Shown here: positions 1 through 64,000 of the stretch, one piece after another
How positions within the stretch are numbered: the first letter of the stretch is position 1
How the letters are laid out: each line of letters starts with the position of its first letter
Assembly (NCBI GenBank): GCA_016215025.1
Contig: JACRMI010000139.1
Coordinates: 20,862 to 84,861, forward strand
DNA: 64,000 bases
DNA from: Chloroflexota bacterium
GTDB taxonomy: Bacteria > Chloroflexota > Anaerolineae > UBA4142
Reading direction: 5' to 3'
The notes under the pieces: generated by a model
Database searches by the model: none
What the model saw: only the letters and a program-made list of their open reading frames with translations
Told to the model about the DNA's origin: nothing
Translations under genes and position numbers: made by a program

Positions 1-489
1 CAATCCACTGGAATTTTTATCGAAGCCGTGGGATTGGGTGGCGATCCGGAAAAGACCGGTGGACTGACCAGTATGTTCGCGATGAGAACTGCCATGCTCC
101 GTGCCAAGCGTCGAGGTGTCGCCGGATCGTTTTCCTATCTTGCGATGGTAATGCATGGCGTGATGGCGGGTTTGATGGTTTTCTTGCTTGGAATTCTTGA
201 ACAGTTCGCCGTCAAGTTGAACGAAGCTATGTCTTCTTTGGGCGAAGGTCCCGACGCCATGTCGGGCATGGGTTTGCAAAGCATGTTTTCCTTCAACGCG
301 CCGCAGATCCAGTTTCTTACGATGATTACGGTCGGCATGATTATTTTTCTAGCTATAGTCAATTCTTTTGCGATTGTGGCATGTGAAGGATCGCATCTCA
401 TCAAGATCACATTCTATCTTTCGATTCTCTTGGCGATTTCCGGTGTAATTATCTTGCTGGGACCCTCGATGGTCAAACTTGTCATGTAA
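1..489 (+). CDS. C-terminal part of a polytopic membrane protein, possibly TadC/FlaJ/T2SS-F-type pilus platform protein (5' end outside window)
   Basis: Frame 1 is open from base 1 to TAA 487-489. It has several hydrophobic spans and lies directly upstream of prepilin peptidase and PilN/PilO-like genes. The family call rests on context and weak resemblance. Confidence 0.4.
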   Translation, partial: QSTGIFIEAVGLGGDPEKTGGLTSMFAMRTAMLRAKRRGVAGSFSYLAMVMHGVMAGLMVFLLGILEQFAVKLNEAMSSLGEGPDAMSGMGLQSMFSFNAPQIQFLTMITVGMIIFLAIVNSFAIVACEGSHLIKITFYLSILLAISGVIILLGPSMVKLVM

Positions 490-1710
490 GTGGCTCATAT
501 GCAACGTGTCTCCAAGTTTGCTCTAGACGAAATATCCGGGTTTCGAACTCACATCGATTCTGTTGGATCACACAGTGCACAGGAGTTGTCGAACAAGTCG
601 TTGTTCGGCAATACGCCAGGCGAACGTCGAAAGAATATCATTTTCTTTTTTCTCACGACGTTTACAGCTTCGGCGATGATGCTGGCGCTGCTCATCCTCG
701 TCTGGTGGTACGTGCCGCGTTTCACGTCTAAATCGAGTTTGGACCTGGGCGAAGCCGAGTACCAAAGCGTCTATCTGACTTGGGTGGCGAACAAGTACGC
801 CGAAACCAAAAATCTGAGCCAAGCCGAAAAAGAACTCGCGAATTGGAAACGCGAAGACCTCGCTAGTTTTCTACCGCTTCTCTCGCAGCAAACGCCGGAT
901 CCCGAAACGCGGCGACGCATCATCGCGTTGCGGGACGCGCTGCGCCTGCCCGTACCGCAATCGGACTATACATCGGCGCAGTGGTCCGCCGATTATCAAA
1001 AGCTCTACATCATCTTTATCGCCAGTGAATATTGGCGCACGGGCGATATCGCAAAAACTCAAAAAGCACTCGCCTCGTGGAATCGCGATGATCTTGCGAA
1101 ACAGTTGCTCGAGTTGCAACGGTCGGCGAAAGATGCTGAGACGCGTCGTAATCTCGTCGTCTTGACGGAAGCACTCCGTCTGCCATTTTCCGAATCGTCG
1201 CTAATTCTGTTTATCGTCGAGCAACCGGGCATTGTGCTGGGTGTTCTTGTGGCGACGATACCTTTGTTCCTTGCTTCGGCGTCGATGACGATGCCGCGCA
1301 TCAAGCGAATCCGAAAACGCATTTTGAAGCGCATCGGCGTTAAAGTGGTCGAGGAAAAGGAAGCGGCGGAAGCTGGCAAGCCAGTCGAAGAAAGTCTCGA
1401 CGATATGCTTGCTCAAGTCCAAGCGACCGAAGCTGAAGCCGCAGACTCAACGGCTGCGCCCGGCGAACAACAAGCCGAGGAAAAGAAAGAAGAAAAGAGC
1501 GAGGAAGAATCCGAGGAACAGAGCAGTGGCTTGGGCGACCTGGCAAGTCTGTTCGAAGAAGAAGACACGTCGGTTGGCGCGCTCGAAGCGTTCTGTAAGG
1601 GTATGGCAGAGATCAACATCGACGAGTTGTTGACGACCGGATCGAATATCCTTTATCAATTGCGTCAAGGCAATCGATTAGGAGAGCGTCAATCGGAGAA
1701 ACGATCGTGA
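490..1710 (+). CDS. Hypothetical membrane protein with two internal ~75-aa repeats and an acidic Glu/Ser-rich C-terminal tail
   Basis: GTG 490 abuts the preceding stop (ATG 499 is an alternative start). Two predicted TM spans. Repeat pair: ANWKREDLASFLPLL..ETRRRIIALRDALRLP and ASWNRDDLAKQLLEL..ETRRNLVVLTEALRLP. Its stop overlaps the next start (GTGA). Confidence 0.55.
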   Translation: MAHMQRVSKFALDEISGFRTHIDSVGSHSAQELSNKSLFGNTPGERRKNIIFFFLTTFTASAMMLALLILVWWYVPRFTSKSSLDLGEAEYQSVYLTWVANKYAETKNLSQAEKELANWKREDLASFLPLLSQQTPDPETRRRIIALRDALRLPVPQSDYTSAQWSADYQKLYIIFIASEYWRTGDIAKTQKALASWNRDDLAKQLLELQRSAKDAETRRNLVVLTEALRLPFSESSLILFIVEQPGIVLGVLVATIPLFLASASMTMPRIKRIRKRILKRIGVKVVEEKEAAEAGKPVEESLDDMLAQVQATEAEAADSTAAPGEQQAEEKKEEKSEEESEEQSSGLGDLASLFEEEDTSVGALEAFCKGMAEINIDELLTTGSNILYQLRQGNRLGERQSEKRS

Positions 1711-2501
1711 CAGCGTTAGGTTTGGGCGTAGGATGGCTAGTGGGTTATTGGATTAGCGTGATCGTAGATTTTCTGCCGCGCTATTCGTCCAGCGGTTTAT
1801 CGCAGAGGCACATCAGGAACCCGTTTTCTGGTGAGCCAATCAAAAAACAAGGTCGCAATAATCGAGTAAACGGGTTTTTCCAACGATTCACAATGCCTGC
1901 GATCATTCAATTCGCACAAGCGCTTGCCGCGCGCAAATCATGGTCGGGCTTGCCATCAGTGCTCAAATTAAATCTCGCCGTCGAAGTGGTCACGGCGATC
2001 TTGTTTGCCATCATTTGGACGCAAGCTTTATCGACGACGTTGCTCGCGATGCAAAGTTTGCTCTGTGCTTTTTTGATTCTCGTCGCCATGATGGATTTGC
2101 GTTATCGGTTGGTCTTGAACATTTTGATTTTTCCAGCAATGGTGCTAGCATTGTTGATGCGTGCGCTAACACCGGGAACCAGTTGGCTCGCCGTGCTGCT
2201 TGGCGGTCTGTTCGGCTTTGCGATTTTCGCGCTCGTGGCGATGTTGCGTCCCGGTCAACTCGGCGGCGGCGATGTCAAGCTGGCGACATTGATCGGACTC
2301 GTCTTTGCTTTTCCAGACGCGTTATGGGCGCTCCTCATCGGAGTTTTGGCGGGCGGCGTGGCAAGTGTTTGGATGTTGGCAAGCGGACGTGGTAATGCGC
2401 AAACGCAGATTGCATATGCGCCCTTTCTGGTCTTTGGCGCACTGGTCGCGCTGTTTTTCAACCCCGTGCCATTGTTGATGTATCGGTTCCAAGGATTCTA
2501 A
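1707..2501 (+). CDS. Prepilin (type IV leader) peptidase, A24 family, without an obvious N-methyltransferase zinc-finger part
   Basis: Polytopic membrane protein carrying the GGGDVKLATLIG motif typical of A24 aspartic prepilin peptidases. GTG start overlaps the previous stop. Confidence 0.8.
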   Translation: MTALGLGVGWLVGYWISVIVDFLPRYSSSGLSQRHIRNPFSGEPIKKQGRNNRVNGFFQRFTMPAIIQFAQALAARKSWSGLPSVLKLNLAVEVVTAILFAIIWTQALSTTLLAMQSLLCAFLILVAMMDLRYRLVLNILIFPAMVLALLMRALTPGTSWLAVLLGGLFGFAIFALVAMLRPGQLGGGDVKLATLIGLVFAFPDALWALLIGVLAGGVASVWMLASGRGNAQTQIAYAPFLVFGALVALFFNPVPLLMYRFQGF

Positions 2502-2504
2502 TTC

Positions 2505-4244
2505 ATGGCGGTCAATTCGAGAATGCTGGGCGAAAAAAATAAACAGTTGCCGAACGAAGATGCCGTCGATAAATTGCTCGCGCCCCAAGCAGCGGAACCG
2601 GAAAAACTTTCGCAGACCACCAAGATCATGTTGATGGCTGCGGTCAGTATGCTTGTTTTCTTTTTGCCGTTGTTTTTGTTGACGACGGCGGTGAACGAAG
2701 ATGTCAAAGGCATGAATACCGATCTGGGATTCGTGCGCACGTCGTTGACCCAAGTCCCCACACCCATTCCCGCGATTCAAAAATACATGACGCCCATTGC
2801 GCAAACGCAAGGGCAGATCAATCAGTTCAATGTCGTGTATCCCACCCTGACGTCGCCGCGCGCCGATTGGTCGCTGGTCATGACGGCGATTGGCAAGTAC
2901 GATCCCACGCAAATCAGTTTAGTGGCGATATCGCGTACGGCAACCAGTGTCACGATTACCGGCAATGCGATCAACGACAATGTCATCACGGCGTACGCTC
3001 AGTCGCTCGAACAATCGAATGTCTTTTCACGTGTCGTCGTTCAGTCGTTCCATGCGGTTGCCGTTACGCCGACAGTGGCCATCACCAAGACGACCACAGC
3101 GATTACGCAGACCACGCCCATCGCGACGCCGGTGCCGACGAAAACACCATTTCCAAAACTTGTTTTTCCAACTTCTGTGCCGATCACTTCGTCAGCGCCA
3201 ATCCAGCCATCGGCCACGCCAGATTTTCGCGATGCGTACGAAGCTGATGAAAATCAGCCCAAGCCGATTGCCATGAGCCAGTCGCAATCGCATAATTTTT
3301 ATCCGGGCGGCGATGTGGATGCGGTCTATTTTCTTGCCAAGATGGGACGCTCTTATCACATCCACACCACCGGTCTTGCGCCCGGCGTCGATACGTACTT
3401 GACCGTTCGTTCCGGTGCGCTCTTGCTTACGAATGACGATGCGACCCCCGGCTCGCTCTATTCCGAGATTTATTATCAGCATTTGGGGGCGGATACTGCT
3501 GCGACCGTTTGGATTTCGAATCGAGCGAGCTTTGGTGCGGACAAGACCTACAGCATCATCGTGGAAGAATATACGCCGACGCCAACGCCTGTGCCCACTG
3601 GGACCGCCACGCCGACAGCAACGCGCACGCGCATTCCACCTTCTTCGCCAACACCGTCGGCGACGCCAACGCGCGACATGCGCGATCCGTATGAGCCAGA
3701 TGACACAGACGCCACCGCGAAAACGATTTTGATTGGCGAAACGCAATCGCATAATTTCTATCCGAGTGGCGACATGGATAAGGTAACTTTCCCAGTCAAG
3801 ATGAGCCGTTATTACCAAGTGCTCACCTCGAATTTGGCGCTGGGCGTCGATACCTTTGTCGCGGTAAACCCCGGTGACAATTCGACGTGGAGCAATGACG
3901 ACCACACGCCTGGCTCTGGAAATTTTGCATCGGCAGTTTGTTTCCAAGCGACGAAAGATGGAATGGCGATTGCCACCGTCTCCAACAAGTCCGGTCAGTA
4001 CAATTCGGACAAGACGTATCAGGTGCGCGTCAGCGAGGTCCCGAACTTGTACACGGCGCCATGTGCGCAGCCAACGCCAACGGTCACGCCGTCAAAGGTC
4101 TCGCGCAACAGTGGCAAGGTTCCTGGGCTGGCGGCGTACATCGGATGGCGTGATCGCTCCGGCGAAGATGCGAACGATCCAGCGGTCGCGGCGACGATGA
4201 TTCAATTCATCATCACCGCCGAAATAAAGGTGCCAGCCCCATGA
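2505..4244 (+). CDS. PilN-like pilus assembly protein fused to two PPC (pre-peptidase C-terminal-like) domains via Pro/Thr-rich linkers
   Basis: N-terminal TM. PilN-like segment ISLVAISRTATSVTITGNAINDNVITAYAQSLEQSNVFSRVVVQSF. Two repeats of the pattern QSHNFYPGGDVD..YF.AKMGRSYHIHT..LAPGVDT...NDD. PT-rich linkers between them. Confidence 0.65.
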   Translation: MAVNSRMLGEKNKQLPNEDAVDKLLAPQAAEPEKLSQTTKIMLMAAVSMLVFFLPLFLLTTAVNEDVKGMNTDLGFVRTSLTQVPTPIPAIQKYMTPIAQTQGQINQFNVVYPTLTSPRADWSLVMTAIGKYDPTQISLVAISRTATSVTITGNAINDNVITAYAQSLEQSNVFSRVVVQSFHAVAVTPTVAITKTTTAITQTTPIATPVPTKTPFPKLVFPTSVPITSSAPIQPSATPDFRDAYEADENQPKPIAMSQSQSHNFYPGGDVDAVYFLAKMGRSYHIHTTGLAPGVDTYLTVRSGALLLTNDDATPGSLYSEIYYQHLGADTAATVWISNRASFGADKTYSIIVEEYTPTPTPVPTGTATPTATRTRIPPSSPTPSATPTRDMRDPYEPDDTDATAKTILIGETQSHNFYPSGDMDKVTFPVKMSRYYQVLTSNLALGVDTFVAVNPGDNSTWSNDDHTPGSGNFASAVCFQATKDGMAIATVSNKSGQYNSDKTYQVRVSEVPNLYTAPCAQPTPTVTPSKVSRNSGKVPGLAAYIGWRDRSGEDANDPAVAATMIQFIITAEIKVPAP

Positions 4245-5125
4245 TGGAGCGATTGAGTTTTCTGGAGAATATTTCGCGCAACGCGGTATACACGGTGCTG
4301 GCGATCATTGCGATGATCGGCGCGGCAGCGGGCTATGTTTACTTTTTTACGTCGACGATTGAACCTAGCTTGCGCAATCGCGATAAAGTGATGACCCAGC
4401 TTGCCGATGCGCGCAAGTCGCTCGCCGATACACGCCGCGTTGCCGACCTTAGCCCAATCGATTTTCAACGACAATTATCGACCACGCAATCGACTTTGGC
4501 GACGTACCGCAGCGCGTTTTTGACGGAACAACAAGCGAGCCAAATACCCGCCGGGTTGTATCAAGAAGCGAATGCGGCTCAAGTGCAGATCACGGATTTG
4601 CAAACTCAAATCGTCACGACGCAAACGGTGTCCAGTCCCTATATCGTTTCGACGATTCGGCTGCAAGCGCAAGGTGATTCATATCGATTGGTCGATTTTG
4701 CGGCGCACATGAAAGAATTGGCGCTCAAAGGCATCGTGGTCAACAATGTGAACATGGTGCAAGACAAGAACACATCACGTCTCACGATGGATTTGACGCT
4801 TTATACATCGCCCGTCGTTCCCGGCGATTTACGAACGGCAGCACGCGTAACCCCAACTCCAACTTTGGAACCAACCGCAATTCCAACAGTAGCTCCGCCG
4901 CCTCCTCCCATAGTCGAGCCAACGCGACCACTCTTGCCAACCTCAACGCCAGCGCCGAGCGCAACACCCACTGTCCAACGGACGCTCCATGTGGTGCGCC
5001 CCGGCGACACGTTGTATTCACTTGCGCGGTTGTATGGCACGAGCGTAGATGCCATCATGAAAGCGAATGGATTGCCAACGCAGAATATTTTTGCTGGACA
5101 AACGTTGGTCATCCCCAGTCGCTAG
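4241..5125 (+). CDS. PilO-like pilus assembly protein with C-terminal LysM peptidoglycan-binding domain
   Basis: ATGATG overlaps the preceding stop. N-terminal TM plus coiled-coil region, then a Pro/Thr linker, then the LysM signature HVVRPGDTLYSLARLYGTSVDAIMKANGLPTQNIFAGQTLVIP. Confidence 0.65.
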   Translation: MMERLSFLENISRNAVYTVLAIIAMIGAAAGYVYFFTSTIEPSLRNRDKVMTQLADARKSLADTRRVADLSPIDFQRQLSTTQSTLATYRSAFLTEQQASQIPAGLYQEANAAQVQITDLQTQIVTTQTVSSPYIVSTIRLQAQGDSYRLVDFAAHMKELALKGIVVNNVNMVQDKNTSRLTMDLTLYTSPVVPGDLRTAARVTPTPTLEPTAIPTVAPPPPPIVEPTRPLLPTSTPAPSATPTVQRTLHVVRPGDTLYSLARLYGTSVDAIMKANGLPTQNIFAGQTLVIPSR

Positions 5126-5143
5126 AATTTTTCCAAAACAAAA

Positions 5144-5168
5144 TCCGCGCCAGAACTTTTGGCGCGGA
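5144..5168. terminator. Bidirectional hairpin terminator between convergent genes
   Basis: tccgcgcca / tggcgcgga forms a 9-bp stem with a 7-nt loop. It is flanked by an A-run on the left, which is a T-run for the minus-strand methyltransferase gene. Confidence 0.6.
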
Positions 5169-5229
5169 GTTCAGTTTAAAGTTGGTTCGTTTTTGCCGAA
5201 TAGCCGTCGCTTTCCAACCGATGACATTG

Positions 5230-6051
5230 CTACTTGACCGCAATACCTTTGAAAAACGTGTAACTGAATGTGCCTTCTTCCCCAGCCGTGGCATACAAAT
5301 CGGCGATGCCGCGTTCCCACGTTTTAAGATCGACCAACCCCATTTGGATCGCTTGCTCTTTAACGCCAGCAACCATCGCCGTGAACGTATTCTTGGTAAA
5401 TCCCTCCACCCACTCCGGACGACTTGAATCGGCGTACACTTGGCGAGGAGTAACGGTGATGTTTTTGTATCCCGCTCGCAAAAGCAATGGATGGACTTGT
5501 CTGCCAATTAGAGCGTTGCCACCCTTGCTTGCTTGAATCTCCACCAGACAATCGATCAGGCGTTGCGCGAAGGGACTATCGGGATGAAAATAGGCGGAGG
5601 CATGATCGCCTTCGATCACAGTGATGGTCCCTCCAGGTTTCAAAACTTGCCGCAATCGCATTAGAGCTTCGACGGGCTGACGCAGATGTTCGAGCACAAA
5701 GCAAACGAAAATGTGATCGAAGCGATTTGTTTCAAAGGGCAAGTTGAAAATATCTGCCACTTGAAAATCGACGTTCGATATACTATGCTGCGACGCACGA
5801 GTTCGCGCGACTTGAAGCGATAGCGGAGAAATATCGATTGAGGTGAAATGGGTTTGGGGGCTGTGCTGAGCGAGGATGATCGTCTGCGCGCCAACACCAC
5901 ATCCAGCTTCCAAAACTTGGCTGCCCCGTGGATAGATGGTGTCATGATGCAGCAAATCGTTGAGCGTATGCGCTTGATCGAGCAAGCGTTCCTTTTCTCT
6001 TCCCGAATACCCATGAACATAGTCTTGCGTGGTCATGCTGCTTGGCTCCAA
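5230..6051 (-). CDS. Class I SAM-dependent methyltransferase
   Basis: Motif I VLEAGCGVGAQT, followed by FDHIFVCFVLEHL and LKPGG motifs typical of Methyltransf_11/25-type enzymes. Confidence 0.8.
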   Translation of the reverse strand: MEPSSMTTQDYVHGYSGREKERLLDQAHTLNDLLHHDTIYPRGSQVLEAGCGVGAQTIILAQHSPQTHFTSIDISPLSLQVARTRASQHSISNVDFQVADIFNLPFETNRFDHIFVCFVLEHLRQPVEALMRLRQVLKPGGTITVIEGDHASAYFHPDSPFAQRLIDCLVEIQASKGGNALIGRQVHPLLLRAGYKNITVTPRQVYADSSRPEWVEGFTKNTFTAMVAGVKEQAIQMGLVDLKTWERGIADLYATAGEEGTFSYTFFKGIAVK

Positions 6052-6063
6052 TTTAAGAGTGGA

Positions 6064-7719
6064 TTATTGAATTTGCGCCAGACGAATTGCGCTTGCGACG
6101 AGATTCGCTGCATGTTCGAGGGTTTCTTGATCGAAGCGGGTGTACGCTATTCCGTTTCGTCGCTCGGCAAGGCAAATTTTTCCCACACATACACCTTGCT
6201 CTGCGAGCGTGACCGTCAAATGACTTGAACCTTCCCATTCGCCGCACGTATGCAACGGATCAGTCTCAGTGTTCGTTCCCCAAAACAGTGCGCCACCCTT
6301 GGCATCGAAAGATTGCACCGCGCGTTCCATCAGACTGCGAACTTGGGCTTGAATCTGTGATTGATCGATGGAAGGTGTTGGCGGCGCAAAGGACGTACGA
6401 GGATGGAATCGCACATCGACCAGGCGCTGCAGGTACGCACGAATCGGCGTGAATGCGGCGGCCGCAATGAGCGCGGAAATGATGACGGCGGCATCGGAGG
6501 TTTCGCCGGTCAACGCGAGAAATAATCGCTGGAGGATATTCGTCAGCGCGGCGAACACTCCGGCGAGAATCGCTGTAAGCGGGAAATAGACCAGCGTGCG
6601 GTTGATCACAAAATCGATGTCGAACAAGCGCGAGCGGCGGATGGCAATGGCGAGACTGATCGGAATGACGGCGAACACCGGCGGAAAAATCCACGACGAC
6701 GATTCTTCCAAGCGTTCCAAGGTCGTCAGGTCGAACACGGCGGCATTTTGAATATCGGCGAGAATCTCCAGAAAAAAGAAAAGCAAGCCGATGGTGAAAC
6801 TGCACGCCAACGCCCACACGACGAGTTTCGTGCGCTGTTTTTCTTCGGCGGTCGATACGAATCGATAGCGGTACACTTGCGACGTGACGCCGATGGCGGG
6901 AATGAGCAAGCCATAGAGCAAAACGAAAAATGCGGTCTCGGCTTGGATGATCGAACCAAAGTTCGAGATGGGCGATTGCACGCCAAAGAAAATATGAAAG
7001 ATCGACATGAGCAAGCCGCCGCCGTTGACACTGAACCAATACAGCAAAATCGCCTGCAGTGGATTCACGATGCTGGCGCGCGGTACGGGCGCCAGAAACA
7101 GCGATGTGCCGAAAATGTATTTCAAGACGGGGAAGGCAATCTCTTCGATCATCAGCAAATAAATGACGATCATAAGTCCGAGTGACTTGTGCGGCACGAG
7201 TTTGCCATTGGGAAAAAGCAAGAGCGCGTGAACGTACGTTGCGCCGGAGACCGCGTGCAAGATAAAGTGATAAACAAAGATTGGACGCAGTGGAACGATG
7301 GTGGAACTTGCGATGGCGACAACACTATGCGCTTGGAAATTGAACGCCATCGCCGTGCCGACCATGCCAATGCCCAACAAGCGTGCAACCCAATCCCAGG
7401 GGCGTCGCAGAACGATAAAAATGCCGACGCTCAAATTGATGAGACTGAGCACGTAATCGATGACAATTTGCGCGGGGCTGGCGGAGAGTCGCGATCCTTG
7501 AGCGATGCCACGTGCAAAGAGTCCAAAGACATCTATCGTCTGTCCCCAGGTTTGCAATGCGTCGAGGACACGCGGCAAGTAAGTTGCCAGCGCCGAACCA
7601 AGACCGAGCAACAACAGAAACACCGACCCAGCCGCATAGAGTGCGAAGAAGGCAAGAAAAGCTCTATTGGATTTGGGGGCGCGCTGGCTATCATTCATCC
7701 TGTGTTTATTATACGCCAA
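6064..7719 (-). CDS. Polytopic integral membrane protein with a short cytoplasmic C-terminal GAF-like region; function unknown
   Basis: About 10 hydrophobic spans over roughly 400 aa. The soluble C-terminal ~110 aa has no recognisable output domain. Confidence 0.55.
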   Translation of the reverse strand: MAYNKHRMNDSQRAPKSNRAFLAFFALYAAGSVFLLLLGLGSALATYLPRVLDALQTWGQTIDVFGLFARGIAQGSRLSASPAQIVIDYVLSLINLSVGIFIVLRRPWDWVARLLGIGMVGTAMAFNFQAHSVVAIASSTIVPLRPIFVYHFILHAVSGATYVHALLLFPNGKLVPHKSLGLMIVIYLLMIEEIAFPVLKYIFGTSLFLAPVPRASIVNPLQAILLYWFSVNGGGLLMSIFHIFFGVQSPISNFGSIIQAETAFFVLLYGLLIPAIGVTSQVYRYRFVSTAEEKQRTKLVVWALACSFTIGLLFFFLEILADIQNAAVFDLTTLERLEESSSWIFPPVFAVIPISLAIAIRRSRLFDIDFVINRTLVYFPLTAILAGVFAALTNILQRLFLALTGETSDAAVIISALIAAAAFTPIRAYLQRLVDVRFHPRTSFAPPTPSIDQSQIQAQVRSLMERAVQSFDAKGGALFWGTNTETDPLHTCGEWEGSSHLTVTLAEQGVCVGKICLAERRNGIAYTRFDQETLEHAANLVASAIRLAQIQ

Positions 7720-7811
7720 AATGAGTTAGCCGGTTTCCGGCGAAATGTCATTGCGAACGGTCAGGTCACTACGGGGAGCGATGGGAACAAGTGTCGTAAT
7801 TGACAAGCAAT

Positions 7812-8007
7812 AGAGCGACGAAGCCGCTTCGCGTCAACCGTAGAATGAGATTGCTTCGTCGCTCGGTATTATATTGTCAACGATACGCGTTTTTGTCGCT
7901 CCTCGCAATCAGTACTTGACGAACTGTCATTTCGACGGAGCGGAGCGACCGAGAAATCTCGTCATTCCAACCGAAAAACGGGATTTCGAGCGGAGCGAGA
8001 AATGACA
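7812..8007. repeat. Intergenic hairpin-repeat cluster (family A, GTCATT..GAGCG.AGCGA..GAAATC type)
   Basis: 12-bp inverted repeat gagcgacgaagc (7812) / gcttcgtcgctc (7853). Units tgtcatttcgacggagcggagcgaccgagaaatc and gatttcgagcggagcgagaaatgaca (7925-8007) are bounded by tgtcatttc / gaaatgaca. Confidence 0.7.
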
Positions 8008-8057
8008 AAAGAGTGTTTCGTGAAGTACTGGCAATATAGTTGGTTGCGATTACCCCA

Positions 8058-8087
8058 TTGACTGACAGGGCGACGTTCGCTTATACT
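8058..8087 (+). promoter_or_regulatory. Near-consensus sigma-70 promoter for the 8254 exoprotein gene
   Basis: TTGACT (8058-8063), an 18-nt spacer, then TATACT (8082-8087). It lies about 165 nt upstream of ATG 8254. Confidence 0.5.
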
Positions 8088-8171
8088 CTGGACTGCTTCA
8101 AACAGGTTCTACTTGGTCCTCGTGATGAGTGCGGGGCAATCAAATCGTAGCTCGGTTCGTTAGAGAATCAT

Positions 8172-8217
8172 CGTCGCCACTGACGCTCCCCGCGTTTGTG
8201 GTGACGTTTTTATTTTT
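8172..8217 (+). terminator. Terminator-like hairpin plus U-run inside the 5' leader (possible attenuator)
   Basis: cgtcgccac / gtggtgacg stem (one G-U pair) with a 17-nt loop, followed by tttttattttt. It sits 36 nt before the start codon. Confidence 0.4.
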
Positions 8218-8253
8218 CGCTGCGTACTCGACGCAGTTTGCATAGGTGACTCC

Positions 8254-11200
8254 ATGAAAGACCGAACGGTCCGCTTGTTCTTGGCGAGTTCTATTCTTGC
8301 TGGCTTCATTGCCCTCCTCCTTCTTATCATCGATTCAAACCCTACGCACGCCACCACGCTCTTACCCGAGCCAGCCAATCCGATATCGCTTCGTAATGCA
8401 CCCACCGTCAACGAGTTTCGCGTCTGCAACAGTTCGGGCATTTACTCACAGACGATTCAAGCGGCTATTGATGCGGCCCAGCCCGGCGATATTATCAAAG
8501 TCGCGGGCGGAAATTACATCGAGGCGAAACCAGCGGTGAGCGGCAATCTCTACATCTCGAAAACGGTTCACCTCTACGGCGGCTATACGTGCAGCGATTG
8601 GATGACGCAGAATCCCGCATTGAACATTTCCAAGGTTTTGCCAACGACACCGGATATTTCGGTGGTGGACATCGAAGGACCTGCCGCTCCGACCCTCGAT
8701 GGGTTTACGATCACCGGCGGCGGTGGTGGAAATCACGGCGGCGGAATTCGGATTAGGGGCAGCAACGCGCTCGTCAACAATAACATCATCACCGGCAATA
8801 TCGCGTATTTGTACGGTGGCGGCATCTGGGTTCAAGGCGGCGCGCCGGTGATTCAAAATAATCGAATCCAGAATAATGTTATACCGGCCAGCTCCGGCGA
8901 ATATGGCGGCGGCGTTGAATTAGAAGGTACGCAGGCAACGCTCACCGGCAATATTATCGCCAACAATCTCATCACCGATTCGGCTGGTTTTGGCGGTGGC
9001 GTCGCTATCCTTGGCGGTGGACCCGTCACGCTGACCAATAATCTCATTCAAAGCAATTCTGCGGCGACGATCACAAGCACCACTCCGGCCTTCGATGTTG
9101 GTTACGGCGGCGGCGTGTACGTTTCTGGCGCGGTCGTGAATATGACGAACAATACCGTGATGAGCAACACGGCAAATGGCGTGGTGGCGTTTAGTTTTGG
9201 CGGCGCATTTGGCTACGGCGGCGGAATTTTCATCGACAGTTCTCCAGCGTTCACTCTTACGGCGAACAACATTCTGAGCAACACGGCGAGTTACAAGTAC
9301 AATCTTTATCCTTCCGGCGGTGGATTGCAAATCCAATCCAGCAATGGGAAGTTGACTGGCAATGTTATTTCAGGTAATCGCGCCAACGGCAATACGCTCT
9401 TTGGCAATGGCGGCGGCTTGGCGATACTCACATCGACACTGACGATCCAAGGCGGGCAGATTTCGAATAACAAAACGTCGATCAATTGCGAAGGGTACGG
9501 TGGCGGTCTGCACGCGCGGAACAGTTCGATCACCATCGATTCGACCCGCCTGGATAATAATTGCGCGGGCAACACTCCCTTTTATGGCTTGGGCGGCGGA
9601 CTCGATTTTTTCAACAGTCCGTATACGCTGACGAATGTAATCGTTAGTAACAACTATGCTTGGTCCAATGATACGTCGGTGGGCGGACTCTCGGCGCGCG
9701 GTACCAGTCCTGGCTTGTTGCTCAACAACACATTCGCGAACAATAACGGGCAGGGCATTCGCACAGGCGCGGCGTTGACCGCGACCAATAATATTCTGCA
9801 AGGCAAAGGTGTTGCCGGGACGACGGGCATCAGTCTCACGGCGTCAATCCCCGTCAGCGTGACGTACAACAATTTTTACAACTATCCGAACAATGTCAAA
9901 GGTTTTGCGCTCGATGTGAGCAACATCATCATCAATCCGAATCTCGATTCGACTTTTCATCTCAACGCCGGCTCACCTGCGATCGATGCTGGCACGCATA
10001 CGAATGCGCCTGATACCGATTTTGACGGCGAGCCGCGCGCGATGATCGGCCCAAGCGGCTTGTTCAAAATCGATATGGGAGCCGATGAACGCACCGGCAT
10101 CGCGCAAACGATTCGTCGGTTGGCGACTCAGCCCGCCGATTTGACGCTGATCGGTCCGGGCAATCCGCAAGAAAATCCTGGCTCGACCGGATCGAACGAT
10201 TGGATTGGCAATGCCGTGTGGGGAGGCGATGTCAACAGCGACGGGCGCGCTGATTTGATCGCCGGTGCGCCCAATCTCTCGGAAGATTTCGATAACGGAC
10301 CCAACGACACCGGCCGAGTTTTCTCCATCTTCAACAATGCCACCCGCCGACTCGGCGTGATCGATTTGTACACCTCGACGGCGAGTTTAGAGATTCGCTC
10401 GAATATTCATCAGCAGCACATCGCGCAAGCGTTTGCGACCGCCGATGTGAACGGCGACAGCACACGCGATCTCATCATCGGCGCGTCCGGCGCGGCGAAC
10501 TTTGGCGTCACCGGTACCGTTTTTATTTTTCAAGGCGGTGCGAGTTTGTCTGGCACGAAAACGCTTTCGCCGACGATGCAAGCAACATGGCGCGTCCGCT
10601 CCGGCGAAAACACGTCCACTTTTGGCGGCAAGAATTCTTTGGTTGCAGGAAAACTCAACAACGATAACATCGACGATGTGGTGGTGGCGGAAGCATTTGC
10701 GACGGGACCCTCGAATCGAACGGAGGCAGGCGCGGTGTTTGTGCTTTTCGGCAGCAATAGCTTGCCCCCTTTGTGGGATTTGAAAACCACGCCCGCTAGT
10801 TTGACGATTTACGGTCCCGCGAATAATTCCCAGTTGAGTGGCGTCGCGGTGGGCGATGTGAACGGCGACGGCAAATTAGATTTGATTGCGCGCTCGCCGA
10901 CGACTGCGTACGTTTTTTACGGACCGCTGTCGGCTGGCACGCGCGACCTGGCGACTACGCCTGCCGATGCCACGATCACCGGCTTGAATGGCGATTGGCT
11001 TGCAGCAGGCGATGTGGATGGGGATGGCAAAGCCGACATCATCCTGGGACGAACGAGCGAAGTCGATGTCGTGCGCGGAGGAACATTGGTGGCAACGCAA
11101 ACGATTGGCGCGGCAGCGTGGGCGCGTATCACCGGCATCGCGCCGACGACGCTGTACGCATTCGATTGGAACGGCGATGGCAAGAGCGATATTTTTATCG

Positions 11201-11505
11201 GTGACATTTTCGCCAATCGAGCGTATGCAATTTATGGTGGCGCAATTGCTGGCACTCAAAATATTCTTGATCGTGCAAGCTGGCTCATCTTCGGCGAACT
11301 GAATGGCGATCAGTTCGGGTATTCCTTTGGCGGCGCAGATTTCGATTCCGATGGCGGACTCGATTTGATTATCGGCTCGCGTTCGCACGTCGTTTCAAAT
11401 CATTCGTTGCATTTCGAGGATGCGGGCGCGGCGTATGTTTTTTACGGCACAGGGACGGAGGCGATATTGAATCAAAGATTGTATTTGCCATTGATCGTCA
11501 AATAG
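8254..11505 (+). CDS. Large secreted protein: N-terminal right-handed parallel beta-helix (PbH1-type) repeats plus C-terminal FG-GAP/VCBS (integrin-alpha-like) repeats
   Basis: Signal peptide ending ..NPTHA. Many repeats of the form N..I.GN.A..GGGI. Multiple FG-GAP motifs: DVNSDGRADLIAG, DVNGDGKLDLI, DVDGDGKADIILG, DFDSDGGLDLIIG. Ends in LYLPLIVK. Confidence 0.8.
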   Translation: MKDRTVRLFLASSILAGFIALLLLIIDSNPTHATTLLPEPANPISLRNAPTVNEFRVCNSSGIYSQTIQAAIDAAQPGDIIKVAGGNYIEAKPAVSGNLYISKTVHLYGGYTCSDWMTQNPALNISKVLPTTPDISVVDIEGPAAPTLDGFTITGGGGGNHGGGIRIRGSNALVNNNIITGNIAYLYGGGIWVQGGAPVIQNNRIQNNVIPASSGEYGGGVELEGTQATLTGNIIANNLITDSAGFGGGVAILGGGPVTLTNNLIQSNSAATITSTTPAFDVGYGGGVYVSGAVVNMTNNTVMSNTANGVVAFSFGGAFGYGGGIFIDSSPAFTLTANNILSNTASYKYNLYPSGGGLQIQSSNGKLTGNVISGNRANGNTLFGNGGGLAILTSTLTIQGGQISNNKTSINCEGYGGGLHARNSSITIDSTRLDNNCAGNTPFYGLGGGLDFFNSPYTLTNVIVSNNYAWSNDTSVGGLSARGTSPGLLLNNTFANNNGQGIRTGAALTATNNILQGKGVAGTTGISLTASIPVSVTYNNFYNYPNNVKGFALDVSNIIINPNLDSTFHLNAGSPAIDAGTHTNAPDTDFDGEPRAMIGPSGLFKIDMGADERTGIAQTIRRLATQPADLTLIGPGNPQENPGSTGSNDWIGNAVWGGDVNSDGRADLIAGAPNLSEDFDNGPNDTGRVFSIFNNATRRLGVIDLYTSTASLEIRSNIHQQHIAQAFATADVNGDSTRDLIIGASGAANFGVTGTVFIFQGGASLSGTKTLSPTMQATWRVRSGENTSTFGGKNSLVAGKLNNDNIDDVVVAEAFATGPSNRTEAGAVFVLFGSNSLPPLWDLKTTPASLTIYGPANNSQLSGVAVGDVNGDGKLDLIARSPTTAYVFYGPLSAGTRDLATTPADATITGLNGDWLAAGDVDGDGKADIILGRTSEVDVVRGGTLVATQTIGAAAWARITGIAPTTLYAFDWNGDGKSDIFIGDIFANRAYAIYGGAIAGTQNILDRASWLIFGELNGDQFGYSFGGADFDSDGGLDLIIGSRSHVVSNHSLHFEDAGAAYVFYGTGTEAILNQRLYLPLIVK

Positions 11506-11519
11506 ATCGTGGGAAAAGT

Positions 11520-11592
11520 ACAACAACGAATTTAGGAAACAACGAATTCCGGACGTGGATCGTCATTCGTTTATTCCCAAATTCGTTGTTGT
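11520..11592. repeat. Nested palindrome between the two exoprotein genes
   Basis: acaacaacgaattt (11520-11533) and aaattcgttgttgt (11579-11592) form a perfect 14-bp inverted repeat. It encloses an inner aacgaat / attcgtt pair. No U-run follows. Confidence 0.6.
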
Positions 11593-11607
11593 GGCGCTCA
11601 CTGGGAG

Positions 11608-13098
11608 GTGAATGTGAATCGCACGATTATCAAAGCTCTACCAATTCTGGTTTTGGTATTGATTATTCTTTCGATGCCAAAATCTGGAAACGCCAACCCA
11701 GCCGCCGCGACCTTCATAGTCGATAGCAATGCGGACGCCGGCGATTGGAATCCCGGCGATGGCATTTGCGAAACGGCGAACGGCAATCACGTTTGCACAT
11801 TGCGCGCTGCGGTGCAAGAAGCTAACGCTGCGCCCGGCTCGACGATCATTTTTGGTCTAGCTGGCAGCATCACCTATCTTCTCACCAGCCAAGTCGCGCT
11901 CAACGCGAACATGACCATCGTCGGCAATGGCGCAGCCAATACGATCATCGACGGCAACGGCAGCGTGACGAACAATCGCGTGTTTACGATTTCGTCAGCG
12001 CCAACGGTCGTCAGTATTTCTGGTGTGACGATTCGGAATGGCAAGTCCGATTTGGGCGGCGGCATTCATAACGTCGGTCATCTGTTGCTCAATAATGTCA
12101 TTGTGATGAACAACGCCGCCACGATTGGCAATCCTCGTTCGGGTGGAGGCATTTGGAATTCGGGCGCATTGACGATCACGCAGAGTCTCATCAACGGCAA
12201 TACGGCGACGATTCCATTTACAGGCGGTGGCGGAGGCATCTACAATACGAACGGAACTGTCTTACTCGATCATACGAGCTTGAATGGAAACACCACGGAT
12301 TTTTTGGGCGGCGCAATTCAAGTCGATGGAGGTATTGTGTCGCTCGTGAATAGCGCCATCGATAGCAATACTGCATCGATGGGTGGCGGCATTTTCAATG
12401 GCGGGATTTCTTCGAGCGGCATATTGAATATTACGAGCAGCGGCATCTTTAGTAACACCGCAACGAGTGGTTCGACTGGCGGTGGAGGCATCTACAATCT
12501 GTGGGGAACGGCGACGCTCGTGAATAGCACATTGTACCTCAACGTCGCAAATAATAACGGAGGCGGAATCTACAACGACAGCAGTGGAACAACCGGCCTT
12601 TACAATGTCACCATCGCCGGAAACTATTCGGATTGGGACAGTAACAATACCGGCACGGGCGGAGGCATTAGTCGCCAGGGCGGCACCGTCAATGTTAGGA
12701 ATTCAATTGTGGCAGGCAACTATGATTACAGTAATGCTTGCCTCACGTGCAGTACGGCGGATGATTGCAAGGGTACGATAAACTCTGAAGATTTCAATCT
12801 GGTTCAAACAACGAGTGGATGCTCGCTTGTTGGCTCGACCGGAAATAATATTACAGGAGTTGTTCCACAATTGAGCTATCCACCAGCATACAATGGTGGT
12901 TCAACATTGAATCTGGCTTTGCAATCGACCAGCCAAGCCATCGATGCCGGCAACACCGGTGGCTGTCGCGATATTCTCGGCGCGCTCATCTCTGTCGATC
13001 AACGCGGCTCACGCCGGCCATTCCCCAACGGTGGGCGTTGCGATATTGGCGCGTTCGAGTTTGGCAATTGGATATTTTTGCCGCTCATAATGCGATGA
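11608..13098 (+). CDS. Secreted parallel beta-helix protein resembling choice-of-anchor Q / polymorphic-membrane-protein repeat proteins
   Basis: GGGAGG SD; start is GTG 11608 or more likely GTG 11614. Signal peptide present. Repeated GGGI.N motifs. C-terminal DQRGSRRPFPNGGRCDIGAFEF motif. Ends in IFLPLIMR. Confidence 0.75.
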   Translation: MNVNRTIIKALPILVLVLIILSMPKSGNANPAAATFIVDSNADAGDWNPGDGICETANGNHVCTLRAAVQEANAAPGSTIIFGLAGSITYLLTSQVALNANMTIVGNGAANTIIDGNGSVTNNRVFTISSAPTVVSISGVTIRNGKSDLGGGIHNVGHLLLNNVIVMNNAATIGNPRSGGGIWNSGALTITQSLINGNTATIPFTGGGGGIYNTNGTVLLDHTSLNGNTTDFLGGAIQVDGGIVSLVNSAIDSNTASMGGGIFNGGISSSGILNITSSGIFSNTATSGSTGGGGIYNLWGTATLVNSTLYLNVANNNGGGIYNDSSGTTGLYNVTIAGNYSDWDSNNTGTGGGISRQGGTVNVRNSIVAGNYDYSNACLTCSTADDCKGTINSEDFNLVQTTSGCSLVGSTGNNITGVVPQLSYPPAYNGGSTLNLALQSTSQAIDAGNTGGCRDILGALISVDQRGSRRPFPNGGRCDIGAFEFGNWIFLPLIMR

Positions 13099-13176
13099 CG
13101 TGAAAGCGAATACGCGCAGAGAATGAGCAACACAGGGTCAATAAAGAATCCACATTTTTCTTTCCCTGGAAACAAA

Positions 13177-13213
13177 GAAGCACGGAAAATTAATTTTCCA
13201 TGCTTCTTTTCAT
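13177..13213. terminator. Bidirectional rho-independent terminator (convergent exoprotein gene and clpC)
   Basis: gaagcacggaaaa / ttttccatgcttc stem with one mismatch, followed by ttttcat and preceded by aaacaaa. Confidence 0.6.
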
Positions 13214-13229
13214 CCGTGAGGTAAGATTC

Positions 13230-15746
13230 TTACAGCGGAGCCAATTCTGGCTCGGGGGTTTTGATGCCGCCATCATCGCCGTCGCCCGGTCGATATTCTT
13301 TGACGGTGAGTTTGAATTCACCATCAACCAGGTCACCGATGAGCGTGCTGCCCGGTTTGAATTCGCCGGACAAGACACCTTCCGAAAGCGGGTCTTCAAG
13401 CGTGCGCTGAATCACGCGCTTCAATGGACGCGCGCCCAGTTGTTGATCGAATCCTTCGTCCGCGAGTTTTGCCTTGGCGGTTTCGGTCATTTCGAGCTTG
13501 AGTTCGTGTTCTTTCAAGCGCGGCTGCAAGTAACCGATTTGAATATCGACTATTTGCTTGATGTCGTCTTTGGTTAGTGCGCGGAACACAACGATATTAT
13601 CGAGACGATTCAAGAATTCGGGACGGAACAGGCGCTTGAGTTCATTCATCAACTTTTCGCGCATGTTCTTGTACGCATCTTCTTGCGTTTTGACTTCGCT
13701 GCGTTTGCCACTAAATCCCAGGACGGCGTCGCGCTGAATCAAGTCTGCGCCGATGTTCGAGGTCATGATGATGATCGTGTTACGAAAATCGACTTTGTGA
13801 CCCTTGGCGTCGGCGAGGTGTCCGTCTTCCAAAATCTGCAGCAACATGTTGAACGCTTCGGGATGCGCCTTTTCAATTTCGTCGAATAGCACGACCGAGT
13901 ACGGATGGCGGCGAATGTGCTCGGTCAGTTGACCGCCTTCGTCAAAGCCGATATAGCCGGGCGGTGCGCCAACCAAGCGCGACACGTTGTGGCGTTCCAT
14001 GAATTCAGACATGTCGAGTTGGAACAGCGCTTTTTCATCACCGAACATGAATTCGGCGAGGGCTTTGGCGAGTTCACTCTTGCCGACGCCGGTCGGTCCC
14101 AGGAACACAAACGAACCAATCGGACGCTTGGGGTCTTTCAACCCAGCACGGGCGCGGCGCACCGCTTTGGCGACGTTCGAGATCGCTTCTTCCTGACCGA
14201 TGATGCGCCTGTGGAGTTCCTCTTCCATCTTGAGCAAGCGCTGACTTTCTTCGCCGGCGATGCGTGTGACGGGGACGCCGGTCCACATCGCCACGACTTC
14301 GGCGATGTCCTCGCTCGTCACTTTGGGCGGCGTTGTGCCCGTCGCTTCGAGCCAGTTCAGTTTCATCATATTCAATTTTTCGCGCAGGTCAGTTTCTTTG
14401 CCCAGCAATTCGGCGGCCAGATCGAACTGTTCTTGTTCGACCGCCGTTTGTTTTTCCTTGACCAGTTCCTTGATCTGCGAATCGGTCTGCTGATATTCCG
14501 GTGGCTTGGGCGCTTTGTACATTCGCACGCGGCTGGACGCTTCGTCGATCAGATCGATGGCCTTGTCCGGCAGGAATCGTTCGGTGACGTAGCGCGTGGC
14601 GAGATGCGCGGCGGAGACAAGCGCTTCGTCTGTAATTTTCAATTGATGGTGTTGTTCGTAACGGGGGCGAATACCTTTGAGGATTTCGACCGTTTCTTCG
14701 ATGCTGGGTTCTTCAACGCGCACCGGTTGGAAGCGGCGTTCCAACGCAGCATCGCTTTCGATATGTTTGCGGTACTCTTCTAGCGTCGTTGCGCCGACGA
14801 CTTGGAGTTCGCCGCGCGACAACGCAGGTTTCAAAATATTCGCGGCGTCCACGGCGCTGCCGGCAGAACCTGCGCCGACGACCATGTGCAGTTCGTCGAT
14901 GAAGAGAATGGTTTTGCTGCCTTTGAGTTCGTCGATGACGCGCTTCATGCGCTCTTCAAACTGTCCACGATAGATCGTGCCGGCGACGAGCGAGCCAACG
15001 TCGAGTTGGACGACGCGTTTGTTGAGCAGGGGACCGGGAACGTTTCCTTGAATAATGGCTTGGGCGAGTCCTTCGACAATCGCAGTCTTGCCGACCCCCG
15101 GTTCGCCGACGAGCGCGGGGTTATTCTTGGTACGGCGTGAGAGAATCTGAATGACGCGCTCAATTTCTTTTTGGCGACCCACGACCGGATCGAGTTTGTT
15201 TTCTTCGGCGAGAGCCGTCAGGTCGGTTGCCAATTGATCGATGAGCGGCGTCTTGGATTCGCCCGCCTTTTTCTTTTCGGTCGTGACTTTTTCGGGCTGG
15301 GATTCCATCACCGCTTTGGCGAGTTGATTGCGGATTTTATCGGGGCTGACGTTCATGCTTTTCAAAACATTGACGGCGATGCCATCCCCCTCGCGCACGA
15401 GACCCAAGAGCAAATGCTCGGTGCCGATGTAATGGTGTCCCAGGCGACGCGCTTCATCGACGGCCAGTTCGATCACGCGCTTGGTGCGCGGCGTCAGACT
15501 CAGCCGACCGCCCGGTGCGGATTGTCCGCGTCCGACAATATCTTCAACAATCTGACGCACGCGAATTTGCTCAATCCCCAGATCGCGCAGAACCTTGGCT
15601 GCCATGCCTTCTTCTTCACGAATCAGTCCCAGCAGCAAATGTTCTGTGCCGATATAATTGTGATTTAGACGCACCGCTTCTTCTTGAGCATAGGTCAGAA
15701 CGCGTCGCGCGCGTTTTGTAAATTTGTCCAATTTATCGGACATCAT
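13230..15746 (-). CDS. clpC: ATP-dependent Clp protease ATP-binding subunit ClpC (class I AAA+ with Clp_N repeats and UVR-like middle domain)
   Basis: N-terminal Clp repeat TEHLLLGL occurs twice. Walker A motifs GEPGVGKT and GPTGVGKS. Overall length and domain order match ClpC. Confidence 0.95.
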
Positions 15747-15990
15747 AGTTCACCTCTCGGTACAAGTCACGCTTGTTGTCGGAGCAGATTAGGCAACGCT
15801 CTAACAATATTACGTGCTAAACCTGACGATAGTTCGGTCTTGGAATCGGTCAGGCAAGAATGTTGATTGTTAATTAAAGTTTCACAGTCATATATGGTAC
15901 TGGCAGGCAGTGCCAGATTCGAAGAGAGAAAAATCTCACATGGGGATGCAGATGTTTCGCTCGTCGAAAATAACCCATCTGCCAACAAAT

Positions 15991-16113
15991 TGTCATTTCT
16001 GAACGCAGTGAACGCTTCGCGTCTCTTTCCATGGAATGAGACCCTTTGCGGATGGATTCGCTACGCTCACCACATGGTTTACACTGAGCGAAGCTAACGT
16101 GCTCAGGGTGACA
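15991..16113. repeat. Composite family-A hairpin repeat (inverted copy of the element at 17956-18126)
   Basis: tttacactgagcgaagctaacgtgctcagggtgaca matches the reverse complement of 17956-17991 at 33 of 36 positions. The ttccatggaatgagaccctttgcgga unit also matches in inverted orientation. Confidence 0.75.
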
Positions 16114-16135
16114 TGAGTAAGGTGAGTTATTAAAA

Positions 16136-16161
16136 GGCGTCCCATCAAAAGCAGGGACGCC
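16136..16161 (-). terminator. rho-independent terminator of rpsA
   Basis: ggcgtccc / gggacgcc 8-bp stem, followed on the minus strand by tttta. It starts 15 nt past the rpsA stop. Confidence 0.6.
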
Positions 16162-16175
16162 ACAGTTCTGCGATG

Positions 16176-17420
16176 TTAGCCGTTCGATTCTTCTTCTTCG
16201 TTGGTAGGATCGGGCCAATCTTCGGGCGTTTCCACTCCGCTGACGTCTCCTGCGTACTCTTCGGATGCTCGTTTGAGCGAGAGGCCGAGTCGCCGTCGTG
16301 CGGCATCGACTCGAATCACGCGCAGTTGGAGCATATCGCCTTCCTTCACGACTTCTTTGGGATGATTGATCCGTCGGTCGGCAAGTTCGGAAATGTGGAT
16401 CAAGCCTTCGATGTTGTCGTCAAGGCGCGCGAATGCGCCAAAGGACGCCAGCTTGGTGATCGTTCCGTTGACGAGATCGCCCACTTTGTAATTATCTTCG
16501 ACGGTTTGCCAGGGTTCCTTGGTGAGCCGTTTCAGACTCAACGCGATTCGTTCGCGTTCGCGTTCGACGTTCAAAACTTGGACTTGGACTTGGTCGCCAA
16601 CTTTGACCACGTCTTTCGGATGACCGATTTTTGTCCAAGACATTTCGGACAAGTGAATCATGCCATCCACGCCGCCTAAATCGATAAACACGCCAAAGTC
16701 GGCCACGCTGGTGACGGTGCCAGTCAGGACATCGCCTTCTTTCAGATTTTCCAGCAAATGCTCTTTTTGCGCTTTGCGCGTTTCGCGCATGGCAGCCCGT
16801 TCGGACAAGATGAGCCGATTGCGCTCACGATCCAATTCAATCACTTTGAGCTTGAGTTTCTTTCCGACGAGCGTGCTCAAATCCAACTCGCCGGCTCCTT
16901 CGCCCCCAGTTGCTTCTTTTCGTCGTCCGACACTTTCCAATTGAGTTGCCGGAACGAAACCGCGAACCTTGCCAACGCGCACAATCAAACCGCCCTTGTT
17001 AAACCCGGCGACTTGGGCGTCAAAAATCTCGCCGGTTTTCAAGAGTTCTTCCGCATCGCGCCAATCGTGTTCCAATTGCGCGCGCACGAGCGACAAGACC
17101 ACGTTGCCGTCGCGATTTTCTGGTCGAACGACGAACGCCAAGATTTGGTCGCCCACGTGCAGTTTTTTGACTGCATCGGCGCTCATCTTTTCCAATTCTT
17201 TTTGTTCGACCACGCCTTCTGATTTTGCGCCAATGTCAATCAAAATTTCGCGTGGGTCTGCCCGCACAATTGTGCCTGAGACGATCTCACCGTACTTGAG
17301 CTTTTTAAAGCCCAACTCCAGATCGGTCAATTCGCTCATTGGGCTGACCTTGTTGCCATTCGTAGCTTTTGCCTTGAGAGTTGCCTCCTGGGGACTTGGA
17401 CGTCCACCGCTTGGAACCAT
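16176..17420 (-). CDS. rpsA: 30S ribosomal protein S1 (four S1 RNA-binding domains)
   Basis: Four repeats of the S1 pattern (G..V.G.V..V..FG.FV.L..G..GL.H.SE). The ORF is open to GTG 17438, but ATG 17420 has a GGGGGA SD 6 nt upstream. Confidence 0.9.
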   Translation of the reverse strand: MVPSGGRPSPQEATLKAKATNGNKVSPMSELTDLELGFKKLKYGEIVSGTIVRADPREILIDIGAKSEGVVEQKELEKMSADAVKKLHVGDQILAFVVRPENRDGNVVLSLVRAQLEHDWRDAEELLKTGEIFDAQVAGFNKGGLIVRVGKVRGFVPATQLESVGRRKEATGGEGAGELDLSTLVGKKLKLKVIELDRERNRLILSERAAMRETRKAQKEHLLENLKEGDVLTGTVTSVADFGVFIDLGGVDGMIHLSEMSWTKIGHPKDVVKVGDQVQVQVLNVERERERIALSLKRLTKEPWQTVEDNYKVGDLVNGTITKLASFGAFARLDDNIEGLIHISELADRRINHPKEVVKEGDMLQLRVIRVDAARRRLGLSLKRASEEYAGDVSGVETPEDWPDPTNEEEESNG

Positions 17421-17646
17421 TGATTTTCCCCCGCGCACCGATTTTCAACCGCGGAATTAAATTTTATCCGCGTGTATGATTTCCTTCGTTACCCATTATA
17501 GTCATTTTCTTGACAAATGGCAACCCCTCTTACGCAAAAGATTTGCGAATCCTTTGGAGTTGAATTCTGTGACATTCGGTCATTGCTCTTAAAAAGCGAT
17601 TATGGTAATTTCATATGATCAGCCAAAGTGTGGTCCGCTTGTAAAA

Positions 17647-17676
17647 CCAGACCCCAGAGTTAACTCTGGGGTCTGG
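17647..17676 (-). terminator. rho-independent terminator after the MoaD/ThiS-like gene
   Basis: ccagaccccagag / ctctggggtctgg is a perfect 13-bp stem with a ttaa loop, followed on the minus strand by ttttac. Confidence 0.7.
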
Positions 17677-17679
17677 ACG

Positions 17680-17940
17680 TTACGTTCCGCCGCTGATGGC
17701 TGTAATAATGTGAATTTCATCGTTCGCACCGACAGAATCGGCTAGACTATTAGCGACACTTGAATTAACAAATATCTTGATGTGTTCGCGAATTTCGTCT
17801 TGCTCGTTGATGACGCGAAAGCGCAAGCCGGGATATTGTCGATCCAAATCCGCAAACACATCCGCCAACGTTGTGCCGTTCGCTTCAACCTCTTTCGATT
17901 TGGTGTACGACAGCAGCGGCGATGGAATCCGAACTTTCAT
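17680..17940 (-). CDS. MoaD/ThiS-family ubiquitin-like sulfur-carrier protein ending in -GGT
   Basis: 86 aa. Beta-grasp-like pattern MKVRIP..L......EVE..G.TLADV...L. C-terminus is ..IITAISGGT, one residue past the Gly-Gly. Confidence 0.7.
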   Translation of the reverse strand: MKVRIPSPLLSYTKSKEVEANGTTLADVFADLDRQYPGLRFRVINEQDEIREHIKIFVNSSVANSLADSVGANDEIHIITAISGGT

Positions 17941-17955
17941 AGCTCACCTTATGCA

Positions 17956-18126
17956 TGTCTCCCTGAGCACGTTCGCGTCGCTCAGTGTAAACTCCGCGAA
18001 GGGTCTCGTTCCATGAAACAAGATTCTTCGCTGCGCTCAGAATGACGGTCCGGTCGTCACCCTGAGCGGAGCGAAAGGTCTCGTTCCATGAAGCGAGATT
18101 CTTCGCTGCGCTCAGAATGACGGTCC
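17956..18126. repeat. Composite family-A hairpin repeat with an internal tandem duplication
   Basis: The unit ggtctcgttccatgaa.c.agattcttcgctgcgctcagaatgacggtcc occurs twice (about 17998-18051 and 18071-18126). The 5' part is an inverted copy of 16078-16113. Confidence 0.8.
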
Positions 18127-18130
18127 AATT

Positions 18131-19294
18131 TCATAGCTCTGCCACGCGCACGGAATAAATCTCCGGCAGCGAAGTCAGCAGCCGCGCCCACGATTCGCCT
18201 TCATTCCGACTCGCCCACACTTCGCCGCCGGTCGTGCCGAGATAAACGCCGACGGGATCATGTAGGTCAGGGTTCATCGCTTGACGTTTGAGCGAGAACC
18301 AGCCGTCGCGTTTTGGAAAACCTTTGTTTTGTTTCTTCCACGTTTTGCCACCGTTGTGCGAGACGAATGTTGCGGGTTTGCCATTCGGACTCACGCGTCC
18401 CAACGGAAATGTGCCATCGAGAGGGAAGAGCCACACCGTATCCGGATCGCGTGGATGAGTGACAATCGGGTACGAGTGATCGCTGTACGGCTTGGGCAGT
18501 GTTTTGCCGATGTTGACCCAGCATCCCTCGTTTCGATCCATGCGGTACACACCGAAATGATTTTGCATATAGAATCGATCAGGATTGAGTGGATTCATGA
18601 CGATTCGATGCGGATCATGTCCTACTTCGGCGTCCGGCACCGGCAAAAACTCCGACACGAGGCCTTTGTTGAGCGGATGCCAATCGTTTCCCTTATCGAA
18701 CGATTCAAACACGCCGCCGCCGGAGAGACAGAGATACATATGATTTACGTCGCGCGGGTCGATGCTGATCGAATGCAAAGTGGGTCCATCGGGCGGACCT
18801 TCGTCCGGCGGATTCCACCAGGTTTTAAATTGTGGATGTTGATTGAATCCATTCACCGGTTCCCAGGTTGCCCCATCGTCTTCAGAACGAAACAATCCTT
18901 GCGGCGATGTGCCGATGTACCAAACACCTGGCTCGCTTGCGTGCGCCGGTGAAATCCAAAAGTTATGATGGACCGAAATGCCTTGCTCACCTTCGGGCGC
19001 TTTGGGAAACGCAGGGGGCCGGGATGCTTCTTTCCACGTTTTGCCCAAATCAGTTGAACGAAACACGGTAGGACCCAGATGTCCGGTGTGGGCTGCCATC
19101 AAGATCGTGCGGCTGTTGCTCCGCGAGTCCATCACCATATCGTTGACGACTGCGCCGATGTGCATCCCATCGGACAGCTTCCACTTGCGCCGCGTTTTAT
19201 CGCCACGCAAAATGAACGCGCCTTTGCGGGTGCCGATGAGGAGCATCACAGCGCCGGTTGCGGGTTTAGGAACAGTCATATTTGGTTTTGCCAT
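18131..19294 (-). CDS. BNR/Asp-box repeat beta-propeller protein (sialidase-like fold; substrate unknown)
   Basis: Asp-box-like motifs STDLGKTW, SEDDGATW, FDKGNDW, SHNGGKTW, SRNEGESW. AGGAGGG SD lies before ATG 19294. The ORF is open to 19318. Confidence 0.75.
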   Translation of the reverse strand: MAKPNMTVPKPATGAVMLLIGTRKGAFILRGDKTRRKWKLSDGMHIGAVVNDMVMDSRSNSRTILMAAHTGHLGPTVFRSTDLGKTWKEASRPPAFPKAPEGEQGISVHHNFWISPAHASEPGVWYIGTSPQGLFRSEDDGATWEPVNGFNQHPQFKTWWNPPDEGPPDGPTLHSISIDPRDVNHMYLCLSGGGVFESFDKGNDWHPLNKGLVSEFLPVPDAEVGHDPHRIVMNPLNPDRFYMQNHFGVYRMDRNEGCWVNIGKTLPKPYSDHSYPIVTHPRDPDTVWLFPLDGTFPLGRVSPNGKPATFVSHNGGKTWKKQNKGFPKRDGWFSLKRQAMNPDLHDPVGVYLGTTGGEVWASRNEGESWARLLTSLPEIYSVRVAEL

Positions 19295-19386
19295 TGTACC
19301 CTCCTTGAGCGAAATCACACAGCCCGATTCTAATCGAACGGTTGTTCGTCGTCAAGGGGGGATCACGAAAGTTATTTTTTCCTTTT

Positions 19387-21126
19387 TCATGCCGTTGCAG
19401 GATAGACCGTTTTGCCTCCCACAATTGTTTGCGTGATGGTAACTGCGCCGATGTGGTCAGCGGCTGAGTACGGGTCTTCGTTCCACACCGCGAGGTCTGC
19501 CAGTTTTCCAATTTCAATCGAGCCCTTGGTTTTTTCTTCGTGCGCGGCGTACGCCCCGCCGATCGTATGCGCGCGCAATGCCTCTTGGATCGTCAAGCAT
19601 TGGTCTTGTCCTAGGACTTTGTTCGTGAAGGTGATGCGCATCGTCGCGCCTGCGAGTGTCATCTGCGGCGAGATCAATGGCCCGGTCGGTGCATCGGAAC
19701 CGAGCGCGAGATGCACGCCGTTGTCGAGCCATTCGCGCGTGACGCACAGCCGTTTGCCGCGTTCTTCGCCGAACTGTTTGAGCCACCCATCGCCGCCGGT
19801 GTAGATGAAGGCGGGCTGCGTGCTGACGACGATTCCCAGGTCTTTCATGCGCCGAGTGGCATCGCGCGTGGTGACGACGGCGTGCTCGATGCGATGGCGT
19901 GGATCGGGGCGCGGGTTTGCTTTCATCGCTTCTTCGTAGGCATCGATCACCAAATCCGTCGCCGCATCGCCGATGCAGTGGACGCCGACTTGCAGTCCCG
20001 TGTCGTGCATGGCGCGCACAGCACGCTTGAACATCGCCGGATCCCAGGTGGCCATATTCCAACTGATGCCATTGTGCGGTTGATGACAATATGCCGTCGG
20101 CGTTTGACCGTCGATCAGGAACTTGAAACCGGACAAGCGCATCATCGCGTCTTCGTAGCGTTCGACCTGGGTCAGCGCGGTGTTCACGTCGGCGGGCCAT
20201 TCCAGCGTGTAATAGATGCCGCCGCGAATTTTCATCTTGCCTTGGCGTGCTACGTCGAAATACGCTTTGACGTTTTCGGTGCCGCGCACGTTATTGTCTT
20301 CAAAGCTGGTAATGCCATACGCGGCGAAGGTGTCTTGCGGCGACAAGACGTACGTGCGCGGGTCATCTTCTTTATCAAGTTTGATATTGCGGCGCAAGAG
20401 GTCCATCGCGCGATGATTGTAAAAGACGCCGGTAAGTTCGCCACTTTTGTCGTGTTCGATAATGCCGCCTTGCGGATTCGGCGTGCTGGCGGTGATGTTG
20501 GCGACCTTTAGCGCGGCGCTGTTTGCTACGCCAAAGTGCCCGCCCTGTTGGATGATCCACACAGGATGTTCCGGCGCAACCTTGTCCAAGTCTTGACGGC
20601 GCGGCACAACGCCTGCGCCAACGTGGAAATAGTAACCTTGAATCCAATAACCCTTGGGCGTTTTGGCGACCAGACCCGCCAGTTTCTTTTGCAGCGTGTC
20701 GATGGAGTTGACCTCCGGCAGAATGAACGGAATGTACTCGACGCTCATCATGCCCACGACTTGCATGTGGTTGTGTGGATCGATCAACCCAGGCGTAACG
20801 GATTTGCCCTTCAGATCGACGAGCTTAGTTGCGCTTCCGGCGCGCAGTTGAATCTCGTCGCTTTTGCCGATGGCTTGAATGCGGCCGTTCTTGATCGCAA
20901 CTGCCTGTGCGATGGTGTCCTTGTTGTCGATCGTGATGATTCTGCCGTTGGTGAGAATCATGTCCGACGCATCCGTTGCGTTGGCTGGGACGAGAGTGGG
21001 TGAGACGCTGATCGATGGCGTTTGTGCTACTGGCATCGGTTCTCGACCTCCGCAACTTGCCAGCACCGCGCTGCCGAGACTTATCGCCGCGAGCCGAATG
21101 AAGTCGCGGCGCGTGAGGGATTGCAT
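19387..21126 (-). CDS. Secreted or lipoprotein amidohydrolase (Amidohydro_3 / YtcJ-like metal-dependent hydrolase)
   Basis: Start [27 protein letters not shown] (Tat-like RR motif plus lipobox) with a GGAGGAA SD. Also has the PGLIDPHNH metal-binding motif and a C-terminal [16 protein letters not shown] motif. Confidence 0.8.
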
Positions 21127-21140
21127 AGTTTTCCTCCAAG

Positions 21141-21165
21141 TAGGGCAAGTTTCTAACTTGCCAAG
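21141..21165 (-). repeat. 5'-UTR hairpin motif TAGGGCAAGTTTCTAACTTGCCAAG (second copy at 63260-63284)
   Basis: ggcaagtt / aacttgcc stem. 21 of 24 positions are identical to the copy upstream of tag, and two of the three differences are compensatory in the stem. Confidence 0.6.
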
Positions 21166-21193
21166 CAAGTCAGAGACTTGCTCTACAATTGTG

Positions 21194-22780
21194 TTATTGA
21201 CAGGCTAATGTTTGCGCGGTGACTTGATTGCTCCACGCGGAATTGCCTGCCGCGTTCACCGCTCGCACGCGAAAATTGTATGCACGATTGCAACTTAATC
21301 CAGTCGCTTCATACTGGCTTGCGTTCGCTCCGGCAGTTGCATCCGGTGCGCCTTCGACGCTGATCTCAAAACCGGTCTCGTTGTTGGCGTTGTCGTTCCA
21401 CGCGATGCGCGCGCTCGTCTTGGTTGTCGAGGTGACGCGCAGATTCGATGGGGCAGCGGGCGTAGCCGGTACGCCTTGCGCGCCATCGCACGCAAGCGTT
21501 TGCGCGGTGACTTGATTGCTCCACGCAGAATTGCCCGCGGCATTCACGGCGCGCACGCGAAAGTTGTACGCGCGATTGCAGGTCAGTCCGGTGATTTCAG
21601 ATTGCGTCGCGTTTGCGCTCGCCGTGGAATCAGCTCCGCCTTCCATGTCGATTTCGAATCGCGTTTCATTGTTCGAGCGATCATCCCAGGCCAGCCGCGC
21701 GCTTGTCTTGGTCGTCGAGGTGACGCGCAGATTCGTCGGGGCAGTGGGTGCGGTGGCTCCCGCCTCGCAGGCGAGTGTTTGCGCGGTGACCTGATTGCTC
21801 CACGCCGAATTGCCGGTCGCATTGAACGCCCGCACGCGAAAATTGTAGGATCGATGGCACGTCAAACCGGTCGCCTCGAATTGCGACGCATTTGCGCCGA
21901 GGCGAGAACTTGCGCCGCCTTCGATCTGAATTTCGAAACCGTCTTCGTTGTTGGCGCGATCATCCCAGGCGATACGCGCCGTGGTTTGCGTGGTCGATGT
22001 GACGCGCAGATTCGCCGGAGCTACGGGCGCTTGGCCGCTGGGACTGCTGTTTCCAACGGCGACGGTTGCAGTTGACGTCCGTACACTGCCATCGATCAAA
22101 ATCACGGTGAGCGTATACGTCGTGTTTTGGCTTGGACATTGTTGTTGGTCCGCATGTCCGGCGACGCCGGCCCCTTCAAAATAAACTTCGCGCACATTGT
22201 CCACATCCCAGCGCAGCGTACTGCATTGTCCGGGTTGAACGCTCGTCGGATTCGCCGTAAAGCTGATCGTGGCTGAGCCATTGACCGGATTCGGATTGGG
22301 TTGCGGCAGCGGAGCCGGTGCAGGCGGATCGTCGGGATTTGTCGGATCGCTCAACGCTTGCACGGCGACCACCTTGATCGCTGCCGGTTCGCTTTTCAAA
22401 CTTGTCGTGCTGTTGGCTTGCACCACGATAGTATGAACGCCTTTCGTCGGCAAGGTAATCGGAATCGCGGCGGAAAAAGTGGTCAACGGCGGCGCGGCGA
22501 CAACGGGCGTTTGCATTTGGCCGTCCACTGCTGCATCGATGCTGTAAATGCCCCGCGGATCAACTGCAACTGCGTGGACCAGAAATGCTTGACCGATGCG
22601 CACGCGCGAGCCGGTGGCGGGCAAAGTAATTTTGATCGTTGGGGCAACGGCGCTCACAGGTTGTGGCACAATCGGCGATACGTTTTCACGTTCTTGCATC
22701 ACGCGACAACCGATCAGGACGATCACGCCGAGCAAGCCCAATACGATGACGCTCAAACAACCGATGAGAAAATTTCGCAT
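21194..22780 (-). CDS. Secreted or membrane-anchored protein with Ig-like N-terminal domains and three tandem fibronectin type III domains
   Basis: Probable start MRNFLIGCLSVIVLGLLGVIVLIGC (the ORF is open to 22903). Three ~94-aa repeats, each with ..NLRVTSTT.T.ARIAWDD...NE.GFEI.... and ending CNRAYNFRVRAVNAAGNSAWSNQVTAQTLAC. Confidence 0.75.
   Translation of the reverse strand: MRNFLIGCLSVIVLGLLGVIVLIGCRVMQERENVSPIVPQPVSAVAPTIKITLPATGSRVRIGQAFLVHAVAVDPRGIYSIDAAVDGQMQTPVVAAPPLTTFSAAIPITLPTKGVHTIVVQANSTTSLKSEPAAIKVVAVQALSDPTNPDDPPAPAPLPQPNPNPVNGSATISFTANPTSVQPGQCSTLRWDVDNVREVYFEGAGVAGHADQQQCPSQNTTYTLTVILIDGSVRTSTATVAVGNSSPSGQAPVAPANLRVTSTTQTTARIAWDDRANNEDGFEIQIEGGASSRLGANASQFEATGLTCHRSYNFRVRAFNATGNSAWSNQVTAQTLACEAGATAPTAPTNLRVTSTTKTSARLAWDDRSNNETRFEIDMEGGADSTASANATQSEITGLTCNRAYNFRVRAVNAAGNSAWSNQVTAQTLACDGAQGVPATPAAPSNLRVTSTTKTSARIAWNDNANNETGFEISVEGAPDATAGANASQYEATGLSCNRAYNFRVRAVNAAGNSAWSNQVTAQTLACQ
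21197..22036. repeat. Three tandem ~285-bp coding repeats (the FN3 modules)
   Basis: Shadow ORFs at 21228 and 21516 begin with the same peptide MLHAELPAAFTARTRKLYARLQ, showing a 288-bp period. The last ~95 nt of units 2 and 3 are near-identical. Confidence 0.8.
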
Positions 22781-23038
22781 GGTGAACCTCCTTGAGACTA
22801 GCGCAAAAACAAACTGGCGCGACAGAGAAACAAGAGTGCACACAGCAGCAGCAAGAACAAGAATGCGCTTCCGCCGCCCCAGTACCAATGCCGGCGTGTC
22901 CACACCATTCGTCGTCTTGGTCGTAACATGGGAATCACCTCTTTCGACTTGATTGTTGATGATCGTAGTTTACGCCAACGCGCACCGGATTTCCCAAACC
23001 CAGCCAAACAATCAACCAACAATTAGCCAACAATTAAT

Positions 23039-23162
23039 CGGATAGTCGAATAGTCAGGTCGTCAAATCTCAAATCGTCTTGTGGCAAAATGAAATCGCGT
23101 GATCGAAAACAATCGACCACGCGACTAAAAGACTATTCGACTATTCGACTATCCGACTATCT
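23039..23162. repeat. Inverted repeat plus four tandem octamers (GACTATYC) enclosing the operon terminator
   Basis: cggatagtcgaatagtc (23039-23055) is the exact reverse complement of 23139-23155. The octamers gactattc gactattc gactatcc gactatct span 23131-23162 and overlap the regulator's stop codon. Confidence 0.75.
23095..23124 (-). terminator. rho-independent terminator of the kinase / FHA-regulator operon
   Basis: On the minus strand, tcgcgtggtcga / tcgatcacgcga forms a 12-bp stem (one G-U pair) with a 6-nt loop, followed by tttcatttt. Confidence 0.65.
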
Positions 23163-23751
23163 TGTATCCCCGCCCATGCACCGTCAAGATCAACCGGGGG
23201 TTCGACGGGTCTGTTTCGATTTTTTCGCGGACGCGCTTGACCAAACTTTCGATCTGGTAATCGTACACCTCTGCCTGATACTCAGGCCAGACCGCTTGCG
23301 CAATGTCTTGTTTGCTGCACGGGCGTCCTTTATTTTGATAGAGGAGGTCAAACAGCGCTTGCTCTTTGGGCGATAGCGAAATTGGTTGACGATTGATCCA
23401 AATCTCGCCGGTCGCCGCGTCGACGACGAGCAAGGGGAGATGTACATTGCGCAGCGTGGAAGCTGGGTCGTGAAAAATAAATACGGCGCTCGCAATAGCG
23501 ATCTCGTCACCATCGCGCAGCGTGTGCGGAGTAGTGACGCGGCGACCATTGACGCTAGTGCCATTCGCGCTTCCTAAGTCGGTCAGCGTACATGTATCGC
23601 CATCCCACTGGATTTCGCAATGATGGCGCGAGGCATGATGATCGGGAATAAAAACATTGCACTGGGCAGACCGCCCCATCGTGGTGATCGGTTCGACCAA
23701 CGGAAATTTTCGTCCAGCTTGATCGATCAAATATGGCGCGTCGTCGCTCAT
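23149..23751 (-). CDS. FHA domain fused to an OmpR/PhoB-type winged-helix DNA-binding domain (no receiver domain)
   Basis: N-terminal FHA: TMGRSAQCNVFIPDHHASRHHCEIQW..TLTDLGSANGTSVNGRRV. C-terminal trans_reg_C: LSPKEQALFDLLYQNKGRPCSKQDIAQAVW...YQIESLVKRVREKIE....P.LILTVHGRGYKI. Confidence 0.8.
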   Translation of the reverse strand: MSDDAPYLIDQAGRKFPLVEPITTMGRSAQCNVFIPDHHASRHHCEIQWDGDTCTLTDLGSANGTSVNGRRVTTPHTLRDGDEIAIASAVFIFHDPASTLRNVHLPLLVVDAATGEIWINRQPISLSPKEQALFDLLYQNKGRPCSKQDIAQAVWPEYQAEVYDYQIESLVKRVREKIETDPSNPRLILTVHGRGYKIVG

Positions 23752-25406
23752 TGGGCCGCCTGGTACGCGATGGTTAATATGGGACGCGAAGCGGAATCAG
23801 GATGATCGGTCATGTAAACGCGAAAATGCGCGGAGGGGTGACTGTCCTCGGACAACATCAGGAGCAGTCCGCCACCCAGCCGCGAACGTTCGTGCCAGGC
23901 GACGACAGCAGGCGTCACGTTAAGGGTCACCCAGCCCGATTCCGGCAATGGCGCAATATCGAGCGGTGTGCGATCATAGTCTCGTCCGGCGATCAGGCCC
24001 GGCGCGCTCCATGGCGTATTGTAGGTGGCAATCGACGCTCGCCACAGCGTCGCCATTTGATGCAGGACGATCTTGCCGGAAAATGGATCGTTGCCCCAGC
24101 GCACCACGCGCACGCCGAGTGTCGCCGAGATGATGGCTGCCTCGGTCGGCACGCGCGTGATATTGGCGGCGAGCAAAATTCGGTCGGGCTTGTCCGCGCC
24201 TTGCAGTTGAGCAAATTCCGCCGTGTGCCAAGATTCGTCGGGCGTATCCGGATCGAGCCAGGTATCGACGATCATGTTGGGACCTTGGACGGTCAAGGTC
24301 GAGCGCGCCGAATCGGTGTGAGTTTGTTGAGCGAGCTTCGCTAAAAATAATTCGGTGCGCCAGGGTGCGCTGACCATGAACAAGATCACGCACAACGCCA
24401 TCGTAAACAGAACCAGCACGAGATTCAACCAAGCCGGACGGTGGTTGAATAGTTCGAAACTGCGATGGCGCACGGGAGCCGGTGAAAAATCGATAGGCGG
24501 TGCTGGCACGGTCGGTGGTTCGATTGCAGCGCGCACGGCGCTGGCAAATTCAGCGGCGGTTTGATAACGATCAGAAGGATTCTTGGCGAGTGCCTTGAGA
24601 ATGACGCGTTCGATTGCTTCGGGTAAATCGGGACGCAGCGTGCGCGGCGGCGGCAAGGGAGCCGTCATGTGCTTGAGGATAATCGCGTACGGCGTGTCGG
24701 CGTCGAAAGGCAGATGACCGGTAGAGAGTTGATACATGACCACGCCGAGCGCGTAAATATCTGAACGTTCATCGCCGGAATCGCCTTTGCCTTGTTCGGG
24801 CGACATGTACGCGGGTGTGCCAACCGAGCCGCTGCTGTTGGTGATGATGGTGGCATCGATAATGCGGGCGATGCCAAAATCGGAGAGGACGGGGCGACCA
24901 TCGGTGGTCAGGATGACGTTCGAGGGTTTGACATCGCGATGGATGACGCCGCGATGGTGCGCGTACGCCAGCGCATCGGCGAGCGCAGCCACAAGGCGTA
25001 CGGTTTCGGCAAATTCGATGTGGGCATGGAGGGCATTCAGTTCGCGCAGCCGCGCTTTGAGACTCGTCCCGCTGAGGTATTCCATGACGAGGAATGCCAA
25101 GCCGCCGTTGGCGTCAAAGTCATAGACGCGGACGATGTGAGGATGCTCTAGCGCCGCAATCGCTTTGGCTTCGTGACGAAAGCGCGCGGCGAACTCTTCA
25201 TCTCCGGTCAAGTGAGGATGCAAAACTTTGATGGCGACATACCGTTCGAGATCGGGTTGGTAAGCTTTATAGACTTGGGCCATGCCGCCCTGTCCCAGCT
25301 TTTCGATCAAACGGTATTTGCCAAGTGTGATGCCGGTTAAGTCAGAGAGATTGGACCACGATGTATTTCGTAGCGATGACGAATCATCCTTCCGCTCTTC
25401 CGCCAT
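23748..25406 (-). CDS. Hanks-type Ser/Thr protein kinase with one TM and a ~200-aa extracytoplasmic domain
   Basis: Kinase motifs GQGGMAQVYKA, VAIK, HRDVKPSNVIL, DFGIA, GTPAYMSPEQ. One TM (WLNLVLVLFTMALCVILFMV). The ectodomain weakly resembles DNRLRE-type domains. Its stop overlaps the FHA gene start by 4 nt. Confidence 0.9.
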   Translation of the reverse strand: MAEERKDDSSSLRNTSWSNLSDLTGITLGKYRLIEKLGQGGMAQVYKAYQPDLERYVAIKVLHPHLTGDEEFAARFRHEAKAIAALEHPHIVRVYDFDANGGLAFLVMEYLSGTSLKARLRELNALHAHIEFAETVRLVAALADALAYAHHRGVIHRDVKPSNVILTTDGRPVLSDFGIARIIDATIITNSSGSVGTPAYMSPEQGKGDSGDERSDIYALGVVMYQLSTGHLPFDADTPYAIILKHMTAPLPPPRTLRPDLPEAIERVILKALAKNPSDRYQTAAEFASAVRAAIEPPTVPAPPIDFSPAPVRHRSFELFNHRPAWLNLVLVLFTMALCVILFMVSAPWRTELFLAKLAQQTHTDSARSTLTVQGPNMIVDTWLDPDTPDESWHTAEFAQLQGADKPDRILLAANITRVPTEAAIISATLGVRVVRWGNDPFSGKIVLHQMATLWRASIATYNTPWSAPGLIAGRDYDRTPLDIAPLPESGWVTLNVTPAVVAWHERSRLGGGLLLMLSEDSHPSAHFRVYMTDHPDSASRPILTIAYQAAQ

Positions 25407-25503
25407 GGCTCACCTCCGCACTGAGGCACTCGGATAAGTAGACCTGAATGCAGTATACCCCAGGGCGGGAATTTTCGCAAAGGTACTAGCGGTTTGGGCT
25501 AGA

Positions 25504-26178
25504 TCAATCGACCATCGGCAAAGCAGCGATTCGCCAGGTTTCCACCGCAGAAAAATCGATTGTATCTAAATGAGTGGAGTGATTTTGCCCGACAAGCAAC
25601 TCGGACGGCGAATAGTACGCGCCCAGAGCACACGCGCGGCAAAGCAACCGGCCCTCGCGATGAACCTCGCGTTCGTTGATAATGTCTTCGCCACATTCCT
25701 CGCACACCACGCGCAATCCATGCCGACTGATGATGGCTGCCAGCGAAATGTTTAGCTTAACCTCTTGGGCTAAGAGCAGTTCCGTGTTGGGCATCACTTG
25801 GTAGGCATTAAGTTGTGCATGCCATTTGTCAGATGCGTTCGGCGCGTAATCGCGGGCGCGCGTACGCGATTCGCGCGTAGGTGTGATGCGAAGCGCGCAT
25901 TCGGTCAGCGTATCGACGAAGGTCGCTGCACTCTTGCCGTAATCCATCACGCGCATCGTGCGATGTCCCACGGCGCATCCGGTGGCGACCGTAATCCCAT
26001 CGATCAAACAGCCATCGGTTTCCACAAAAGCAAAGAGGCGTTTATCGGCTTGGGGCAAAGCGAGATCCAGGAGTTCGCCCGCATACATCCCCATTCGTAC
26101 GCCGAGGACTTGGCGTGGACATACATGGTCGTGATGAAATTGGGTCGATTGTTCGAGTAAATTCTTTAACTCTGGCAT
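25504..26178 (-). CDS. FmdE-family protein with C-terminal zinc ribbon
   Basis: Start MPELKNLL has a GAGGA SD (the ORF is open to 26259). FHHDHVCPRQVLGVRMG motif typical of the FmdE family. C-terminal CEECG....(13)..CRAC. Confidence 0.75.
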   Translation of the reverse strand: MPELKNLLEQSTQFHHDHVCPRQVLGVRMGMYAGELLDLALPQADKRLFAFVETDGCLIDGITVATGCAVGHRTMRVMDYGKSAATFVDTLTECALRITPTRESRTRARDYAPNASDKWHAQLNAYQVMPNTELLLAQEVKLNISLAAIISRHGLRVVCEECGEDIINEREVHREGRLLCRACALGAYYSPSELLVGQNHSTHLDTIDFSAVETWRIAALPMVD

Positions 26179-26190
26179 GATCTTTTCCTC

Positions 26191-26228
26191 AAAATAAAAA
26201 ATGCCTGTCATGAAAAAGAGACAGGCAT
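26191..26228 (-). promoter_or_regulatory. Hairpin plus U-run immediately 5' of the FmdE-like SD (attenuator/terminator-like)
   Basis: On the minus strand, augccuguc / gacaggcau forms a 9-bp stem followed by uuuuuauuuu, then GAGGAAAAGAUCAUG. The layout is very similar to 32231-32270. Confidence 0.5.
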
Positions 26229-26231
26229 CAA

Positions 26232-26283
26232 CCAAACCTGACAGGTTTTCTCGGCTCATTCGGAACCGCCAAACCTGTCAGGT
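26232..26283. repeat. Two copies of a 15-nt palindromic box CCAAACCTG(A/T)CAGGT
   Basis: Copies at 26232-26246 and 26269-26283, 37 bp apart. The first extends to the perfect palindrome aaacctgacaggttt. A half-copy aaacctgaca occurs at 32383-32392 upstream of the Fe-S subunit gene. Confidence 0.65.
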
Positions 26284-26286
26284 CTC

Positions 26287-26425
26287 CATGTCTCCTTTCC
26301 AAAAACTGCGGAGGCGCGCGTGTTTCCTTGCGCGCCCACAACTCGGGTTAGCGAGTTCCTCGGATCGAGGTTCGGCGCGTACCGCATAGAGTCATCCTCG
26401 GTAGCGGTACGCGCTCGGAGAGAAA
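26287..26425 (-). ncRNA. Candidate molybdenum-cofactor (Moco) riboswitch
   Basis: The minus-strand RNA starts right after the miniprotein stop. It reads UCUCCGAGCGCGUACCGC..GCGGUACGCGCC, hairpins CCUCGAUCCGAGG and AACUCGCUAACCCGAGUU, then GGCGCGCaaggaaacacGCGCGCCUCCGCAGUUUUUGGAAAGGAGACAUGG. As I recall it, this 3' part closely parallels the E. coli moaA Moco element (..GGCGAAGgaagaaaugaCUUCGCCUCCCGUAUCUGGAAAGGUGUACAUGG). 5' UCUCC can pair with the SD GGAGA. Not verified with a covariance model. Confidence 0.45.
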
Positions 26426-26680
26426 TTATTTGGGTTTGAAAAGTGACTGCATCAAGTCGCGATTTTTTGTTTCGACATCACGACACGCCGGGCAACGCTC
26501 GTCGTCATCATTTGCTTGAAACGGTAGACGACACTTGGCGCATTCGTGATCTGCCTCAGCTTGCTTTAGCGCTTGGAGATTTCGAGTTCGTTGTTCGTTA
26601 GCGGCGACGCGTTTAGCTATCGTCTTCAACGGACTGGCGAGCTGCGCGAAGAAATCGCGACGAGAAAGTGATTGGCTCAT
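26426..26680 (-). CDS. 84-aa protein with an N-terminal twin-arginine-like motif (SRRDFF) but no hydrophobic h-region, plus a CxxC..CxxC zinc ribbon
   Basis: MSQSLSRRDFFAQLASPLKTIAKRVAANEQ... followed by CAKCRLPFQANDDDERCPAC. Located between the Mo-subunit gene and the riboswitch-like element. Confidence 0.5.
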   Translation of the reverse strand: MSQSLSRRDFFAQLASPLKTIAKRVAANEQRTRNLQALKQAEADHECAKCRLPFQANDDDERCPACRDVETKNRDLMQSLFKPK

Positions 26681-26690
26681 ATTTGTTCCA

Positions 26691-26729
26691 AGACCTTCCA
26701 GGTTTTCGCAGAGCGAACCTGGAAGGTCT
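26691..26729. repeat. Intercistronic 14-bp perfect hairpin
   Basis: agaccttccaggtt / aacctggaaggtct with loop ttcgcagagcg, between the Mo-subunit stop (26738) and the miniprotein start (26680). No U-run. Confidence 0.7.
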
Positions 26730-26737
26730 CTGCTTCA

Positions 26738-29700
26738 TTACGCTTTCACCACTTTGACTCGCGTATCATAAAACACCGCGCTGCCACCAACCGAATCCAC
26801 GAGCGTCGTGTTCTTCAAGTACGGATCGACGCGCATCGCCGCGTTCGCGTGTATACCGCGCGTGCGTCGCACATCGCCCTTGACGACCTGACCATCAATC
26901 GTCACATCCACGCCGCCGTACGCAAAGTGCCCAAAGCCGAGCGCGAACGATACGACGCCAGGCCGAATGCCTTGAATCACTTTGAGCTTGCCGACGATGG
27001 GAACTTTGGTGCCGTTCTTCAAATCCCATTCGCCGTTCGGATTCGTCGCCGAGACCACACGCACGCGGTCGCCGTTCTTGAGGCCGCGTTTCGCCGCGTC
27101 CTGCGCGTTCATCAAGACCGCATTCTCCGGCAAGAGCGCGAGCAGCCAATAGTTGGTTGCCGTGCGCGATTTCGTTTGGAAGATTTCGCGATACGTGATC
27201 ATTTGCAAGTCGAATCCTTGCGCTTCGTCATCGATCGGTTTTTGCGTCACGTCCACTGGACCCGGGATGTAGGACGGGTATGCGATCAACGCTTTGCCCG
27301 TCATCGAATGCTTGACCTTCGCCGTTTTTTCCTGATACAAGTTGATCAGCTTGCCGTACTTGTTTGCGACCTTGTCGCCGTCGTAAATCTTGGCGTAATC
27401 CTGGAAGCGCCCGCCGCGATTCAGAACAAAGATCACTTTTTTCCAAACCGAATCGCCGACGATCTTTTTCCACTCGTCCGCGTCGAACACGGTCTTGGGC
27501 AAGTGCTTGCGCGCATCGAGGAAAATTTTCACTTCGGCGTCGTCCGCATCCGGCACGCCGTCCGAACCGTCGCTCTTTTCACCGAACGCGAGATTCGCGA
27601 CCATGCGCAAGTACAGATCGTTTTGGTGCACGAGCGGCTTGCCTTCGCCAAAACCGTTTGGACCGAAATTCGGCAGATTCAATTTTTCTGCGATGCCGAG
27701 CAGCATCGCTTCGAGCGAGATCGGCATTTCGCGTCCATACACCTTGACGGTTTCGACGAGCGGCGCGATGGTGGGCTGGCGCACGGGATGCACCTTGACC
27801 GTCATCGATGGATGCGACCCGGCAAATTCCCAACGTTCCATGTTGGTGAGATCGGGGAAGATGTAGTCGGCATACATCGACGTTTCGCCGACGACGATGT
27901 CGTTCGCGATGATGAGCGGAATCTTGTTCGGGTCGGACAGGATTTCGATATTGGCATGTCCCGCCGGCAATGAGTACACCGGCGAACCCATGTAGATGAA
28001 CCACGCTTTCACGCCGTACGGATACGCGTCGCCCATCGAAGGAATTTGTTCTTGATAAATGTCCGACGCGAGCGGATACCAATTGCGCTTGGCCGGATAG
28101 CCCGCAAAGAGTGTCGTGTCTTCGTACTTGATATCGTGGCGGATGATGCTGATGCCGAATGGATTGTGTTTGTTCGGCGTGAGTTTCGACAAGTTGAACG
28201 GACCATCGGCTTTGCTGCCGACCGTGTCGTACGTCGAGACTTTGACAAACCCGCCCTTCCAATCATAGTTGCCGAGCAACAGGTTCAACGTGTTCCACGA
28301 GATGACGTTGTAGAAACCATTCGTGTGTTGCGATACCCCGCGATGAATGTCCGCGCACGCTTTTTTGCCGTGCGATACAAACTCGCGCGCCACTTCTTCC
28401 AGGTCGCGCGCGTTCACGCCTGCGATCTCCGCCCATTTTTCGAACGGGTTCGTGTTCGCCGATCCGGTCAGGATCACGAAGGATGATTTGACCTTGAAAT
28501 CCTTGACCGTCGTATCCACGCTCAAATCGCCAACGACTGCATTCTTGTCGTCGTTCGGATCGAATGCGACCGGCTTGCCGTCCACCAGGACAACGAGTGG
28601 ATCAAACAGGAATTCCTTGCCCTCGCTCGTTTTCCAAACGTCGATTTCTTTGCCGTCCTTGTCCTTGCCTTTTTCTTTTGTCGTGACACCTGCTTCGGTC
28701 GCGCGCAAGAAGACGGTCGGTTGATCTTTTTCGATTTTCACGAGCCATGAGGCGTTGCACCACGACGCTTCTTTCGCCGCGATGGCGGCGGCTTTGTTCG
28801 CGGCGCGCAAGAATTTTTCATCGTACTTTTTGTTATCGACGACCCACCGAATCAGGCCGAGCGCGATTGCGCCTTCGGTGCCGGGTTTGTTCGGCATCCA
28901 CTTCCACGCTTTCGACGCAAGCTTCGACAAGCGCGGATCGATCACGACATATTTGAGTCGTCCACTCGCGAGACCATTCGTGATGCGCGGCACGCGATTC
29001 GACGGACCATAGTTGCCTTCAAACGGCGATGCGCCGACGAAGATGACGAACTCGGAATTTTCGAGGTCGGCTTGCCAGTAGAATTTTTCGCCGCCGGTGA
29101 AACTACCCGCCGCGAATTGTTCGCTCATCGCCTTGCCGGAAAAGTACAGCGAACCTTGGCAGACGGTGGTGTGACCGTGCGCGTTGGTCGAGCCGAACGC
29201 GTCTTTGGTAAAGCGGTTGATGAAATCACTGCGCCCGCCCTTCAAGCGTCCCCAGGTGAACACCATCTGATTGTTCTTGGGTCCGAGATCGGGATGATCG
29301 GGGTCGATCAACTTGTCGAGGTCGGCGGCGAATTTTACTTTGAAATCGGCGACGAGCGCCTTTTTCTTCTCCGCGTCTTTTTCAGCATAAATTTTTGCGA
29401 CGGCATCGCTCATCGCTTTGGCGACTTTGGGATCGCGCAGCGCGTAAATGTCTTTCAAGCCGGTGACCACGCGATTTTCTTCGCCCGCAACGTTCGCGAA
29501 CAATTTGCCGCCGTCGGAAACCTCGCTGATCGCTTGCTCGAATGGAATAGCTTGCCATTTATTTTCGCCACGCTTGCCTGAGCGTTTCAAGACTTTGACG
29601 AGGCGGTACGGATCGTACGTCGTCTGAATGCCTGCGTGCGCCTTGGGACAAATTGCGCCGTCAATCGTCGCAGCTTCCGTCACCGGCGTTTTGTATGGGA

Positions 29701-30013
29701 GGTGCGGATTCAGCGTGAACGGATTGAACGGATTGCCATCGATTTTCGAGATGACGCCGTTCACGAGTTTGACTTTGATGCCGCAGTTGGTGTTGCACTG
29801 TTGGCACACGCTGTAGATAATGTTTTCCGGTTTTGCGAGTGCATAACCTTGCTCTGCCGCTGCGCTCACGACGTTTCCTTCCAGCACATCCCAGGCGAGA
29901 TTAAGTGACGATGCAAACGTCGCCGAGCCGCCAAGGAATGCGCCAATCTTTAGAAAATCGCGACGCGTGATATTGGTGATGGGTTCATCGAGAATTTTAT
30001 TTTGGTCATTCAT
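26738..30013 (-). CDS. Molybdopterin (Mo/W-bisPGD) oxidoreductase catalytic subunit, Tat-exported, Cys-ligated Psr/Phs/Ttr/Arr-type; substrate unknown
   Basis: Tat signal [21 protein letters not shown]-terminal FS0 motif [12 protein letters not shown]...CPKAHAG. Probable Mo ligand in [10 protein letters not shown]. About 1090 aa. Start taken at the second ATG of ATGACCATGAAT (AGGAG sits 8 nt upstream); the ORF is open to 30082. Confidence 0.9.
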
Positions 30014-30103
30014 GGTCATTTCTCCTGTCGTGATGTGTCGTGTGACGTTGGGCGGGTGACGCGAGTTAGCATGTGCCGTCACTCGTCACTTGTCACGCGT
30101 CAC

Positions 30104-31348
30104 TCATTCTGCCTGCGTTCCCGCGCCGCTTGACTCGCGCACAATCGGCAGGACTTGATAACCGATGAGGAACGCGAGCAAGCCCGCTGAAATCGCCCAG
30201 ACTTGGACGAGCCATTCGGTCAGTGTTGGCAAATAATCAAAGCTCAAGCCCGGACCCGTAAACGCTTCTGCCAAGCCGTTGATCTCCGGTACGGCAAGAC
30301 CTGGGATGACGATGTTGAGGCGTACGGTGAAAAACGTGACGGCGATCAACAAACCAGCCACCGCAACCCAGAACGCCGATTTGGGTTGGAAAATCATGAG
30401 CAAAAGGGGAACGACGACGCCCAGTCCGATGTGTACGCCCCAGAATACCCAGGCATAGGGTCCGAACAAAACGAGTTTCATGCTTGCCACATCGGCCGGG
30501 ATTGCAGAATACAATCCGATAGAATACTCTGCCCATTCGAGCATCACATCGAACAACAACAGTCCAAGCGCAATCTTGCCCAGGAAGAGCACTGTGTCTC
30601 TGTGTTCCGCGCTGCCCTGATTCGGTCCAAAGACATAAGTGACAAAGGTGAGCAGCGCACCGCCACTGCACAACGCGCCGACGAGGAACATGATCGGCGT
30701 CAAGCCGGTGTTCCAGTAGGGCCGCGCGCCGACAACGCCGAACAGTGCGCCGACGCCGCCGTGAAACGCAATCGCGAGCGGCACACCCAATGTGCCCAGC
30801 ACGCGCAGAACACTTTTATCGCGTGCGAGTTTAGCTGGGGAAACATCTTTTTGTCCAAAAGTGAGTATCCCTGCCACTTTACCGGCGAAATCTTTGCGTG
30901 TGCTCCACGCAACAAAATCCGCCCGCAACGCGAACCACAGCTCGGCAAGCAGCAAAACAAAGTATGCCGTGTAGAGCCAGATCATCCAGCCCATCATCGA
31001 GCCAAAATTCGTCGCGAACATCAAGCGCCACGCGCGTTCGGGACGACCCAGGTCGAGAAAGACACTGAACATTGCCACCGCGAGTGAAATGACGGCGGTG
31101 AACAACGCAAGCTTGCCAATCTTTTCCAGCTTCTTGATGCCGAATGCGTATACGAGCGCGGAAATAAGGAACGCGCCCGCGGAAATGCCGACGAGATAAA
31201 TGTACGCCCCGATCCACAAACCCCATGGGATGTAACTGCCGTAACTTACATTCATGTGTCCCGTCGCAAAGCGGTCGTACAAGCCGTACGCTCCGGCGAC
31301 GAATCCAATGATCGCGACAAGCCAGAGTAATCGTTTCAAGTTTTTCAT
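30104..31348 (-). CDS. NrfD/PsrC-family quinol-interacting membrane anchor subunit
   Basis: 414 aa with about 10 TM spans, located between the 4x[4Fe-4S] subunit and the Mo subunit. The N-terminal YIPWGLWIGAYIYLVGISAGAF segment is typical of NrfD-like proteins. Confidence 0.85.
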   Translation of the reverse strand: MKNLKRLLWLVAIIGFVAGAYGLYDRFATGHMNVSYGSYIPWGLWIGAYIYLVGISAGAFLISALVYAFGIKKLEKIGKLALFTAVISLAVAMFSVFLDLGRPERAWRLMFATNFGSMMGWMIWLYTAYFVLLLAELWFALRADFVAWSTRKDFAGKVAGILTFGQKDVSPAKLARDKSVLRVLGTLGVPLAIAFHGGVGALFGVVGARPYWNTGLTPIMFLVGALCSGGALLTFVTYVFGPNQGSAEHRDTVLFLGKIALGLLLFDVMLEWAEYSIGLYSAIPADVASMKLVLFGPYAWVFWGVHIGLGVVVPLLLMIFQPKSAFWVAVAGLLIAVTFFTVRLNIVIPGLAVPEINGLAEAFTGPGLSFDYLPTLTEWLVQVWAISAGLLAFLIGYQVLPIVRESSGAGTQAE

Positions 31349-31423
31349 AGTTGATTCTCCAATCAGTGGTCAGTGGTCGGTGGTCAGTGGACATTCTATC
31401 CACTACCCACTGTCCACTATCCA

Positions 31424-32215
31424 CTAGACGAGGTAGTATACCTTCGGCTCGGTGCCCATTTCTTCTTTGAGGCGTGTTACATTCGTCGAGCCGAGCAGAT
31501 TGGACACAAGCGCGTCAGGATCATTTGCATCGCCAAAGTACGTCGCGCGACCGATGCACGTGGTCGTGCACGCGGGCAACATGCCTGCATCCAAGCGATG
31601 ATTGCAGAATTGGCATTTGCGCGCGTTGCCAATCGGCGATTCGTCAGCTTTGCGTTCCCAGGCGACGCCGTATTCGTAGGATGGTAATTTTTCGTACGAT
31701 TCTACTTTGGGGCGACCCGTGACGGACGGCGGTGTGCCGGGCGTGCCTTCGAGGTACGAGCGTCCCGCGTCGAACGTGCGCGCGGAGTACGGGCACGCGG
31801 TCAAGCAATAGCGGCAACCGATGCAGTCGTTGTAGTTGATCGCGACGATGCCATCCGGTCGCTTGTAGGTTGCGTTGACGGGGCAGACGTTGACGCACGG
31901 TGGATTATCGCACTGCATACATGGACGTGGCACAAAGCGGCGCGTCACATTCGGGTACGAGCCGATTTCTTCTTCCATCACCGGGCGATACACCACACCG
32001 GGCGGTAGTTTGTTTTCGACAACGCACGCGATCGTGCAAGACGAGCAACCGACGCATTTGCGTAGATCGAGCACCATCACCCAGCGGCGATCTTTGGCAT
32101 CCTTTTTGAGCGCGCGACGCAAGTCCTCTTGCATTCTGAGGAGCGGGTCTTCGGGTGTTCCGACCGGCGCTGCGCCGACGATGAACTGAGCGAGTTCTTG
32201 GGTCGTGACAGGCAT
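31424..32215 (-). CDS. Four-cluster [4Fe-4S] ferredoxin-type electron-transfer subunit (DmsB/PsrB/TtrB-like)
   Basis: Cys groups [37 protein letters not shown] and [20 protein letters not shown]. Start ATG 32215 has a GGAGGTAAG SD (the ORF is open to 32401). Confidence 0.9.
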
Positions 32216-32230
32216 CTTACCTCCTTGAAA

Positions 32231-32270
32231 ATAAAAAAAGCCAGAGACAACTTTACCGTAGGTCTCTGGC
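32231..32270 (-). promoter_or_regulatory. Hairpin plus U-run immediately 5' of the Fe-S subunit SD (attenuator-like leader)
   Basis: On the minus strand, gccagagac / gucucuggc forms a 9-bp stem with a 13-nt loop, followed by uuuuuuuauuuu, then CAAGGAGGUAAGAUG. Confidence 0.5.
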
Positions 32271-32392
32271 TTGATTCTAACTTCAGGGTAGCCGATTTTC
32301 CAGCAGGGAAACCCTGTTCCAATTGGTACAATGCAAGGGAAATTCCTACAATTTCCCCAAATCTGAAGGGGAAAACCTGACAAGAAAAAATC

Positions 32393-32425
32393 GCGGACCA
32401 AGTCCGCGATTTTTTCTCAATCGGA
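32393..32425. terminator. Bidirectional rho-independent terminator
   Basis: atcgcggac / gtccgcgat 9-bp stem with a 3-nt loop, flanked by aaaaaa and tttttt. Confidence 0.75.
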
Positions 32426-32496
32426 GAAAGCTGTTTTCTTGTCTGAGAGCCGCAAAACGTATCGAGAATGTCCAGAAAACGGGTTTCTGATCGAGT

Positions 32497-32661
32497 TTAT
32501 GGTTTGTGTAAGACGGTCTTTGGTGTCTCTACGGGTTTGACTTGGGGAACCTCGACATCTAGCTCACCGGCCAAACCTTTGACCGCGAGTGCAAAGCCGA
32601 TAAAGATCAACGTGCCAAGTAACGTGTCTCCGACCAAAACCCAAATTGCAAAGTTTTCCAT
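32497..32661 (-). CDS. 54-aa single-TM miniprotein (below the ORF-track cutoff)
   Basis: Hand translation gives MENFAIWVLVGDTLLGTLIFIGFALAVKGLAGELDVEVPQVKPVETPKTVLHKP. A strong SD is present (GGAGGTTAAAATG). It is followed by the 32393-32425 terminator. Confidence 0.4.
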   Translation of the reverse strand: MENFAIWVLVGDTLLGTLIFIGFALAVKGLAGELDVEVPQVKPVETPKTVLHKP

Positions 32662-32800
32662 TTTAACCTCCGTGTCTTGCGTTTATGAATTGTCGCTTGA
32701 CCGGAACTATACAACCAATGCCTGGCTGATACAATCACTTTTCCCGTGATTTAGCATACTGCAAGTTAGGTATTTGGCATACTGTGTTCAAGGTATGGCT

Positions 32801-33448
32801 TTAGTTGGCTGAATCGATCAACCCGTGTTTCATGGCATATCTAATCAGTTCGGTGCGATTGTGTAAATTGAGTTTTTGCATGATGTTGGCGCGATGCGTC
32901 GCCACGGTGAATGGGCTGAGCACCAACTTGTCCGCGATTTGCTGATTGGTCAACCCTTCCGCAATGAGCGCAAGAATTTCGCGCTGACGCGGCGTCAGTT
33001 CTTCGATTTGTTGTTTCTCCGGCGCGCTGGCGCGATTGAGGTAGTTGCTCACCAGATGCTTGGCTGCCGAGGGCTGCAAATAAACTTGGCCACCTTTGAC
33101 AGCTTGGAGCGCAAGTACAAGTTCGCTCACGTCCGCGCCTTTTAAAATATAGCCCGATGCGCCGACCGCGAGCGCGCGAAACAAATAATCCGCATCGTCA
33201 TGGACCGTGAGCAACAACACATTCACCTCTGGCAGAACGCGTTTGATTTGCGCGGTTGCTTCCAAGCCGTCGAGATCAGGCATTCCAATATCCATCAGAA
33301 CGATGTCCGGTTTGAGCGCACACGTCTGCGCAACTGCTTCTGTGCCATTCGCAGCTTCGCCTACCACTTGCAAATCGGTTTGTGTTTCAAGCAGCGCGCG
33401 AATGCCACGTCGAACGAGCGTGTGGTCATCGGCAAGCACAATTTTCAT
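32801..33448 (-). CDS. NarL/LuxR-family response regulator (triplet 1)
   Basis: Receiver domain with DIVLMDIGMPDLDG. C-terminal LuxR HTH: LTPRQREILALIAEGLTNQQIADKLVLSPFTVATHRANIMQKL. Confidence 0.9.
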   Translation of the reverse strand: MKIVLADDHTLVRRGIRALLETQTDLQVVGEAANGTEAVAQTCALKPDIVLMDIGMPDLDGLEATAQIKRVLPEVNVLLLTVHDDADYLFRALAVGASGYILKGADVSELVLALQAVKGGQVYLQPSAAKHLVSNYLNRASAPEKQQIEELTPRQREILALIAEGLTNQQIADKLVLSPFTVATHRANIMQKLNLHNRTELIRYAMKHGLIDSAN

Positions 33449-33476
33449 GTTGGGCTATATCTCCAAATTGTAAGCG

Positions 33477-35339
33477 TTACGTCGGAATCTCTACCTGGAC
33501 GCGCGTCCCACTTGCTGCGCGACTGTCGATCTCCAATCGTCCACCCACCAATTCCGCGCGCTCGCGCATGCCAAGCAACCCCATCGTGCCGGCGCGTGAT
33601 GCGCTGATGGTATCGAATCCTATACCGTCATCTTCGACGAGGGCAGCAATGCGACACGTTTCAAAACGCAATACGATGGTCACGTGGTTGGCGTGCGCGT
33701 GTTGCACGATATTGTTCACGGCTTCTTGCACGATGCGAAAGAGCGCGGTCTCGCTCTGCGATGCGAGTCGTCGCCGCGCGCCATGAACTTGGAAATCGAG
33801 CGCGAGTTTCGCCGTCGCACACGCGCGCTCCGCGAAACTTCGCAAGGCGGGCGCGAGACCGGCATCGTCGAGCACGCTGGGACGCAAGTCAAACATCAAT
33901 TGGCGGGTTTGATCGAGAATTTGCGATGCCAGAATGCGGGTCTCGGTCAGGCGGGCGTGCGTCGGTGCATCGTTCGCAAGCGTTTGCTCGTGCGTCTGCA
34001 AGCCGACGATCAACGCCGTCAGACTCTGCGCGAATTCGTCGTGCAGTTCGCGCGCGATCCGTTTGCGTTCCTCTTCCTGCGCTTGGATCACATGGTCGAG
34101 CAGTTGGCGATGGAATTGCTCGCGCCGCTGAGCTTGAGCTAGTTCGAGATTCTCAATGGCTAAACCGATCTGTTGTCCCATCGCCGTGAGGAGACGCAGA
34201 AGGTCGGCTCCAAAATAATCTGCATCTGCGCACGCTAGATGCAAAGCGCCCCACCCACGCGCGCGTGATACGAGCGGAACTAACGCATGGTAGGCGCGCG
34301 GCGCGAGCGTAGCGCAGATTTGACCGTCGTGCGCGACACAGGCTGCGCTGCGCATATCGCACGCGCAATCACACGAGGCAAGTTGCGCAGCGAGTTCAGG
34401 GGATACTTGACGTGTTGCGAGCACACTCAAGTTTTCGCCGTCGCGCAATACAATCCAGCCCATCGTAAGATTCGTGACCCGAAGCGTTTCGTCGAGCGCG
34501 CTGGTCAAGAGCGCGTCCACATCGGCGCTGTGGCTGATCGCTGTAGCGAGCGTGTTTAGCGCTGCAAGCTCTTCGTTGCGTTCGCGCAATTGCGCGTTCG
34601 ACGTTTGCAGTTCACCCTGGGAACGCGCGAGCGCGTGCGTCATCGCGTTGAATGAATTGCCAAGCTGCGCGATCTCTTCTTGTCCGGCAATCGGCGCGAC
34701 GGGTGTGAAATCGCCGCGGGCAACCGCACCAGTCGCCGCAACCAGCTTTTCGAGCGGACGCGCCAGCACTCGCGCGAGCAAATATGCAGTGATGAAAACG
34801 GGAAGCAAACTCAATAGGGTCACGAGCATGAGGTTCCACGTATGGCGATCAATATCTGCGTTCATCGCGCGTTCGGACATGCCGACCCGCACCACACCAA
34901 TCTTGCCTTCGAGTAATGGCGCGGCGACATCGAGCACAAAACCTTCCTCGGTGCTGATGCGCTGCAAGTGATTTTTCCCAGCGACGGCGACACGATTGGC
35001 CGCGACGATTCCTTTGGGGACGCTGCGTCCGAAACTATGCGCGAGAACGCGGTCGTTCGCGTCGAGGACGAGAATGTAACGCAGGTCGGGATTGTTGAGC
35101 AGCGCATCGCTGATCAATTCGTTTAGGCGAAACAGGTCGTCGGTCAACACCACGTCGGTCGCATATGCGGCGAATGCAGACGCAGTCGCCACACTCCGCT
35201 GGTCGAATTGTTCGCGCGCGAAGGATTCGACTTCGGCGCGATTCAAGTACGTGCGAATCAAGCCCAACCCAAGCGTGAGCAACAACATCGCGCTGACAAG
35301 TTGAAAGGAGAGACTGGAGAAGCGAAGCCAACGCATCAT
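33477..35339 (-). CDS. NarX-type sensor histidine kinase: periplasmic domain, HAMP, Cys-rich GAF, HisKA_3, HATPase (triplet 1)
   Basis: Two TM spans flank a ~150-aa periplasmic domain. HAMP motif (PLEKLVAATGAVARGDF). GAF with SCDCACDMRSAACVAHDGQIC. H-box RIARELHDEFAQSL. G-boxes DDGIGF and GLLGMRERA. Overlaps the upstream binding-protein gene by 4 nt. Confidence 0.85.
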   Translation of the reverse strand: MMRWLRFSSLSFQLVSAMLLLTLGLGLIRTYLNRAEVESFAREQFDQRSVATASAFAAYATDVVLTDDLFRLNELISDALLNNPDLRYILVLDANDRVLAHSFGRSVPKGIVAANRVAVAGKNHLQRISTEEGFVLDVAAPLLEGKIGVVRVGMSERAMNADIDRHTWNLMLVTLLSLLPVFITAYLLARVLARPLEKLVAATGAVARGDFTPVAPIAGQEEIAQLGNSFNAMTHALARSQGELQTSNAQLRERNEELAALNTLATAISHSADVDALLTSALDETLRVTNLTMGWIVLRDGENLSVLATRQVSPELAAQLASCDCACDMRSAACVAHDGQICATLAPRAYHALVPLVSRARGWGALHLACADADYFGADLLRLLTAMGQQIGLAIENLELAQAQRREQFHRQLLDHVIQAQEEERKRIARELHDEFAQSLTALIVGLQTHEQTLANDAPTHARLTETRILASQILDQTRQLMFDLRPSVLDDAGLAPALRSFAERACATAKLALDFQVHGARRRLASQSETALFRIVQEAVNNIVQHAHANHVTIVLRFETCRIAALVEDDGIGFDTISASRAGTMGLLGMRERAELVGGRLEIDSRAASGTRVQVEIPT

Positions 35340-36250
35340 TTTTTCGATTGTCCGGCGCGAGTTCGCATCGCGCGGACTGAATCGTACAGCGCATCCTCCG
35401 GCGCAGCAAAGCGATCGAACCCTATCTTGGCGAGGATCGCGCGACCGGTATTGTCCGTGTGCATCGACAACAGCGCCGCACGCAACTGAGTTTTCAAGTC
35501 GGGGTCGAGATTCGGACTGACGACGAGCGGTGAACTGCCGTACGGTCCATAACGCGCAAGGATGCGCGTGCGCGCCGGCAGCGGCGAACCGGATGCGACG
35601 AGAAAGTCGAAAACCTGGTTATCTACCGTTGCGCCGTCCACCAAATTCTCCGCCACCGCTTTGATGGAATTGTCATGGCTGTACGTGAAAATGGTGCGAC
35701 TGAAAAACAGATCGGGCGTAGTCTTGAGCTGCAAAAGTTGATCCACCGCGACAAGTCGTCCGGTGTTTGAAAGCGGATCAGAGAACGCAAACGTCTTGCC
35801 GCGCAAATCGGCGAGCGATTTCGCGGGGCTATCGGAGGGGACGATCAAGTAAGCATAGTACACGATCTCGCCTTTTACTTCCGGTACGACGAGGGCTTGC
35901 ATTCCAAATTGCTCTTGCCCTTCGAGGTACGCGTTTGTGCAAACCACCGCCAGCGCCACGGTGCCTTCGCGCACCAGATTATTGATCTCGTCGTAGGTTT
36001 TGCCTTGCACAATCTGCGCCGGGCGATTTAATTGTTGCCCCAGATACGTGGCAAGGTCTTGATAGAGGGTGAGACTCGTGCGCGGCGAATAGACGGGCGC
36101 GATGGCGATTCGGAGAATGTCCGCGTTCACGGAGGCAACTGCTGGAGTCGGCGCGGACGTGTCCAAATCGCCGAGCCGCACGCGTGGCACGTTCGCTTCT
36201 GATGCACACGCTGTTAAAAAGATAAACCAGATCGCGAGGACATTCTTCAT
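35336..36250 (-). CDS. PhnD-family periplasmic oxyanion-binding lipoprotein (triplet 1)
   Basis: Lipobox FLTAC. Also LRIAIAPVYSP...Y..L..YL...L.RP...V...TY.E...L, the FTYSHDNSIKAV motif, and clear paralogy to 38849-39781. Start is ATG 36250, just after the RR2 stop (the ORF is open to 36277). Confidence 0.8.
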   Translation of the reverse strand: MKNVLAIWFIFLTACASEANVPRVRLGDLDTSAPTPAVASVNADILRIAIAPVYSPRTSLTLYQDLATYLGQQLNRPAQIVQGKTYDEINNLVREGTVALAVVCTNAYLEGQEQFGMQALVVPEVKGEIVYYAYLIVPSDSPAKSLADLRGKTFAFSDPLSNTGRLVAVDQLLQLKTTPDLFFSRTIFTYSHDNSIKAVAENLVDGATVDNQVFDFLVASGSPLPARTRILARYGPYGSSPLVVSPNLDPDLKTQLRAALLSMHTDNTGRAILAKIGFDRFAAPEDALYDSVRAMRTRAGQSKK

Positions 36251-36258
36251 TAATGTAT

Positions 36259-36918
36259 TTACTCTTCCATCATCCAACCGGCTTGAATTGCGTACCGTAC
36301 GAGCGCGGCGCGGCTTTTGAGACCCAGTTTTTCCATGCCGCGCGCGCGGTAGCTTTCGACGGTTTTGACGCTGAGGGCAAGCTGCTCGGCGATTTCTTGA
36401 TTCGTGTGACCCAGGGCGACCAGTTTCAAAACCGCGCCTTCACGTTCGCTCAGATCAATCGGCGCAGCATTCGATTCATTCGCCGGCAACATTCTATCCA
36501 GCAACACTTTGGTGTGCGAAGGATGGATGTACACATTGCCGCGCATCACCGCGCGAATCGCCGAAATCAGTTCGGCGTCGGCTGCGCTTTTGGGACAATA
36601 ACCCGCCGCGCCGGATTCCAATGCGCGTTTGAGGTATCCTTCCTCTTCGTGCATCGTCAGCACCAACACGCGCACATTCGGTTGAGCGCGGCGAACGTGT
36701 TGCAGCACTTGGAGACCATCGCTCTTGGGCATCGAAATGTCGAGGAGAAGCAAGTCGGGCGATTGCTCGCGGACAGCTTTGATGGCTTCGGCTCCATTCG
36801 TCGCTTCACCGACGACGATTAGATCGTCTTGCGCGTTCAGGAGCATTTTCAAACCGGAGCGCAAGACGGAGTGATCGTCGGCAATAATGATTCGCGTTTT
36901 ATTCATTGATTGGCTCAC
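36259..36918 (-). CDS. NarL/LuxR-family response regulator (triplet 2)
   Basis: Receiver domain with DLLLLDISMPKSDG. C-terminal LuxR HTH: LSEREGAVLKLVALGHTNQEIAEQLALSVKTVESYRARGMEKL. Confidence 0.9.
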   Translation of the reverse strand: MSQSMNKTRIIIADDHSVLRSGLKMLLNAQDDLIVVGEATNGAEAIKAVREQSPDLLLLDISMPKSDGLQVLQHVRRAQPNVRVLVLTMHEEEGYLKRALESGAAGYCPKSAADAELISAIRAVMRGNVYIHPSHTKVLLDRMLPANESNAAPIDLSEREGAVLKLVALGHTNQEIAEQLALSVKTVESYRARGMEKLGLKSRAALVRYAIQAGWMMEE

Positions 36919-38852
36919 TGAATCGGAATTTCCACAAACACGCTGCTGCCTTTACCCAACGTGGACTCGATCTTTAATTGTCCGCCGACGAGTTCGGCGC
37001 GCTCGCGCATCCCATGCAATCCCAGTTTCGTTTCATCTTGCGCCGATTCAAGAATCGCGCGCACGTCAAAGCCGCGTCCATCGTCTTCCACAATCGCGAC
37101 GACTGCCGCGCGTTTGCGTTCGACGACGATGCTGACGTTCTTGGCGTGCGCATGTTTGGCAACGTTGGTCAAGGCTTCTTGGATGATGCGATAGAGCGCT
37201 AGTTCGATTTCTGAAGTCAAACGAGTATCGTATTGGAAACCGGTCATTTGCAAATCCACGCCTAATCCATAGTTGGCGCGATAATTCAACGCATAGCGTT
37301 CAAGCGCGGCGGCGAGACCCAAATCGTCGAGTGCTGCCGGTCGCAATTCGCGCGCCAAGCGTTTAACTGATTCGAGCGTTTGCGCCGCAATTTCGCGGAG
37401 CGCATCCAGCCGCGTGCGTGTCGTCAGTTCGCTCGTATCGCCGGCAGCGCGCAAGCCGACCATCAACGATGTGATCGCCTGCCCGGTATCGTCGTGCAAT
37501 TCGCGTGCGATGCGTTTGCGTTCCTCCTCTTGTGCGCCGATCACTTTTTCGAGTAATTGTCCACGCACGCGTTCTTTCTCGCGTAGATCATCCCAGAGGC
37601 GCGCGTTCTCGACGGCGATGCCCAGTTCTTGTCCAACCGCTTCGAGCAGTTTCACTTCGTCCGGACTAAACGCATTCGCATCGCCGCTTGCCACACCCAG
37701 GACACCCAGCACGCGTTCGTGCGATACAATCGGCACGGTCACGTGCGAGGTGATGGTGCGCGCTTCACGCAAGGGACAGCGTTCGGGCAGAGGCGAAACG
37801 ACGACCGACTGTTTGTTCGTAATGGCGACGGTGCAAGGACAACCGTGCAAAGCCGTTTCCGCTTCGCGCAATCCGAGTTCGTGGGGCAAGCCGATCCACG
37901 TGGTCAATTCGATTTGTCCGCTTGCATGGTCGCGCAAAAAGGTCCAGCTCGCGGGCAGATCGAGCGAATCGAGCAATGCGCGTAAAGATCGGTCGAGTGT
38001 TTCGCCGAGTGGCGCGGGCGCATTCACCGCATTCGCCACTGCGTTCAGCGCGGCGAGTTCGCGATTGCGCCGCAAAATCGCGCGCTGGCTCGCATCCAGT
38101 TCGGTGGTCATGCGATTAAACGCCGTCGACAACTTGCCGATTTCGTCGTCGCCCCATTGCGGCGCTTGGCGTGTGAGGTCGCCGCGCGCAACCGCTTGCG
38201 TCACGTCAACCAGCGTCAAGATCGGACGCGTCAGAATGAGTGTGAGCAAATACGCTGCGCCCACGCCCAGAAGCGAAACCATCATCGTCGTCAAAAGCAT
38301 TTGCGAGGTCAGGTCGTTCACGGCGCGATGAACGCTGGCTTCGGTCAAACCGATGCGGGCAATCCCGGCGCGGCCCTCAAAGATCGGCACGGCAATATCG
38401 TGAATCACACCTTCGTCGCTTTGCAACAAGACGCTGTGAGCGCGCTCATCCGACGTCACGGAATTTTTCTCCGCCAGGCCGCGCGGGAATCCTCCATCGA
38501 AGGAATGAACCAAGACGCGATTGTTGGCGTCGAGGATAAAGGCGTAGCGCAGATCGGCGTTATTTTGAATTGTATCTTGGAGAAGCTCATGCAGAGCATA
38601 CGTGTTGTTGATGAGAATAAAATCGGTAGAATGCGCGGCGACATCGCGCGCGATCGAAACGCTGCGCTCTTGGAGTTGAGCGAGCAAGGCGTTGGTCATA
38701 TTGACGCGTACTTGCCACGTCGCGCCCAAGCCAAGCAAAAGCACCAAGGCGAGAACGATGCCCATGATCTTGGCACGAATGCTGGGACGGAGTAACCACG
38801 CGCGCAGATCGTGCCTCAGTTGTTGACTTTTCGAATCCTCGGGTTGAATCAT
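36915..38852 (-). CDS. NarX-type sensor histidine kinase, paralog of 33477-35339 (triplet 2)
   Basis: Same architecture as the triplet-1 kinase. HAMP motif (PILTLVDVTQAVARGDL). GAF with GCPC...(18)..C. H-box RIARELHDDTGQAI. 4-nt overlaps with both neighbours. Confidence 0.85.
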   Translation of the reverse strand: MIQPEDSKSQQLRHDLRAWLLRPSIRAKIMGIVLALVLLLGLGATWQVRVNMTNALLAQLQERSVSIARDVAAHSTDFILINNTYALHELLQDTIQNNADLRYAFILDANNRVLVHSFDGGFPRGLAEKNSVTSDERAHSVLLQSDEGVIHDIAVPIFEGRAGIARIGLTEASVHRAVNDLTSQMLLTTMMVSLLGVGAAYLLTLILTRPILTLVDVTQAVARGDLTRQAPQWGDDEIGKLSTAFNRMTTELDASQRAILRRNRELAALNAVANAVNAPAPLGETLDRSLRALLDSLDLPASWTFLRDHASGQIELTTWIGLPHELGLREAETALHGCPCTVAITNKQSVVVSPLPERCPLREARTITSHVTVPIVSHERVLGVLGVASGDANAFSPDEVKLLEAVGQELGIAVENARLWDDLREKERVRGQLLEKVIGAQEEERKRIARELHDDTGQAITSLMVGLRAAGDTSELTTRTRLDALREIAAQTLESVKRLARELRPAALDDLGLAAALERYALNYRANYGLGVDLQMTGFQYDTRLTSEIELALYRIIQEALTNVAKHAHAKNVSIVVERKRAAVVAIVEDDGRGFDVRAILESAQDETKLGLHGMRERAELVGGQLKIESTLGKGSSVFVEIPIQ

Positions 38853-39781
38853 TGGGCGACATTCACCTGCAATTCGAGCGCGCGCGCTGAATCGTAGATG
38901 CGATCAGAGACGAGAACGAATCGTTCAATCTGCAAGTTTCGCAAAATCGCCGTGCCTTCCGAATCGCTGTTCGCTTGCAACAAAAGTTCGCGCAGCGTTT
39001 CTTTTAATTGTGGACTGAGATTCGGATTAACCACAACGGGTGGAATGCCGAACGCCGGCGACCGATGAATGATGCGGGTGCGTTGTGCGATGGTCGAGTC
39101 GCGCGCCACAAAATAATCGTACACTAAACTGTCCACGCTCGCGCCATCGGCAACTTTGTTGGTCACCGCCTTGATTGCGTTGTCGTGACTGTAGGTGAAA
39201 AAGAGGCGTGCAAAAAATGCTTCCGGTGAACCGTCGAGGGAACGCACCAGTGAGGTGGGATACACGCGTCCCGTGAGTGACATGGGATCGGTGAAGGCAA
39301 ACACTTTGCTTTTCAAGTCGGACATTGAGCGGGCAGAACTATCGGTTGGAACGATCAGCAAAGAATAATACACGGTTTCCCCGTTGACCTGCGGCGCGAC
39401 GAGCAATTCCATACCGAAATCACGCTGACCGATGACATACGCGCTCGTGCAAACAAATGCCAAGTCGACGTCGCCGCTTTTGACAAGGTCATTCACTTCG
39501 GCGTAGGTCTGGCGCTGCACGAGCTGTACCGGGCGATTGAGCTTGTGACTGATGTAGGCGAGCAAGTCGCTGTAACTTTCGACGTTGCCTTTGGGCGAAA
39601 TAACGGCGGCGACGGCGACGCGCAGTGGCTTGGTGTCGTTGGGCGAGTAGGAACTGGTTGACGCCGGATCAATCTCGGAAAATCGAAAATCGGTCTTGGC
39701 TGCCGGATTGCTACACGCCGTCAGAATTAAAACAAGAAAAGCAGCGCACCAGGGTGTTCGGAAAAATAATAAATGCTTCAT
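38849..39781 (-). CDS. PhnD-family periplasmic oxyanion-binding lipoprotein (triplet 2)
   Basis: Lipobox ILTAC. LRVAVAAVISP, FTYSHDNAIKAV. Start MKHLLFF at 39781 has an AAGGAA SD (the ORF is open to 39832). Confidence 0.8.
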   Translation of the reverse strand: MKHLLFFRTPWCAAFLVLILTACSNPAAKTDFRFSEIDPASTSSYSPNDTKPLRVAVAAVISPKGNVESYSDLLAYISHKLNRPVQLVQRQTYAEVNDLVKSGDVDLAFVCTSAYVIGQRDFGMELLVAPQVNGETVYYSLLIVPTDSSARSMSDLKSKVFAFTDPMSLTGRVYPTSLVRSLDGSPEAFFARLFFTYSHDNAIKAVTNKVADGASVDSLVYDYFVARDSTIAQRTRIIHRSPAFGIPPVVVNPNLSPQLKETLRELLLQANSDSEGTAILRNLQIERFVLVSDRIYDSARALELQVNVAQ

Positions 39782-39927
39782 CGATTTAAATTCCTTGGTT
39801 TCTGGTCCTGATTGTCGCATGAATTGGCGCATCAGTCAAAATTGCGTGCTCGCTGTTTGCATTCTGGCATTTGGGGGTCAGAGTCGCGTCTCATTTCAGT
39901 CAAAAGTTCGTTAGCCATTTTTACAAT

Positions 39928-39956
39928 TTGACAAGCGGCGAGTTGGGCAATATAAT
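39928..39956 (+). promoter_or_regulatory. Consensus sigma-70 promoter of the ars operon
   Basis: TTGACA (39928-39933), an exactly 17-nt spacer, then TATAAT (39951-39956). It lies 43 nt before the arsR ATG. Confidence 0.7.
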
Positions 39957-39964
39957 TCAATATA

Positions 39965-39983
39965 GGTTGAATCATTTTCAACC
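39965..39983 (+). promoter_or_regulatory. Candidate ArsR operator (7-5-7 inverted repeat)
   Basis: ggttgaa tcatt ttcaacc lies directly downstream of the -10 box. An overlapping attcaa..ttgaat dyad is at 39956-39973. Confidence 0.5.
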
Positions 39984-39998
39984 CTCAAGGAACAAATC

Positions 39999-40361
39999 AT
40001 GGCTAAAATCGTAACCACTGATCTTGCCAATATTCTAAAGATTCTAAGCGATCCCTCGCGCTTGGCAATTTTCGATCTCTTGATGCAAGGTGTCCAATGC
40101 AACTGTGAATTGGGCGATCAACTCAAGCTGCCAATGAACCTGATCTCTCATCATCTCAAGGTATTGCGCGATGCGGGCTTGGTGGAGGCAGAGCGCGATG
40201 AAACCGACGCGCGCTGGATCTATTACTCGGTGAATCAAAAAGCGATTGAGCAATTGCGCCAACAACTCGATGCGTTTCTGGAGACCAAACGCATCCAACC
40301 GCGTCAACCTGCCTGTGGACCTCGGGTGACTAGCGAAAAAGCGATTGTCACCCGTCCGTAG
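39999..40361 (+). CDS. arsR: ArsR/SmtB-family metalloregulator
   Basis: wHTH: ILKILSDPSRLAIFDLLMQGVQCNCELGDQLKLPMNLISHHLKVLRDAGLV. The CNC motif sits at the position of the As(III)-binding CVC motif. Confidence 0.9.
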   Translation: MAKIVTTDLANILKILSDPSRLAIFDLLMQGVQCNCELGDQLKLPMNLISHHLKVLRDAGLVEAERDETDARWIYYSVNQKAIEQLRQQLDAFLETKRIQPRQPACGPRVTSEKAIVTRP

Positions 40362-40395
40362 TTTTTTTTGCTCGATTACTTCAATGGCTGTTGAA

Positions 40396-41142
40396 ATGAA
40401 ACGCACGAGTCTTTTTCTTTGCACTAGTAATTCTGCACGTAGTCAAATGGCTGAGGCACTGGTGAATCATTTACGCGGCGAGCGATGGCAGGCAGTTTCA
40501 GCGGGCACGCATCCAACGGGCTATGTTCATCCACTCGCCATCGAGGCGTTGAAAGAAGTCGGCATTGATGCGTCGGGCGCGCATTCCAAGTCAGCCGACG
40601 AATTTCGCAATGTGGCTTTCAATGTGGTGGTCACCGTTTGCGATAGTGCGGCAGAAGAATGTCCATTGTGGCTGGGACAAGGTAAGCGAACACATATTGG
40701 ATTTCCTGATCCCGCGCGTGGGACGCTGGAGGATTTTCGATCCGTTCGGGATGGCATGAAGCAGCAGGTGATTGAGTTTTTGGATTCGTTTGAACGGACG
40801 GACACAGACAAAAAATGTTTGAGCTCGCTAATGTCCATCTTTTACTCTCTGTTTTCGCAGAGAGCGAAAGGAGGTAAATCTATGGACATTCAAATTCTGG
40901 GGCCAAGTTGCGCGAATTGCCTCAAACTCGAAGTGCTCGTGATGGAGACACTGACCGAACACGACATTCGTGACGCGCACATCGAAAAAATCACCACGAT
41001 GCGGGAGATGGAACGCCTGATGGCGGGCGAGCCGCCCGGTCTCGTTATCAACGGGCAACTGGTTTGGTCCGGTGGAAAAGAGTTACCGACGCCGGCACAA
41101 ATTGCGGAATGGATTCGCGAGGCGACGGCAACGCCTGCGTGA
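40396..41142 (+). CDS. arsC: Arsenate reductase (LMW-PTP / thioredoxin-coupled type) fused in frame to a small thioredoxin-fold (MTH895/TM0996-like) domain
   Basis: P-loop LCTSNSARSQMAE. Redox Cys pair in VTVCDSAAEECP. C-terminal MDIQILGPSCANCLKLE... is paralogous to 44724-44975. An internal AAGGAGG sits 7 nt before in-frame ATG 40882. Confidence 0.8.
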   Translation: MKRTSLFLCTSNSARSQMAEALVNHLRGERWQAVSAGTHPTGYVHPLAIEALKEVGIDASGAHSKSADEFRNVAFNVVVTVCDSAAEECPLWLGQGKRTHIGFPDPARGTLEDFRSVRDGMKQQVIEFLDSFERTDTDKKCLSSLMSIFYSLFSQRAKGGKSMDIQILGPSCANCLKLEVLVMETLTEHDIRDAHIEKITTMREMERLMAGEPPGLVINGQLVWSGGKELPTPAQIAEWIREATATPA

Positions 41143-41224
41143 GAACGGAACAGTATTCCCGTGATGAAAGCGGGATGAAATGTCGCTTGATGTGACAGGT
41201 CATCCCGCTTTCCTTTTTGAGAGA

Positions 41225-41674
41225 ATGAAAATGATGAATGATTTGCAAGTCACTATTGATAAATTCGTTTTTGGGGTTGCGCGCGGTTATCGCTACAACG
41301 ATGCCGATGTGTGGGCAAAGCACGAAGGCAATCGAGTTCGTGTCGGCTTGACCGATTATCTTCAACAAAAATCGGGCGATGTCGCGTTCGTTAATTCGAA
41401 AGCAGTCGGCACACTGCTCGCCGTGAACGACGAACTTGCTGCGCTCGAAACAATCAAAGTGGACTTGGTCATCCCTGCGCCGCTCGCAGGTAAAATCGTC
41501 GCCGTGAATGAAGCGCTCACGGCGCATCCTGAACTCGTCAACAGTGACCCCTATGGCGCGGGCTGGCTCGTGGAAATCGAGCCGACGAATATCAACGATT
41601 ACGACGCGCTTCTTGATGCCGAAACATATTTGCCGCAGATGCGGACACGCGCAGAATTGGAACGTGAGAAATGA
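41225..41674 (+). CDS. GcvH-family lipoyl-carrier protein (lipoyl-Lys retained)
   Basis: VRVGLTDYLQQKSGDVAFV...LAALETIKVDLVIPAPLAGKIVAVNEAL..HPELVNSDPYGAGWLVEIE aligns with the GcvH core (ESVKA..PVSG.V..VN..L...PEL.N..PY..GW). Start uncertain (41180-41234). Confidence 0.75.
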   Translation: MKMMNDLQVTIDKFVFGVARGYRYNDADVWAKHEGNRVRVGLTDYLQQKSGDVAFVNSKAVGTLLAVNDELAALETIKVDLVIPAPLAGKIVAVNEALTAHPELVNSDPYGAGWLVEIEPTNINDYDALLDAETYLPQMRTRAELEREK

Positions 41675-42069
41675 ACAAGCATGTGATGATTGTGCCGTGC
41701 AGCGGTATCGGCAAAGCGTACGGGAGTGTCGGACGCGACGCGCTGTATCAGGTCATCGAAGAAATGCGCCCCAACGTGACCGCCACGGTTTGCCTTTCGC
41801 TATTGACGCTCGGCGATGCGGATGCGCAAGCGCAAGTGCGCGAGAGTCCGACCATTACCATTGATGGTTGTCCCAAAGCGTGCGCGAAGGTGAATGTCGA
41901 AGCGGCGGGTGGCAAGCCCGTCGCCGAATATCGCGTATTCGATGTCTATCGTGCGCATAAGGAATTGAAAGTACGCTCAGTGAGCAACCTGGGCAAGGCG
42001 GGTCACGAAATGGCACGCATCCTCGCGGAAGAAATCGCGACAAAGGTGGACGAGATCAGTCAACAGTGA
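41671..42069 (+). CDS. DGC-domain (putative zinc-binding) protein
   Basis: VMIVPCSGIGKAYG..., ...CLSLL..., TITIDGCPKACA: the Cys pattern and DGC motif of the DGC family. 4-nt overlap with the GcvH-like gene. Confidence 0.7.
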   Translation: MNKHVMIVPCSGIGKAYGSVGRDALYQVIEEMRPNVTATVCLSLLTLGDADAQAQVRESPTITIDGCPKACAKVNVEAAGGKPVAEYRVFDVYRAHKELKVRSVSNLGKAGHEMARILAEEIATKVDEISQQ

Positions 42070-42119
42070 ACTGTTTACTGTTGACTGTTCACTGCCCACA
42101 GATCACCGGGAGATAAACA

Positions 42120-42821
42120 ATGCCAATCTTGCCGAAGAAAAAAGTCGGACTCATCAGTTGCAGCGGCGAAGAGTTGCCCGCAGGCACGCTCTCACGCATG
42201 GCGACGCTACGCGTATTGGAACAACTACGCCCAAACGATACCGTGACGTTGTGTCTACCGCTCTTTCTCGCGGGCGATGACAAAGAGCGTGCGTTTGCCA
42301 AATTCTATTCAACCATTGCGATTGATGGCTGCGATAAACAGTGCGCCGCGCGCGCAACGGAAAAATATAGCGCGAAACCGACTACAAGCATCATCATCCC
42401 TGAATTTTTGGCGGAGCAAGATTTAGCTGCCCCGAAAACGCGGCGACAGATGGACGCCGCCGGTGAGAGCGCGGCAGATGCGCTCGCGGCAGAGATCGCA
42501 CGCAACGTTGATGAAATCCTTGGCGTGAAACCTGCCGCTGTTGTTGACACCCCCATCACGGAAAGCGAAGGCGTCACCGCGACGTGCAGTTGCGGATCGG
42601 GTATTCCGGTGATGCGCCTGGACATTGCGGGCAAGGGTGTGGAAGTAGTGGCCCTGCCGTTGATTTTTGAAGAGTCGCACAAGGATGGCAAATCGCCTGA
42701 GCAGGTGTTCGACGCGGTCAAGGTTTACAACGTGATTCCGATTGAACTGGAATCTGCCTATCGCGAAGCCATCTTACGTGCTTATGCCGAGTTTGTTCCT
42801 TCGGAGAAACACGTGGAATAA
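42120..42821 (+). CDS. DGC-domain protein with an extra C-terminal CxCG domain
   Basis: VGLISCSGEELPAG, CLPLF, TIAIDGCDKQCA. The C-terminal ~78 aa starting CSCGSGIPVMRLDIAGKGVEVVALPLIFEE... is homologous to the 47334-47645 product. Confidence 0.7.
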   Translation: MPILPKKKVGLISCSGEELPAGTLSRMATLRVLEQLRPNDTVTLCLPLFLAGDDKERAFAKFYSTIAIDGCDKQCAARATEKYSAKPTTSIIIPEFLAEQDLAAPKTRRQMDAAGESAADALAAEIARNVDEILGVKPAAVVDTPITESEGVTATCSCGSGIPVMRLDIAGKGVEVVALPLIFEESHKDGKSPEQVFDAVKVYNVIPIELESAYREAILRAYAEFVPSEKHVE

Positions 42822-42822
42822 A

Positions 42823-43353
42823 ATGCTGCTACAGAGTTATCATCTTAATGTTTTTGCGCCGCCGTGCGAGCCGGGCGCGGAACGGTGGAGCGTCAAAGCC
42901 GCGCTCGATGACGACATTGGTGACGTGTTGCCGTATCTTAATGCAATGCTCAAAGGCGCAATCTACAACCACGCGGCTCACGCGTTAACCTTTCGGATGG
43001 GTGGGCACGCGATGGCAATTCGCCCGCGCGAAATCGCAATTAGCAATCTGCGCGATCAGAATGCGGCGGCGACCGAGGTGCAACATGTCGTAGACATTAT
43101 CAATCGCACCTGGGATCGGCGCACGGAAATTACGCCCAGCATCGAAATGCGCCAACGCCTCAAACCGATGAATGTGTTCAAACTCTTACCTGCAACGAAT
43201 TGCAAGGCATGCGGACAACCGACGTGCTTTACGTTCGCGCTCAAAGTAACGGCGGGTGAAGTTGACATCGAACAATGCGCGTCGCTCTTTACGGAGGCGT
43301 TTCGCGACAAGCGCGAAAAAATGATGTTGCTTTTGGAAAGTAGTGCAAATTAA
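42823..43353 (+). CDS. Fe-S-binding protein with C-terminal RnfB/AcsC-type Cys motif; paralog of 50601-51158
   Basis: LLPATNCKACGQPTCFTFALKV...C matches the putative Fe-S domain (CxxCGxxxCxxFA) seen at RnfB/CFeSP N-termini. ATG 42823 is 1 nt after the previous stop. Confidence 0.65.
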   Translation: MLLQSYHLNVFAPPCEPGAERWSVKAALDDDIGDVLPYLNAMLKGAIYNHAAHALTFRMGGHAMAIRPREIAISNLRDQNAAATEVQHVVDIINRTWDRRTEITPSIEMRQRLKPMNVFKLLPATNCKACGQPTCFTFALKVTAGEVDIEQCASLFTEAFRDKREKMMLLLESSAN

Positions 43354-43356
43354 ATT

Positions 43357-43791
43357 ATGCCGACGACATTCAATTATCACACGACAGTTGCTTGGAAGAA
43401 CGAACACTGGGGGCATCTCGTCTGCGGCAACGGCGCGGCAATGGATTTTTCTGCGCCGCCCGACGCGCACGGACACGCGGGCGTGCTGACACCCGAGGAC
43501 GCGTTCGTCGCCGCTGTAAATACGTGCGTGATGATGATGTTCCTATGGGCGTGCGAGCGGTTCAAGATTCCGCTCGTTTCATATGAATGTTACGCCGAAG
43601 GAACAAAGATTATTGAACTCGACCGCACCGAGTTGTTCACGAAAATCGTCCTTCGTCCCAAAATCCGCGTGAAAGAGTGCGACGAGACACGCGTACGCCG
43701 CGCGCTGGAATCGGCGCAAAAATATTCGCTCGTGGCGAATTCGATCAAATCTGAAATTATACTTGAATCGACGATTGAGGTTGTGCAGTGA
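43357..43791 (+). CDS. OsmC/Ohr-family peroxiredoxin-like protein
   Basis: 144 aa. Has the ..LTPEDAFVAAVNTCVMMMFLWACERF.. motif and the typical OsmC length and Cys placement. Confidence 0.8.
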   Translation: MPTTFNYHTTVAWKNEHWGHLVCGNGAAMDFSAPPDAHGHAGVLTPEDAFVAAVNTCVMMMFLWACERFKIPLVSYECYAEGTKIIELDRTELFTKIVLRPKIRVKECDETRVRRALESAQKYSLVANSIKSEIILESTIEVVQ

Positions 43792-44698
43792 GTTCATCAC
43801 AAGCGCTTTGGGCGCAGGTCAACGAACAAGGACATTTGGTTTTGCCGCCTGAAATGGTCGGTCAGTACGGGTTGAAACCAGGGGCGCGTCTGCGTCTTGA
43901 AAGCGAGACGAACAGCGTTCGCCTGCATCGCCCCGCGCCCAACTTGGCGAAGGTCTACATCTGGGCACTTGCTCCCCAAGGTCATTGAAAATATCAACGC
44001 CTTCCGCGCTTCGCGCCGAACGTGGTCGTATCGCCCCAAGCCCGAAATCGGCATCGCGTTTGTGGCGATGCACCGCAACATCAATGACTTGTCCAAAGTA
44101 ATCGCACTGGGGCGTTCCGTCGGCGCGACGCGTTTTTCCGTCAGCAACGGATTGCCCTATACGGAAGGAATGCGCAAGGAAACGTTGTACGAACGCACCT
44201 TGAAGGACGTTACCTATATGTCGTCGGTGTGGCTGGCCACGCTGAGCTTGCCTAAAAATGGATCTAAACAATTCGACGCGCGAGGCGTTCTTCGCGGCCT
44301 TGTCGAGTGGATGCAGCGTCACTTTTGCAGGAAACAAATTGAGCGGCGCGAACGTTGTGTGTGGTTTTATCGAAGGCGGCGCGATGGCGATTGGCTGGGA
44401 CGGCGGTGTGAGTCCTTGTCCGCCACTGCTGCACAACCACGTCGGTTATCTGCGTCAGCGTAAACGCGCTTTGCACCGACACATCATCGGCAAGGTGAGC
44501 GACCGCGCGTTGATCGATCTCTGGAATGATGCCGACTATGTCGCCTACCGCGAACGGGTGTAAGGATTTGTTTTTGCACCCTGCACCTTTTGTGGTGGTT
44601 GTGAGATGGTGGATGCGAATGAAGAGGATTGCCTCAGTAACAGTTTTCCAGCGTGCGGCGCGTGTCTGTGGGCGCAAGGCGTGATTCAATGTCCGTAA
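43788..44698 (+). pseudogene. Decayed AbrB/SpoVT-domain radical-SAM/SPASM gene (internal deletion, frameshift, in-frame stop)
   Basis: Frame 0 gives the AbrB-like N-terminus (..HLVLPPEMVGQYGLKPGARLRLE..) and stops where the CxxxCxxC core should begin. Frame +1 resumes at ..VIENINAF..IGIAFVAMHRNINDL.. Frame +2 carries the SPASM part (..IGWDGGVSPCP..), an in-frame TAA at 44561-44563, then ..FAPCTFCGGCEM....CGACLWAQGVIQCP. Confidence 0.6.
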
Positions 44699-44723
44699 AT
44701 ATCAATATCTGAAGGAGGTTTGT

Positions 44724-44975
44724 ATGCTTTCCGTTAAAGTGCTTGGTCCGGGATGTGCCAACTGCCAAAAGGTCGAGCAAATCGCTAAAAAGGTGGTTGC
44801 CACATTAAGCGTAGACGCGACTTTTCAAAAAGTCACCACGACGCAAGACATTATGAAGTATCCGATTCTGGCGACCCCGGGACTCGTCATCAACGAAAAA
44901 TTGGTGTGCGCGGGACGGATTCCGACCGAAACCGAAGTGACAACGTGGATTACAAGCGCGCTGGCGACCGCCTAG
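44724..44975 (+). CDS. Small thioredoxin-fold protein (MTH895/TM0996 redox-active disulfide type)
   Basis: 83 aa. VKVLGPGCANCQKVE CxxC motif. GGAGG SD. Located directly upstream of acr3. Confidence 0.8.
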   Translation: MLSVKVLGPGCANCQKVEQIAKKVVATLSVDATFQKVTTTQDIMKYPILATPGLVINEKLVCAGRIPTETEVTTWITSALATA

Positions 44976-45011
44976 CGCAAAAAGAAAATTCTAACCGGAG
45001 GAGTAGAGAAA

Positions 45012-46109
45012 ATGGCTCAAGCAAAGGTGGTGTCGCAACCACAAGTGGGTGTCTTTCAACAACTCTCAATGCTCGATCGTTTTTTGCCATTGTGGATTTT
45101 CGCGGCTATGGCACTGGGCATCATATTGGGTGCCGTCGCACCAGGTATCAAAGATGTCTTCAACGCGCTGTCCATCGGCACGGTCTCGTTCCCGATTGCC
45201 GTTGGATTGTTGTGGATGATGTATCCCGTGTTGGCGAAGGTCAAGTACGAAGAACTCGGCAAGGTCGCACAGGCGTGGGAACAATTCAGTGTGTCGCTCG
45301 TTTTAAACTGGGTTGTCGGTCCCGTCATCATGTTCATTCTCGCCTGGGTTCTGCTGCCTGATCTACCGCATTTTCGCACGGGCCTCATCATCGTCGGACT
45401 CGCGCGCTGTATTGCGATGGTACTCATTTGGAATATGCTCGCGGGGGGCGACAGTGAATACTGCGCCGTGCTCGTCGCCCTGAATAGCATTTTCCAAATC
45501 GTCATGTTCTCGCCACTCGCGTACTTTTTCCTTGTGATCGTGCCAGGCTGGTTCGGGTTACAAGGCACAGTAGTCAACATCGAGATGTCGGACATTGCCA
45601 AAAGTGTGTTGATTTTCCTGGGCATTCCACTGGCGGCGGGCATCATCACGCGGTTCTACTTTTTGCGAACGCGTGGCAAAGAATGGTACGAAACGAAATT
45701 GATGCCACGCCTTGGACCCACGGCGATGATCGGCTTGCTGTTCACGATTGTCGTGATGTTCTCGATGCAAGGCGACAAAATTCTGGCTGCGCCACTCGAT
45801 GTTCTGCGGGTCGCGATTCCATTGCTGATCTACTTTGTCGTCATGTTCTTTGCGTCGTTTGCGCTTTCGCTCTGGCGCAACTTCCCATACGAACTTGCGG
45901 CAACGCAATCATTCACTGCGGCAAGCAACAATTTCGAACTCGCGATCGCGGTGGCAGTCGGCACGTTCACCATCGCGTCGCAAGAAGCGCTCGCGGCGGT
46001 CATCGGTCCGCTGATCGAAGTTCCGGTATTGATTGGCTTGGTATACGTCGCATTATGGATCAAGCAGGCATGGTTCAAACCCGCCGAGGCGAAAGCAATT
46101 GCGGAATAA
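45012..46109 (+). CDS. acr3: ACR3-family arsenite efflux permease
   Basis: LSMLDRFLPLWIFAAMALGI..., the conserved GLARCIAMV segment with the ACR3 Cys, and 10 TM spans. Confidence 0.95.
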   Translation: MAQAKVVSQPQVGVFQQLSMLDRFLPLWIFAAMALGIILGAVAPGIKDVFNALSIGTVSFPIAVGLLWMMYPVLAKVKYEELGKVAQAWEQFSVSLVLNWVVGPVIMFILAWVLLPDLPHFRTGLIIVGLARCIAMVLIWNMLAGGDSEYCAVLVALNSIFQIVMFSPLAYFFLVIVPGWFGLQGTVVNIEMSDIAKSVLIFLGIPLAAGIITRFYFLRTRGKEWYETKLMPRLGPTAMIGLLFTIVVMFSMQGDKILAAPLDVLRVAIPLLIYFVVMFFASFALSLWRNFPYELAATQSFTAASNNFELAIAVAVGTFTIASQEALAAVIGPLIEVPVLIGLVYVALWIKQAWFKPAEAKAIAE

Positions 46110-46130
46110 AATTTTGGGGAGGAGAGGTGA

Positions 46131-47054
46131 ATGCCGCTCCTCCATTGGAGCAACATATTTACGCGCGTGCTCTTTCCAACCGATTTTTCCACCTACGCCA
46201 ATGCGGTCTTTGATTGCTTGCCCGAATTAAAGTCTGCGGGGCTAGAGCAAGTGATCTTGCTTTCTGTGATTCGCGAGAGCGATGTCCCGCTGGCAGACAC
46301 GCCGGTAAATGAAGAATCGTTCGCGCGCATCAGGTGGAGCGTGGAAGAGCAACTGCACATGGCGTAACACGCCTTGGAAGGGCAAGGCATCTCCACGCGT
46401 GCCCGCGTTGAGTATGGGAATCCGGCGCGCGAAATTGTGCCCCAGGACGAACGGGTTGATCTGATTGTGATAGGCGCGCAAGGACAGAGTCTCTTTCAGG
46501 ATGTGCTCCTGGGCAATACCGCATTTGATGTTCTGCGCCTGTCGCCGATTCCAGTGCTCATCGAAAATTGCGATGTGGTGCATGAGCTAGGGCATACAAA
46601 ATGCCGACGGATCTGCCAGCAAACCTTTACGCGCGTCCTGCATCCCACGGACTTTTCCGATTGCGCGAAAGCCGCCTTTCATATTGTCAAACGGCTCAAG
46701 CCCGCCGGTACCGAGCAGGTCATCTTGTTGCATGTTCAAGATGACCACGCGATGCAACATCGTTCTGCCGAACAAATCGCCGAATTTGATGGCGATGACT
46801 ATCAGCGTCTTGAGCAAATGCAACGTGCGCTGACACTGGATGGCCTATCTGCTGCCAAAACCATCGTGCGACATGGCGTCCCATTCCGAGAGACCTTACG
46901 CGTTGCGGACGAAGAAAAGGCAACCGTTATCGTGTTAGGCCTGTACGGTCGCAGTGCCGTGGCAGAGATGGTCTTTGGAAGTACATTCGAGAAAATCGTG
47001 CGTACCAGTCGTCGCCCAGTTTTGGTGGTGCGAATGGAACCTCAGTCAACGTAG
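46131..47054 (+). pseudogene. Tandem universal stress protein (2 Usp domains) interrupted by one in-frame TAA
   Basis: ORFs 46131-46367 and 46374-47054 share one frame. TAA 46365-46367 splits the first Usp domain (...EEQLHMA*HALEGQGISTRARVEYGNPAREI...). The second domain is intact. Confidence 0.55.
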
Positions 47055-47067
47055 GATACAACGCCGC

Positions 47068-47093
47068 GCCGCAGTATGAGGTGCGGCTTTTTT
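47068..47093 (+). terminator. rho-independent terminator closing the arsR-to-usp operon
   Basis: gccgca / tgcggc stem with an 8-nt loop, followed by tttttt. Confidence 0.65.
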
Positions 47094-47125
47094 AGCACAG
47101 CTTGGCTCTACGAAAGGAGGGCATT

Positions 47126-47341
47126 ATGCTATACGTACTCCTTTCGATCTTATTATTCATTCTATCGTTCGTCACAGGGATGCTTGGACTGGGTGTGGCT
47201 TTCATCGCGAAACCTGGGTTGGGCCTGTTCGGCTTATAGCTCAAGCATGTGATTATGCCACGGAGTCTTTGGCTTAACGGCGTGACTGCCATCAGGGGTG
47301 CAGTGCATTTGTCCGTGCCAAAAGGAGGTCACAGTGAGTGA
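47126..47341 (+). pseudogene. Remnant of a TauE/SafE-type permease N-terminus with an in-frame TAG
   Basis: AAAGGAGG SD precedes MLYVLLSILLFILSFVTGMLGLGVAFIAKPGLGLFGL*LKHVIMPRSLWLNGVTAIRGAVH.. (TAG at 47237-47239). It is truncated after about 70 codons by the next gene. Confidence 0.35.
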
Positions 47342-47645
47342 ACGCGGACCTAATCTATGGCGTCAGCCGCAGTGCTGTGGAGGACAACGCGAGGAAATTG
47401 TACAAGTAGACTTGTTTGGCGACGGACACATCGTTGGCTTGGTCGCGCTGGATCAGATTTTCGAGCAATTGTACGCGATGGATCGCGCGCCGGAAGAATC
47501 GCTGAAAGATGAACTCGTGAAGATGGTGGCCGCGAAAAATTACATCGCACCGAAAGCTGAACACCAGTACGCCGCAGGCTTATTGCGCGAGTACGCCAAA
47601 TTCTGCACACAGAAGAAAACACAAAACTCTGGAGGGCACGGATGA
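47334..47645 (+). CDS. Small Cys-containing protein homologous to the C-terminal domain of the 42120 DGC protein
   Basis: GTG 47334 lies 5 nt after AAAGGAGG. The sequence ..QCCGGQREEIVQVDLFGDGHIVGLVALDQIFEQL....APEE...ELV....NYI.......Y..GLLREYAKF parallels CSCGSGIPVMRLDIAGKGVEVVALPLIFEE....SPEQ.... ATGA overlaps the next gene. Confidence 0.55.
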   Translation: MSERGPNLWRQPQCCGGQREEIVQVDLFGDGHIVGLVALDQIFEQLYAMDRAPEESLKDELVKMVAAKNYIAPKAEHQYAAGLLREYAKFCTQKKTQNSGGHG

Positions 47646-48148
47646 ATCTCAAGCCAAAAATTGGAATCCTGTTTGCGCTAGTGATATTGCTCGGTATTAG
47701 TTTAGCCGGTTGCGGTACTGGTAACCCACCAACCCAAACCACGACCGTGAATGCCTTAGCCACTGGCACCACCCGCTCGGTGAATGATTTTAGCGAGTTG
47801 CCCAAAGCAACGGCCAGTCATGTGGAGGTCATTTACTTTCATCGGTCGGTGCGGTGCGAGGCGTGCCTGAATGCCGAAAATTATACCCGGGAAACTCTGA
47901 CCAGATACTTTGCCGATCAAGTGAAAAGCGGATTGATCACACTGCAAGTGTTGGATATGGAAAAACCGGAGAATGCCGCGCTCGTGAAAAAATTCGATGC
48001 CTCGGGTTCGGCACTCTATTTGAGCGCAGTGATTCAGGGCAACGAGTATCTGTGTCCAAATCCCGACATCTGGTTCTACACGAGCAACAAGTACTTGTTC
48101 GTGGACACCCTAAGAAAAAAACTGGCTTCTCTGGTGGAGGGTTCGTAA
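47642..48148 (+). CDS. Thioredoxin-fold lipoprotein resembling ArsF-family (nitrophenyl-arsenical nitroreductase subunit) proteins
   Basis: Lipobox SLAGC. VEVIYFHRSVRCEACLNAENY motif. Translationally coupled (TAATG) to the ArsG-like permease. Family name recalled from memory, not searched. Confidence 0.55.
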   Translation: MNLKPKIGILFALVILLGISLAGCGTGNPPTQTTTVNALATGTTRSVNDFSELPKATASHVEVIYFHRSVRCEACLNAENYTRETLTRYFADQVKSGLITLQVLDMEKPENAALVKKFDASGSALYLSAVIQGNEYLCPNPDIWFYTSNKYLFVDTLRKKLASLVEGS

Positions 48149-48867
48149 TGGACCTGGGTCCCTGGGTGCAGATGGTTCTGACCACTGACAACGCACCCTT
48201 GGTTGGTGCCCTCCTCGTCGGATTGCTTGCCTCCCTTGGTCCGTGCCCCCTGACAACGAATATAGCCGCCCTGGGCTATATCACGCGCGAACTGGCAAGT
48301 CCGCAGCGAGTGTTTCTCACCAGCGGGTTATATGCTCTAGGACGCATCTGTGCGTACGGTGTCCTGGGAGTTGCTCTATTCGCAGCAGGATTACAGATCA
48401 GCCGCGTGTCCCATAGTTTGCAGACCTTTGCGGAAATCGCGCTAGGACCGTTACTGATTCTCGTTGGGTTAGTGCTCTGCGATGTGCTTCGCCCGACGGT
48501 GAGTATTGGCGGCGCGTGGATAGAGAACTGGTCAAAACGAGTCGCGGATTGGAGCAGCGTTGGAGCATTCTTGCTCGGCATTTTGTTCGCGCTCGCTTTT
48601 TGTCCCTACAGCGCCGCACTCTATTTCGGCGTGTTAATGCCGTTGGCGTTCAAATCGCCGGAGGGAATTATTTTTCCCTTTTTATTCGGTCTTGGGACGA
48701 GTGTGCCTGTGCTGGTCATCGGCATACCCTTTGCGCTTGGCGTGAAACGCCTAGCCAGCGCACTAGATCTGCTTGCGCGTGTCGAGCGGGGGATGCGCAA
48801 AGTGGCCGCGCTCGCGTTCATCGGCGTTGGTCTATTTATGGTCTGGAACTGGGTCGCGACGATCTAA
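48148..48867 (+). CDS. DsbD/CcdA-fold membrane protein resembling ArsG-family aromatic-arsenical efflux permeases
   Basis: Start MDLGPW at the TAATG overlap (the ORF is open to 47854). SLGPCPLTTN and FCPYSA motifs. About 6 TM spans. Confidence 0.65.
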   Translation: MDLGPWVQMVLTTDNAPLVGALLVGLLASLGPCPLTTNIAALGYITRELASPQRVFLTSGLYALGRICAYGVLGVALFAAGLQISRVSHSLQTFAEIALGPLLILVGLVLCDVLRPTVSIGGAWIENWSKRVADWSSVGAFLLGILFALAFCPYSAALYFGVLMPLAFKSPEGIIFPFLFGLGTSVPVLVIGIPFALGVKRLASALDLLARVERGMRKVAALAFIGVGLFMVWNWVATI

Positions 48868-48922
48868 TGATCGTGGACAACCCGTACAATACCAGGACTT
48901 TCACTCAAGTGTCCGTTTTCGT

Positions 48923-48991
48923 GTCACCCTGAGCGTTAGCGAAGGGTCTCTACCCCTGAAACCAGAGATTCTTTGCTTCGCTCAGAATGAC
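48923..48991. repeat. Family-A hairpin repeat
   Basis: gtcaccctgagcgttagcgaagggtctc ... gagattctttgcttcgctcagaatgac. The two arms are imperfect inverted copies and match the 18040-18126 units. Confidence 0.75.
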
Positions 48992-49035
48992 AAGCGAAAG
49001 TCCTGAATACAAAATCATGACCCACAAGGAGTGTC

Positions 49036-49569
49036 TTGATGAAGGTTTCACGTTGGTTTATTGTATCGATGGTGTTGTGGATGTACGTTGGTTGTGCAAC
49101 CACGCCTCTGCCGACTCCTAGTCCTGTGCCAACCCTTGTTCCCTCGCCAACTGCAATTGTGCCAAGTCCTACGGGGGTGATGTCCACCATTGTCATGAAT
49201 CGTCTTGCCCCGGCGGATGTGCCCGCTTGTCCTGGTGCCCAAGGCATAGAGAAACAAATCGAATTTTCTTGGACCGGAATTGAAGACGTGTATCGAAACG
49301 CGCCGGAATCCAACTGGACTTTTTATCGTTGTGACGCGCCTCTGGGGACCGTGGCAGCATTTTATCGCCGCTGGATGCCTGAGCAATACGGTTGGGTACA
49401 AACGTCTTGGGAGGAACATGCGAATGCGACACTGGGAGTCTACTTCTACAGTACGGGTACTTCAAGCGTGCCAAATCGGTGGCTGTATCTGTGGTTTTTG
49501 CCGGATGCATCCACGAAGCAATACTCCTATCTCGTAGCGGCTTGGTGGGAAGCACCGAAAAGCTGCTGA
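49036..49569 (+). CDS. Hypothetical lipoprotein
   Basis: Signal peptide plus lipobox (..LWMYVGC), followed by a Pro/Thr-rich linker. No recognisable domain. Confidence 0.55.
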   Translation: MMKVSRWFIVSMVLWMYVGCATTPLPTPSPVPTLVPSPTAIVPSPTGVMSTIVMNRLAPADVPACPGAQGIEKQIEFSWTGIEDVYRNAPESNWTFYRCDAPLGTVAAFYRRWMPEQYGWVQTSWEEHANATLGVYFYSTGTSSVPNRWLYLWFLPDASTKQYSYLVAAWWEAPKSC

Positions 49570-49578
49570 CAATAGTGC

Positions 49579-49959
49579 TTGGCGCATCGTCGATGCGCTT
49601 TGATTCATGTTCCTGTTTTCATATCTGATATTTTTCATGACAAAGCCAAAACATGCGAGTATGGTGCAATACATACAACTGAAATCATTGAAACGGCTTT
49701 TGAAAAAGCACGCGAAATACTGACGAGTGAATCTAGTCCCATTGGCTTGATGGCTTCGCCTGAAGGTTATCCGCATGTGTGGGCACGTGACAGTGTGATC
49801 ACGTCGCCCGGCGCAGCATTCCTACCCGAACACAGTAATTGTCTGCGGCTCAGTTTAGAAACATTGGGAGGACAGCAATCTGAACTCGGCGCGATTCCAA
49901 ACAATGTGAGCGTAGCAACAGGGCGACTTGATCACACGAACGTGGATGGGCTGCGCTGA
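49579..49959 (+). pseudogene. N-terminal fragment of a glycogen-debranching / GH100-invertase-like (alpha/alpha)6 glycosidase
   Basis: ..GLMASPEGYPHVWARDSVITSPGAAFL....LGGQQSELGAIPNNV.. fits the N-terminal third of this family. The ORF stops after 126 aa. No continuation is found in any frame over the next 430 nt. Confidence 0.4.
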
Positions 49960-50389
49960 GTGCGAAAGAAGGTGCACGATGACACATATCTCTTGTTGCC
50001 AACTCGATGAGTTTCTTTCATGAGTAACCAAACCATGCCATCGGTCACGATAGATGTCAACCGATGATGCTGTACGCTCAGTGGGGTGTGACACGCGGGC
50101 AAACTCATTGCAGCCGAAACAGAACTCAGCGGAACCGCAGACTAATGGCGCACGACTATGGCGCATTGTCCCGGAGGCAATGGAATAGCCAATCGAGGTG
50201 CGGTCGTGCAGGCACAAGGATCCGCACTTTAAGAGAATTTTCAGATGAAGAATGGCGGCTTGGGCGAGTTGCCGTTTTAGCCACGCGCATCCGCGATTCT
50301 TGCTACATTCACGATACAATCAGCGTGTGGATCAACGAACTGCCGGCAACGCCCGAAAAGGTATTCCAGGTGCTATAAGGAAAAACAAA

Positions 50390-50536
50390 ATGAAAAAAGC
50401 CTTGGTGATTCCATTGACCGATAAAGAATTGCAGGAGGTTTATCGCATTCTGATTGATCGTGACAAAGACGCGGCGTGGGATTTTCTCAACGAGTATGCG
50501 CGGGCACCTTTACACAATGTAATGACGGGCGGCTGA
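50390..50536 (+). CDS. 48-aa hypothetical protein
   Basis: ATG 50390 has a weak AAGGA SD. Sequence: MKKALVIPLTDKELQEVYRILIDRDKDAAWDFLNEYARAPLHNVMTGG. Directly upstream of the Fe-S paralog. Confidence 0.3.
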   Translation: MKKALVIPLTDKELQEVYRILIDRDKDAAWDFLNEYARAPLHNVMTGG

Positions 50537-50600
50537 ACCGTAATGCTCAAAGTGCCTGGGGCAGGTACTGTTCCACCGGCGCAACGTGGGGTACAGTGAA

Positions 50601-51158
50601 ATGTTAGTCGAATATATCACACTCGATCACACGCGTCCGTGTCTCGCGGAACCTGGCAAAATGGTCATCGTGGGTAAACCATCCTGCACCATTGACGCAG
50701 TCTTCCCCCTATTGAACGCGATGTTGCCCAATGTCATCAGCTACAATCCGCGTGCAGGTGCGCTCGTCCTTCGCCGTAAACCCGGGTTCATAACCTTGCT
50801 GACCAATGAAACCATCATCACGCAAGTGAAAGATGCCGATGAAGGACTGGCTCTCCTCGACGCATTACGCGATTTGTTAAATCAAACCTGGGAACAACGC
50901 GAAACAATTGAGCCGCGCAATGAAGAACGCCGCACCCCACGCCCACTCGACGTGTGGGAATTATTGCCGCGCACGAACTGTCGTCAATGTGGCGAGGCGA
51001 CCTGTATGGCATTCGGATTTGCCTTACTCGAAGCGCGGCGTCGGATGGAGGAGTGTGCGCCATTGTGGGAAGCCAATGCATTGGAACAGCGCGAGACCTT
51101 GCGTGGACTGCTGGGCAACTTTGAACCAGTGAGTTCCGTGTGGCGCAAGAGTGAATAA
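50601..51158 (+). CDS. Fe-S-binding protein, paralog of 42823-43353
   Basis: MLVEYITLDHTRPCLAEPGK.. and ..LLPRTNCRQCGEATCMAFGFALL....C parallel MLLQSYHLNVFAPPCEPGAE.. and ..LLPATNCKACGQPTCFTFALKV....C. Confidence 0.6.
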   Translation: MLVEYITLDHTRPCLAEPGKMVIVGKPSCTIDAVFPLLNAMLPNVISYNPRAGALVLRRKPGFITLLTNETIITQVKDADEGLALLDALRDLLNQTWEQRETIEPRNEERRTPRPLDVWELLPRTNCRQCGEATCMAFGFALLEARRRMEECAPLWEANALEQRETLRGLLGNFEPVSSVWRKSE

Positions 51159-51194
51159 TGGCGTGAGTATCAAGTCGCGCGAATAAAATTAGCA

Positions 51195-51225
51195 ACCCTC
51201 GCAGAGCTTATACCCTTGCGAGGGT
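51195..51225. terminator. Hairpin between convergent genes
   Basis: accctcgca / tgcgagggt 9-bp stem with a 13-nt loop. Weak flanking T-runs. Confidence 0.4.
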
Positions 51226-51270
51226 CGTTGATTTCAGCGTGTCTGTTTCATCGTCAGCAATTCTAAATGC

Positions 51271-51966
51271 TCAATCCGTCTTGAGTCGATAGCCGACGCC
51301 TAATTCTGTGGTCAGATAACGCGGGCGGGCTGGATCGATTTCGAGTTTGTGGCGGAGTTGGGTCATATAGACACGCAAATATTGACTCTCATCCGCATAC
51401 GCGGGTCCCCACACTACTTTCAGCAATTGACGATGCGTAACCACTTTGCCCGCGTACCGCACAAGTGTCGTCAAAAGTTTATATTCAATCGGTGTCAGAT
51501 GGATTTCGTTGCCGCCGATTGAAACCTGGCGTTTGCTCAAATCCACTTGCAAATTCCCCACGACAAATAGTGGTTCTTCTTTCTCCGGGACGCGCGCTGC
51601 ATGGCGAAGAATAACTCGAATGCGCGCGAGCAATTCGCTGACGCTGAACGGTTTGGTCAAGTAATCGTCTGCACCGGCGTCGAGCGCGGTGACTTTGTCG
51701 CTTTCTTGCCCACGTGCCGACAGAATGATGATCGGCAATAATGTCCATTCGCGCAGTTGATGAATGACCTCTAAACCATCCAAGTCCGGCAATCCCAAGT
51801 CGAGAATAATCAGATCAAGTTGTCGCGTTGAAGCAAGCGCTAATCCTTCCTTCGCGGTTCCGGCTTCGAGAAATTGATAGCCATGATTCACCAACGCCGT
51901 ACGCAAAAAGCGACGAATAGGTAGTTCATCTTCGATGACAAGAATGCTGGGTAAATTTTCTGCCAT
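51271..51966 (-). CDS. kdpE: OmpR-family response regulator KdpE
   Basis: Receiver domain (LIILDLGLPDLDG) plus winged helix (LTPIEYKLLTTLVRYAGKVVTHRQLL..VWG......YLRVYMTQLRHKLE). Sits at the end of the kdp locus. ATG 51966 is taken as start; a TTG at 51981 is also open. Confidence 0.9.
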   Translation of the reverse strand: MAENLPSILVIEDELPIRRFLRTALVNHGYQFLEAGTAKEGLALASTRQLDLIILDLGLPDLDGLEVIHQLREWTLLPIIILSARGQESDKVTALDAGADDYLTKPFSVSELLARIRVILRHAARVPEKEEPLFVVGNLQVDLSKRQVSIGGNEIHLTPIEYKLLTTLVRYAGKVVTHRQLLKVVWGPAYADESQYLRVYMTQLRHKLEIDPARPRYLTTELGVGYRLKTD

Positions 51967-52023
51967 GTTGCCAACAACCAAGTTTCGCGAAACGAGGAAA
52001 ACCTGGTTTCTTGCTCCTTCAGG

Positions 52024-53601
52024 TTATGCGACATCCACTTCCGGTTCTACAATGGGCGGCTTGCCTTCCAGAGGCAGAGTAAATTGAAATACTGCTCCTC
52101 CGCCCTGGCGATTCTGCGCCCAGATTTTTCCACCATGTGCCTGAACAATGCCGCGACAAATCGTCAATCCTAATCCGACTCCGCCACCATCGGTGCGAGC
52201 GCGATAAAATTTGTCGAAGACGCGGTCCTCCTCACCGGGCGGTACGCCGGGACCCTGGTCAGCGACCTGAACGAGGACATGACCATCGGCGATGCGCGCC
52301 GCAATTTCGATCGGACTCGCGGCGGGAGTATACTTGATCGCATTCTCCAGCAGATTGACCAGAACTTGATCGATCAAAATACTGTCGAGCGGAACGAGCG
52401 GCAAATCGGCGGGAATATCCGTGGTGACGGGATGATCGTGCAATCGATCCTCTAAACGCGTGAGGACAACGCCGACAATTTCTTCGAGGACGGACCATTC
52501 TTTGCGAACCTGAACCGCGCCCGCTTCGAGGCGGGTCATATTCAACAGATTGCCAATGAGACGATTCAATCGCTCGGCTTCTTCCGCAATGGTTTGCGCG
52601 AGGTCGCGCGTTTCGCCTTGTGTCTCTTCGATCAAATTTCCAGCCGTGCCGGTAATTGCCGCGAGCGGTGTTTTCAAATCATGCGAGATCGAACTGAGCA
52701 ACGCGTTACGCGTTCGTTCTGCTTCAATTTGCACTTTGGCTTTTTGCGATTCTTCGACGAGGTTCGCGCGCTCAATGGCTAGCGCGGTTTGATTGGCAAA
52801 CGTTTCCAGCAGGTGCATTTGTTCTGGCGAGCCAAGATTCGAGGTCTGCAAGGGTTCGATCCCTAAAACCCCTACCATTCCATGTGCGCCTGTCATTGGT
52901 AAATAAAGTGCTTTGCTGCCTGGCAATGTCTTGGTGCCCAAGCCAGTCATTTGATTATGCTTGAATGCCCAACTTGCTACCGCTCGTTCATTGTCAGCTA
53001 GCGGAAAAGATGAATCATGGGGTATTAATCGTCCAAATGAATTGGTTAATAGAATCGCTACGCGACTTGCCATTGCTTCGCCGATATGCGCCGTGGCAAT
53101 TTGCACGAGTCGCTCAGGGCTTGACGTGCTGGCAAACTCGCGGCTCATGGCATAGAGCGCCGCTGTTCGGCGTTCACGCTGACTTGCGGCATCGGCTTGA
53201 TATCGAATGCGAACGGTCAGCGAACTGATCGTAACCGCGACGATGAACATGACCATGAATACAAAGATGTATTGCACATCGGAAACCGCAAACGTGAGGT
53301 ACGGCGGCACGAAAAAGAAATCAAAGGCGAGCACGCTCAGAAAAGATGCTAGGATCGATGAACCGATATCATATCGCGTGGCAATGAATGTCACGGCGAG
53401 CAAGTAAACCATAACCAGGTTGATCGGCGAAGTAAAAGAGAAGAAGAATGCATCCAACAGCGTACAGGCTGCAATGATTCCAACCGCTCCCACATAACCG
53501 TGCCAATGGATCGTACGCTCCGTGGCAAAAATACGATGCAGGTGCGATTTCACTTTGGGAGATTCTGTTTCTTGGGTTGAGAGCGAATGAGTGGTAGTCA
53601 T
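52024..53601 (-). CDS. KdpD-type histidine kinase lacking the N-terminal KdpD/Usp sensor part (4-TM DUF4118-like + GAF + DHp/CA); canonical H-box
   Basis: TM block followed by ..[14 protein letters not shown].. as in KdpD. H-box [17 protein letters not shown]-box [10 protein letters not shown]-boxes DQGPGV and GVGLGLTIC. Confidence 0.85.
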
Positions 53602-53679
53602 ACTGAAAAAGTAACCAATGAACAGTCAACGGGCTGTTCACTGGCTTTATTCTAGCACAATTGCGTGCAGACTGCCATG

Positions 53680-54369
53680 TTATGACAGAGGTAGTGTGAC
53701 TGTGATGAGCGTTCCGCCGCCATTGCGATTATTTGCATGAATGCTGCCGCCGTGCGCTTGGATAATGCCTTTGCAAATAGCTAAACCTAGCCCCGTTCCA
53801 AGGTCGCCGCTGGGGCGCGGTACGCGATAGAATTTGTCGAAGACGCGCGTGAGATCGTGGCGTGGGATACCAATGCCTCGGTCTGCAATGGAGATTTCGA
53901 GCTGTGAACCAAGGCTGCGGACTCGTACGTCGATGGGCGTATTTGGCGCAGAATACTTGAGCGCGTTGTCCAATAAGTGGACTAGGACTTGGACCATCAG
54001 GACAAAATCCAGCGGCACGAGTGCAAGCGTCGGTGGGATGGTGACGTTCACACGTCGGTCATTCACCTGGTCGCTTAGCCGCTCCAATGCCGAACCGATC
54101 ACGTCGGCAACATCGCAGGGCGTCAACTCAACCCGAAGCGTGTGAGCCTCCACGCGCGCCATGTCTAGCATGTTGCCGATAAATCGATTGAGACGCATGG
54201 CTTCTTCTGCGGCATTATCGATCAGAGCGCGCCGGGTCGGATCGGTCTGTTTTTCTTGTTGCAAATACGATAGCGCGCCTTGAATTGATACTAGGGGGGT
54301 GCGCAATTCGTTGGAGATGGAATCGAGGAACGCGTCTGCGACTTGAGCCGGCGTGGCAATCAATTGCAT
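53680..54369 (-). CDS. Stand-alone DHp/CA histidine-kinase-like protein with Asn in place of the phospho-accepting His
   Basis: 229 aa, no TM or sensor domain. H-box position reads FLDSISNELRTPLVSI (AAC codon at 54310-54312). N-box LLDNALKYS. G-boxes DRGIGI and GTGLGLAIC are intact. Confidence 0.8.
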   Translation of the reverse strand: MQLIATPAQVADAFLDSISNELRTPLVSIQGALSYLQQEKQTDPTRRALIDNAAEEAMRLNRFIGNMLDMARVEAHTLRVELTPCDVADVIGSALERLSDQVNDRRVNVTIPPTLALVPLDFVLMVQVLVHLLDNALKYSAPNTPIDVRVRSLGSQLEISIADRGIGIPRHDLTRVFDKFYRVPRPSGDLGTGLGLAICKGIIQAHGGSIHANNRNGGGTLITVTLPLS

Positions 54370-54391
54370 GGGTTGTTCCTTTCCGATTTTG

Positions 54392-54429
54392 TTGTAGAGA
54401 CGTTCGCGAAGCGTGCACCGTCTCTACAA
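54392..54429. repeat. Intercistronic 11-bp hairpin
   Basis: ttgtagagacg / cgtctctacaa with a loop containing ttcgcgaagcg, between the kdpC stop and the 229-aa kinase-like gene. Confidence 0.65.
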
Positions 54430-54439
54430 AGCCCACGAT

Positions 54440-55012
54440 CTATTTCGTGGCATCAAGCGCAAGATTCAATTCAAGCACATTGACGCGCGGTTCGCCCAAG
54501 ATACCGAACTGGCGATCCTGGGTGTATTGCGTGACTAGTATTCTGATTTTGGTGACATCCATTCCGCGTGCGTTCGCGACCCGGTTGACTTGATATGCGG
54601 CTGCGGCTGGACTGATGTTCGGATCAAGTCCACTGCCGGACGAGGTGACCAAATCGACGGGAATTCCTGCGGTGTTGGTGGGGTCCGCCGCGCGCAACGC
54701 ATCGATGCGCGCCTGTACCTCGTCGATCAAGGCCTGATTCGTGGGACCCAGGTTCGAGCCACTTGACGCTCTCGCGTTGTAAGGAAAAGGCGCGGTCGCG
54801 GAGAGTCGTCCCCAGAAATATTTCGGATCGTCGAAAGGTTGCCCAATCAAAGTCGAACCAACTGCCTTGCCATCTTTCATAATCAGACTGCCGTTCGCTT
54901 GCGCTGGGAATGCGACCTGGGCAACCGCCGTCACGGCGAGCGGATAGAATAAACCGGTGATGACCGTCAACAATAAGTATGACACAATCGCCGGTCGAAG
55001 TTGTGCTAACAT
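54440..55012 (-). CDS. kdpC: Potassium-transporting ATPase subunit KdpC
   Basis: Motifs ..[25 protein letters not shown].., ..SGSNLGPTN.., ..[15 protein letters not shown]. are characteristic of KdpC. Confidence 0.9.
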
Positions 55013-55386
55013 TAGTTGTACCTTCCTTTATTTGGAACGATGTCCGCTCTGCGCGAGCCGGCAGCAGGATGTGAGTGTGGGATCGCTGGCATATGCGTCG
55101 GTTCCGAAATTGATTCTTCAGGCAATTCGAGTTTCAAAGTTTCAGCATCGCTTGGCTCTTCTATAAAAACCCATCGTTCTCTAGAGTGGTCTGCTTCTTC
55201 CAACGCCACAGCGTTTATGCGGACCCATCCCACCATCAAGCCAAAAGTCGCAATCACGATGCCGGAATCGACAATCTCGTGGACCTCAAGCGCGTACTTG
55301 AATTGGCTCTCGATTAAGAGCGCAACAATCATCAACGGCACGAATGAGAAGGGAATCCACCAATTCGGTTTTGTTTTGTGTTCCAC
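55012..55386 (-). CDS. 124-aa two-TM hypothetical protein inserted between kdpB and kdpC
   Basis: [26 protein letters not shown]...[15 protein letters not shown].., followed by an acidic/His-rich tail. Its stop overlaps the kdpC start. It begins 9 nt after the kdpB stop. Confidence 0.5.
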
Positions 55387-55395
55387 ATGAACCTC

Positions 55396-57468
55396 CTAGA
55401 CCAAATTCAGCGCCGCTAGTATCAAGTCGATAGCTTTGATGCCGATAAACGGAACGATCAATCCGCCCAAGCCGTACACGAGCAAGTTTCGTTGCAACAA
55501 CGCCGACGCGCCAATCGGACGATATTTAACTCCACGCAGCGCAAGCGGAATCAGCGCAATGATGATGAGCGCGTTGAAGATCACCGCCGACAAAATCGCG
55601 CTGGCTGGCGTGGTCAATTGCATAATGTTTAGCCTACCCAACTGGGGATACGTGGTGGCAAACGCCGCAGGAATGATCGCAAAGTATTTCGAAACATCGT
55701 TGGCGATGCTGAACGTCGTCAGCGCGCCGCGCGTCATCAACAGTTGCTTGCCAATCTCGACAATCTCCAACAACTTGGTTGGATTGGAATCGAGGTCAAC
55801 CAAATTCCCAGCTTCTTTCGCCGCTTGCGTTCCGGTGTTCATCGCGACAGCCACGTCGGCTTGGGCGAGCGCGGGCGCATCATTCGTGCCATCGCCCGTC
55901 ATCGCGACCAAGCGTCCGCCAGCTTGATAATCGCGAATGAGTTTTAGTTTTGTCTCTGGTGTGGCCTGTGCCAGAAAATCATCGACCCCAGCTTCGGCGG
56001 CGATAGCGGTTGCCGTCAGTGGATTATCGCCCGTAATCATCACCGTCTTGATGCCCATGCGGCGCAGTTCAGCAAAGCGTTCCTTGATGCCACCCTTGAC
56101 AATATCTTTCAGTTGAATCGTGCCTAGCACACGTTCGCAATCTGCCACGACGAGCGGCGTCCCTCCCTGCTTGGCAATCGTCTCGACGCTTTGGCGCACT
56201 GAGGGTGGAAGATGTCCGTGCTGTTGTTGCACGTACTGTTCAATCGCATCCGCTGCGCCTTTGCGAATCTGACGACCGTCGAAATTGACGCCGCTCATGC
56301 GCGTCTGGGCGCTGAATGGGATGAAGGTCGCGCCGAGTTCATGGATCTTGCGTTCGCGCAGTCCGTATTTTTCTTTTGCCAAAACGACGATGCTGCGACC
56401 TTCCGGTGTTTCATCGGCGAGCGAGGCAAGTTGCGCCGCATCAGCAAGTTCGTTCGGATCAACTCCTTCGGCGGACATGAATGCCGTTGCTTGTCGATTG
56501 CCTAGCGTAATCGTGCCGGTCTTGTCGAGCAGCAGGACATCCACATCGCCCGCCGCTTCCACCGCGCGACCGGACATTGCGATAACGTTCGCTTGAATCA
56601 TGCGGTCCATGCCGGCGATGCCGATGGCGGAAAGCAAGCCGCCAATCGTCGTTGGAATCAAACAAACGAGTAAAGCCACCAAGGCGGTTACAGTGATCGG
56701 CGTGCCTTGACCGGCAGAATTCACGCTGTAAATCGAAAAGGGCAACAGCGCTGCGCAGACGAGTAAGAAGATGATCGTCAACGCCGCCAGCAAAATATCC
56801 AATGCAATCTCGTTCGGCGTCTTTTGTCGCTTGGCTCCTTCCACCATCGAGATCATTCGATCAAGGAATGTTTCGCCGGGATTGGCTGTAATGCGAACGA
56901 CAAGCCAATCTGACAGAACGCGCGTCCCACCGGTCACGGCACTCCGGTCGCCGCCGCTCTCACGAATGACGGGCGCGCTTTCGCCGGTGACCGCGCTTTC
57001 ATCGACAGAGGCCACACCTTCAATGGCTTCACCATCGCCCGGAATGAAATCGCCTGCTTCGACCAGCACGACATCGCCTTTGCGTAATTCACTCGCCGAT
57101 ACAATATTGCGCGGTGCGTCGTGTTTGGCGCGCACGAGCTTTTTTGCCGATATATCCCGGCGCGCTTTGCGGAGCGCTTCGGCTTGCGCTTTGCCGCGCC
57201 CCTCTGCCATCGCTTCGGCGAAATTGGCAAAGAGAACGGTGAACCACAGCCATGCCGAAATCGCCAAGATGAAAGCGGCAGGCGCTTCGCCTTGGCCAAT
57301 CAACGCTTGAACGAAGAGAAACGAGGTAAAGACGCTTCCCACTTCAACGACGAACATTACGGGGTTGCGAATCTGGTGGCGCGGATCAAGTTTCCAAACG
57401 GAATCTAGAGCGGCGCGCCGTACAATCGCCGGATCATAAAGTGGTCGTGATTTAGTTTGAGTCATCAT
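55396..57468 (-). CDS. kdpB: Potassium-transporting P-type ATPase subunit KdpB
   Basis: DKTGTIT phosphorylation motif, [25 protein letters not shown], 690 aa. Confidence 0.95.
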
Positions 57469-57480
57469 GTTGATATTCCT

Positions 57481-59286
57481 TTAAGGCGCAATCAGGTGCA
57501 GATGCTCGACGATGGGTCCCAGCGAATCTGCCGGGAAGAAGACGAGCGCGCCGACAATTAGCACAACAGCTAGCAGCCAACCGACAAAGAGCGGTGTGTG
57601 CGTTGGAAGGGTGCCGGCACTCACTGGGATTTTTTTCTTGCGCGCAAGTGCGCCGGCAATCGCCAGGACGGGTATCTTGATCCAAAAGCGTCCGAAGAGC
57701 ATGGCGATCCCACCAGCAGTGTTATAGAACGGCGTGTTCGCACTCAAACCGGCGAATGCGCTCCCGTTGTTGTTTCCCTGCGATGTAAAGGCATACAAGA
57801 TTTCACTAAAGCCATGCGCGCCGGGATTCCAGATGCTTGCGAGACCGTCTTGGTTTACCACTGCAATGGCGGTTAGTAACAGGACGACGAGCGGCATAAT
57901 CAAGATGCCGATGGATGCCATCTTCATTTCGTATGCTTCGATCTTTTTCCCCAGGTATTCAGGGGTACGCCCCACCATCAGCCCGGCTACGAAAACGGCG
58001 ATGATTAAAAAGATCAACATACCGTACAAGCCAGAACCGACGCCGCCAAAGATCACCTCGCCCAGTTGCATCATGACCAGCGATACCAAGCCGCCAAGTG
58101 GCGTATACGAATCATGCATCGAGTTGACCGAGCCGTTGGAAGCGGCAGTCGTCACGGTTGCCCAGAGCGCGGAATTCGCAACTCCAAACCGGACTTCCTT
58201 TCCTTCCATGTTTCCGCCCGGACTGGTGTCGCTCGCGATTTGATTTACGCCCAGCACTGCGATGCGTGGATTTCCGGCCGCTTCCGAAGAATAAGCGACA
58301 AAAATACCGATGATGACGATAAAGAACATCGCCGCGAGAAGCGCCCAGCCCTGGCGTGTATCGCCGACCATCTTGCCGAAGGTGTAGCAGAGTGCACCCG
58401 CGATCAACAAGATGGACAGGGATTCGAGAAAGTTGGTCAAGGGGGTCGGATTTTCAAATGGGTGCGCCGAGTTCGTGTTGAAAAATCCGCCGCCGTTTGT
58501 GCCGAGTTGCTTGATGGCAATTTGCGATGCCGTTGGTCCAACGGCAATCACCTGTTCGGTCAGCGTAATGCTCTCGGTAACAATTTTTCCGTTCGCATCT
58601 TTGATCGGACTGCCGTTCGCATCCAGTTTTGGTTGGTCGTACTGAATTGGCTGGACAATTGACACCGTTTGGTATGGGCTTAGGGTTTGCACCATACCCT
58701 GCGAAACGAGAATCAGTGCGAGAACGAAGGACATTGGCAGCAAGATGTATAGCGTCGTGCGGGTGAGGTCTACCCAAAAATTGCCAATGGTCTGCGCGTT
58801 GCGACGCACCAAGCCGCGAATGAGCGCGACCAAGACGGCCATTCCAGCCGCCGCCGATACAAAATTGTGAAAGGTCAACCCCACCATCTGTGTCAGGTAA
58901 CTCATCGTCACTTCGCCGCTATAGCCCTGCCAGTTGGTGTTGGTCGTGAAGCTGATCGCGGTGTTGAATGACGAGTCTGAGCTAACCGCCCCCAAACCTT
59001 GCGGGTTGAGCGGTAGCATTCCTTGCAAGCGCTGCAAAGCATAGAGGGTCACTGCGCCAATCACACTGAACAATAAAACTGCGACCGTATAAATCTTCCA
59101 ATCCATCTCCTCTTCGGGTCGAATCCCAAATAAGCGATAGGAAAGCCGCTCCACCGGACCGAGCACACGATCCAGCGGAGTCGATTGACCTTCGTACACC
59201 CGCGCCATGTACGAGCCAAGGGGCTTGACTAGCAGCGCGAGGACGACGAGATATAAACCAATTTGAATGAATCCACTTGGTGTCAT
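57481..59286 (-). CDS. kdpA: Potassium-transporting ATPase subunit KdpA
   Basis: 601 aa polytopic protein with typical KdpA segments (TNTNWQ.Y.GE, LGTNGGGF.N.NSAHPFENP). Confidence 0.95.
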   Translation of the reverse strand: MTPSGFIQIGLYLVVLALLVKPLGSYMARVYEGQSTPLDRVLGPVERLSYRLFGIRPEEEMDWKIYTVAVLLFSVIGAVTLYALQRLQGMLPLNPQGLGAVSSDSSFNTAISFTTNTNWQGYSGEVTMSYLTQMVGLTFHNFVSAAAGMAVLVALIRGLVRRNAQTIGNFWVDLTRTTLYILLPMSFVLALILVSQGMVQTLSPYQTVSIVQPIQYDQPKLDANGSPIKDANGKIVTESITLTEQVIAVGPTASQIAIKQLGTNGGGFFNTNSAHPFENPTPLTNFLESLSILLIAGALCYTFGKMVGDTRQGWALLAAMFFIVIIGIFVAYSSEAAGNPRIAVLGVNQIASDTSPGGNMEGKEVRFGVANSALWATVTTAASNGSVNSMHDSYTPLGGLVSLVMMQLGEVIFGGVGSGLYGMLIFLIIAVFVAGLMVGRTPEYLGKKIEAYEMKMASIGILIMPLVVLLLTAIAVVNQDGLASIWNPGAHGFSEILYAFTSQGNNNGSAFAGLSANTPFYNTAGGIAMLFGRFWIKIPVLAIAGALARKKKIPVSAGTLPTHTPLFVGWLLAVVLIVGALVFFPADSLGPIVEHLHLIAP

Positions 59287-59375
59287 GAGAACAACTCCGG
59301 TTTCAACAATGCAATGACCAAGTAGATAAAGAGTGCCAGCGTCACAATGCCGCCGACGATGTGAATGAGGTTCAT
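59283..59375 (-). CDS. kdpF: KdpF (30-aa hydrophobic subunit), below the ORF-track cutoff
   Basis: Hand translation gives MNLIHIVGGIVTLALFIYLVIALLKPELFS. The stop overlaps the kdpA start (ATGA). The ..LLKPE.F ending is typical of KdpF. Confidence 0.75.
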   Translation of the reverse strand: MNLIHIVGGIVTLALFIYLVIALLKPELFS

Positions 59376-59404
59376 GGTTCTCTCCCGCAAATTTTCAATC
59401 ATGT

Positions 59405-59518
59405 TCAACTATTGTGACCAAAACTCTGTCCATTTGCGCTCAACCACTCACACAATTTTAGGAGCGCCCAAGACAGAGCAAAAAAGACGAGCGTCAAAAT
59501 AATAAAGACAATATCCAT
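59405..59518 (-). CDS. 37-aa hydrophobic miniprotein upstream of kdpF
   Basis: AAGGAG SD lies 6 nt before the ATG. Hand translation gives MDIVFIILTLVFFALSWALLKLCEWLSANGQSFGHNS. Confidence 0.35.
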   Translation of the reverse strand: MDIVFIILTLVFFALSWALLKLCEWLSANGQSFGHNS

Positions 59519-59689
59519 TTGTGACTCCTTGTCTCAAAACCGTCTCGTTATAACACAAGACCTAGTAAGAGCGCGGTCAAGATTGCATCGAGCCATATAA
59601 AGATTGTGCAAAGACTGCAAGCGCCGACTGGCTCTCTGTTAAGAAAGTATCAAGAAGAAAGCATGGCGCTATAAAGAAAAAATCAAGAA

Positions 59690-59716
59690 ATAAAAACAAC
59701 CGACCAAGTCGGTTGT
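59690..59716 (-). terminator. rho-independent terminator of kdpD
   Basis: On the minus strand, acaaccgac / gtcggttgt forms a 9-bp stem with a 3-nt loop. It starts at the stop codon and is followed by tttttat. Confidence 0.7.
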
Positions 59717-62445
59717 CAAACATTAATCTTGTCTTTTTTCTCTGCAACAGGTGGGGCACGTCTTGTTAGCGGCAAACGAATGATGAAACTGATTCCACCG
59801 CGCGTGCGATTTTCGGCGGTAATGGTTCCACCCTGCGCTTCCACCATTCCGCGTGTGATCGAAAGCCCCAAGCCCAAACCATCGCGACGCGCATCGGGAG
59901 CATGATAGTACTTGTCGAAAATTTTCGGTAACAGCTCCGGTGCAACGCCCGGCCCACGATCAGACACTGCGAGCACCAAATCGGTTCCCTCTACTTTGGC
60001 ACTCACGCGCACGCGCGTATTGGGCGGCGTGTGCGTCGCCGCGTTGTGAATCAAATTGAGTAATGCACGTTCCATCAAGGCAGAATCGATTTGCGCCTGC
60101 GGTAGATTCGGCGCAATCTCTTCGATCACCTCGTGCGGCGCGAGGTACGGCCCAAGCCGCTGAATGGCATGACGAACGAGATTGCCGACATTGCACCATT
60201 CCAATTGCGGCTTGAGCATTCCGGATTCAAGTCGCGTCAAATCCACGAGATTTTCCATCAAACGATTCAATCGCTCCGCCGCCGTGCGCGTTTGTTCAAC
60301 CAGGGCATTCCGCGTCTCTATCTGATTTGTCAATTGCGAATCATCCAAGCTCGCGGCGGCATGTGTGATGGTGCTAATCGGCGCGCGAATTTCCTGCGTG
60401 ACCGATTCCAACAAATTGCGATACAATTCCTCCGATTGGGAAACAACCACTGTTCGTTCGCGCGCTTGTTCCAACATCTCGCGTTCGATGGCAAGCGCAA
60501 CTTGACTGGCAAAAGTTTCCAGCAGCGATTCTTGATCGACCGACAATTGCTCGCGTGCGCGTACGCCCATAACGCCAACGACCGAATCAGGCGTGATGAG
60601 CGGAAGCCAACGCGCGTTTGCCATCGGCAACGTGTCCGTAAATCGTCCTGCCGGTTTGCGATTTAGGAATGCCCACATCGCAACGCTGCGTTCTTTCTCA
60701 TCGACCTTTAGGGTGCTGTCCGGATGCGCATCATACGCCAATTGGTTTCCTTCATCGCGCAGCAAAAAGGCGACCTCCGCATCAAATACTTTGCCAATCT
60801 CTTTGACGGCGCTCTTGAGTATACTATCCATTGACGCTGCGCTGGCGATGGCGTGCGCTAACGCATAAAGCGCCGCCGTACGTTTCTCCCGATAGCGCGC
60901 CGCTTGTTCCTGCGCGCGCAGACGTGAGCGCAAAAAGCCGGTTGCCAAAGCAATAATGAAATACAAGCCAAGCGTCAAGGTGTTTTCGATACCCGCAAGA
61001 TCGAGGGTAAAGATGCGTGGGACAAAGAGCAAGACCCAAAGCACTGCACTCAGCACGGCTGCTAAAAGCACAGGACCGCGTCCGACGACAAAGGCAAGCA
61101 ACGAAATTGTCAAGAGCAGAATCAGCCCGACCGTTTGCGGGCTAATCCATAGTCTTGCCCAGAGGTTGATGCCTGTGATGGCGGCAACAACAAGCGCCGC
61201 GCCGATATACTCGCGACGATCAGAGCGGATAAAGGGATGCACACGCGCGGTGTGAGCCAGCCGCATGTAAACATCGCCGGGTCTTGCTCCGCGCTTGACC
61301 TGGGACATGTCACCGGTAACGACGTAAATATCTAGATCACCACTAGTACGAATCAATCGATCTACTAATGCACCGCCGCGCAACAAATCCACAAACACGT
61401 TGCACTCTGGTTTACCGACGATGATTTGCGTTACATTGCGTTCACGCGCGACCCGCAGCAATCCATCGACAATATTTTCATCGGTCGTCGTAACAACCTC
61501 GCCGCCAAGTTCGCGCGCGAGCGATAGATTGTGATTAAGCTGTGCTTTGATATTTTCGGGAAGCACTTGCGATGTTTCGACATTGACGGCCAGCCAGGGT
61601 GCGCCGAGGTTGTACGCCATGCGGCGCGTCCAGCGCACGAGACGCTCCGCGAGTGGGCTGGGACTCACCGCCACCATCATGCGTTCGCCCGATTTCCAGG
61701 GCCCCGCGATGCGCTTGAGCGACATGTAATCTTGGAGTTGATGATCGACGCGTTCAGCCGTAAGCCGCAGCGCCATCTCACGCAGGGCAGTTAGATTGCC
61801 CACCCGGAAAAAATTTTTCGCTGCGACTTCGGCGCTTTCGGCGACATACACCTTGCCCTCGCCAAGTCGTTGCCGCAGTTCTTCGGGTGTCAAATCGATC
61901 AACTCAACTTCATCGGCGAGATCGACAATCGAATCGGGGACGGTTTCGCGTACGGTGATGCCGGTGATTTGGCGAACTGTATCGGCACGACTTTCGAGGT
62001 GCTGAACATTTAGCGTCGTGTAAACATTGATCCCAGCGTCGAGTAATTCGACGATATCTTGATAGCGTTTTGGATGGCGCACGCCGGGCGCATTCGTGTG
62101 CGCCAATTCATCGACCAAGACTAGTTGAGGATGCCGCTGGAGAATCGCATCCAGATTCATTTCTTGAAGCGTGTGCCCGCGATATTCGATTTGGAGGCGA
62201 GGGACAACATCCAAGTCACGCAAGAGTGCTTCGGTTTCGACGCGACCATGCGTTTCGACAACGCCAACGACGACTTGAATGCCATCTTTGAGTTGCTGCT
62301 GGGCGGCTTCCAACATTGCATAGGTCTTGCCGACGCCAGCCGCCATGCCCAAAAATATTTTTAGTTTGCCGCGTCCTTCGCGAGCTTGGGCATGCTGCAG
62401 ACTCGCTAAAAGTACGTCCGGATCAGGTCGCTCTGGGTAATTCAT
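59716..62445 (-). CDS. kdpD: Full-length KdpD-type sensor (KdpD N-terminal + Usp-like + 4 TM + GAF + DHp/CA) with Gln in place of the phospho-accepting His
   Basis: N-terminal GKLKIFLGMAAGVGKT P-loop of the KdpD domain. H-box position reads LLESVTQEIRAPISTI (CAG codon at 60394-60396). N-box LLNLIHNAATHTP. G-boxes DRGPGV and GLGLGLSI are intact. Confidence 0.9.
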   Translation of the reverse strand: MNYPERPDPDVLLASLQHAQAREGRGKLKIFLGMAAGVGKTYAMLEAAQQQLKDGIQVVVGVVETHGRVETEALLRDLDVVPRLQIEYRGHTLQEMNLDAILQRHPQLVLVDELAHTNAPGVRHPKRYQDIVELLDAGINVYTTLNVQHLESRADTVRQITGITVRETVPDSIVDLADEVELIDLTPEELRQRLGEGKVYVAESAEVAAKNFFRVGNLTALREMALRLTAERVDHQLQDYMSLKRIAGPWKSGERMMVAVSPSPLAERLVRWTRRMAYNLGAPWLAVNVETSQVLPENIKAQLNHNLSLARELGGEVVTTTDENIVDGLLRVARERNVTQIIVGKPECNVFVDLLRGGALVDRLIRTSGDLDIYVVTGDMSQVKRGARPGDVYMRLAHTARVHPFIRSDRREYIGAALVVAAITGINLWARLWISPQTVGLILLLTISLLAFVVGRGPVLLAAVLSAVLWVLLFVPRIFTLDLAGIENTLTLGLYFIIALATGFLRSRLRAQEQAARYREKRTAALYALAHAIASAASMDSILKSAVKEIGKVFDAEVAFLLRDEGNQLAYDAHPDSTLKVDEKERSVAMWAFLNRKPAGRFTDTLPMANARWLPLITPDSVVGVMGVRAREQLSVDQESLLETFASQVALAIEREMLEQARERTVVVSQSEELYRNLLESVTQEIRAPISTITHAAASLDDSQLTNQIETRNALVEQTRTAAERLNRLMENLVDLTRLESGMLKPQLEWCNVGNLVRHAIQRLGPYLAPHEVIEEIAPNLPQAQIDSALMERALLNLIHNAATHTPPNTRVRVSAKVEGTDLVLAVSDRGPGVAPELLPKIFDKYYHAPDARRDGLGLGLSITRGMVEAQGGTITAENRTRGGISFIIRLPLTRRAPPVAEKKDKINV

Positions 62446-62599
62446 ACTGAAATCGATTTTACCACTATAGTTTCCTTTGCGATGAAATCCTAACGCGATC
62501 TTTATGCGATGACGGCAAATCTTGACGGTGGGTTAACATCCACAATGGCATCATTTGCGCTTTATCTCGCGGAAATCACGAAATTGTTCCTGAGATGAA

Positions 62600-62632
62600 A
62601 AGACCTTCGCAAGCATTCCTTGCGAAGGTCTT
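62600..62632 (-). terminator. Strong hairpin after tag (14-bp stem)
   Basis: aagaccttcgcaag / cttgcgaaggtctt perfect stem with a 5-nt loop. Only a short U-tract on the minus strand. Confidence 0.55.
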
Positions 62633-62636
62633 GATA

Positions 62637-63239
62637 TTAGCGTGTCTTTTTCGCAGCAGCGATTGGCTGCCGAGGTTTGCGGCTAACCTGTTTGTACCGA
62701 AAACATTCGGTTGTATGATCGTTGACCATGCCTGCCGCTTGCATGAACGCGTAACAAATCGTCGAGCCAACGAACTTGAATCCACGCGCTTTCAAGTCTT
62801 TGCTCATCGCATCCGATTCTTTGCTCGTGGCTGGAATTTCTTTGAGCGATTTCCATTCATTGCCAATCGTTTTGCCGCCTGTAAATTGCCAGATGTATTT
62901 ATCGAACGAACCGAATTCCTTTTGCACGGCAAGGAAACATTGCGCGTTCGTGATCGCCGCTGCGATCTTGAGTCGATTGCGAATAATGCCCGCGTCGTTC
63001 AATAATCGTTTCGTGTCTTTCGCATCGAATTTCGCTATTTTCTTCGCATTGAAATTATCGAACGCCTTGCGAAAGTTCTTGCGTTTGTTCAGCACAATCG
63101 CCCAACTGACTCCCGCTTGAAAGCCATCGAGAATCAAAAACTCGAACAGCTTGCGGTCATCATGCACGGGCACACCCCACTCTTCGTCATGATAGCGGAT
63201 CATAAGCGGATTGTTGCCGCCCCATTCACAGCGTTGCAT
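62637..63239 (-). CDS. tag: DNA-3-methyladenine glycosylase I
   Basis: MQRCEWGGNNPLMIRYHDEEWGVPVHDDRKLFEFLILDGFQAGVSW..IL.KR..FR.AF..F matches the Tag signature. AAGGAG SD sits before ATG 63239 (the ORF is open to 63338). Confidence 0.85.
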   Translation of the reverse strand: MQRCEWGGNNPLMIRYHDEEWGVPVHDDRKLFEFLILDGFQAGVSWAIVLNKRKNFRKAFDNFNAKKIAKFDAKDTKRLLNDAGIIRNRLKIAAAITNAQCFLAVQKEFGSFDKYIWQFTGGKTIGNEWKSLKEIPATSKESDAMSKDLKARGFKFVGSTICYAFMQAAGMVNDHTTECFRYKQVSRKPRQPIAAAKKTR

Positions 63240-63259
63240 TGTTAGCTCCTTTGAATATG

Positions 63260-63284
63260 TAGGGCAAATTTCCAATTTGCCAAC
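63260..63284 (-). repeat. 5'-UTR hairpin motif TAGGGCAAATTTCCAATTTGCCAAC (second copy of 21141-21165)
   Basis: ggcaaatt / aatttgcc stem located just upstream of the tag SD. Confidence 0.6.
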
Positions 63285-63492
63285 TTCCAAGCTTGCGGTA
63301 CGACGATGGCATTGTAGCGATTTTTGTCTGTGGGTCAATGGGTGCGTTGACCTATTTCAATCTCCAAAACTGCTACTTGATTCTGACCTAATCCTGACTT
63401 GGAATTATTGACAGCGAAAGAATGTTAGCATATACTAACAACAAGAGTTTTTACTGCATTACTAATTTCTTCTTCTTGGAGGTCACACCCCT

Positions 63493-64000
63493 ATGCTCAA
63501 ACTCCCCCCGCAAGATTCTACCCATGCAGAATCGGTCCAAACCGAAACGCGCGAGATGATTTTGTTAACGCTCATTCGCGGCGAAGAAAATGGTCGATTC
63601 GTATCTTCTGCTGAACTGGCACGCGAGTTGAATGCCGATGTTTCGGTGGATGTGCGTTTGCTGATCGAACAATCATTCGTCTGCAACGATTCTACCGGTC
63701 TGCTTTGCTTGACGCAAACCGGACGCGACAAGGCGCGCGGATTGTTACGCCGGCATCGTCTGGCCGAACGCCTTTTCACCGATGTGCTTAATCTGGATTG
63801 GGCGCGCGCCCATGAAGAAGCGGACAAACTTGAACATTCGCTTTCGTCGACGGCTGAAGCGCAACTCGCGACTACACTTGGCTATCCGGACACGTGTCCA
63901 CATGGGAATCCGATTCCGAGTGGTCCAGATAGCGCAAGCGATTCGCGTTCCATGCCTCTCACGGAATGTCTACCCCTGACCGATGTCACTATCGTGCGGA
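63493..64000 (+). CDS. DtxR/MntR-family metal-dependent transcriptional regulator (3' end outside window; not in the ORF track)
   Basis: Hand translation from ATG 63493 (GGAGG sits 10 nt upstream) shows no stop to base 64000. The sequence ...LTQTGRDKARGLLRRHRLAERLFTDVLNLDWARAHEEADKLEHSLS...LGYPDTCPHGNPIP matches the DtxR-family helix and metal-site motifs. Confidence 0.8.
   Translation, partial: MLKLPPQDSTHAESVQTETREMILLTLIRGEENGRFVSSAELARELNADVSVDVRLLIEQSFVCNDSTGLLCLTQTGRDKARGLLRRHRLAERLFTDVLNLDWARAHEEADKLEHSLSSTAEAQLATTLGYPDTCPHGNPIPSGPDSASDSRSMPLTECLPLTDVTIVR

Follow-up and report, generated by a model that had tools for sequence, protein, structure and literature searches.

The 64-kb stretch of DNA analyzed here (the window) carries a kdp locus whose genes, like all other features given below, lie on the minus strand, in the order kdpD909, orf37, kdpF, kdpA, kdpB, orf124, kdpC, HK229, HK525, and kdpE. 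The ORFs agree with the gene order and sizes of the original prediction. The kdpD909 gene (59716-62445) encodes a full-length KdpD paralogue with KdpD N-terminal (KdpD-N), Usp-like, four-TM DUF4118, GAF, DHp, and CA domains, as judged from its ORF, Pfam and NCBIfam matches, and alignment to 6lgq and 2r8r. It is followed by orf37 (59405-59518), a conserved gene for a small hydrophobic peptide that lies 5' of kdpF and has an AAGGAG Shine-Dalgarno sequence. The longer kdpF ORF spans 59283-59408, and PF09604 covers its residues 17-38 (Pfam); KdpF is 30 aa long in relatives, and a KdpF of this length is encoded by 59283-59375, from the ATG at 59375. KdpA homology was found in all related loci for kdpA (57481-59286). 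KdpB (55396-57468) retains TGES, from residue 161, and its Ser164 (56977-56979) corresponds to Ser162, on which the KdpD serine kinase acts in E. coli. Between kdpB and kdpC (54440-55012; PF02669, E = 4e-78), orf124 (55012-55386) encodes a conserved membrane protein with two hydrophobic segments predicted by eye and no family match in Pfam or NCBIfam. The last three genes encode HK229 (53680-54369), a soluble DHp-CA protein devoid of a sensor domain (ORF, Pfam, and AlphaFold2 model); HK525 (52024-53601), a TM-GAF-DHp-CA histidine kinase (ORF, Pfam, and loci of relatives); and the response regulator KdpE (51271-51981), with Response_reg and Trans_reg_C domains (Pfam). Translation of KdpE likely begins at the ATG at 51966, for a length of 231 aa that matches its relatives.

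Alignment of seven related loci revealed a conserved promoter region 3' of kdpD909 and 5' of orf37. It contains a TGT-TATAAC -10 element (59547-59555) and a direct repeat, TTTGCA-N5-TTTATA (59596-59612), that is a candidate KdpE box. This motif has a single match in the window, against 0.19 expected, and resembles the E. coli KdpE half-sites. A terminator-like hairpin, with a 10-bp stem followed by a T run, overlaps the kdpD909 stop codon (59695-59717); it is weak evidence, as the same scan found none at loci L069 or L071.

Loss of the catalytic histidine in KdpD909 and HK229

Pfam detects in KdpD909 the domains KdpD, a weak Usp, DUF4118, GAF, HisKA, and HATPase_c. In the DHp alignment that the original prediction had proposed (HMMER, against the E. 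coli KdpD transmitter 6lgq_C), Gln684 falls on His673 of LSHDLRTP; its codon is CAG (60394-60396), as had been read. Within the DHp-CA module (residues 668-895; 59761-60444), the H-box is QEIRAP, so that both the histidine and the phosphatase threonine are gone, and the G1, F, and G2 boxes are intact. The N box, NLIHNAATHTP, is unusual in having neither Lys nor Tyr, but as it is common to His-containing close relatives it is unconnected with the loss of the histidine. HK229, in which Pfam finds HisKA and HATPase_c alone, has an equally confirmed AAC codon (54310-54312), placing Asn20 at the site; it retains Glu at His+1, Thr at His+4, and the N, G1, F, and G2 boxes. Only HK525 keeps the canonical histidine (His307, CAT, 52681-52683). 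It harbors DUF4118, GAF, HisKA, and HATPase_c domains and no KdpD or Usp domain (Pfam), and its orthologues at related loci are the C-terminal 60% portions of full-length KdpDs encoded 3' of kdpC. All three kinases thus have the N-box Asn along with the G1, F, and G2 boxes, as predicted for N, G1, and G2. Pfam and the alignment likewise bear out, for the window, that the protein bearing the KdpD/Usp part has no phospho-acceptor and that the sole canonical kinase has no such part.

KdpD909 belongs to a monophyletic clade of 10 His-less sequences (Gln, Asn, or Arg), itself included, nested among the His-bearing full-length KdpDs of Anaerolineae type. Gln, Asn, or Arg occupies the site in 10 further full-length relatives, namely, eight from the same clade and a separate Gln pair (P0067 and P0075). 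This pair forms a second, independent Gln lineage, and its locus L159 has a TM-GAF-DHpCA kinase and KdpE. Among the His-less clade members, the His+4 position is Ala (as in KdpD909), Thr, Asn, or Ser. At loci L152 and L161, the histidine is retained by close KdpD909 relatives that likewise occupy the upstream position; a paralogue of this type can therefore be a real kinase, and the loss of the histidine is a late event. An alphaproteobacterial MAG (L051) has Tyr at the catalytic site and no KdpE nearby, and resembles the His-mutated type already catalogued.

All 11 orthologues closest to HK229 in the database (66-83% identity, 228-247 aa), as well as translated locus L072, have Asn at residue 20. 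More broadly, the family consists of conserved soluble DHp-CA proteins of 228-270 aa, encoded after kdpC and mostly with Asn or Gln at the site. Invariant in 26 members are Leu22, Arg23, Thr24, Pro25, Leu26, the N-box Asn135, the G1 residues Gly165 and Gly167, the F box, and the G2 glycines. The AlphaFold2 model (pLDDT 85.7) predicts a full DHp-CA core, with the best TM-score, 0.81, to 6lgq_C. Loci L072, L092, L152, L155, L157, L162, and L163 have an HK229-type gene after kdpC and before the kinase gene; L069 has none, and in L161 the gene is a decayed remnant with an internal deletion. As the histidine is moreover kept in some members (P0133, P0139, P0142, P0144, and P0161), the family is accessory and heterogeneous.

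Gln684 and Asn20 are not sequencing errors, since independent assemblies repeatedly show residues of the same classes. Both proteins are under purifying selection (dN/dS about 0.1; for HK229 0.10-0.20, and 0.10 against L162), and neither loss is an error or a product of decay. In KdpD909, selection is uneven along the protein. Its KdpD-N domain (residues 25-233; 61747-62373; PF02702, E = 8.8e-97, and 2r8r alignment), a putative atypical serine kinase, contains the Walker A motif GMAAGVGKT (residues 33-41; 62323-62349) followed by Tyr42, the Walker B motif LVLVDELAH, beginning at residue 108, and EELRQRLGEGKVY, beginning at residue 188. All His-less relatives whose N-terminus is present share the Walker A, Walker B, and LRQRL motifs, an Ala/Ser alternation at the second Walker A position being the only difference; P0026 is cut at its N-terminus. 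Identity within the His-less clade versus the His-bearing sister group is 0.85 versus 0.80 for KdpD-N, 0.55 versus 0.74 for DHp, and 0.76 versus 0.78 for CA. The corresponding dN/dS values of KdpD909 are 0.05-0.08 (the lowest of all domains), 0.15-0.24, and about 0.11. The N-terminal domain is therefore the best conserved, and the DHp domain is specifically relaxed.

No locus with its whole kinase set in view lacks a KdpD-N domain or a His-bearing kinase adjoining kdpE. In the window, L152, and L159, the kinase 3' of kdpC is N-terminally truncated and the sole KdpD-N domain, with its Walker A and B motifs at the window locus, is borne by the other, full-length paralogue. The same truncation is seen in L162, on a contig too short to show the remainder of the locus.

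Probable division of labor among the three kinases

Since KdpD909 and HK229 have lost the histidine yet are conserved, the jobs of the single E. coli KdpD are probably spread over separate proteins. Set beside these direct observations of sequence, architecture, conservation, selection, and synteny, it seems on balance probable that this Anaerolineae-type Chloroflexota bacterium possesses a sub-functionalized Kdp control module, in which three E. coli KdpD activities are distributed over three proteins, whose biochemical activities we infer as follows. HK525 and KdpE would be the working two-component pair controlling transcription: HK525 would phosphorylate KdpE, which would activate the operon orf37-kdpFAB-orf124-kdpC-HK229-HK525-kdpE from the conserved promoter with its KdpE-like direct repeat. 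KdpD909 would act as a pump inhibitor, as a serine kinase only, its histidine-kinase half being unable to accept phosphate at Gln684 and, with Ala at His+4, predicted to be phosphatase deficient. In E. coli, the N-terminal domain of KdpD, an atypical serine kinase, shuts off the pump by phosphorylating KdpB at Ser162. This activity is independent of His673, surviving both H673A and deletion of DHp-CA (Silberberg et al. 2024, PMC11018627). The putative serine-kinase role of KdpD909 is extrapolated from E. coli and D. geothermalis. Its TM, GAF, DHp, and CA parts may have been kept as sensor and dimeric scaffold. A pure scaffold role leaves the good conservation of the CA domain unexplained, and this domain may bind ATP for another purpose.

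HK229 would be coexpressed with the pump and most likely dephosphorylates or sequesters KdpE~P, in a negative feedback, or modulates HK525. In HisKA kinases, the Thr or Asn at His+4 is required for phosphatase activity only (PMC3510030). Retention of this invariant Thr and of the ATP-binding boxes makes HK229 a probable KdpE~P phosphatase or modulator. A His-to-Asn change can reduce phosphatase activity, which the His enhances in EnvZ and CrdS (PMC3510030). The phosphatase-only role once proposed for both proteins thus suits HK229 but not KdpD909, with its Ala. Binding of KdpE by all three kinases is putative, as their DHp specificity positions differ, and a second KdpE-type regulator could be encoded outside the 64-kb window.

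The division of labor first proposed fits the comparative data in its general idea, but neither heterodimers nor KdpE-directed pseudokinases are its most likely form. With heterodimers, KdpD909, HK229, or both would pair with HK525 through DHp, their CA domains would phosphorylate His307 in trans, and KdpD909's sensory input would reach KdpE via the mixed dimer. The intact, conserved CA boxes of both proteins favor such pairing; in E. coli, His-less KdpD mutants and KdpD mutants without the ATP site have reportedly complemented each other in mixed dimers, and split or complementary kinases are known in M. tuberculosis (HK1/HK2) and R. sphaeroides (CheA3/CheA4). HK525, however, is complete, with its own CA, TM, and GAF parts, and needs no donor. 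Paralogous kinases are usually insulated from heterodimerization, and the three DHp domains form three separate clades. The KdpD909 DHp is moreover the fastest-evolving part of the protein, which is unexpected for a conserved dimer interface, and L069, which has no short kinase, pairs its His-less KdpD with a complete full-length KdpD. Heterodimerization is therefore unlikely. It is quite unlikely, too, that one or both proteins bind KdpE or KdpE~P noncatalytically through DHp, sequestering it or relaying its phosphorylation state to HK525 or the pump. DivL, a natural His-less (Tyr) HisKA protein, senses a phosphorylated regulator (PMC4211667) and is among the top sequence and structure matches (4q20), and in HK229 the regulator-contacting helix, which flanks the H-box, shows extreme conservation. 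Mere binding, though, would need neither Thr24, specifically catalytic for phosphatase, nor fully conserved ATP-binding boxes, and in KdpD909 the same helix is the least conserved part.

Erroneous or decaying, functionless genes would be a highly improbable explanation. The L161 remnant indicates that decay does occur in the HK229 family, but both reading frames are intact here, the substitutions are shared by many independent assemblies, whole-gene dN/dS is 0.07-0.20 with the domains likewise constrained, and the catalytic-fold motifs are invariant. Hardly any credence can be given to another phospho-acceptor keeping KdpD909 a histidine kinase. The candidate raised in the original prediction, His695 in STITHAAASL (60361-60363), lies on the same DHp helix, 11 residues downstream of the Gln684 position. 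We rejected it as the conserved site of the clade: apart from the window and P0002, clade members have Asp, Glu, Arg, or Ala rather than His at this position, and His-bearing relatives have an invariant Gly. Helix 1 of HK229 has no His at all.

Comparison with known systems

The NtrB variant H139N is reportedly a laboratory kinase-minus, phosphatase-plus form. HK229 resembles a natural form of such HisKA variants, with the His gone, the His+4 Thr invariant, and the CA intact (Willett and Kirby 2012, PMC3510030), which include those of the EnvZ His243 studies cited therein. These are, however, engineered point mutants of sensor kinases, whereas HK229 represents a free-standing, sensor-less family with its own gene, known from sequence. 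DivL of Caulobacter crescentus is, like the window proteins, a conserved and repurposed HisKA DHp-CA protein without the His, but it operates in the cell-cycle network, has PAS sensor domains, uses its DHp to sense DivK~P and control CckA, and carries Tyr rather than Gln or Asn.

Among Kdp systems, the short KdpDs of Deinococcus, cyanobacteria, and Bacteroidota (KdpD/Usp only; NF038185, "KdpD-like non-kinase potassium sensor") keep the N-terminal domain and, like KdpD909, cannot be histidine kinases (PMC11018627). They lack the TM, GAF, DHp, and CA parts, whereas KdpD909 is full length and scores 364 bits against NF038185, for a cut-off of 550 (NCBIfam). By eye against PMC4686210, its Usp motif I is nearer the E. 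coli type (RxxxR-X8-WxAV) than the c-di-AMP-binding SxS-X20-FTAxY.

The original prediction knew of no Kdp system built in this way. This holds for the short His-less DHp-CA family, of which we found none in the literature searched, but split KdpDs are already known, as are a few full-length ones with a mutated His. The class "Full length, mutated catalytic His" comprises 8 of 5495 species, four Chlamydiota and four Pseudomonadota (PMC11018627, Supplementary Data 1-2), with none from Chloroflexota. Like KdpD909, these KdpDs are full length, have Walker A and B, and have the His replaced; they are classed as serine kinases and not as histidine kinases. The two members examined, from Chlamydia sp. 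(A0A1M3B8L7) and Legionella hackeliae (A0A0A8UWB8), are without KdpE or a second kinase (PMC11018627), unlike the window. There, a working kinase and KdpE accompany the His-less KdpD, which belongs to a His-less clade, with two independent origins of the loss.

The closest counterpart is split KdpD, in which, as in the window, the serine-kinase domain and a functional histidine kinase are on different polypeptides and KdpE is present (Silberberg et al. 2024, Nat Commun 15:3223, PMC11018627). Split KdpDs are reported to occur most often in Acidobacteriota and Chloroflexota (15 of 25 species in the latter; PMC11018627), and HK525 has exactly the architecture of their TM/GAF/DHpCA kinase chain. 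Three features set the window apart. Its serine-kinase chain is a complete 909-aa KdpD with TM, GAF, DHp, and CA, having lost only the His, instead of a KdpD/Usp chain; kdpD909 precedes the pump genes, outside the KdpE-box promoter, whereas that study notes a downstream position for the serine-kinase chain; and a third protein, the soluble His-less HK229, is encoded. We regard the window locus as a variant of the recently described split KdpD design.

Gene order and predicted transcription of the kdp locus

The kdp genes lie on the minus strand in the order given by the original prediction, as borne out by the ORF map and by our own translation: kdpD909 (59716–62445), orf37 (59405–59518), kdpF (ATG at 59375, stop at 59283; 30 aa), kdpA (57481–59286), kdpB (55396–57468), orf124 (55012–55386), kdpC (54440–55012), the HK229 gene (53680–54369), the HK525 gene (52024–53601), and kdpE (51271–51981), whose product has Response_reg and Trans_reg_C domains (Pfam). 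The predicted codons at the phospho-accepting position also hold on translation, and every detail of the original observation stands. CAG at 60394–60396 encodes Gln684, within LLESVTQEIRAP of the full-length paralog KdpD909; AAC at 54310–54312 encodes Asn20, within FLDSISNELRTP of the soluble DHp-CA protein HK229; and CAT at 52681–52683 encodes the retained His307 of HK525. All these kinases, the His-less ones included, bear the name "sensor histidine kinase KdpD" in the public record, which calls for caution by annotators.

Seven loci share a conserved stretch of 200 bp ahead of orf37, with the aligned consensus GTCTTTACACGATCTTTATACCGC...AATCTTGACCGCCCCCTTACGCG.TTCCGTGnTATAAC...AAGGAGG. The promoter region common to the seven loci (59547–59620, minus strand) includes a TGT-TATAAC extended −10 element. 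The window carries the direct repeat TTTGCA-CAATC-TTTATA at 59596–59612 (minus strand), approximately 55–70 bp ahead of the probable start site; the pattern TTTRCA-N5-TTTATA occurs nowhere else in the 64 kb, where 0.19 matches would be expected. The TTTGCA-N5-TTTATA repeat is a candidate KdpE operator and is similar to the half-sites of KdpE in E. coli. The promoter is preceded by kdpD909, at whose end lies a hairpin followed by a T-run (59695–59717), a weak hint of a terminator; no such hairpin was detected in the related loci L069 and L071. From the sequence, we infer that kdpD909 is probably expressed independently and that induction of the pump would extend to HK229, HK525, and kdpE. Between HK229 and HK525, the 78-bp gap contains, at 53613–53678 on the minus strand, a long imperfect hairpin of 13 pairs and a promoter-like ATGGCA-18-TAGAAT with an upstream TG; HK525 and kdpE may also have a promoter of their own. 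An Rfam scan of the kdp region detected no c-di-AMP or other riboswitch. Elsewhere in the window, a Moco riboswitch (RF01055) is present at 26276–26432 on the minus strand, with a score of 66.4 bits (gathering score 36).

Two small ORFs accompany the pump genes. orf37 encodes a small hydrophobic peptide (MDxVFIxLTLVFFALSWAFLKLCExL) behind a strong AAGGAG ribosome-binding site. It is found directly upstream of kdpF in at least ten related Chloroflexota loci, belongs to no Pfam or NCBIfam family, and may encode either a leader peptide or a further small subunit of Kdp. orf124 encodes a membrane protein with two hydrophobic segments, predicted by eye, and the motifs KPxWW...PLMI...GIVxxxFGLMxxWVxxN. 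Its slot between kdpB and kdpC is kept in many Chloroflexota loci (98–142 aa); the protein belongs to no known family and could serve as an accessory Kdp subunit.

KdpD909 and its His-less clade

KdpD909 has the full KdpD architecture (KdpD, PF02702, 8.8e-97; DUF4118, PF13493, 6.8e-18; GAF, PF13492, 2.4e-14; HATPase_c, PF02518, 6.8e-22). HisKA (PF00512, 5.2e-06) scores 26.8 bits for a cut-off of 26.9, and Usp 18.2 bits, under its cut-off of 24. In NCBIfam, KdpD909 is below the cut-offs of both the KdpD equivalog NF007793 (691.5 vs. 1123 bits) and NF038185, the KdpD-like non-kinase potassium sensors (364 vs. 550 bits); the latter have an N-terminal-only architecture, and the full-length KdpD909 is not a member.

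Aligned by HMMER with the crystallized E. coli KdpD transmitter (6lgq_C), Gln684 falls on His673 of LSHDLRTP. KdpD909 thus lacks the phospho-accepting His, and in eight relatives from its clade this position is Gln, Asn, or Arg. In HisKA kinases, an acidic residue following the His (His+1) is needed for kinase activity only, and Thr or Asn at His+4 for phosphatase activity only (Willett and Kirby 2012, PMC3510030). The His+4 residue of KdpD909 is Ala688 (QEIRAP); across the His-less clade, the His+4 position is occupied by Ala, Thr, Asn, or Ser, and His+3 by Arg, Ser, or Gly. At His+11, His, Asp, Glu, Arg, or Ala replaces a Gly that is invariant in His-bearing relatives. This lack of conservation rules out His695, which the original prediction had named as a possible conserved phospho-site of the clade, as a substitute phospho-acceptor. 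Nor does the unusual N box of KdpD909 (NLIHNAATHTP) mark a dead ATP site, since His-bearing relatives have an identical one.

Of the 120 database relatives most similar to KdpD909, 107 retain the His of the phospho-site. Its closest relatives have Gln (P0002–5 and P0010), Asn (P0006), or Arg (P0007, P0008, and P0026), and the more distant P0067 and P0075 have Gln. A neighbor-joining tree of 91 DHp-CA domains separates three clades. The "downstream" clade, all with His, groups HK525 and the kinases ahead of kdpE in related loci. Inside the "upstream/canonical Anaerolineae" clade, a monophyletic His-less group comprises KdpD909 and nine relatives, and P0067 and P0075 form a second, independent His-less pair. 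The "short" clade consists of DHp-CA proteins of 228–270 aa with Asn, Gln, or His. All KdpD-like H-boxes have His among the 150 best 50%-identity cluster representatives similar to HK229, a library in which members of the short family fall into clusters represented by longer kinases. Overall, loss of the His thus appears to be rare and restricted to these lineages.

Purifying selection acts on both His-less genes, in differing ways. Pairwise dN/dS values (Nei-Gojobori), approximate as dS is close to saturation, are 0.07–0.11 overall between KdpD909 and its relatives in L069, L071, and L070, lowest in the Walker-bearing N-terminal domain (KdpD-N, 0.05–0.08) and highest in DHp (0.15–0.24). HK229 gives 0.10 with its L162 ortholog and 0.13–0.20 with remoter family members. 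Mean pairwise identity in the His-less clade and in its His-bearing sister group is, respectively, 0.85 vs. 0.80 for KdpD-N, 0.73 vs. 0.68 for Usp, 0.77 vs. 0.73 for GAF, 0.76 vs. 0.78 for CA, and 0.55 vs. 0.74 for DHp, so that relaxation in the KdpD909 clade is confined to DHp. A sequencing error or a pseudogene is ruled out by orthologs in independent assemblies, which share the residue classes, and by dN/dS values of about 0.1. For the His-less kinases, error and decay can in effect be dismissed, as can an alternative phospho-site.

KdpD was recognized as a tandem serine/histidine kinase only in 2024 (Silberberg et al. 2024, PMC11018627). Its N-terminal domain is an atypical serine kinase with a Walker A motif G-X5-GKT, Trp39, Walker B Asp109/Glu110, and Arg190, which coordinates adenine in E. 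coli. It phosphorylates KdpB on Ser162 and, at high K+, inhibits the pump. The activity survives both H673A and deletion of DHp-CA, the isolated N-terminal domain being sufficient, and K+ stimulates it in full-length KdpD in lipid discs (PMC11018627). KdpD909 has GMAAGVGKT followed by Tyr42, the counterpart of Trp39, then LVLVDELAH from residue 108 with the Walker B Asp-Glu, and a conserved EELRQRLGEGKVY, a candidate region for the counterpart of E. coli R190. GMAAGVGKT-Tyr, LVLVDELAH, and EELRQRLGEGKVY are kept by every His-less relative with its N-terminus present, the second identically save for hydrophobic swaps ahead of Asp-Glu. The window KdpB offers a candidate substrate site, AVTGESAPV (TGES from residue 161), with a Glu ahead of the Ser.

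The short DHp-CA family and the organization of related loci

HK229 consists of HisKA (PF00512, 4.4e-14) and HATPase_c (PF02518, 2.4e-28) only. Its AlphaFold2 model (pLDDT 85.7) shows a complete DHp hairpin, with helices at 7–38 and 44–74, followed by the CA domain. The best superpositions are with the E. coli KdpD transmitter (6lgq_C, TM-score 0.81), HK853 (0.72), WalK, ZraS, and DivL. HK229 lacks the phospho-accepting His, and Asn is also found in all 11 closest orthologs (66–83% identity, 228–247 aa, all beginning M-Q/P-L/V) and in L072. Eight further short relatives have Asn or Gln, and a few retain His. In contrast to the drifted flank of the KdpD909 clade, the H-box flank of the short family is nearly frozen: Leu22, Arg23, Thr24, Pro25, Leu26, Ser28, Ile29, and Gly31 are invariant in 26 sequences. 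This includes the Thr at His+4, Thr24, which corresponds to the phosphatase motif (Glu/Asp-x-x-Thr/Asn) and suggests that it is preserved. The ATP-binding boxes are likewise invariant in the 26 members (N, Asn135; G1, Gly165/Gly167; F, Phe177/Phe180/Tyr181; and G2, Gly191/Gly193/Gly195). A metagenome scan with HK229 retrieved mostly C-termini of canonical KdpDs, only L072 and L092 being informative.

HK525 is made of DUF4118, GAF, HisKA with its His, and HATPase_c, has no KdpD or Usp domain, and adjoins kdpE. It corresponds to the TM/GAF/DHpCA histidine-kinase chain of split KdpD systems. Its orthologs in L152 (HK523) and L162 (a fragment) are also truncated; those in L069, L155, and L163 are full length. 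HK229 and HK525 are not halves of one frameshifted gene: their domain contents, DHp-CA then TM-GAF-DHp-CA, do not join, only the 78-bp gap separates them, and the pair is kept in L152 and L162.

Scanning GTDB representative genomes with KdpD909 gave 68 loci, nearly all with the canonical kdpABC-kdpD(His)-kdpE, and the canonical Chloroflexota order kdpFABC-kdpD(His)-kdpE is also found in many metagenome loci. No complete locus of the close His-less clade was present among these representatives, L060 and L063 being cut at contig ends; the comparison is therefore based on metagenome contigs. In the lineage of the window, the kinase set is enlarged. In the window, the full-length KdpD ahead of the pump genes (909 aa, Gln) is combined with a short DHp-CA gene after kdpC (229 aa, Asn) and a 525-aa TM-GAF-DHpCA kinase before kdpE. 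L152 has an upstream KdpD of 903 aa with His, a short protein of 250 aa with Gln, and a 523-aa TM-GAF-DHpCA kinase. The upstream position is not visible in L162 (short 228 aa, Asn; truncated HK525-like kinase), L163 (247 aa, Asn; full-length KdpD), and L157, L092, and L158 (266 aa, Asn; 864–910 aa, full length). L155 has no upstream KdpD within 5 kb, a short protein of 260 aa with Asn, and an 889-aa full-length kinase. L069 combines an upstream KdpD of 909 aa with Gln and an 888-aa full-length kinase, with no short gene. In L071, the upstream KdpD (893 aa) has Gln, the short protein, at the contig end, has His, and the kinase before kdpE is not visible. L161 has an upstream KdpD of 908 aa with His and an 889-aa full-length kinase; between kdpC and this downstream kdpD (9200–9800) lies an internally deleted remnant of a short DHp-CA gene, in which the H-box SLSHDL and a stop codon are joined to the F and G2 boxes. 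The short-kinase gene can thus be lost.

Two loci have another order: KdpD-N (257 aa), HK537 (His), KdpE, and a His-less KdpD (Arg) in L070; and HK548 (TM-GAF-DHpCA), KdpE, and a 903-aa KdpD with Gln in L159, the independent Gln lineage. L159 also encodes a second OmpR-family regulator upstream of kdpF (1348–2091), besides the kdpE that separates the kinase gene from that of the His-less KdpD. Wherever the whole kinase set is visible, the locus encodes one or more KdpD-N domains and, adjoining kdpE, a kinase that has its His. In the window, L152, and L159, an N-terminally truncated kinase adjoins kdpE, and the sole KdpD-N is carried by the other, full-length paralog. No regulator gene adjoins kdpD909, the sole kdpE of the window coming after HK525; the upstream KdpD likewise lacks an adjoining kdpE in L069, L071, and L152.

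Other loci have further KdpD variants. An alphaproteobacterial MAG (L051, 9980–12655) encodes, after kdpABC, a full-length KdpD with a DivL-like Tyr at the phospho-site (LASVTYDLRSP); no kdpE was detected near it. Separately encoded KdpD sensor-only fragments of 244–263 aa, with the membrane part or membrane plus GAF and no DHp-CA, occur after kdpC in L044 (853–1587), L096 (5284–6075), and L122 (2155–2901), and before kdpC in L089 (4486–5259). A stand-alone universal stress protein with two Usp stretches is encoded on the plus strand of the window (46374–47054), 4 kb from kdpE, and such genes lie within or beside the kdp operon in L071, L157, L161, L152, and L155. They may be relevant to KdpD control.

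A proposed division of Kdp control and comparison with known systems

The reading best supported by these sequence comparisons is a sub-functionalization of Kdp control over three proteins. HK525 and KdpE would form the two-component pair for transcription. By analogy with E. coli, KdpD909, whose DHp is devoid of the His and of the phosphatase Thr, would be a K+-sensing paralog acting as a serine kinase only and inhibiting KdpB post-translationally. HK229 would be a co-induced soluble DHp-CA protein acting as a KdpE~P phosphatase or negative-feedback modulator, as suggested by the conservation of Thr24, of the regulator-contacting helix, and of the ATP boxes. A broader proposal is that the HK229 family constitutes a new class of auxiliary regulators: free-standing, sensor-less, His-less DHp-CA proteins, co-transcribed with the pump and working as ATP-dependent KdpE~P phosphatases or heterodimerizing modulators, with serine-kinase, histidine-kinase, and phosphatase activities each on its own polypeptide. 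We advance it tentatively, as possible but doubtful.

Sub-functionalization leaves the strongly conserved CA domain of KdpD909 unexplained. This conservation keeps alive two rival explanations, trans-phosphorylation by heterodimers, which we consider unlikely, and a DivL-like sensing role, which appears more improbable still. If KdpD909 is indeed a serine-kinase-only paralog, its clade is a natural separation-of-function allele, a full-length KdpD bearing the K+ sensor without histidine-kinase function, selected over tens of percent of sequence divergence beside a kinase without a serine-kinase domain. One system can then address two dependencies of the serine kinase, on a dimeric scaffold formed by DHp-CA and on ATP binding by the CA domain.

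The original prediction knew of no described Kdp system built this way. This stands for the three-protein combination of the window, which we did not find in the literature searched. Nor did we find there a His-less full-length KdpD clade, with two independent origins, beside a second kinase and KdpE, a conserved short Asn/Gln DHp-CA family adjoining kdpC, KdpD H673Q biochemistry, or kdp-linked His-less short kinases, older KdpD papers being outside the search. The claim does not stand for the principle of splitting serine and histidine kinases, nor for the bare existence of His-mutated full-length KdpDs, both already in the literature. In a survey of 5495 species, the two kinases were most often on separate chains in Acidobacteriota and Chloroflexota (15 of 25 species in the latter), and "Full length, mutated catalytic His" KdpDs formed a rare class of 8 species of Chlamydiota and Pseudomonadota (PMC11018627 and its supplement). 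Unlike the kdp locus of the window, the two examples of that class that we considered have no KdpE. The short Asn/Gln DHp-CA family may add a new kind of auxiliary regulator to two-component systems and would be the natural counterpart of laboratory phosphatase-only mutants.
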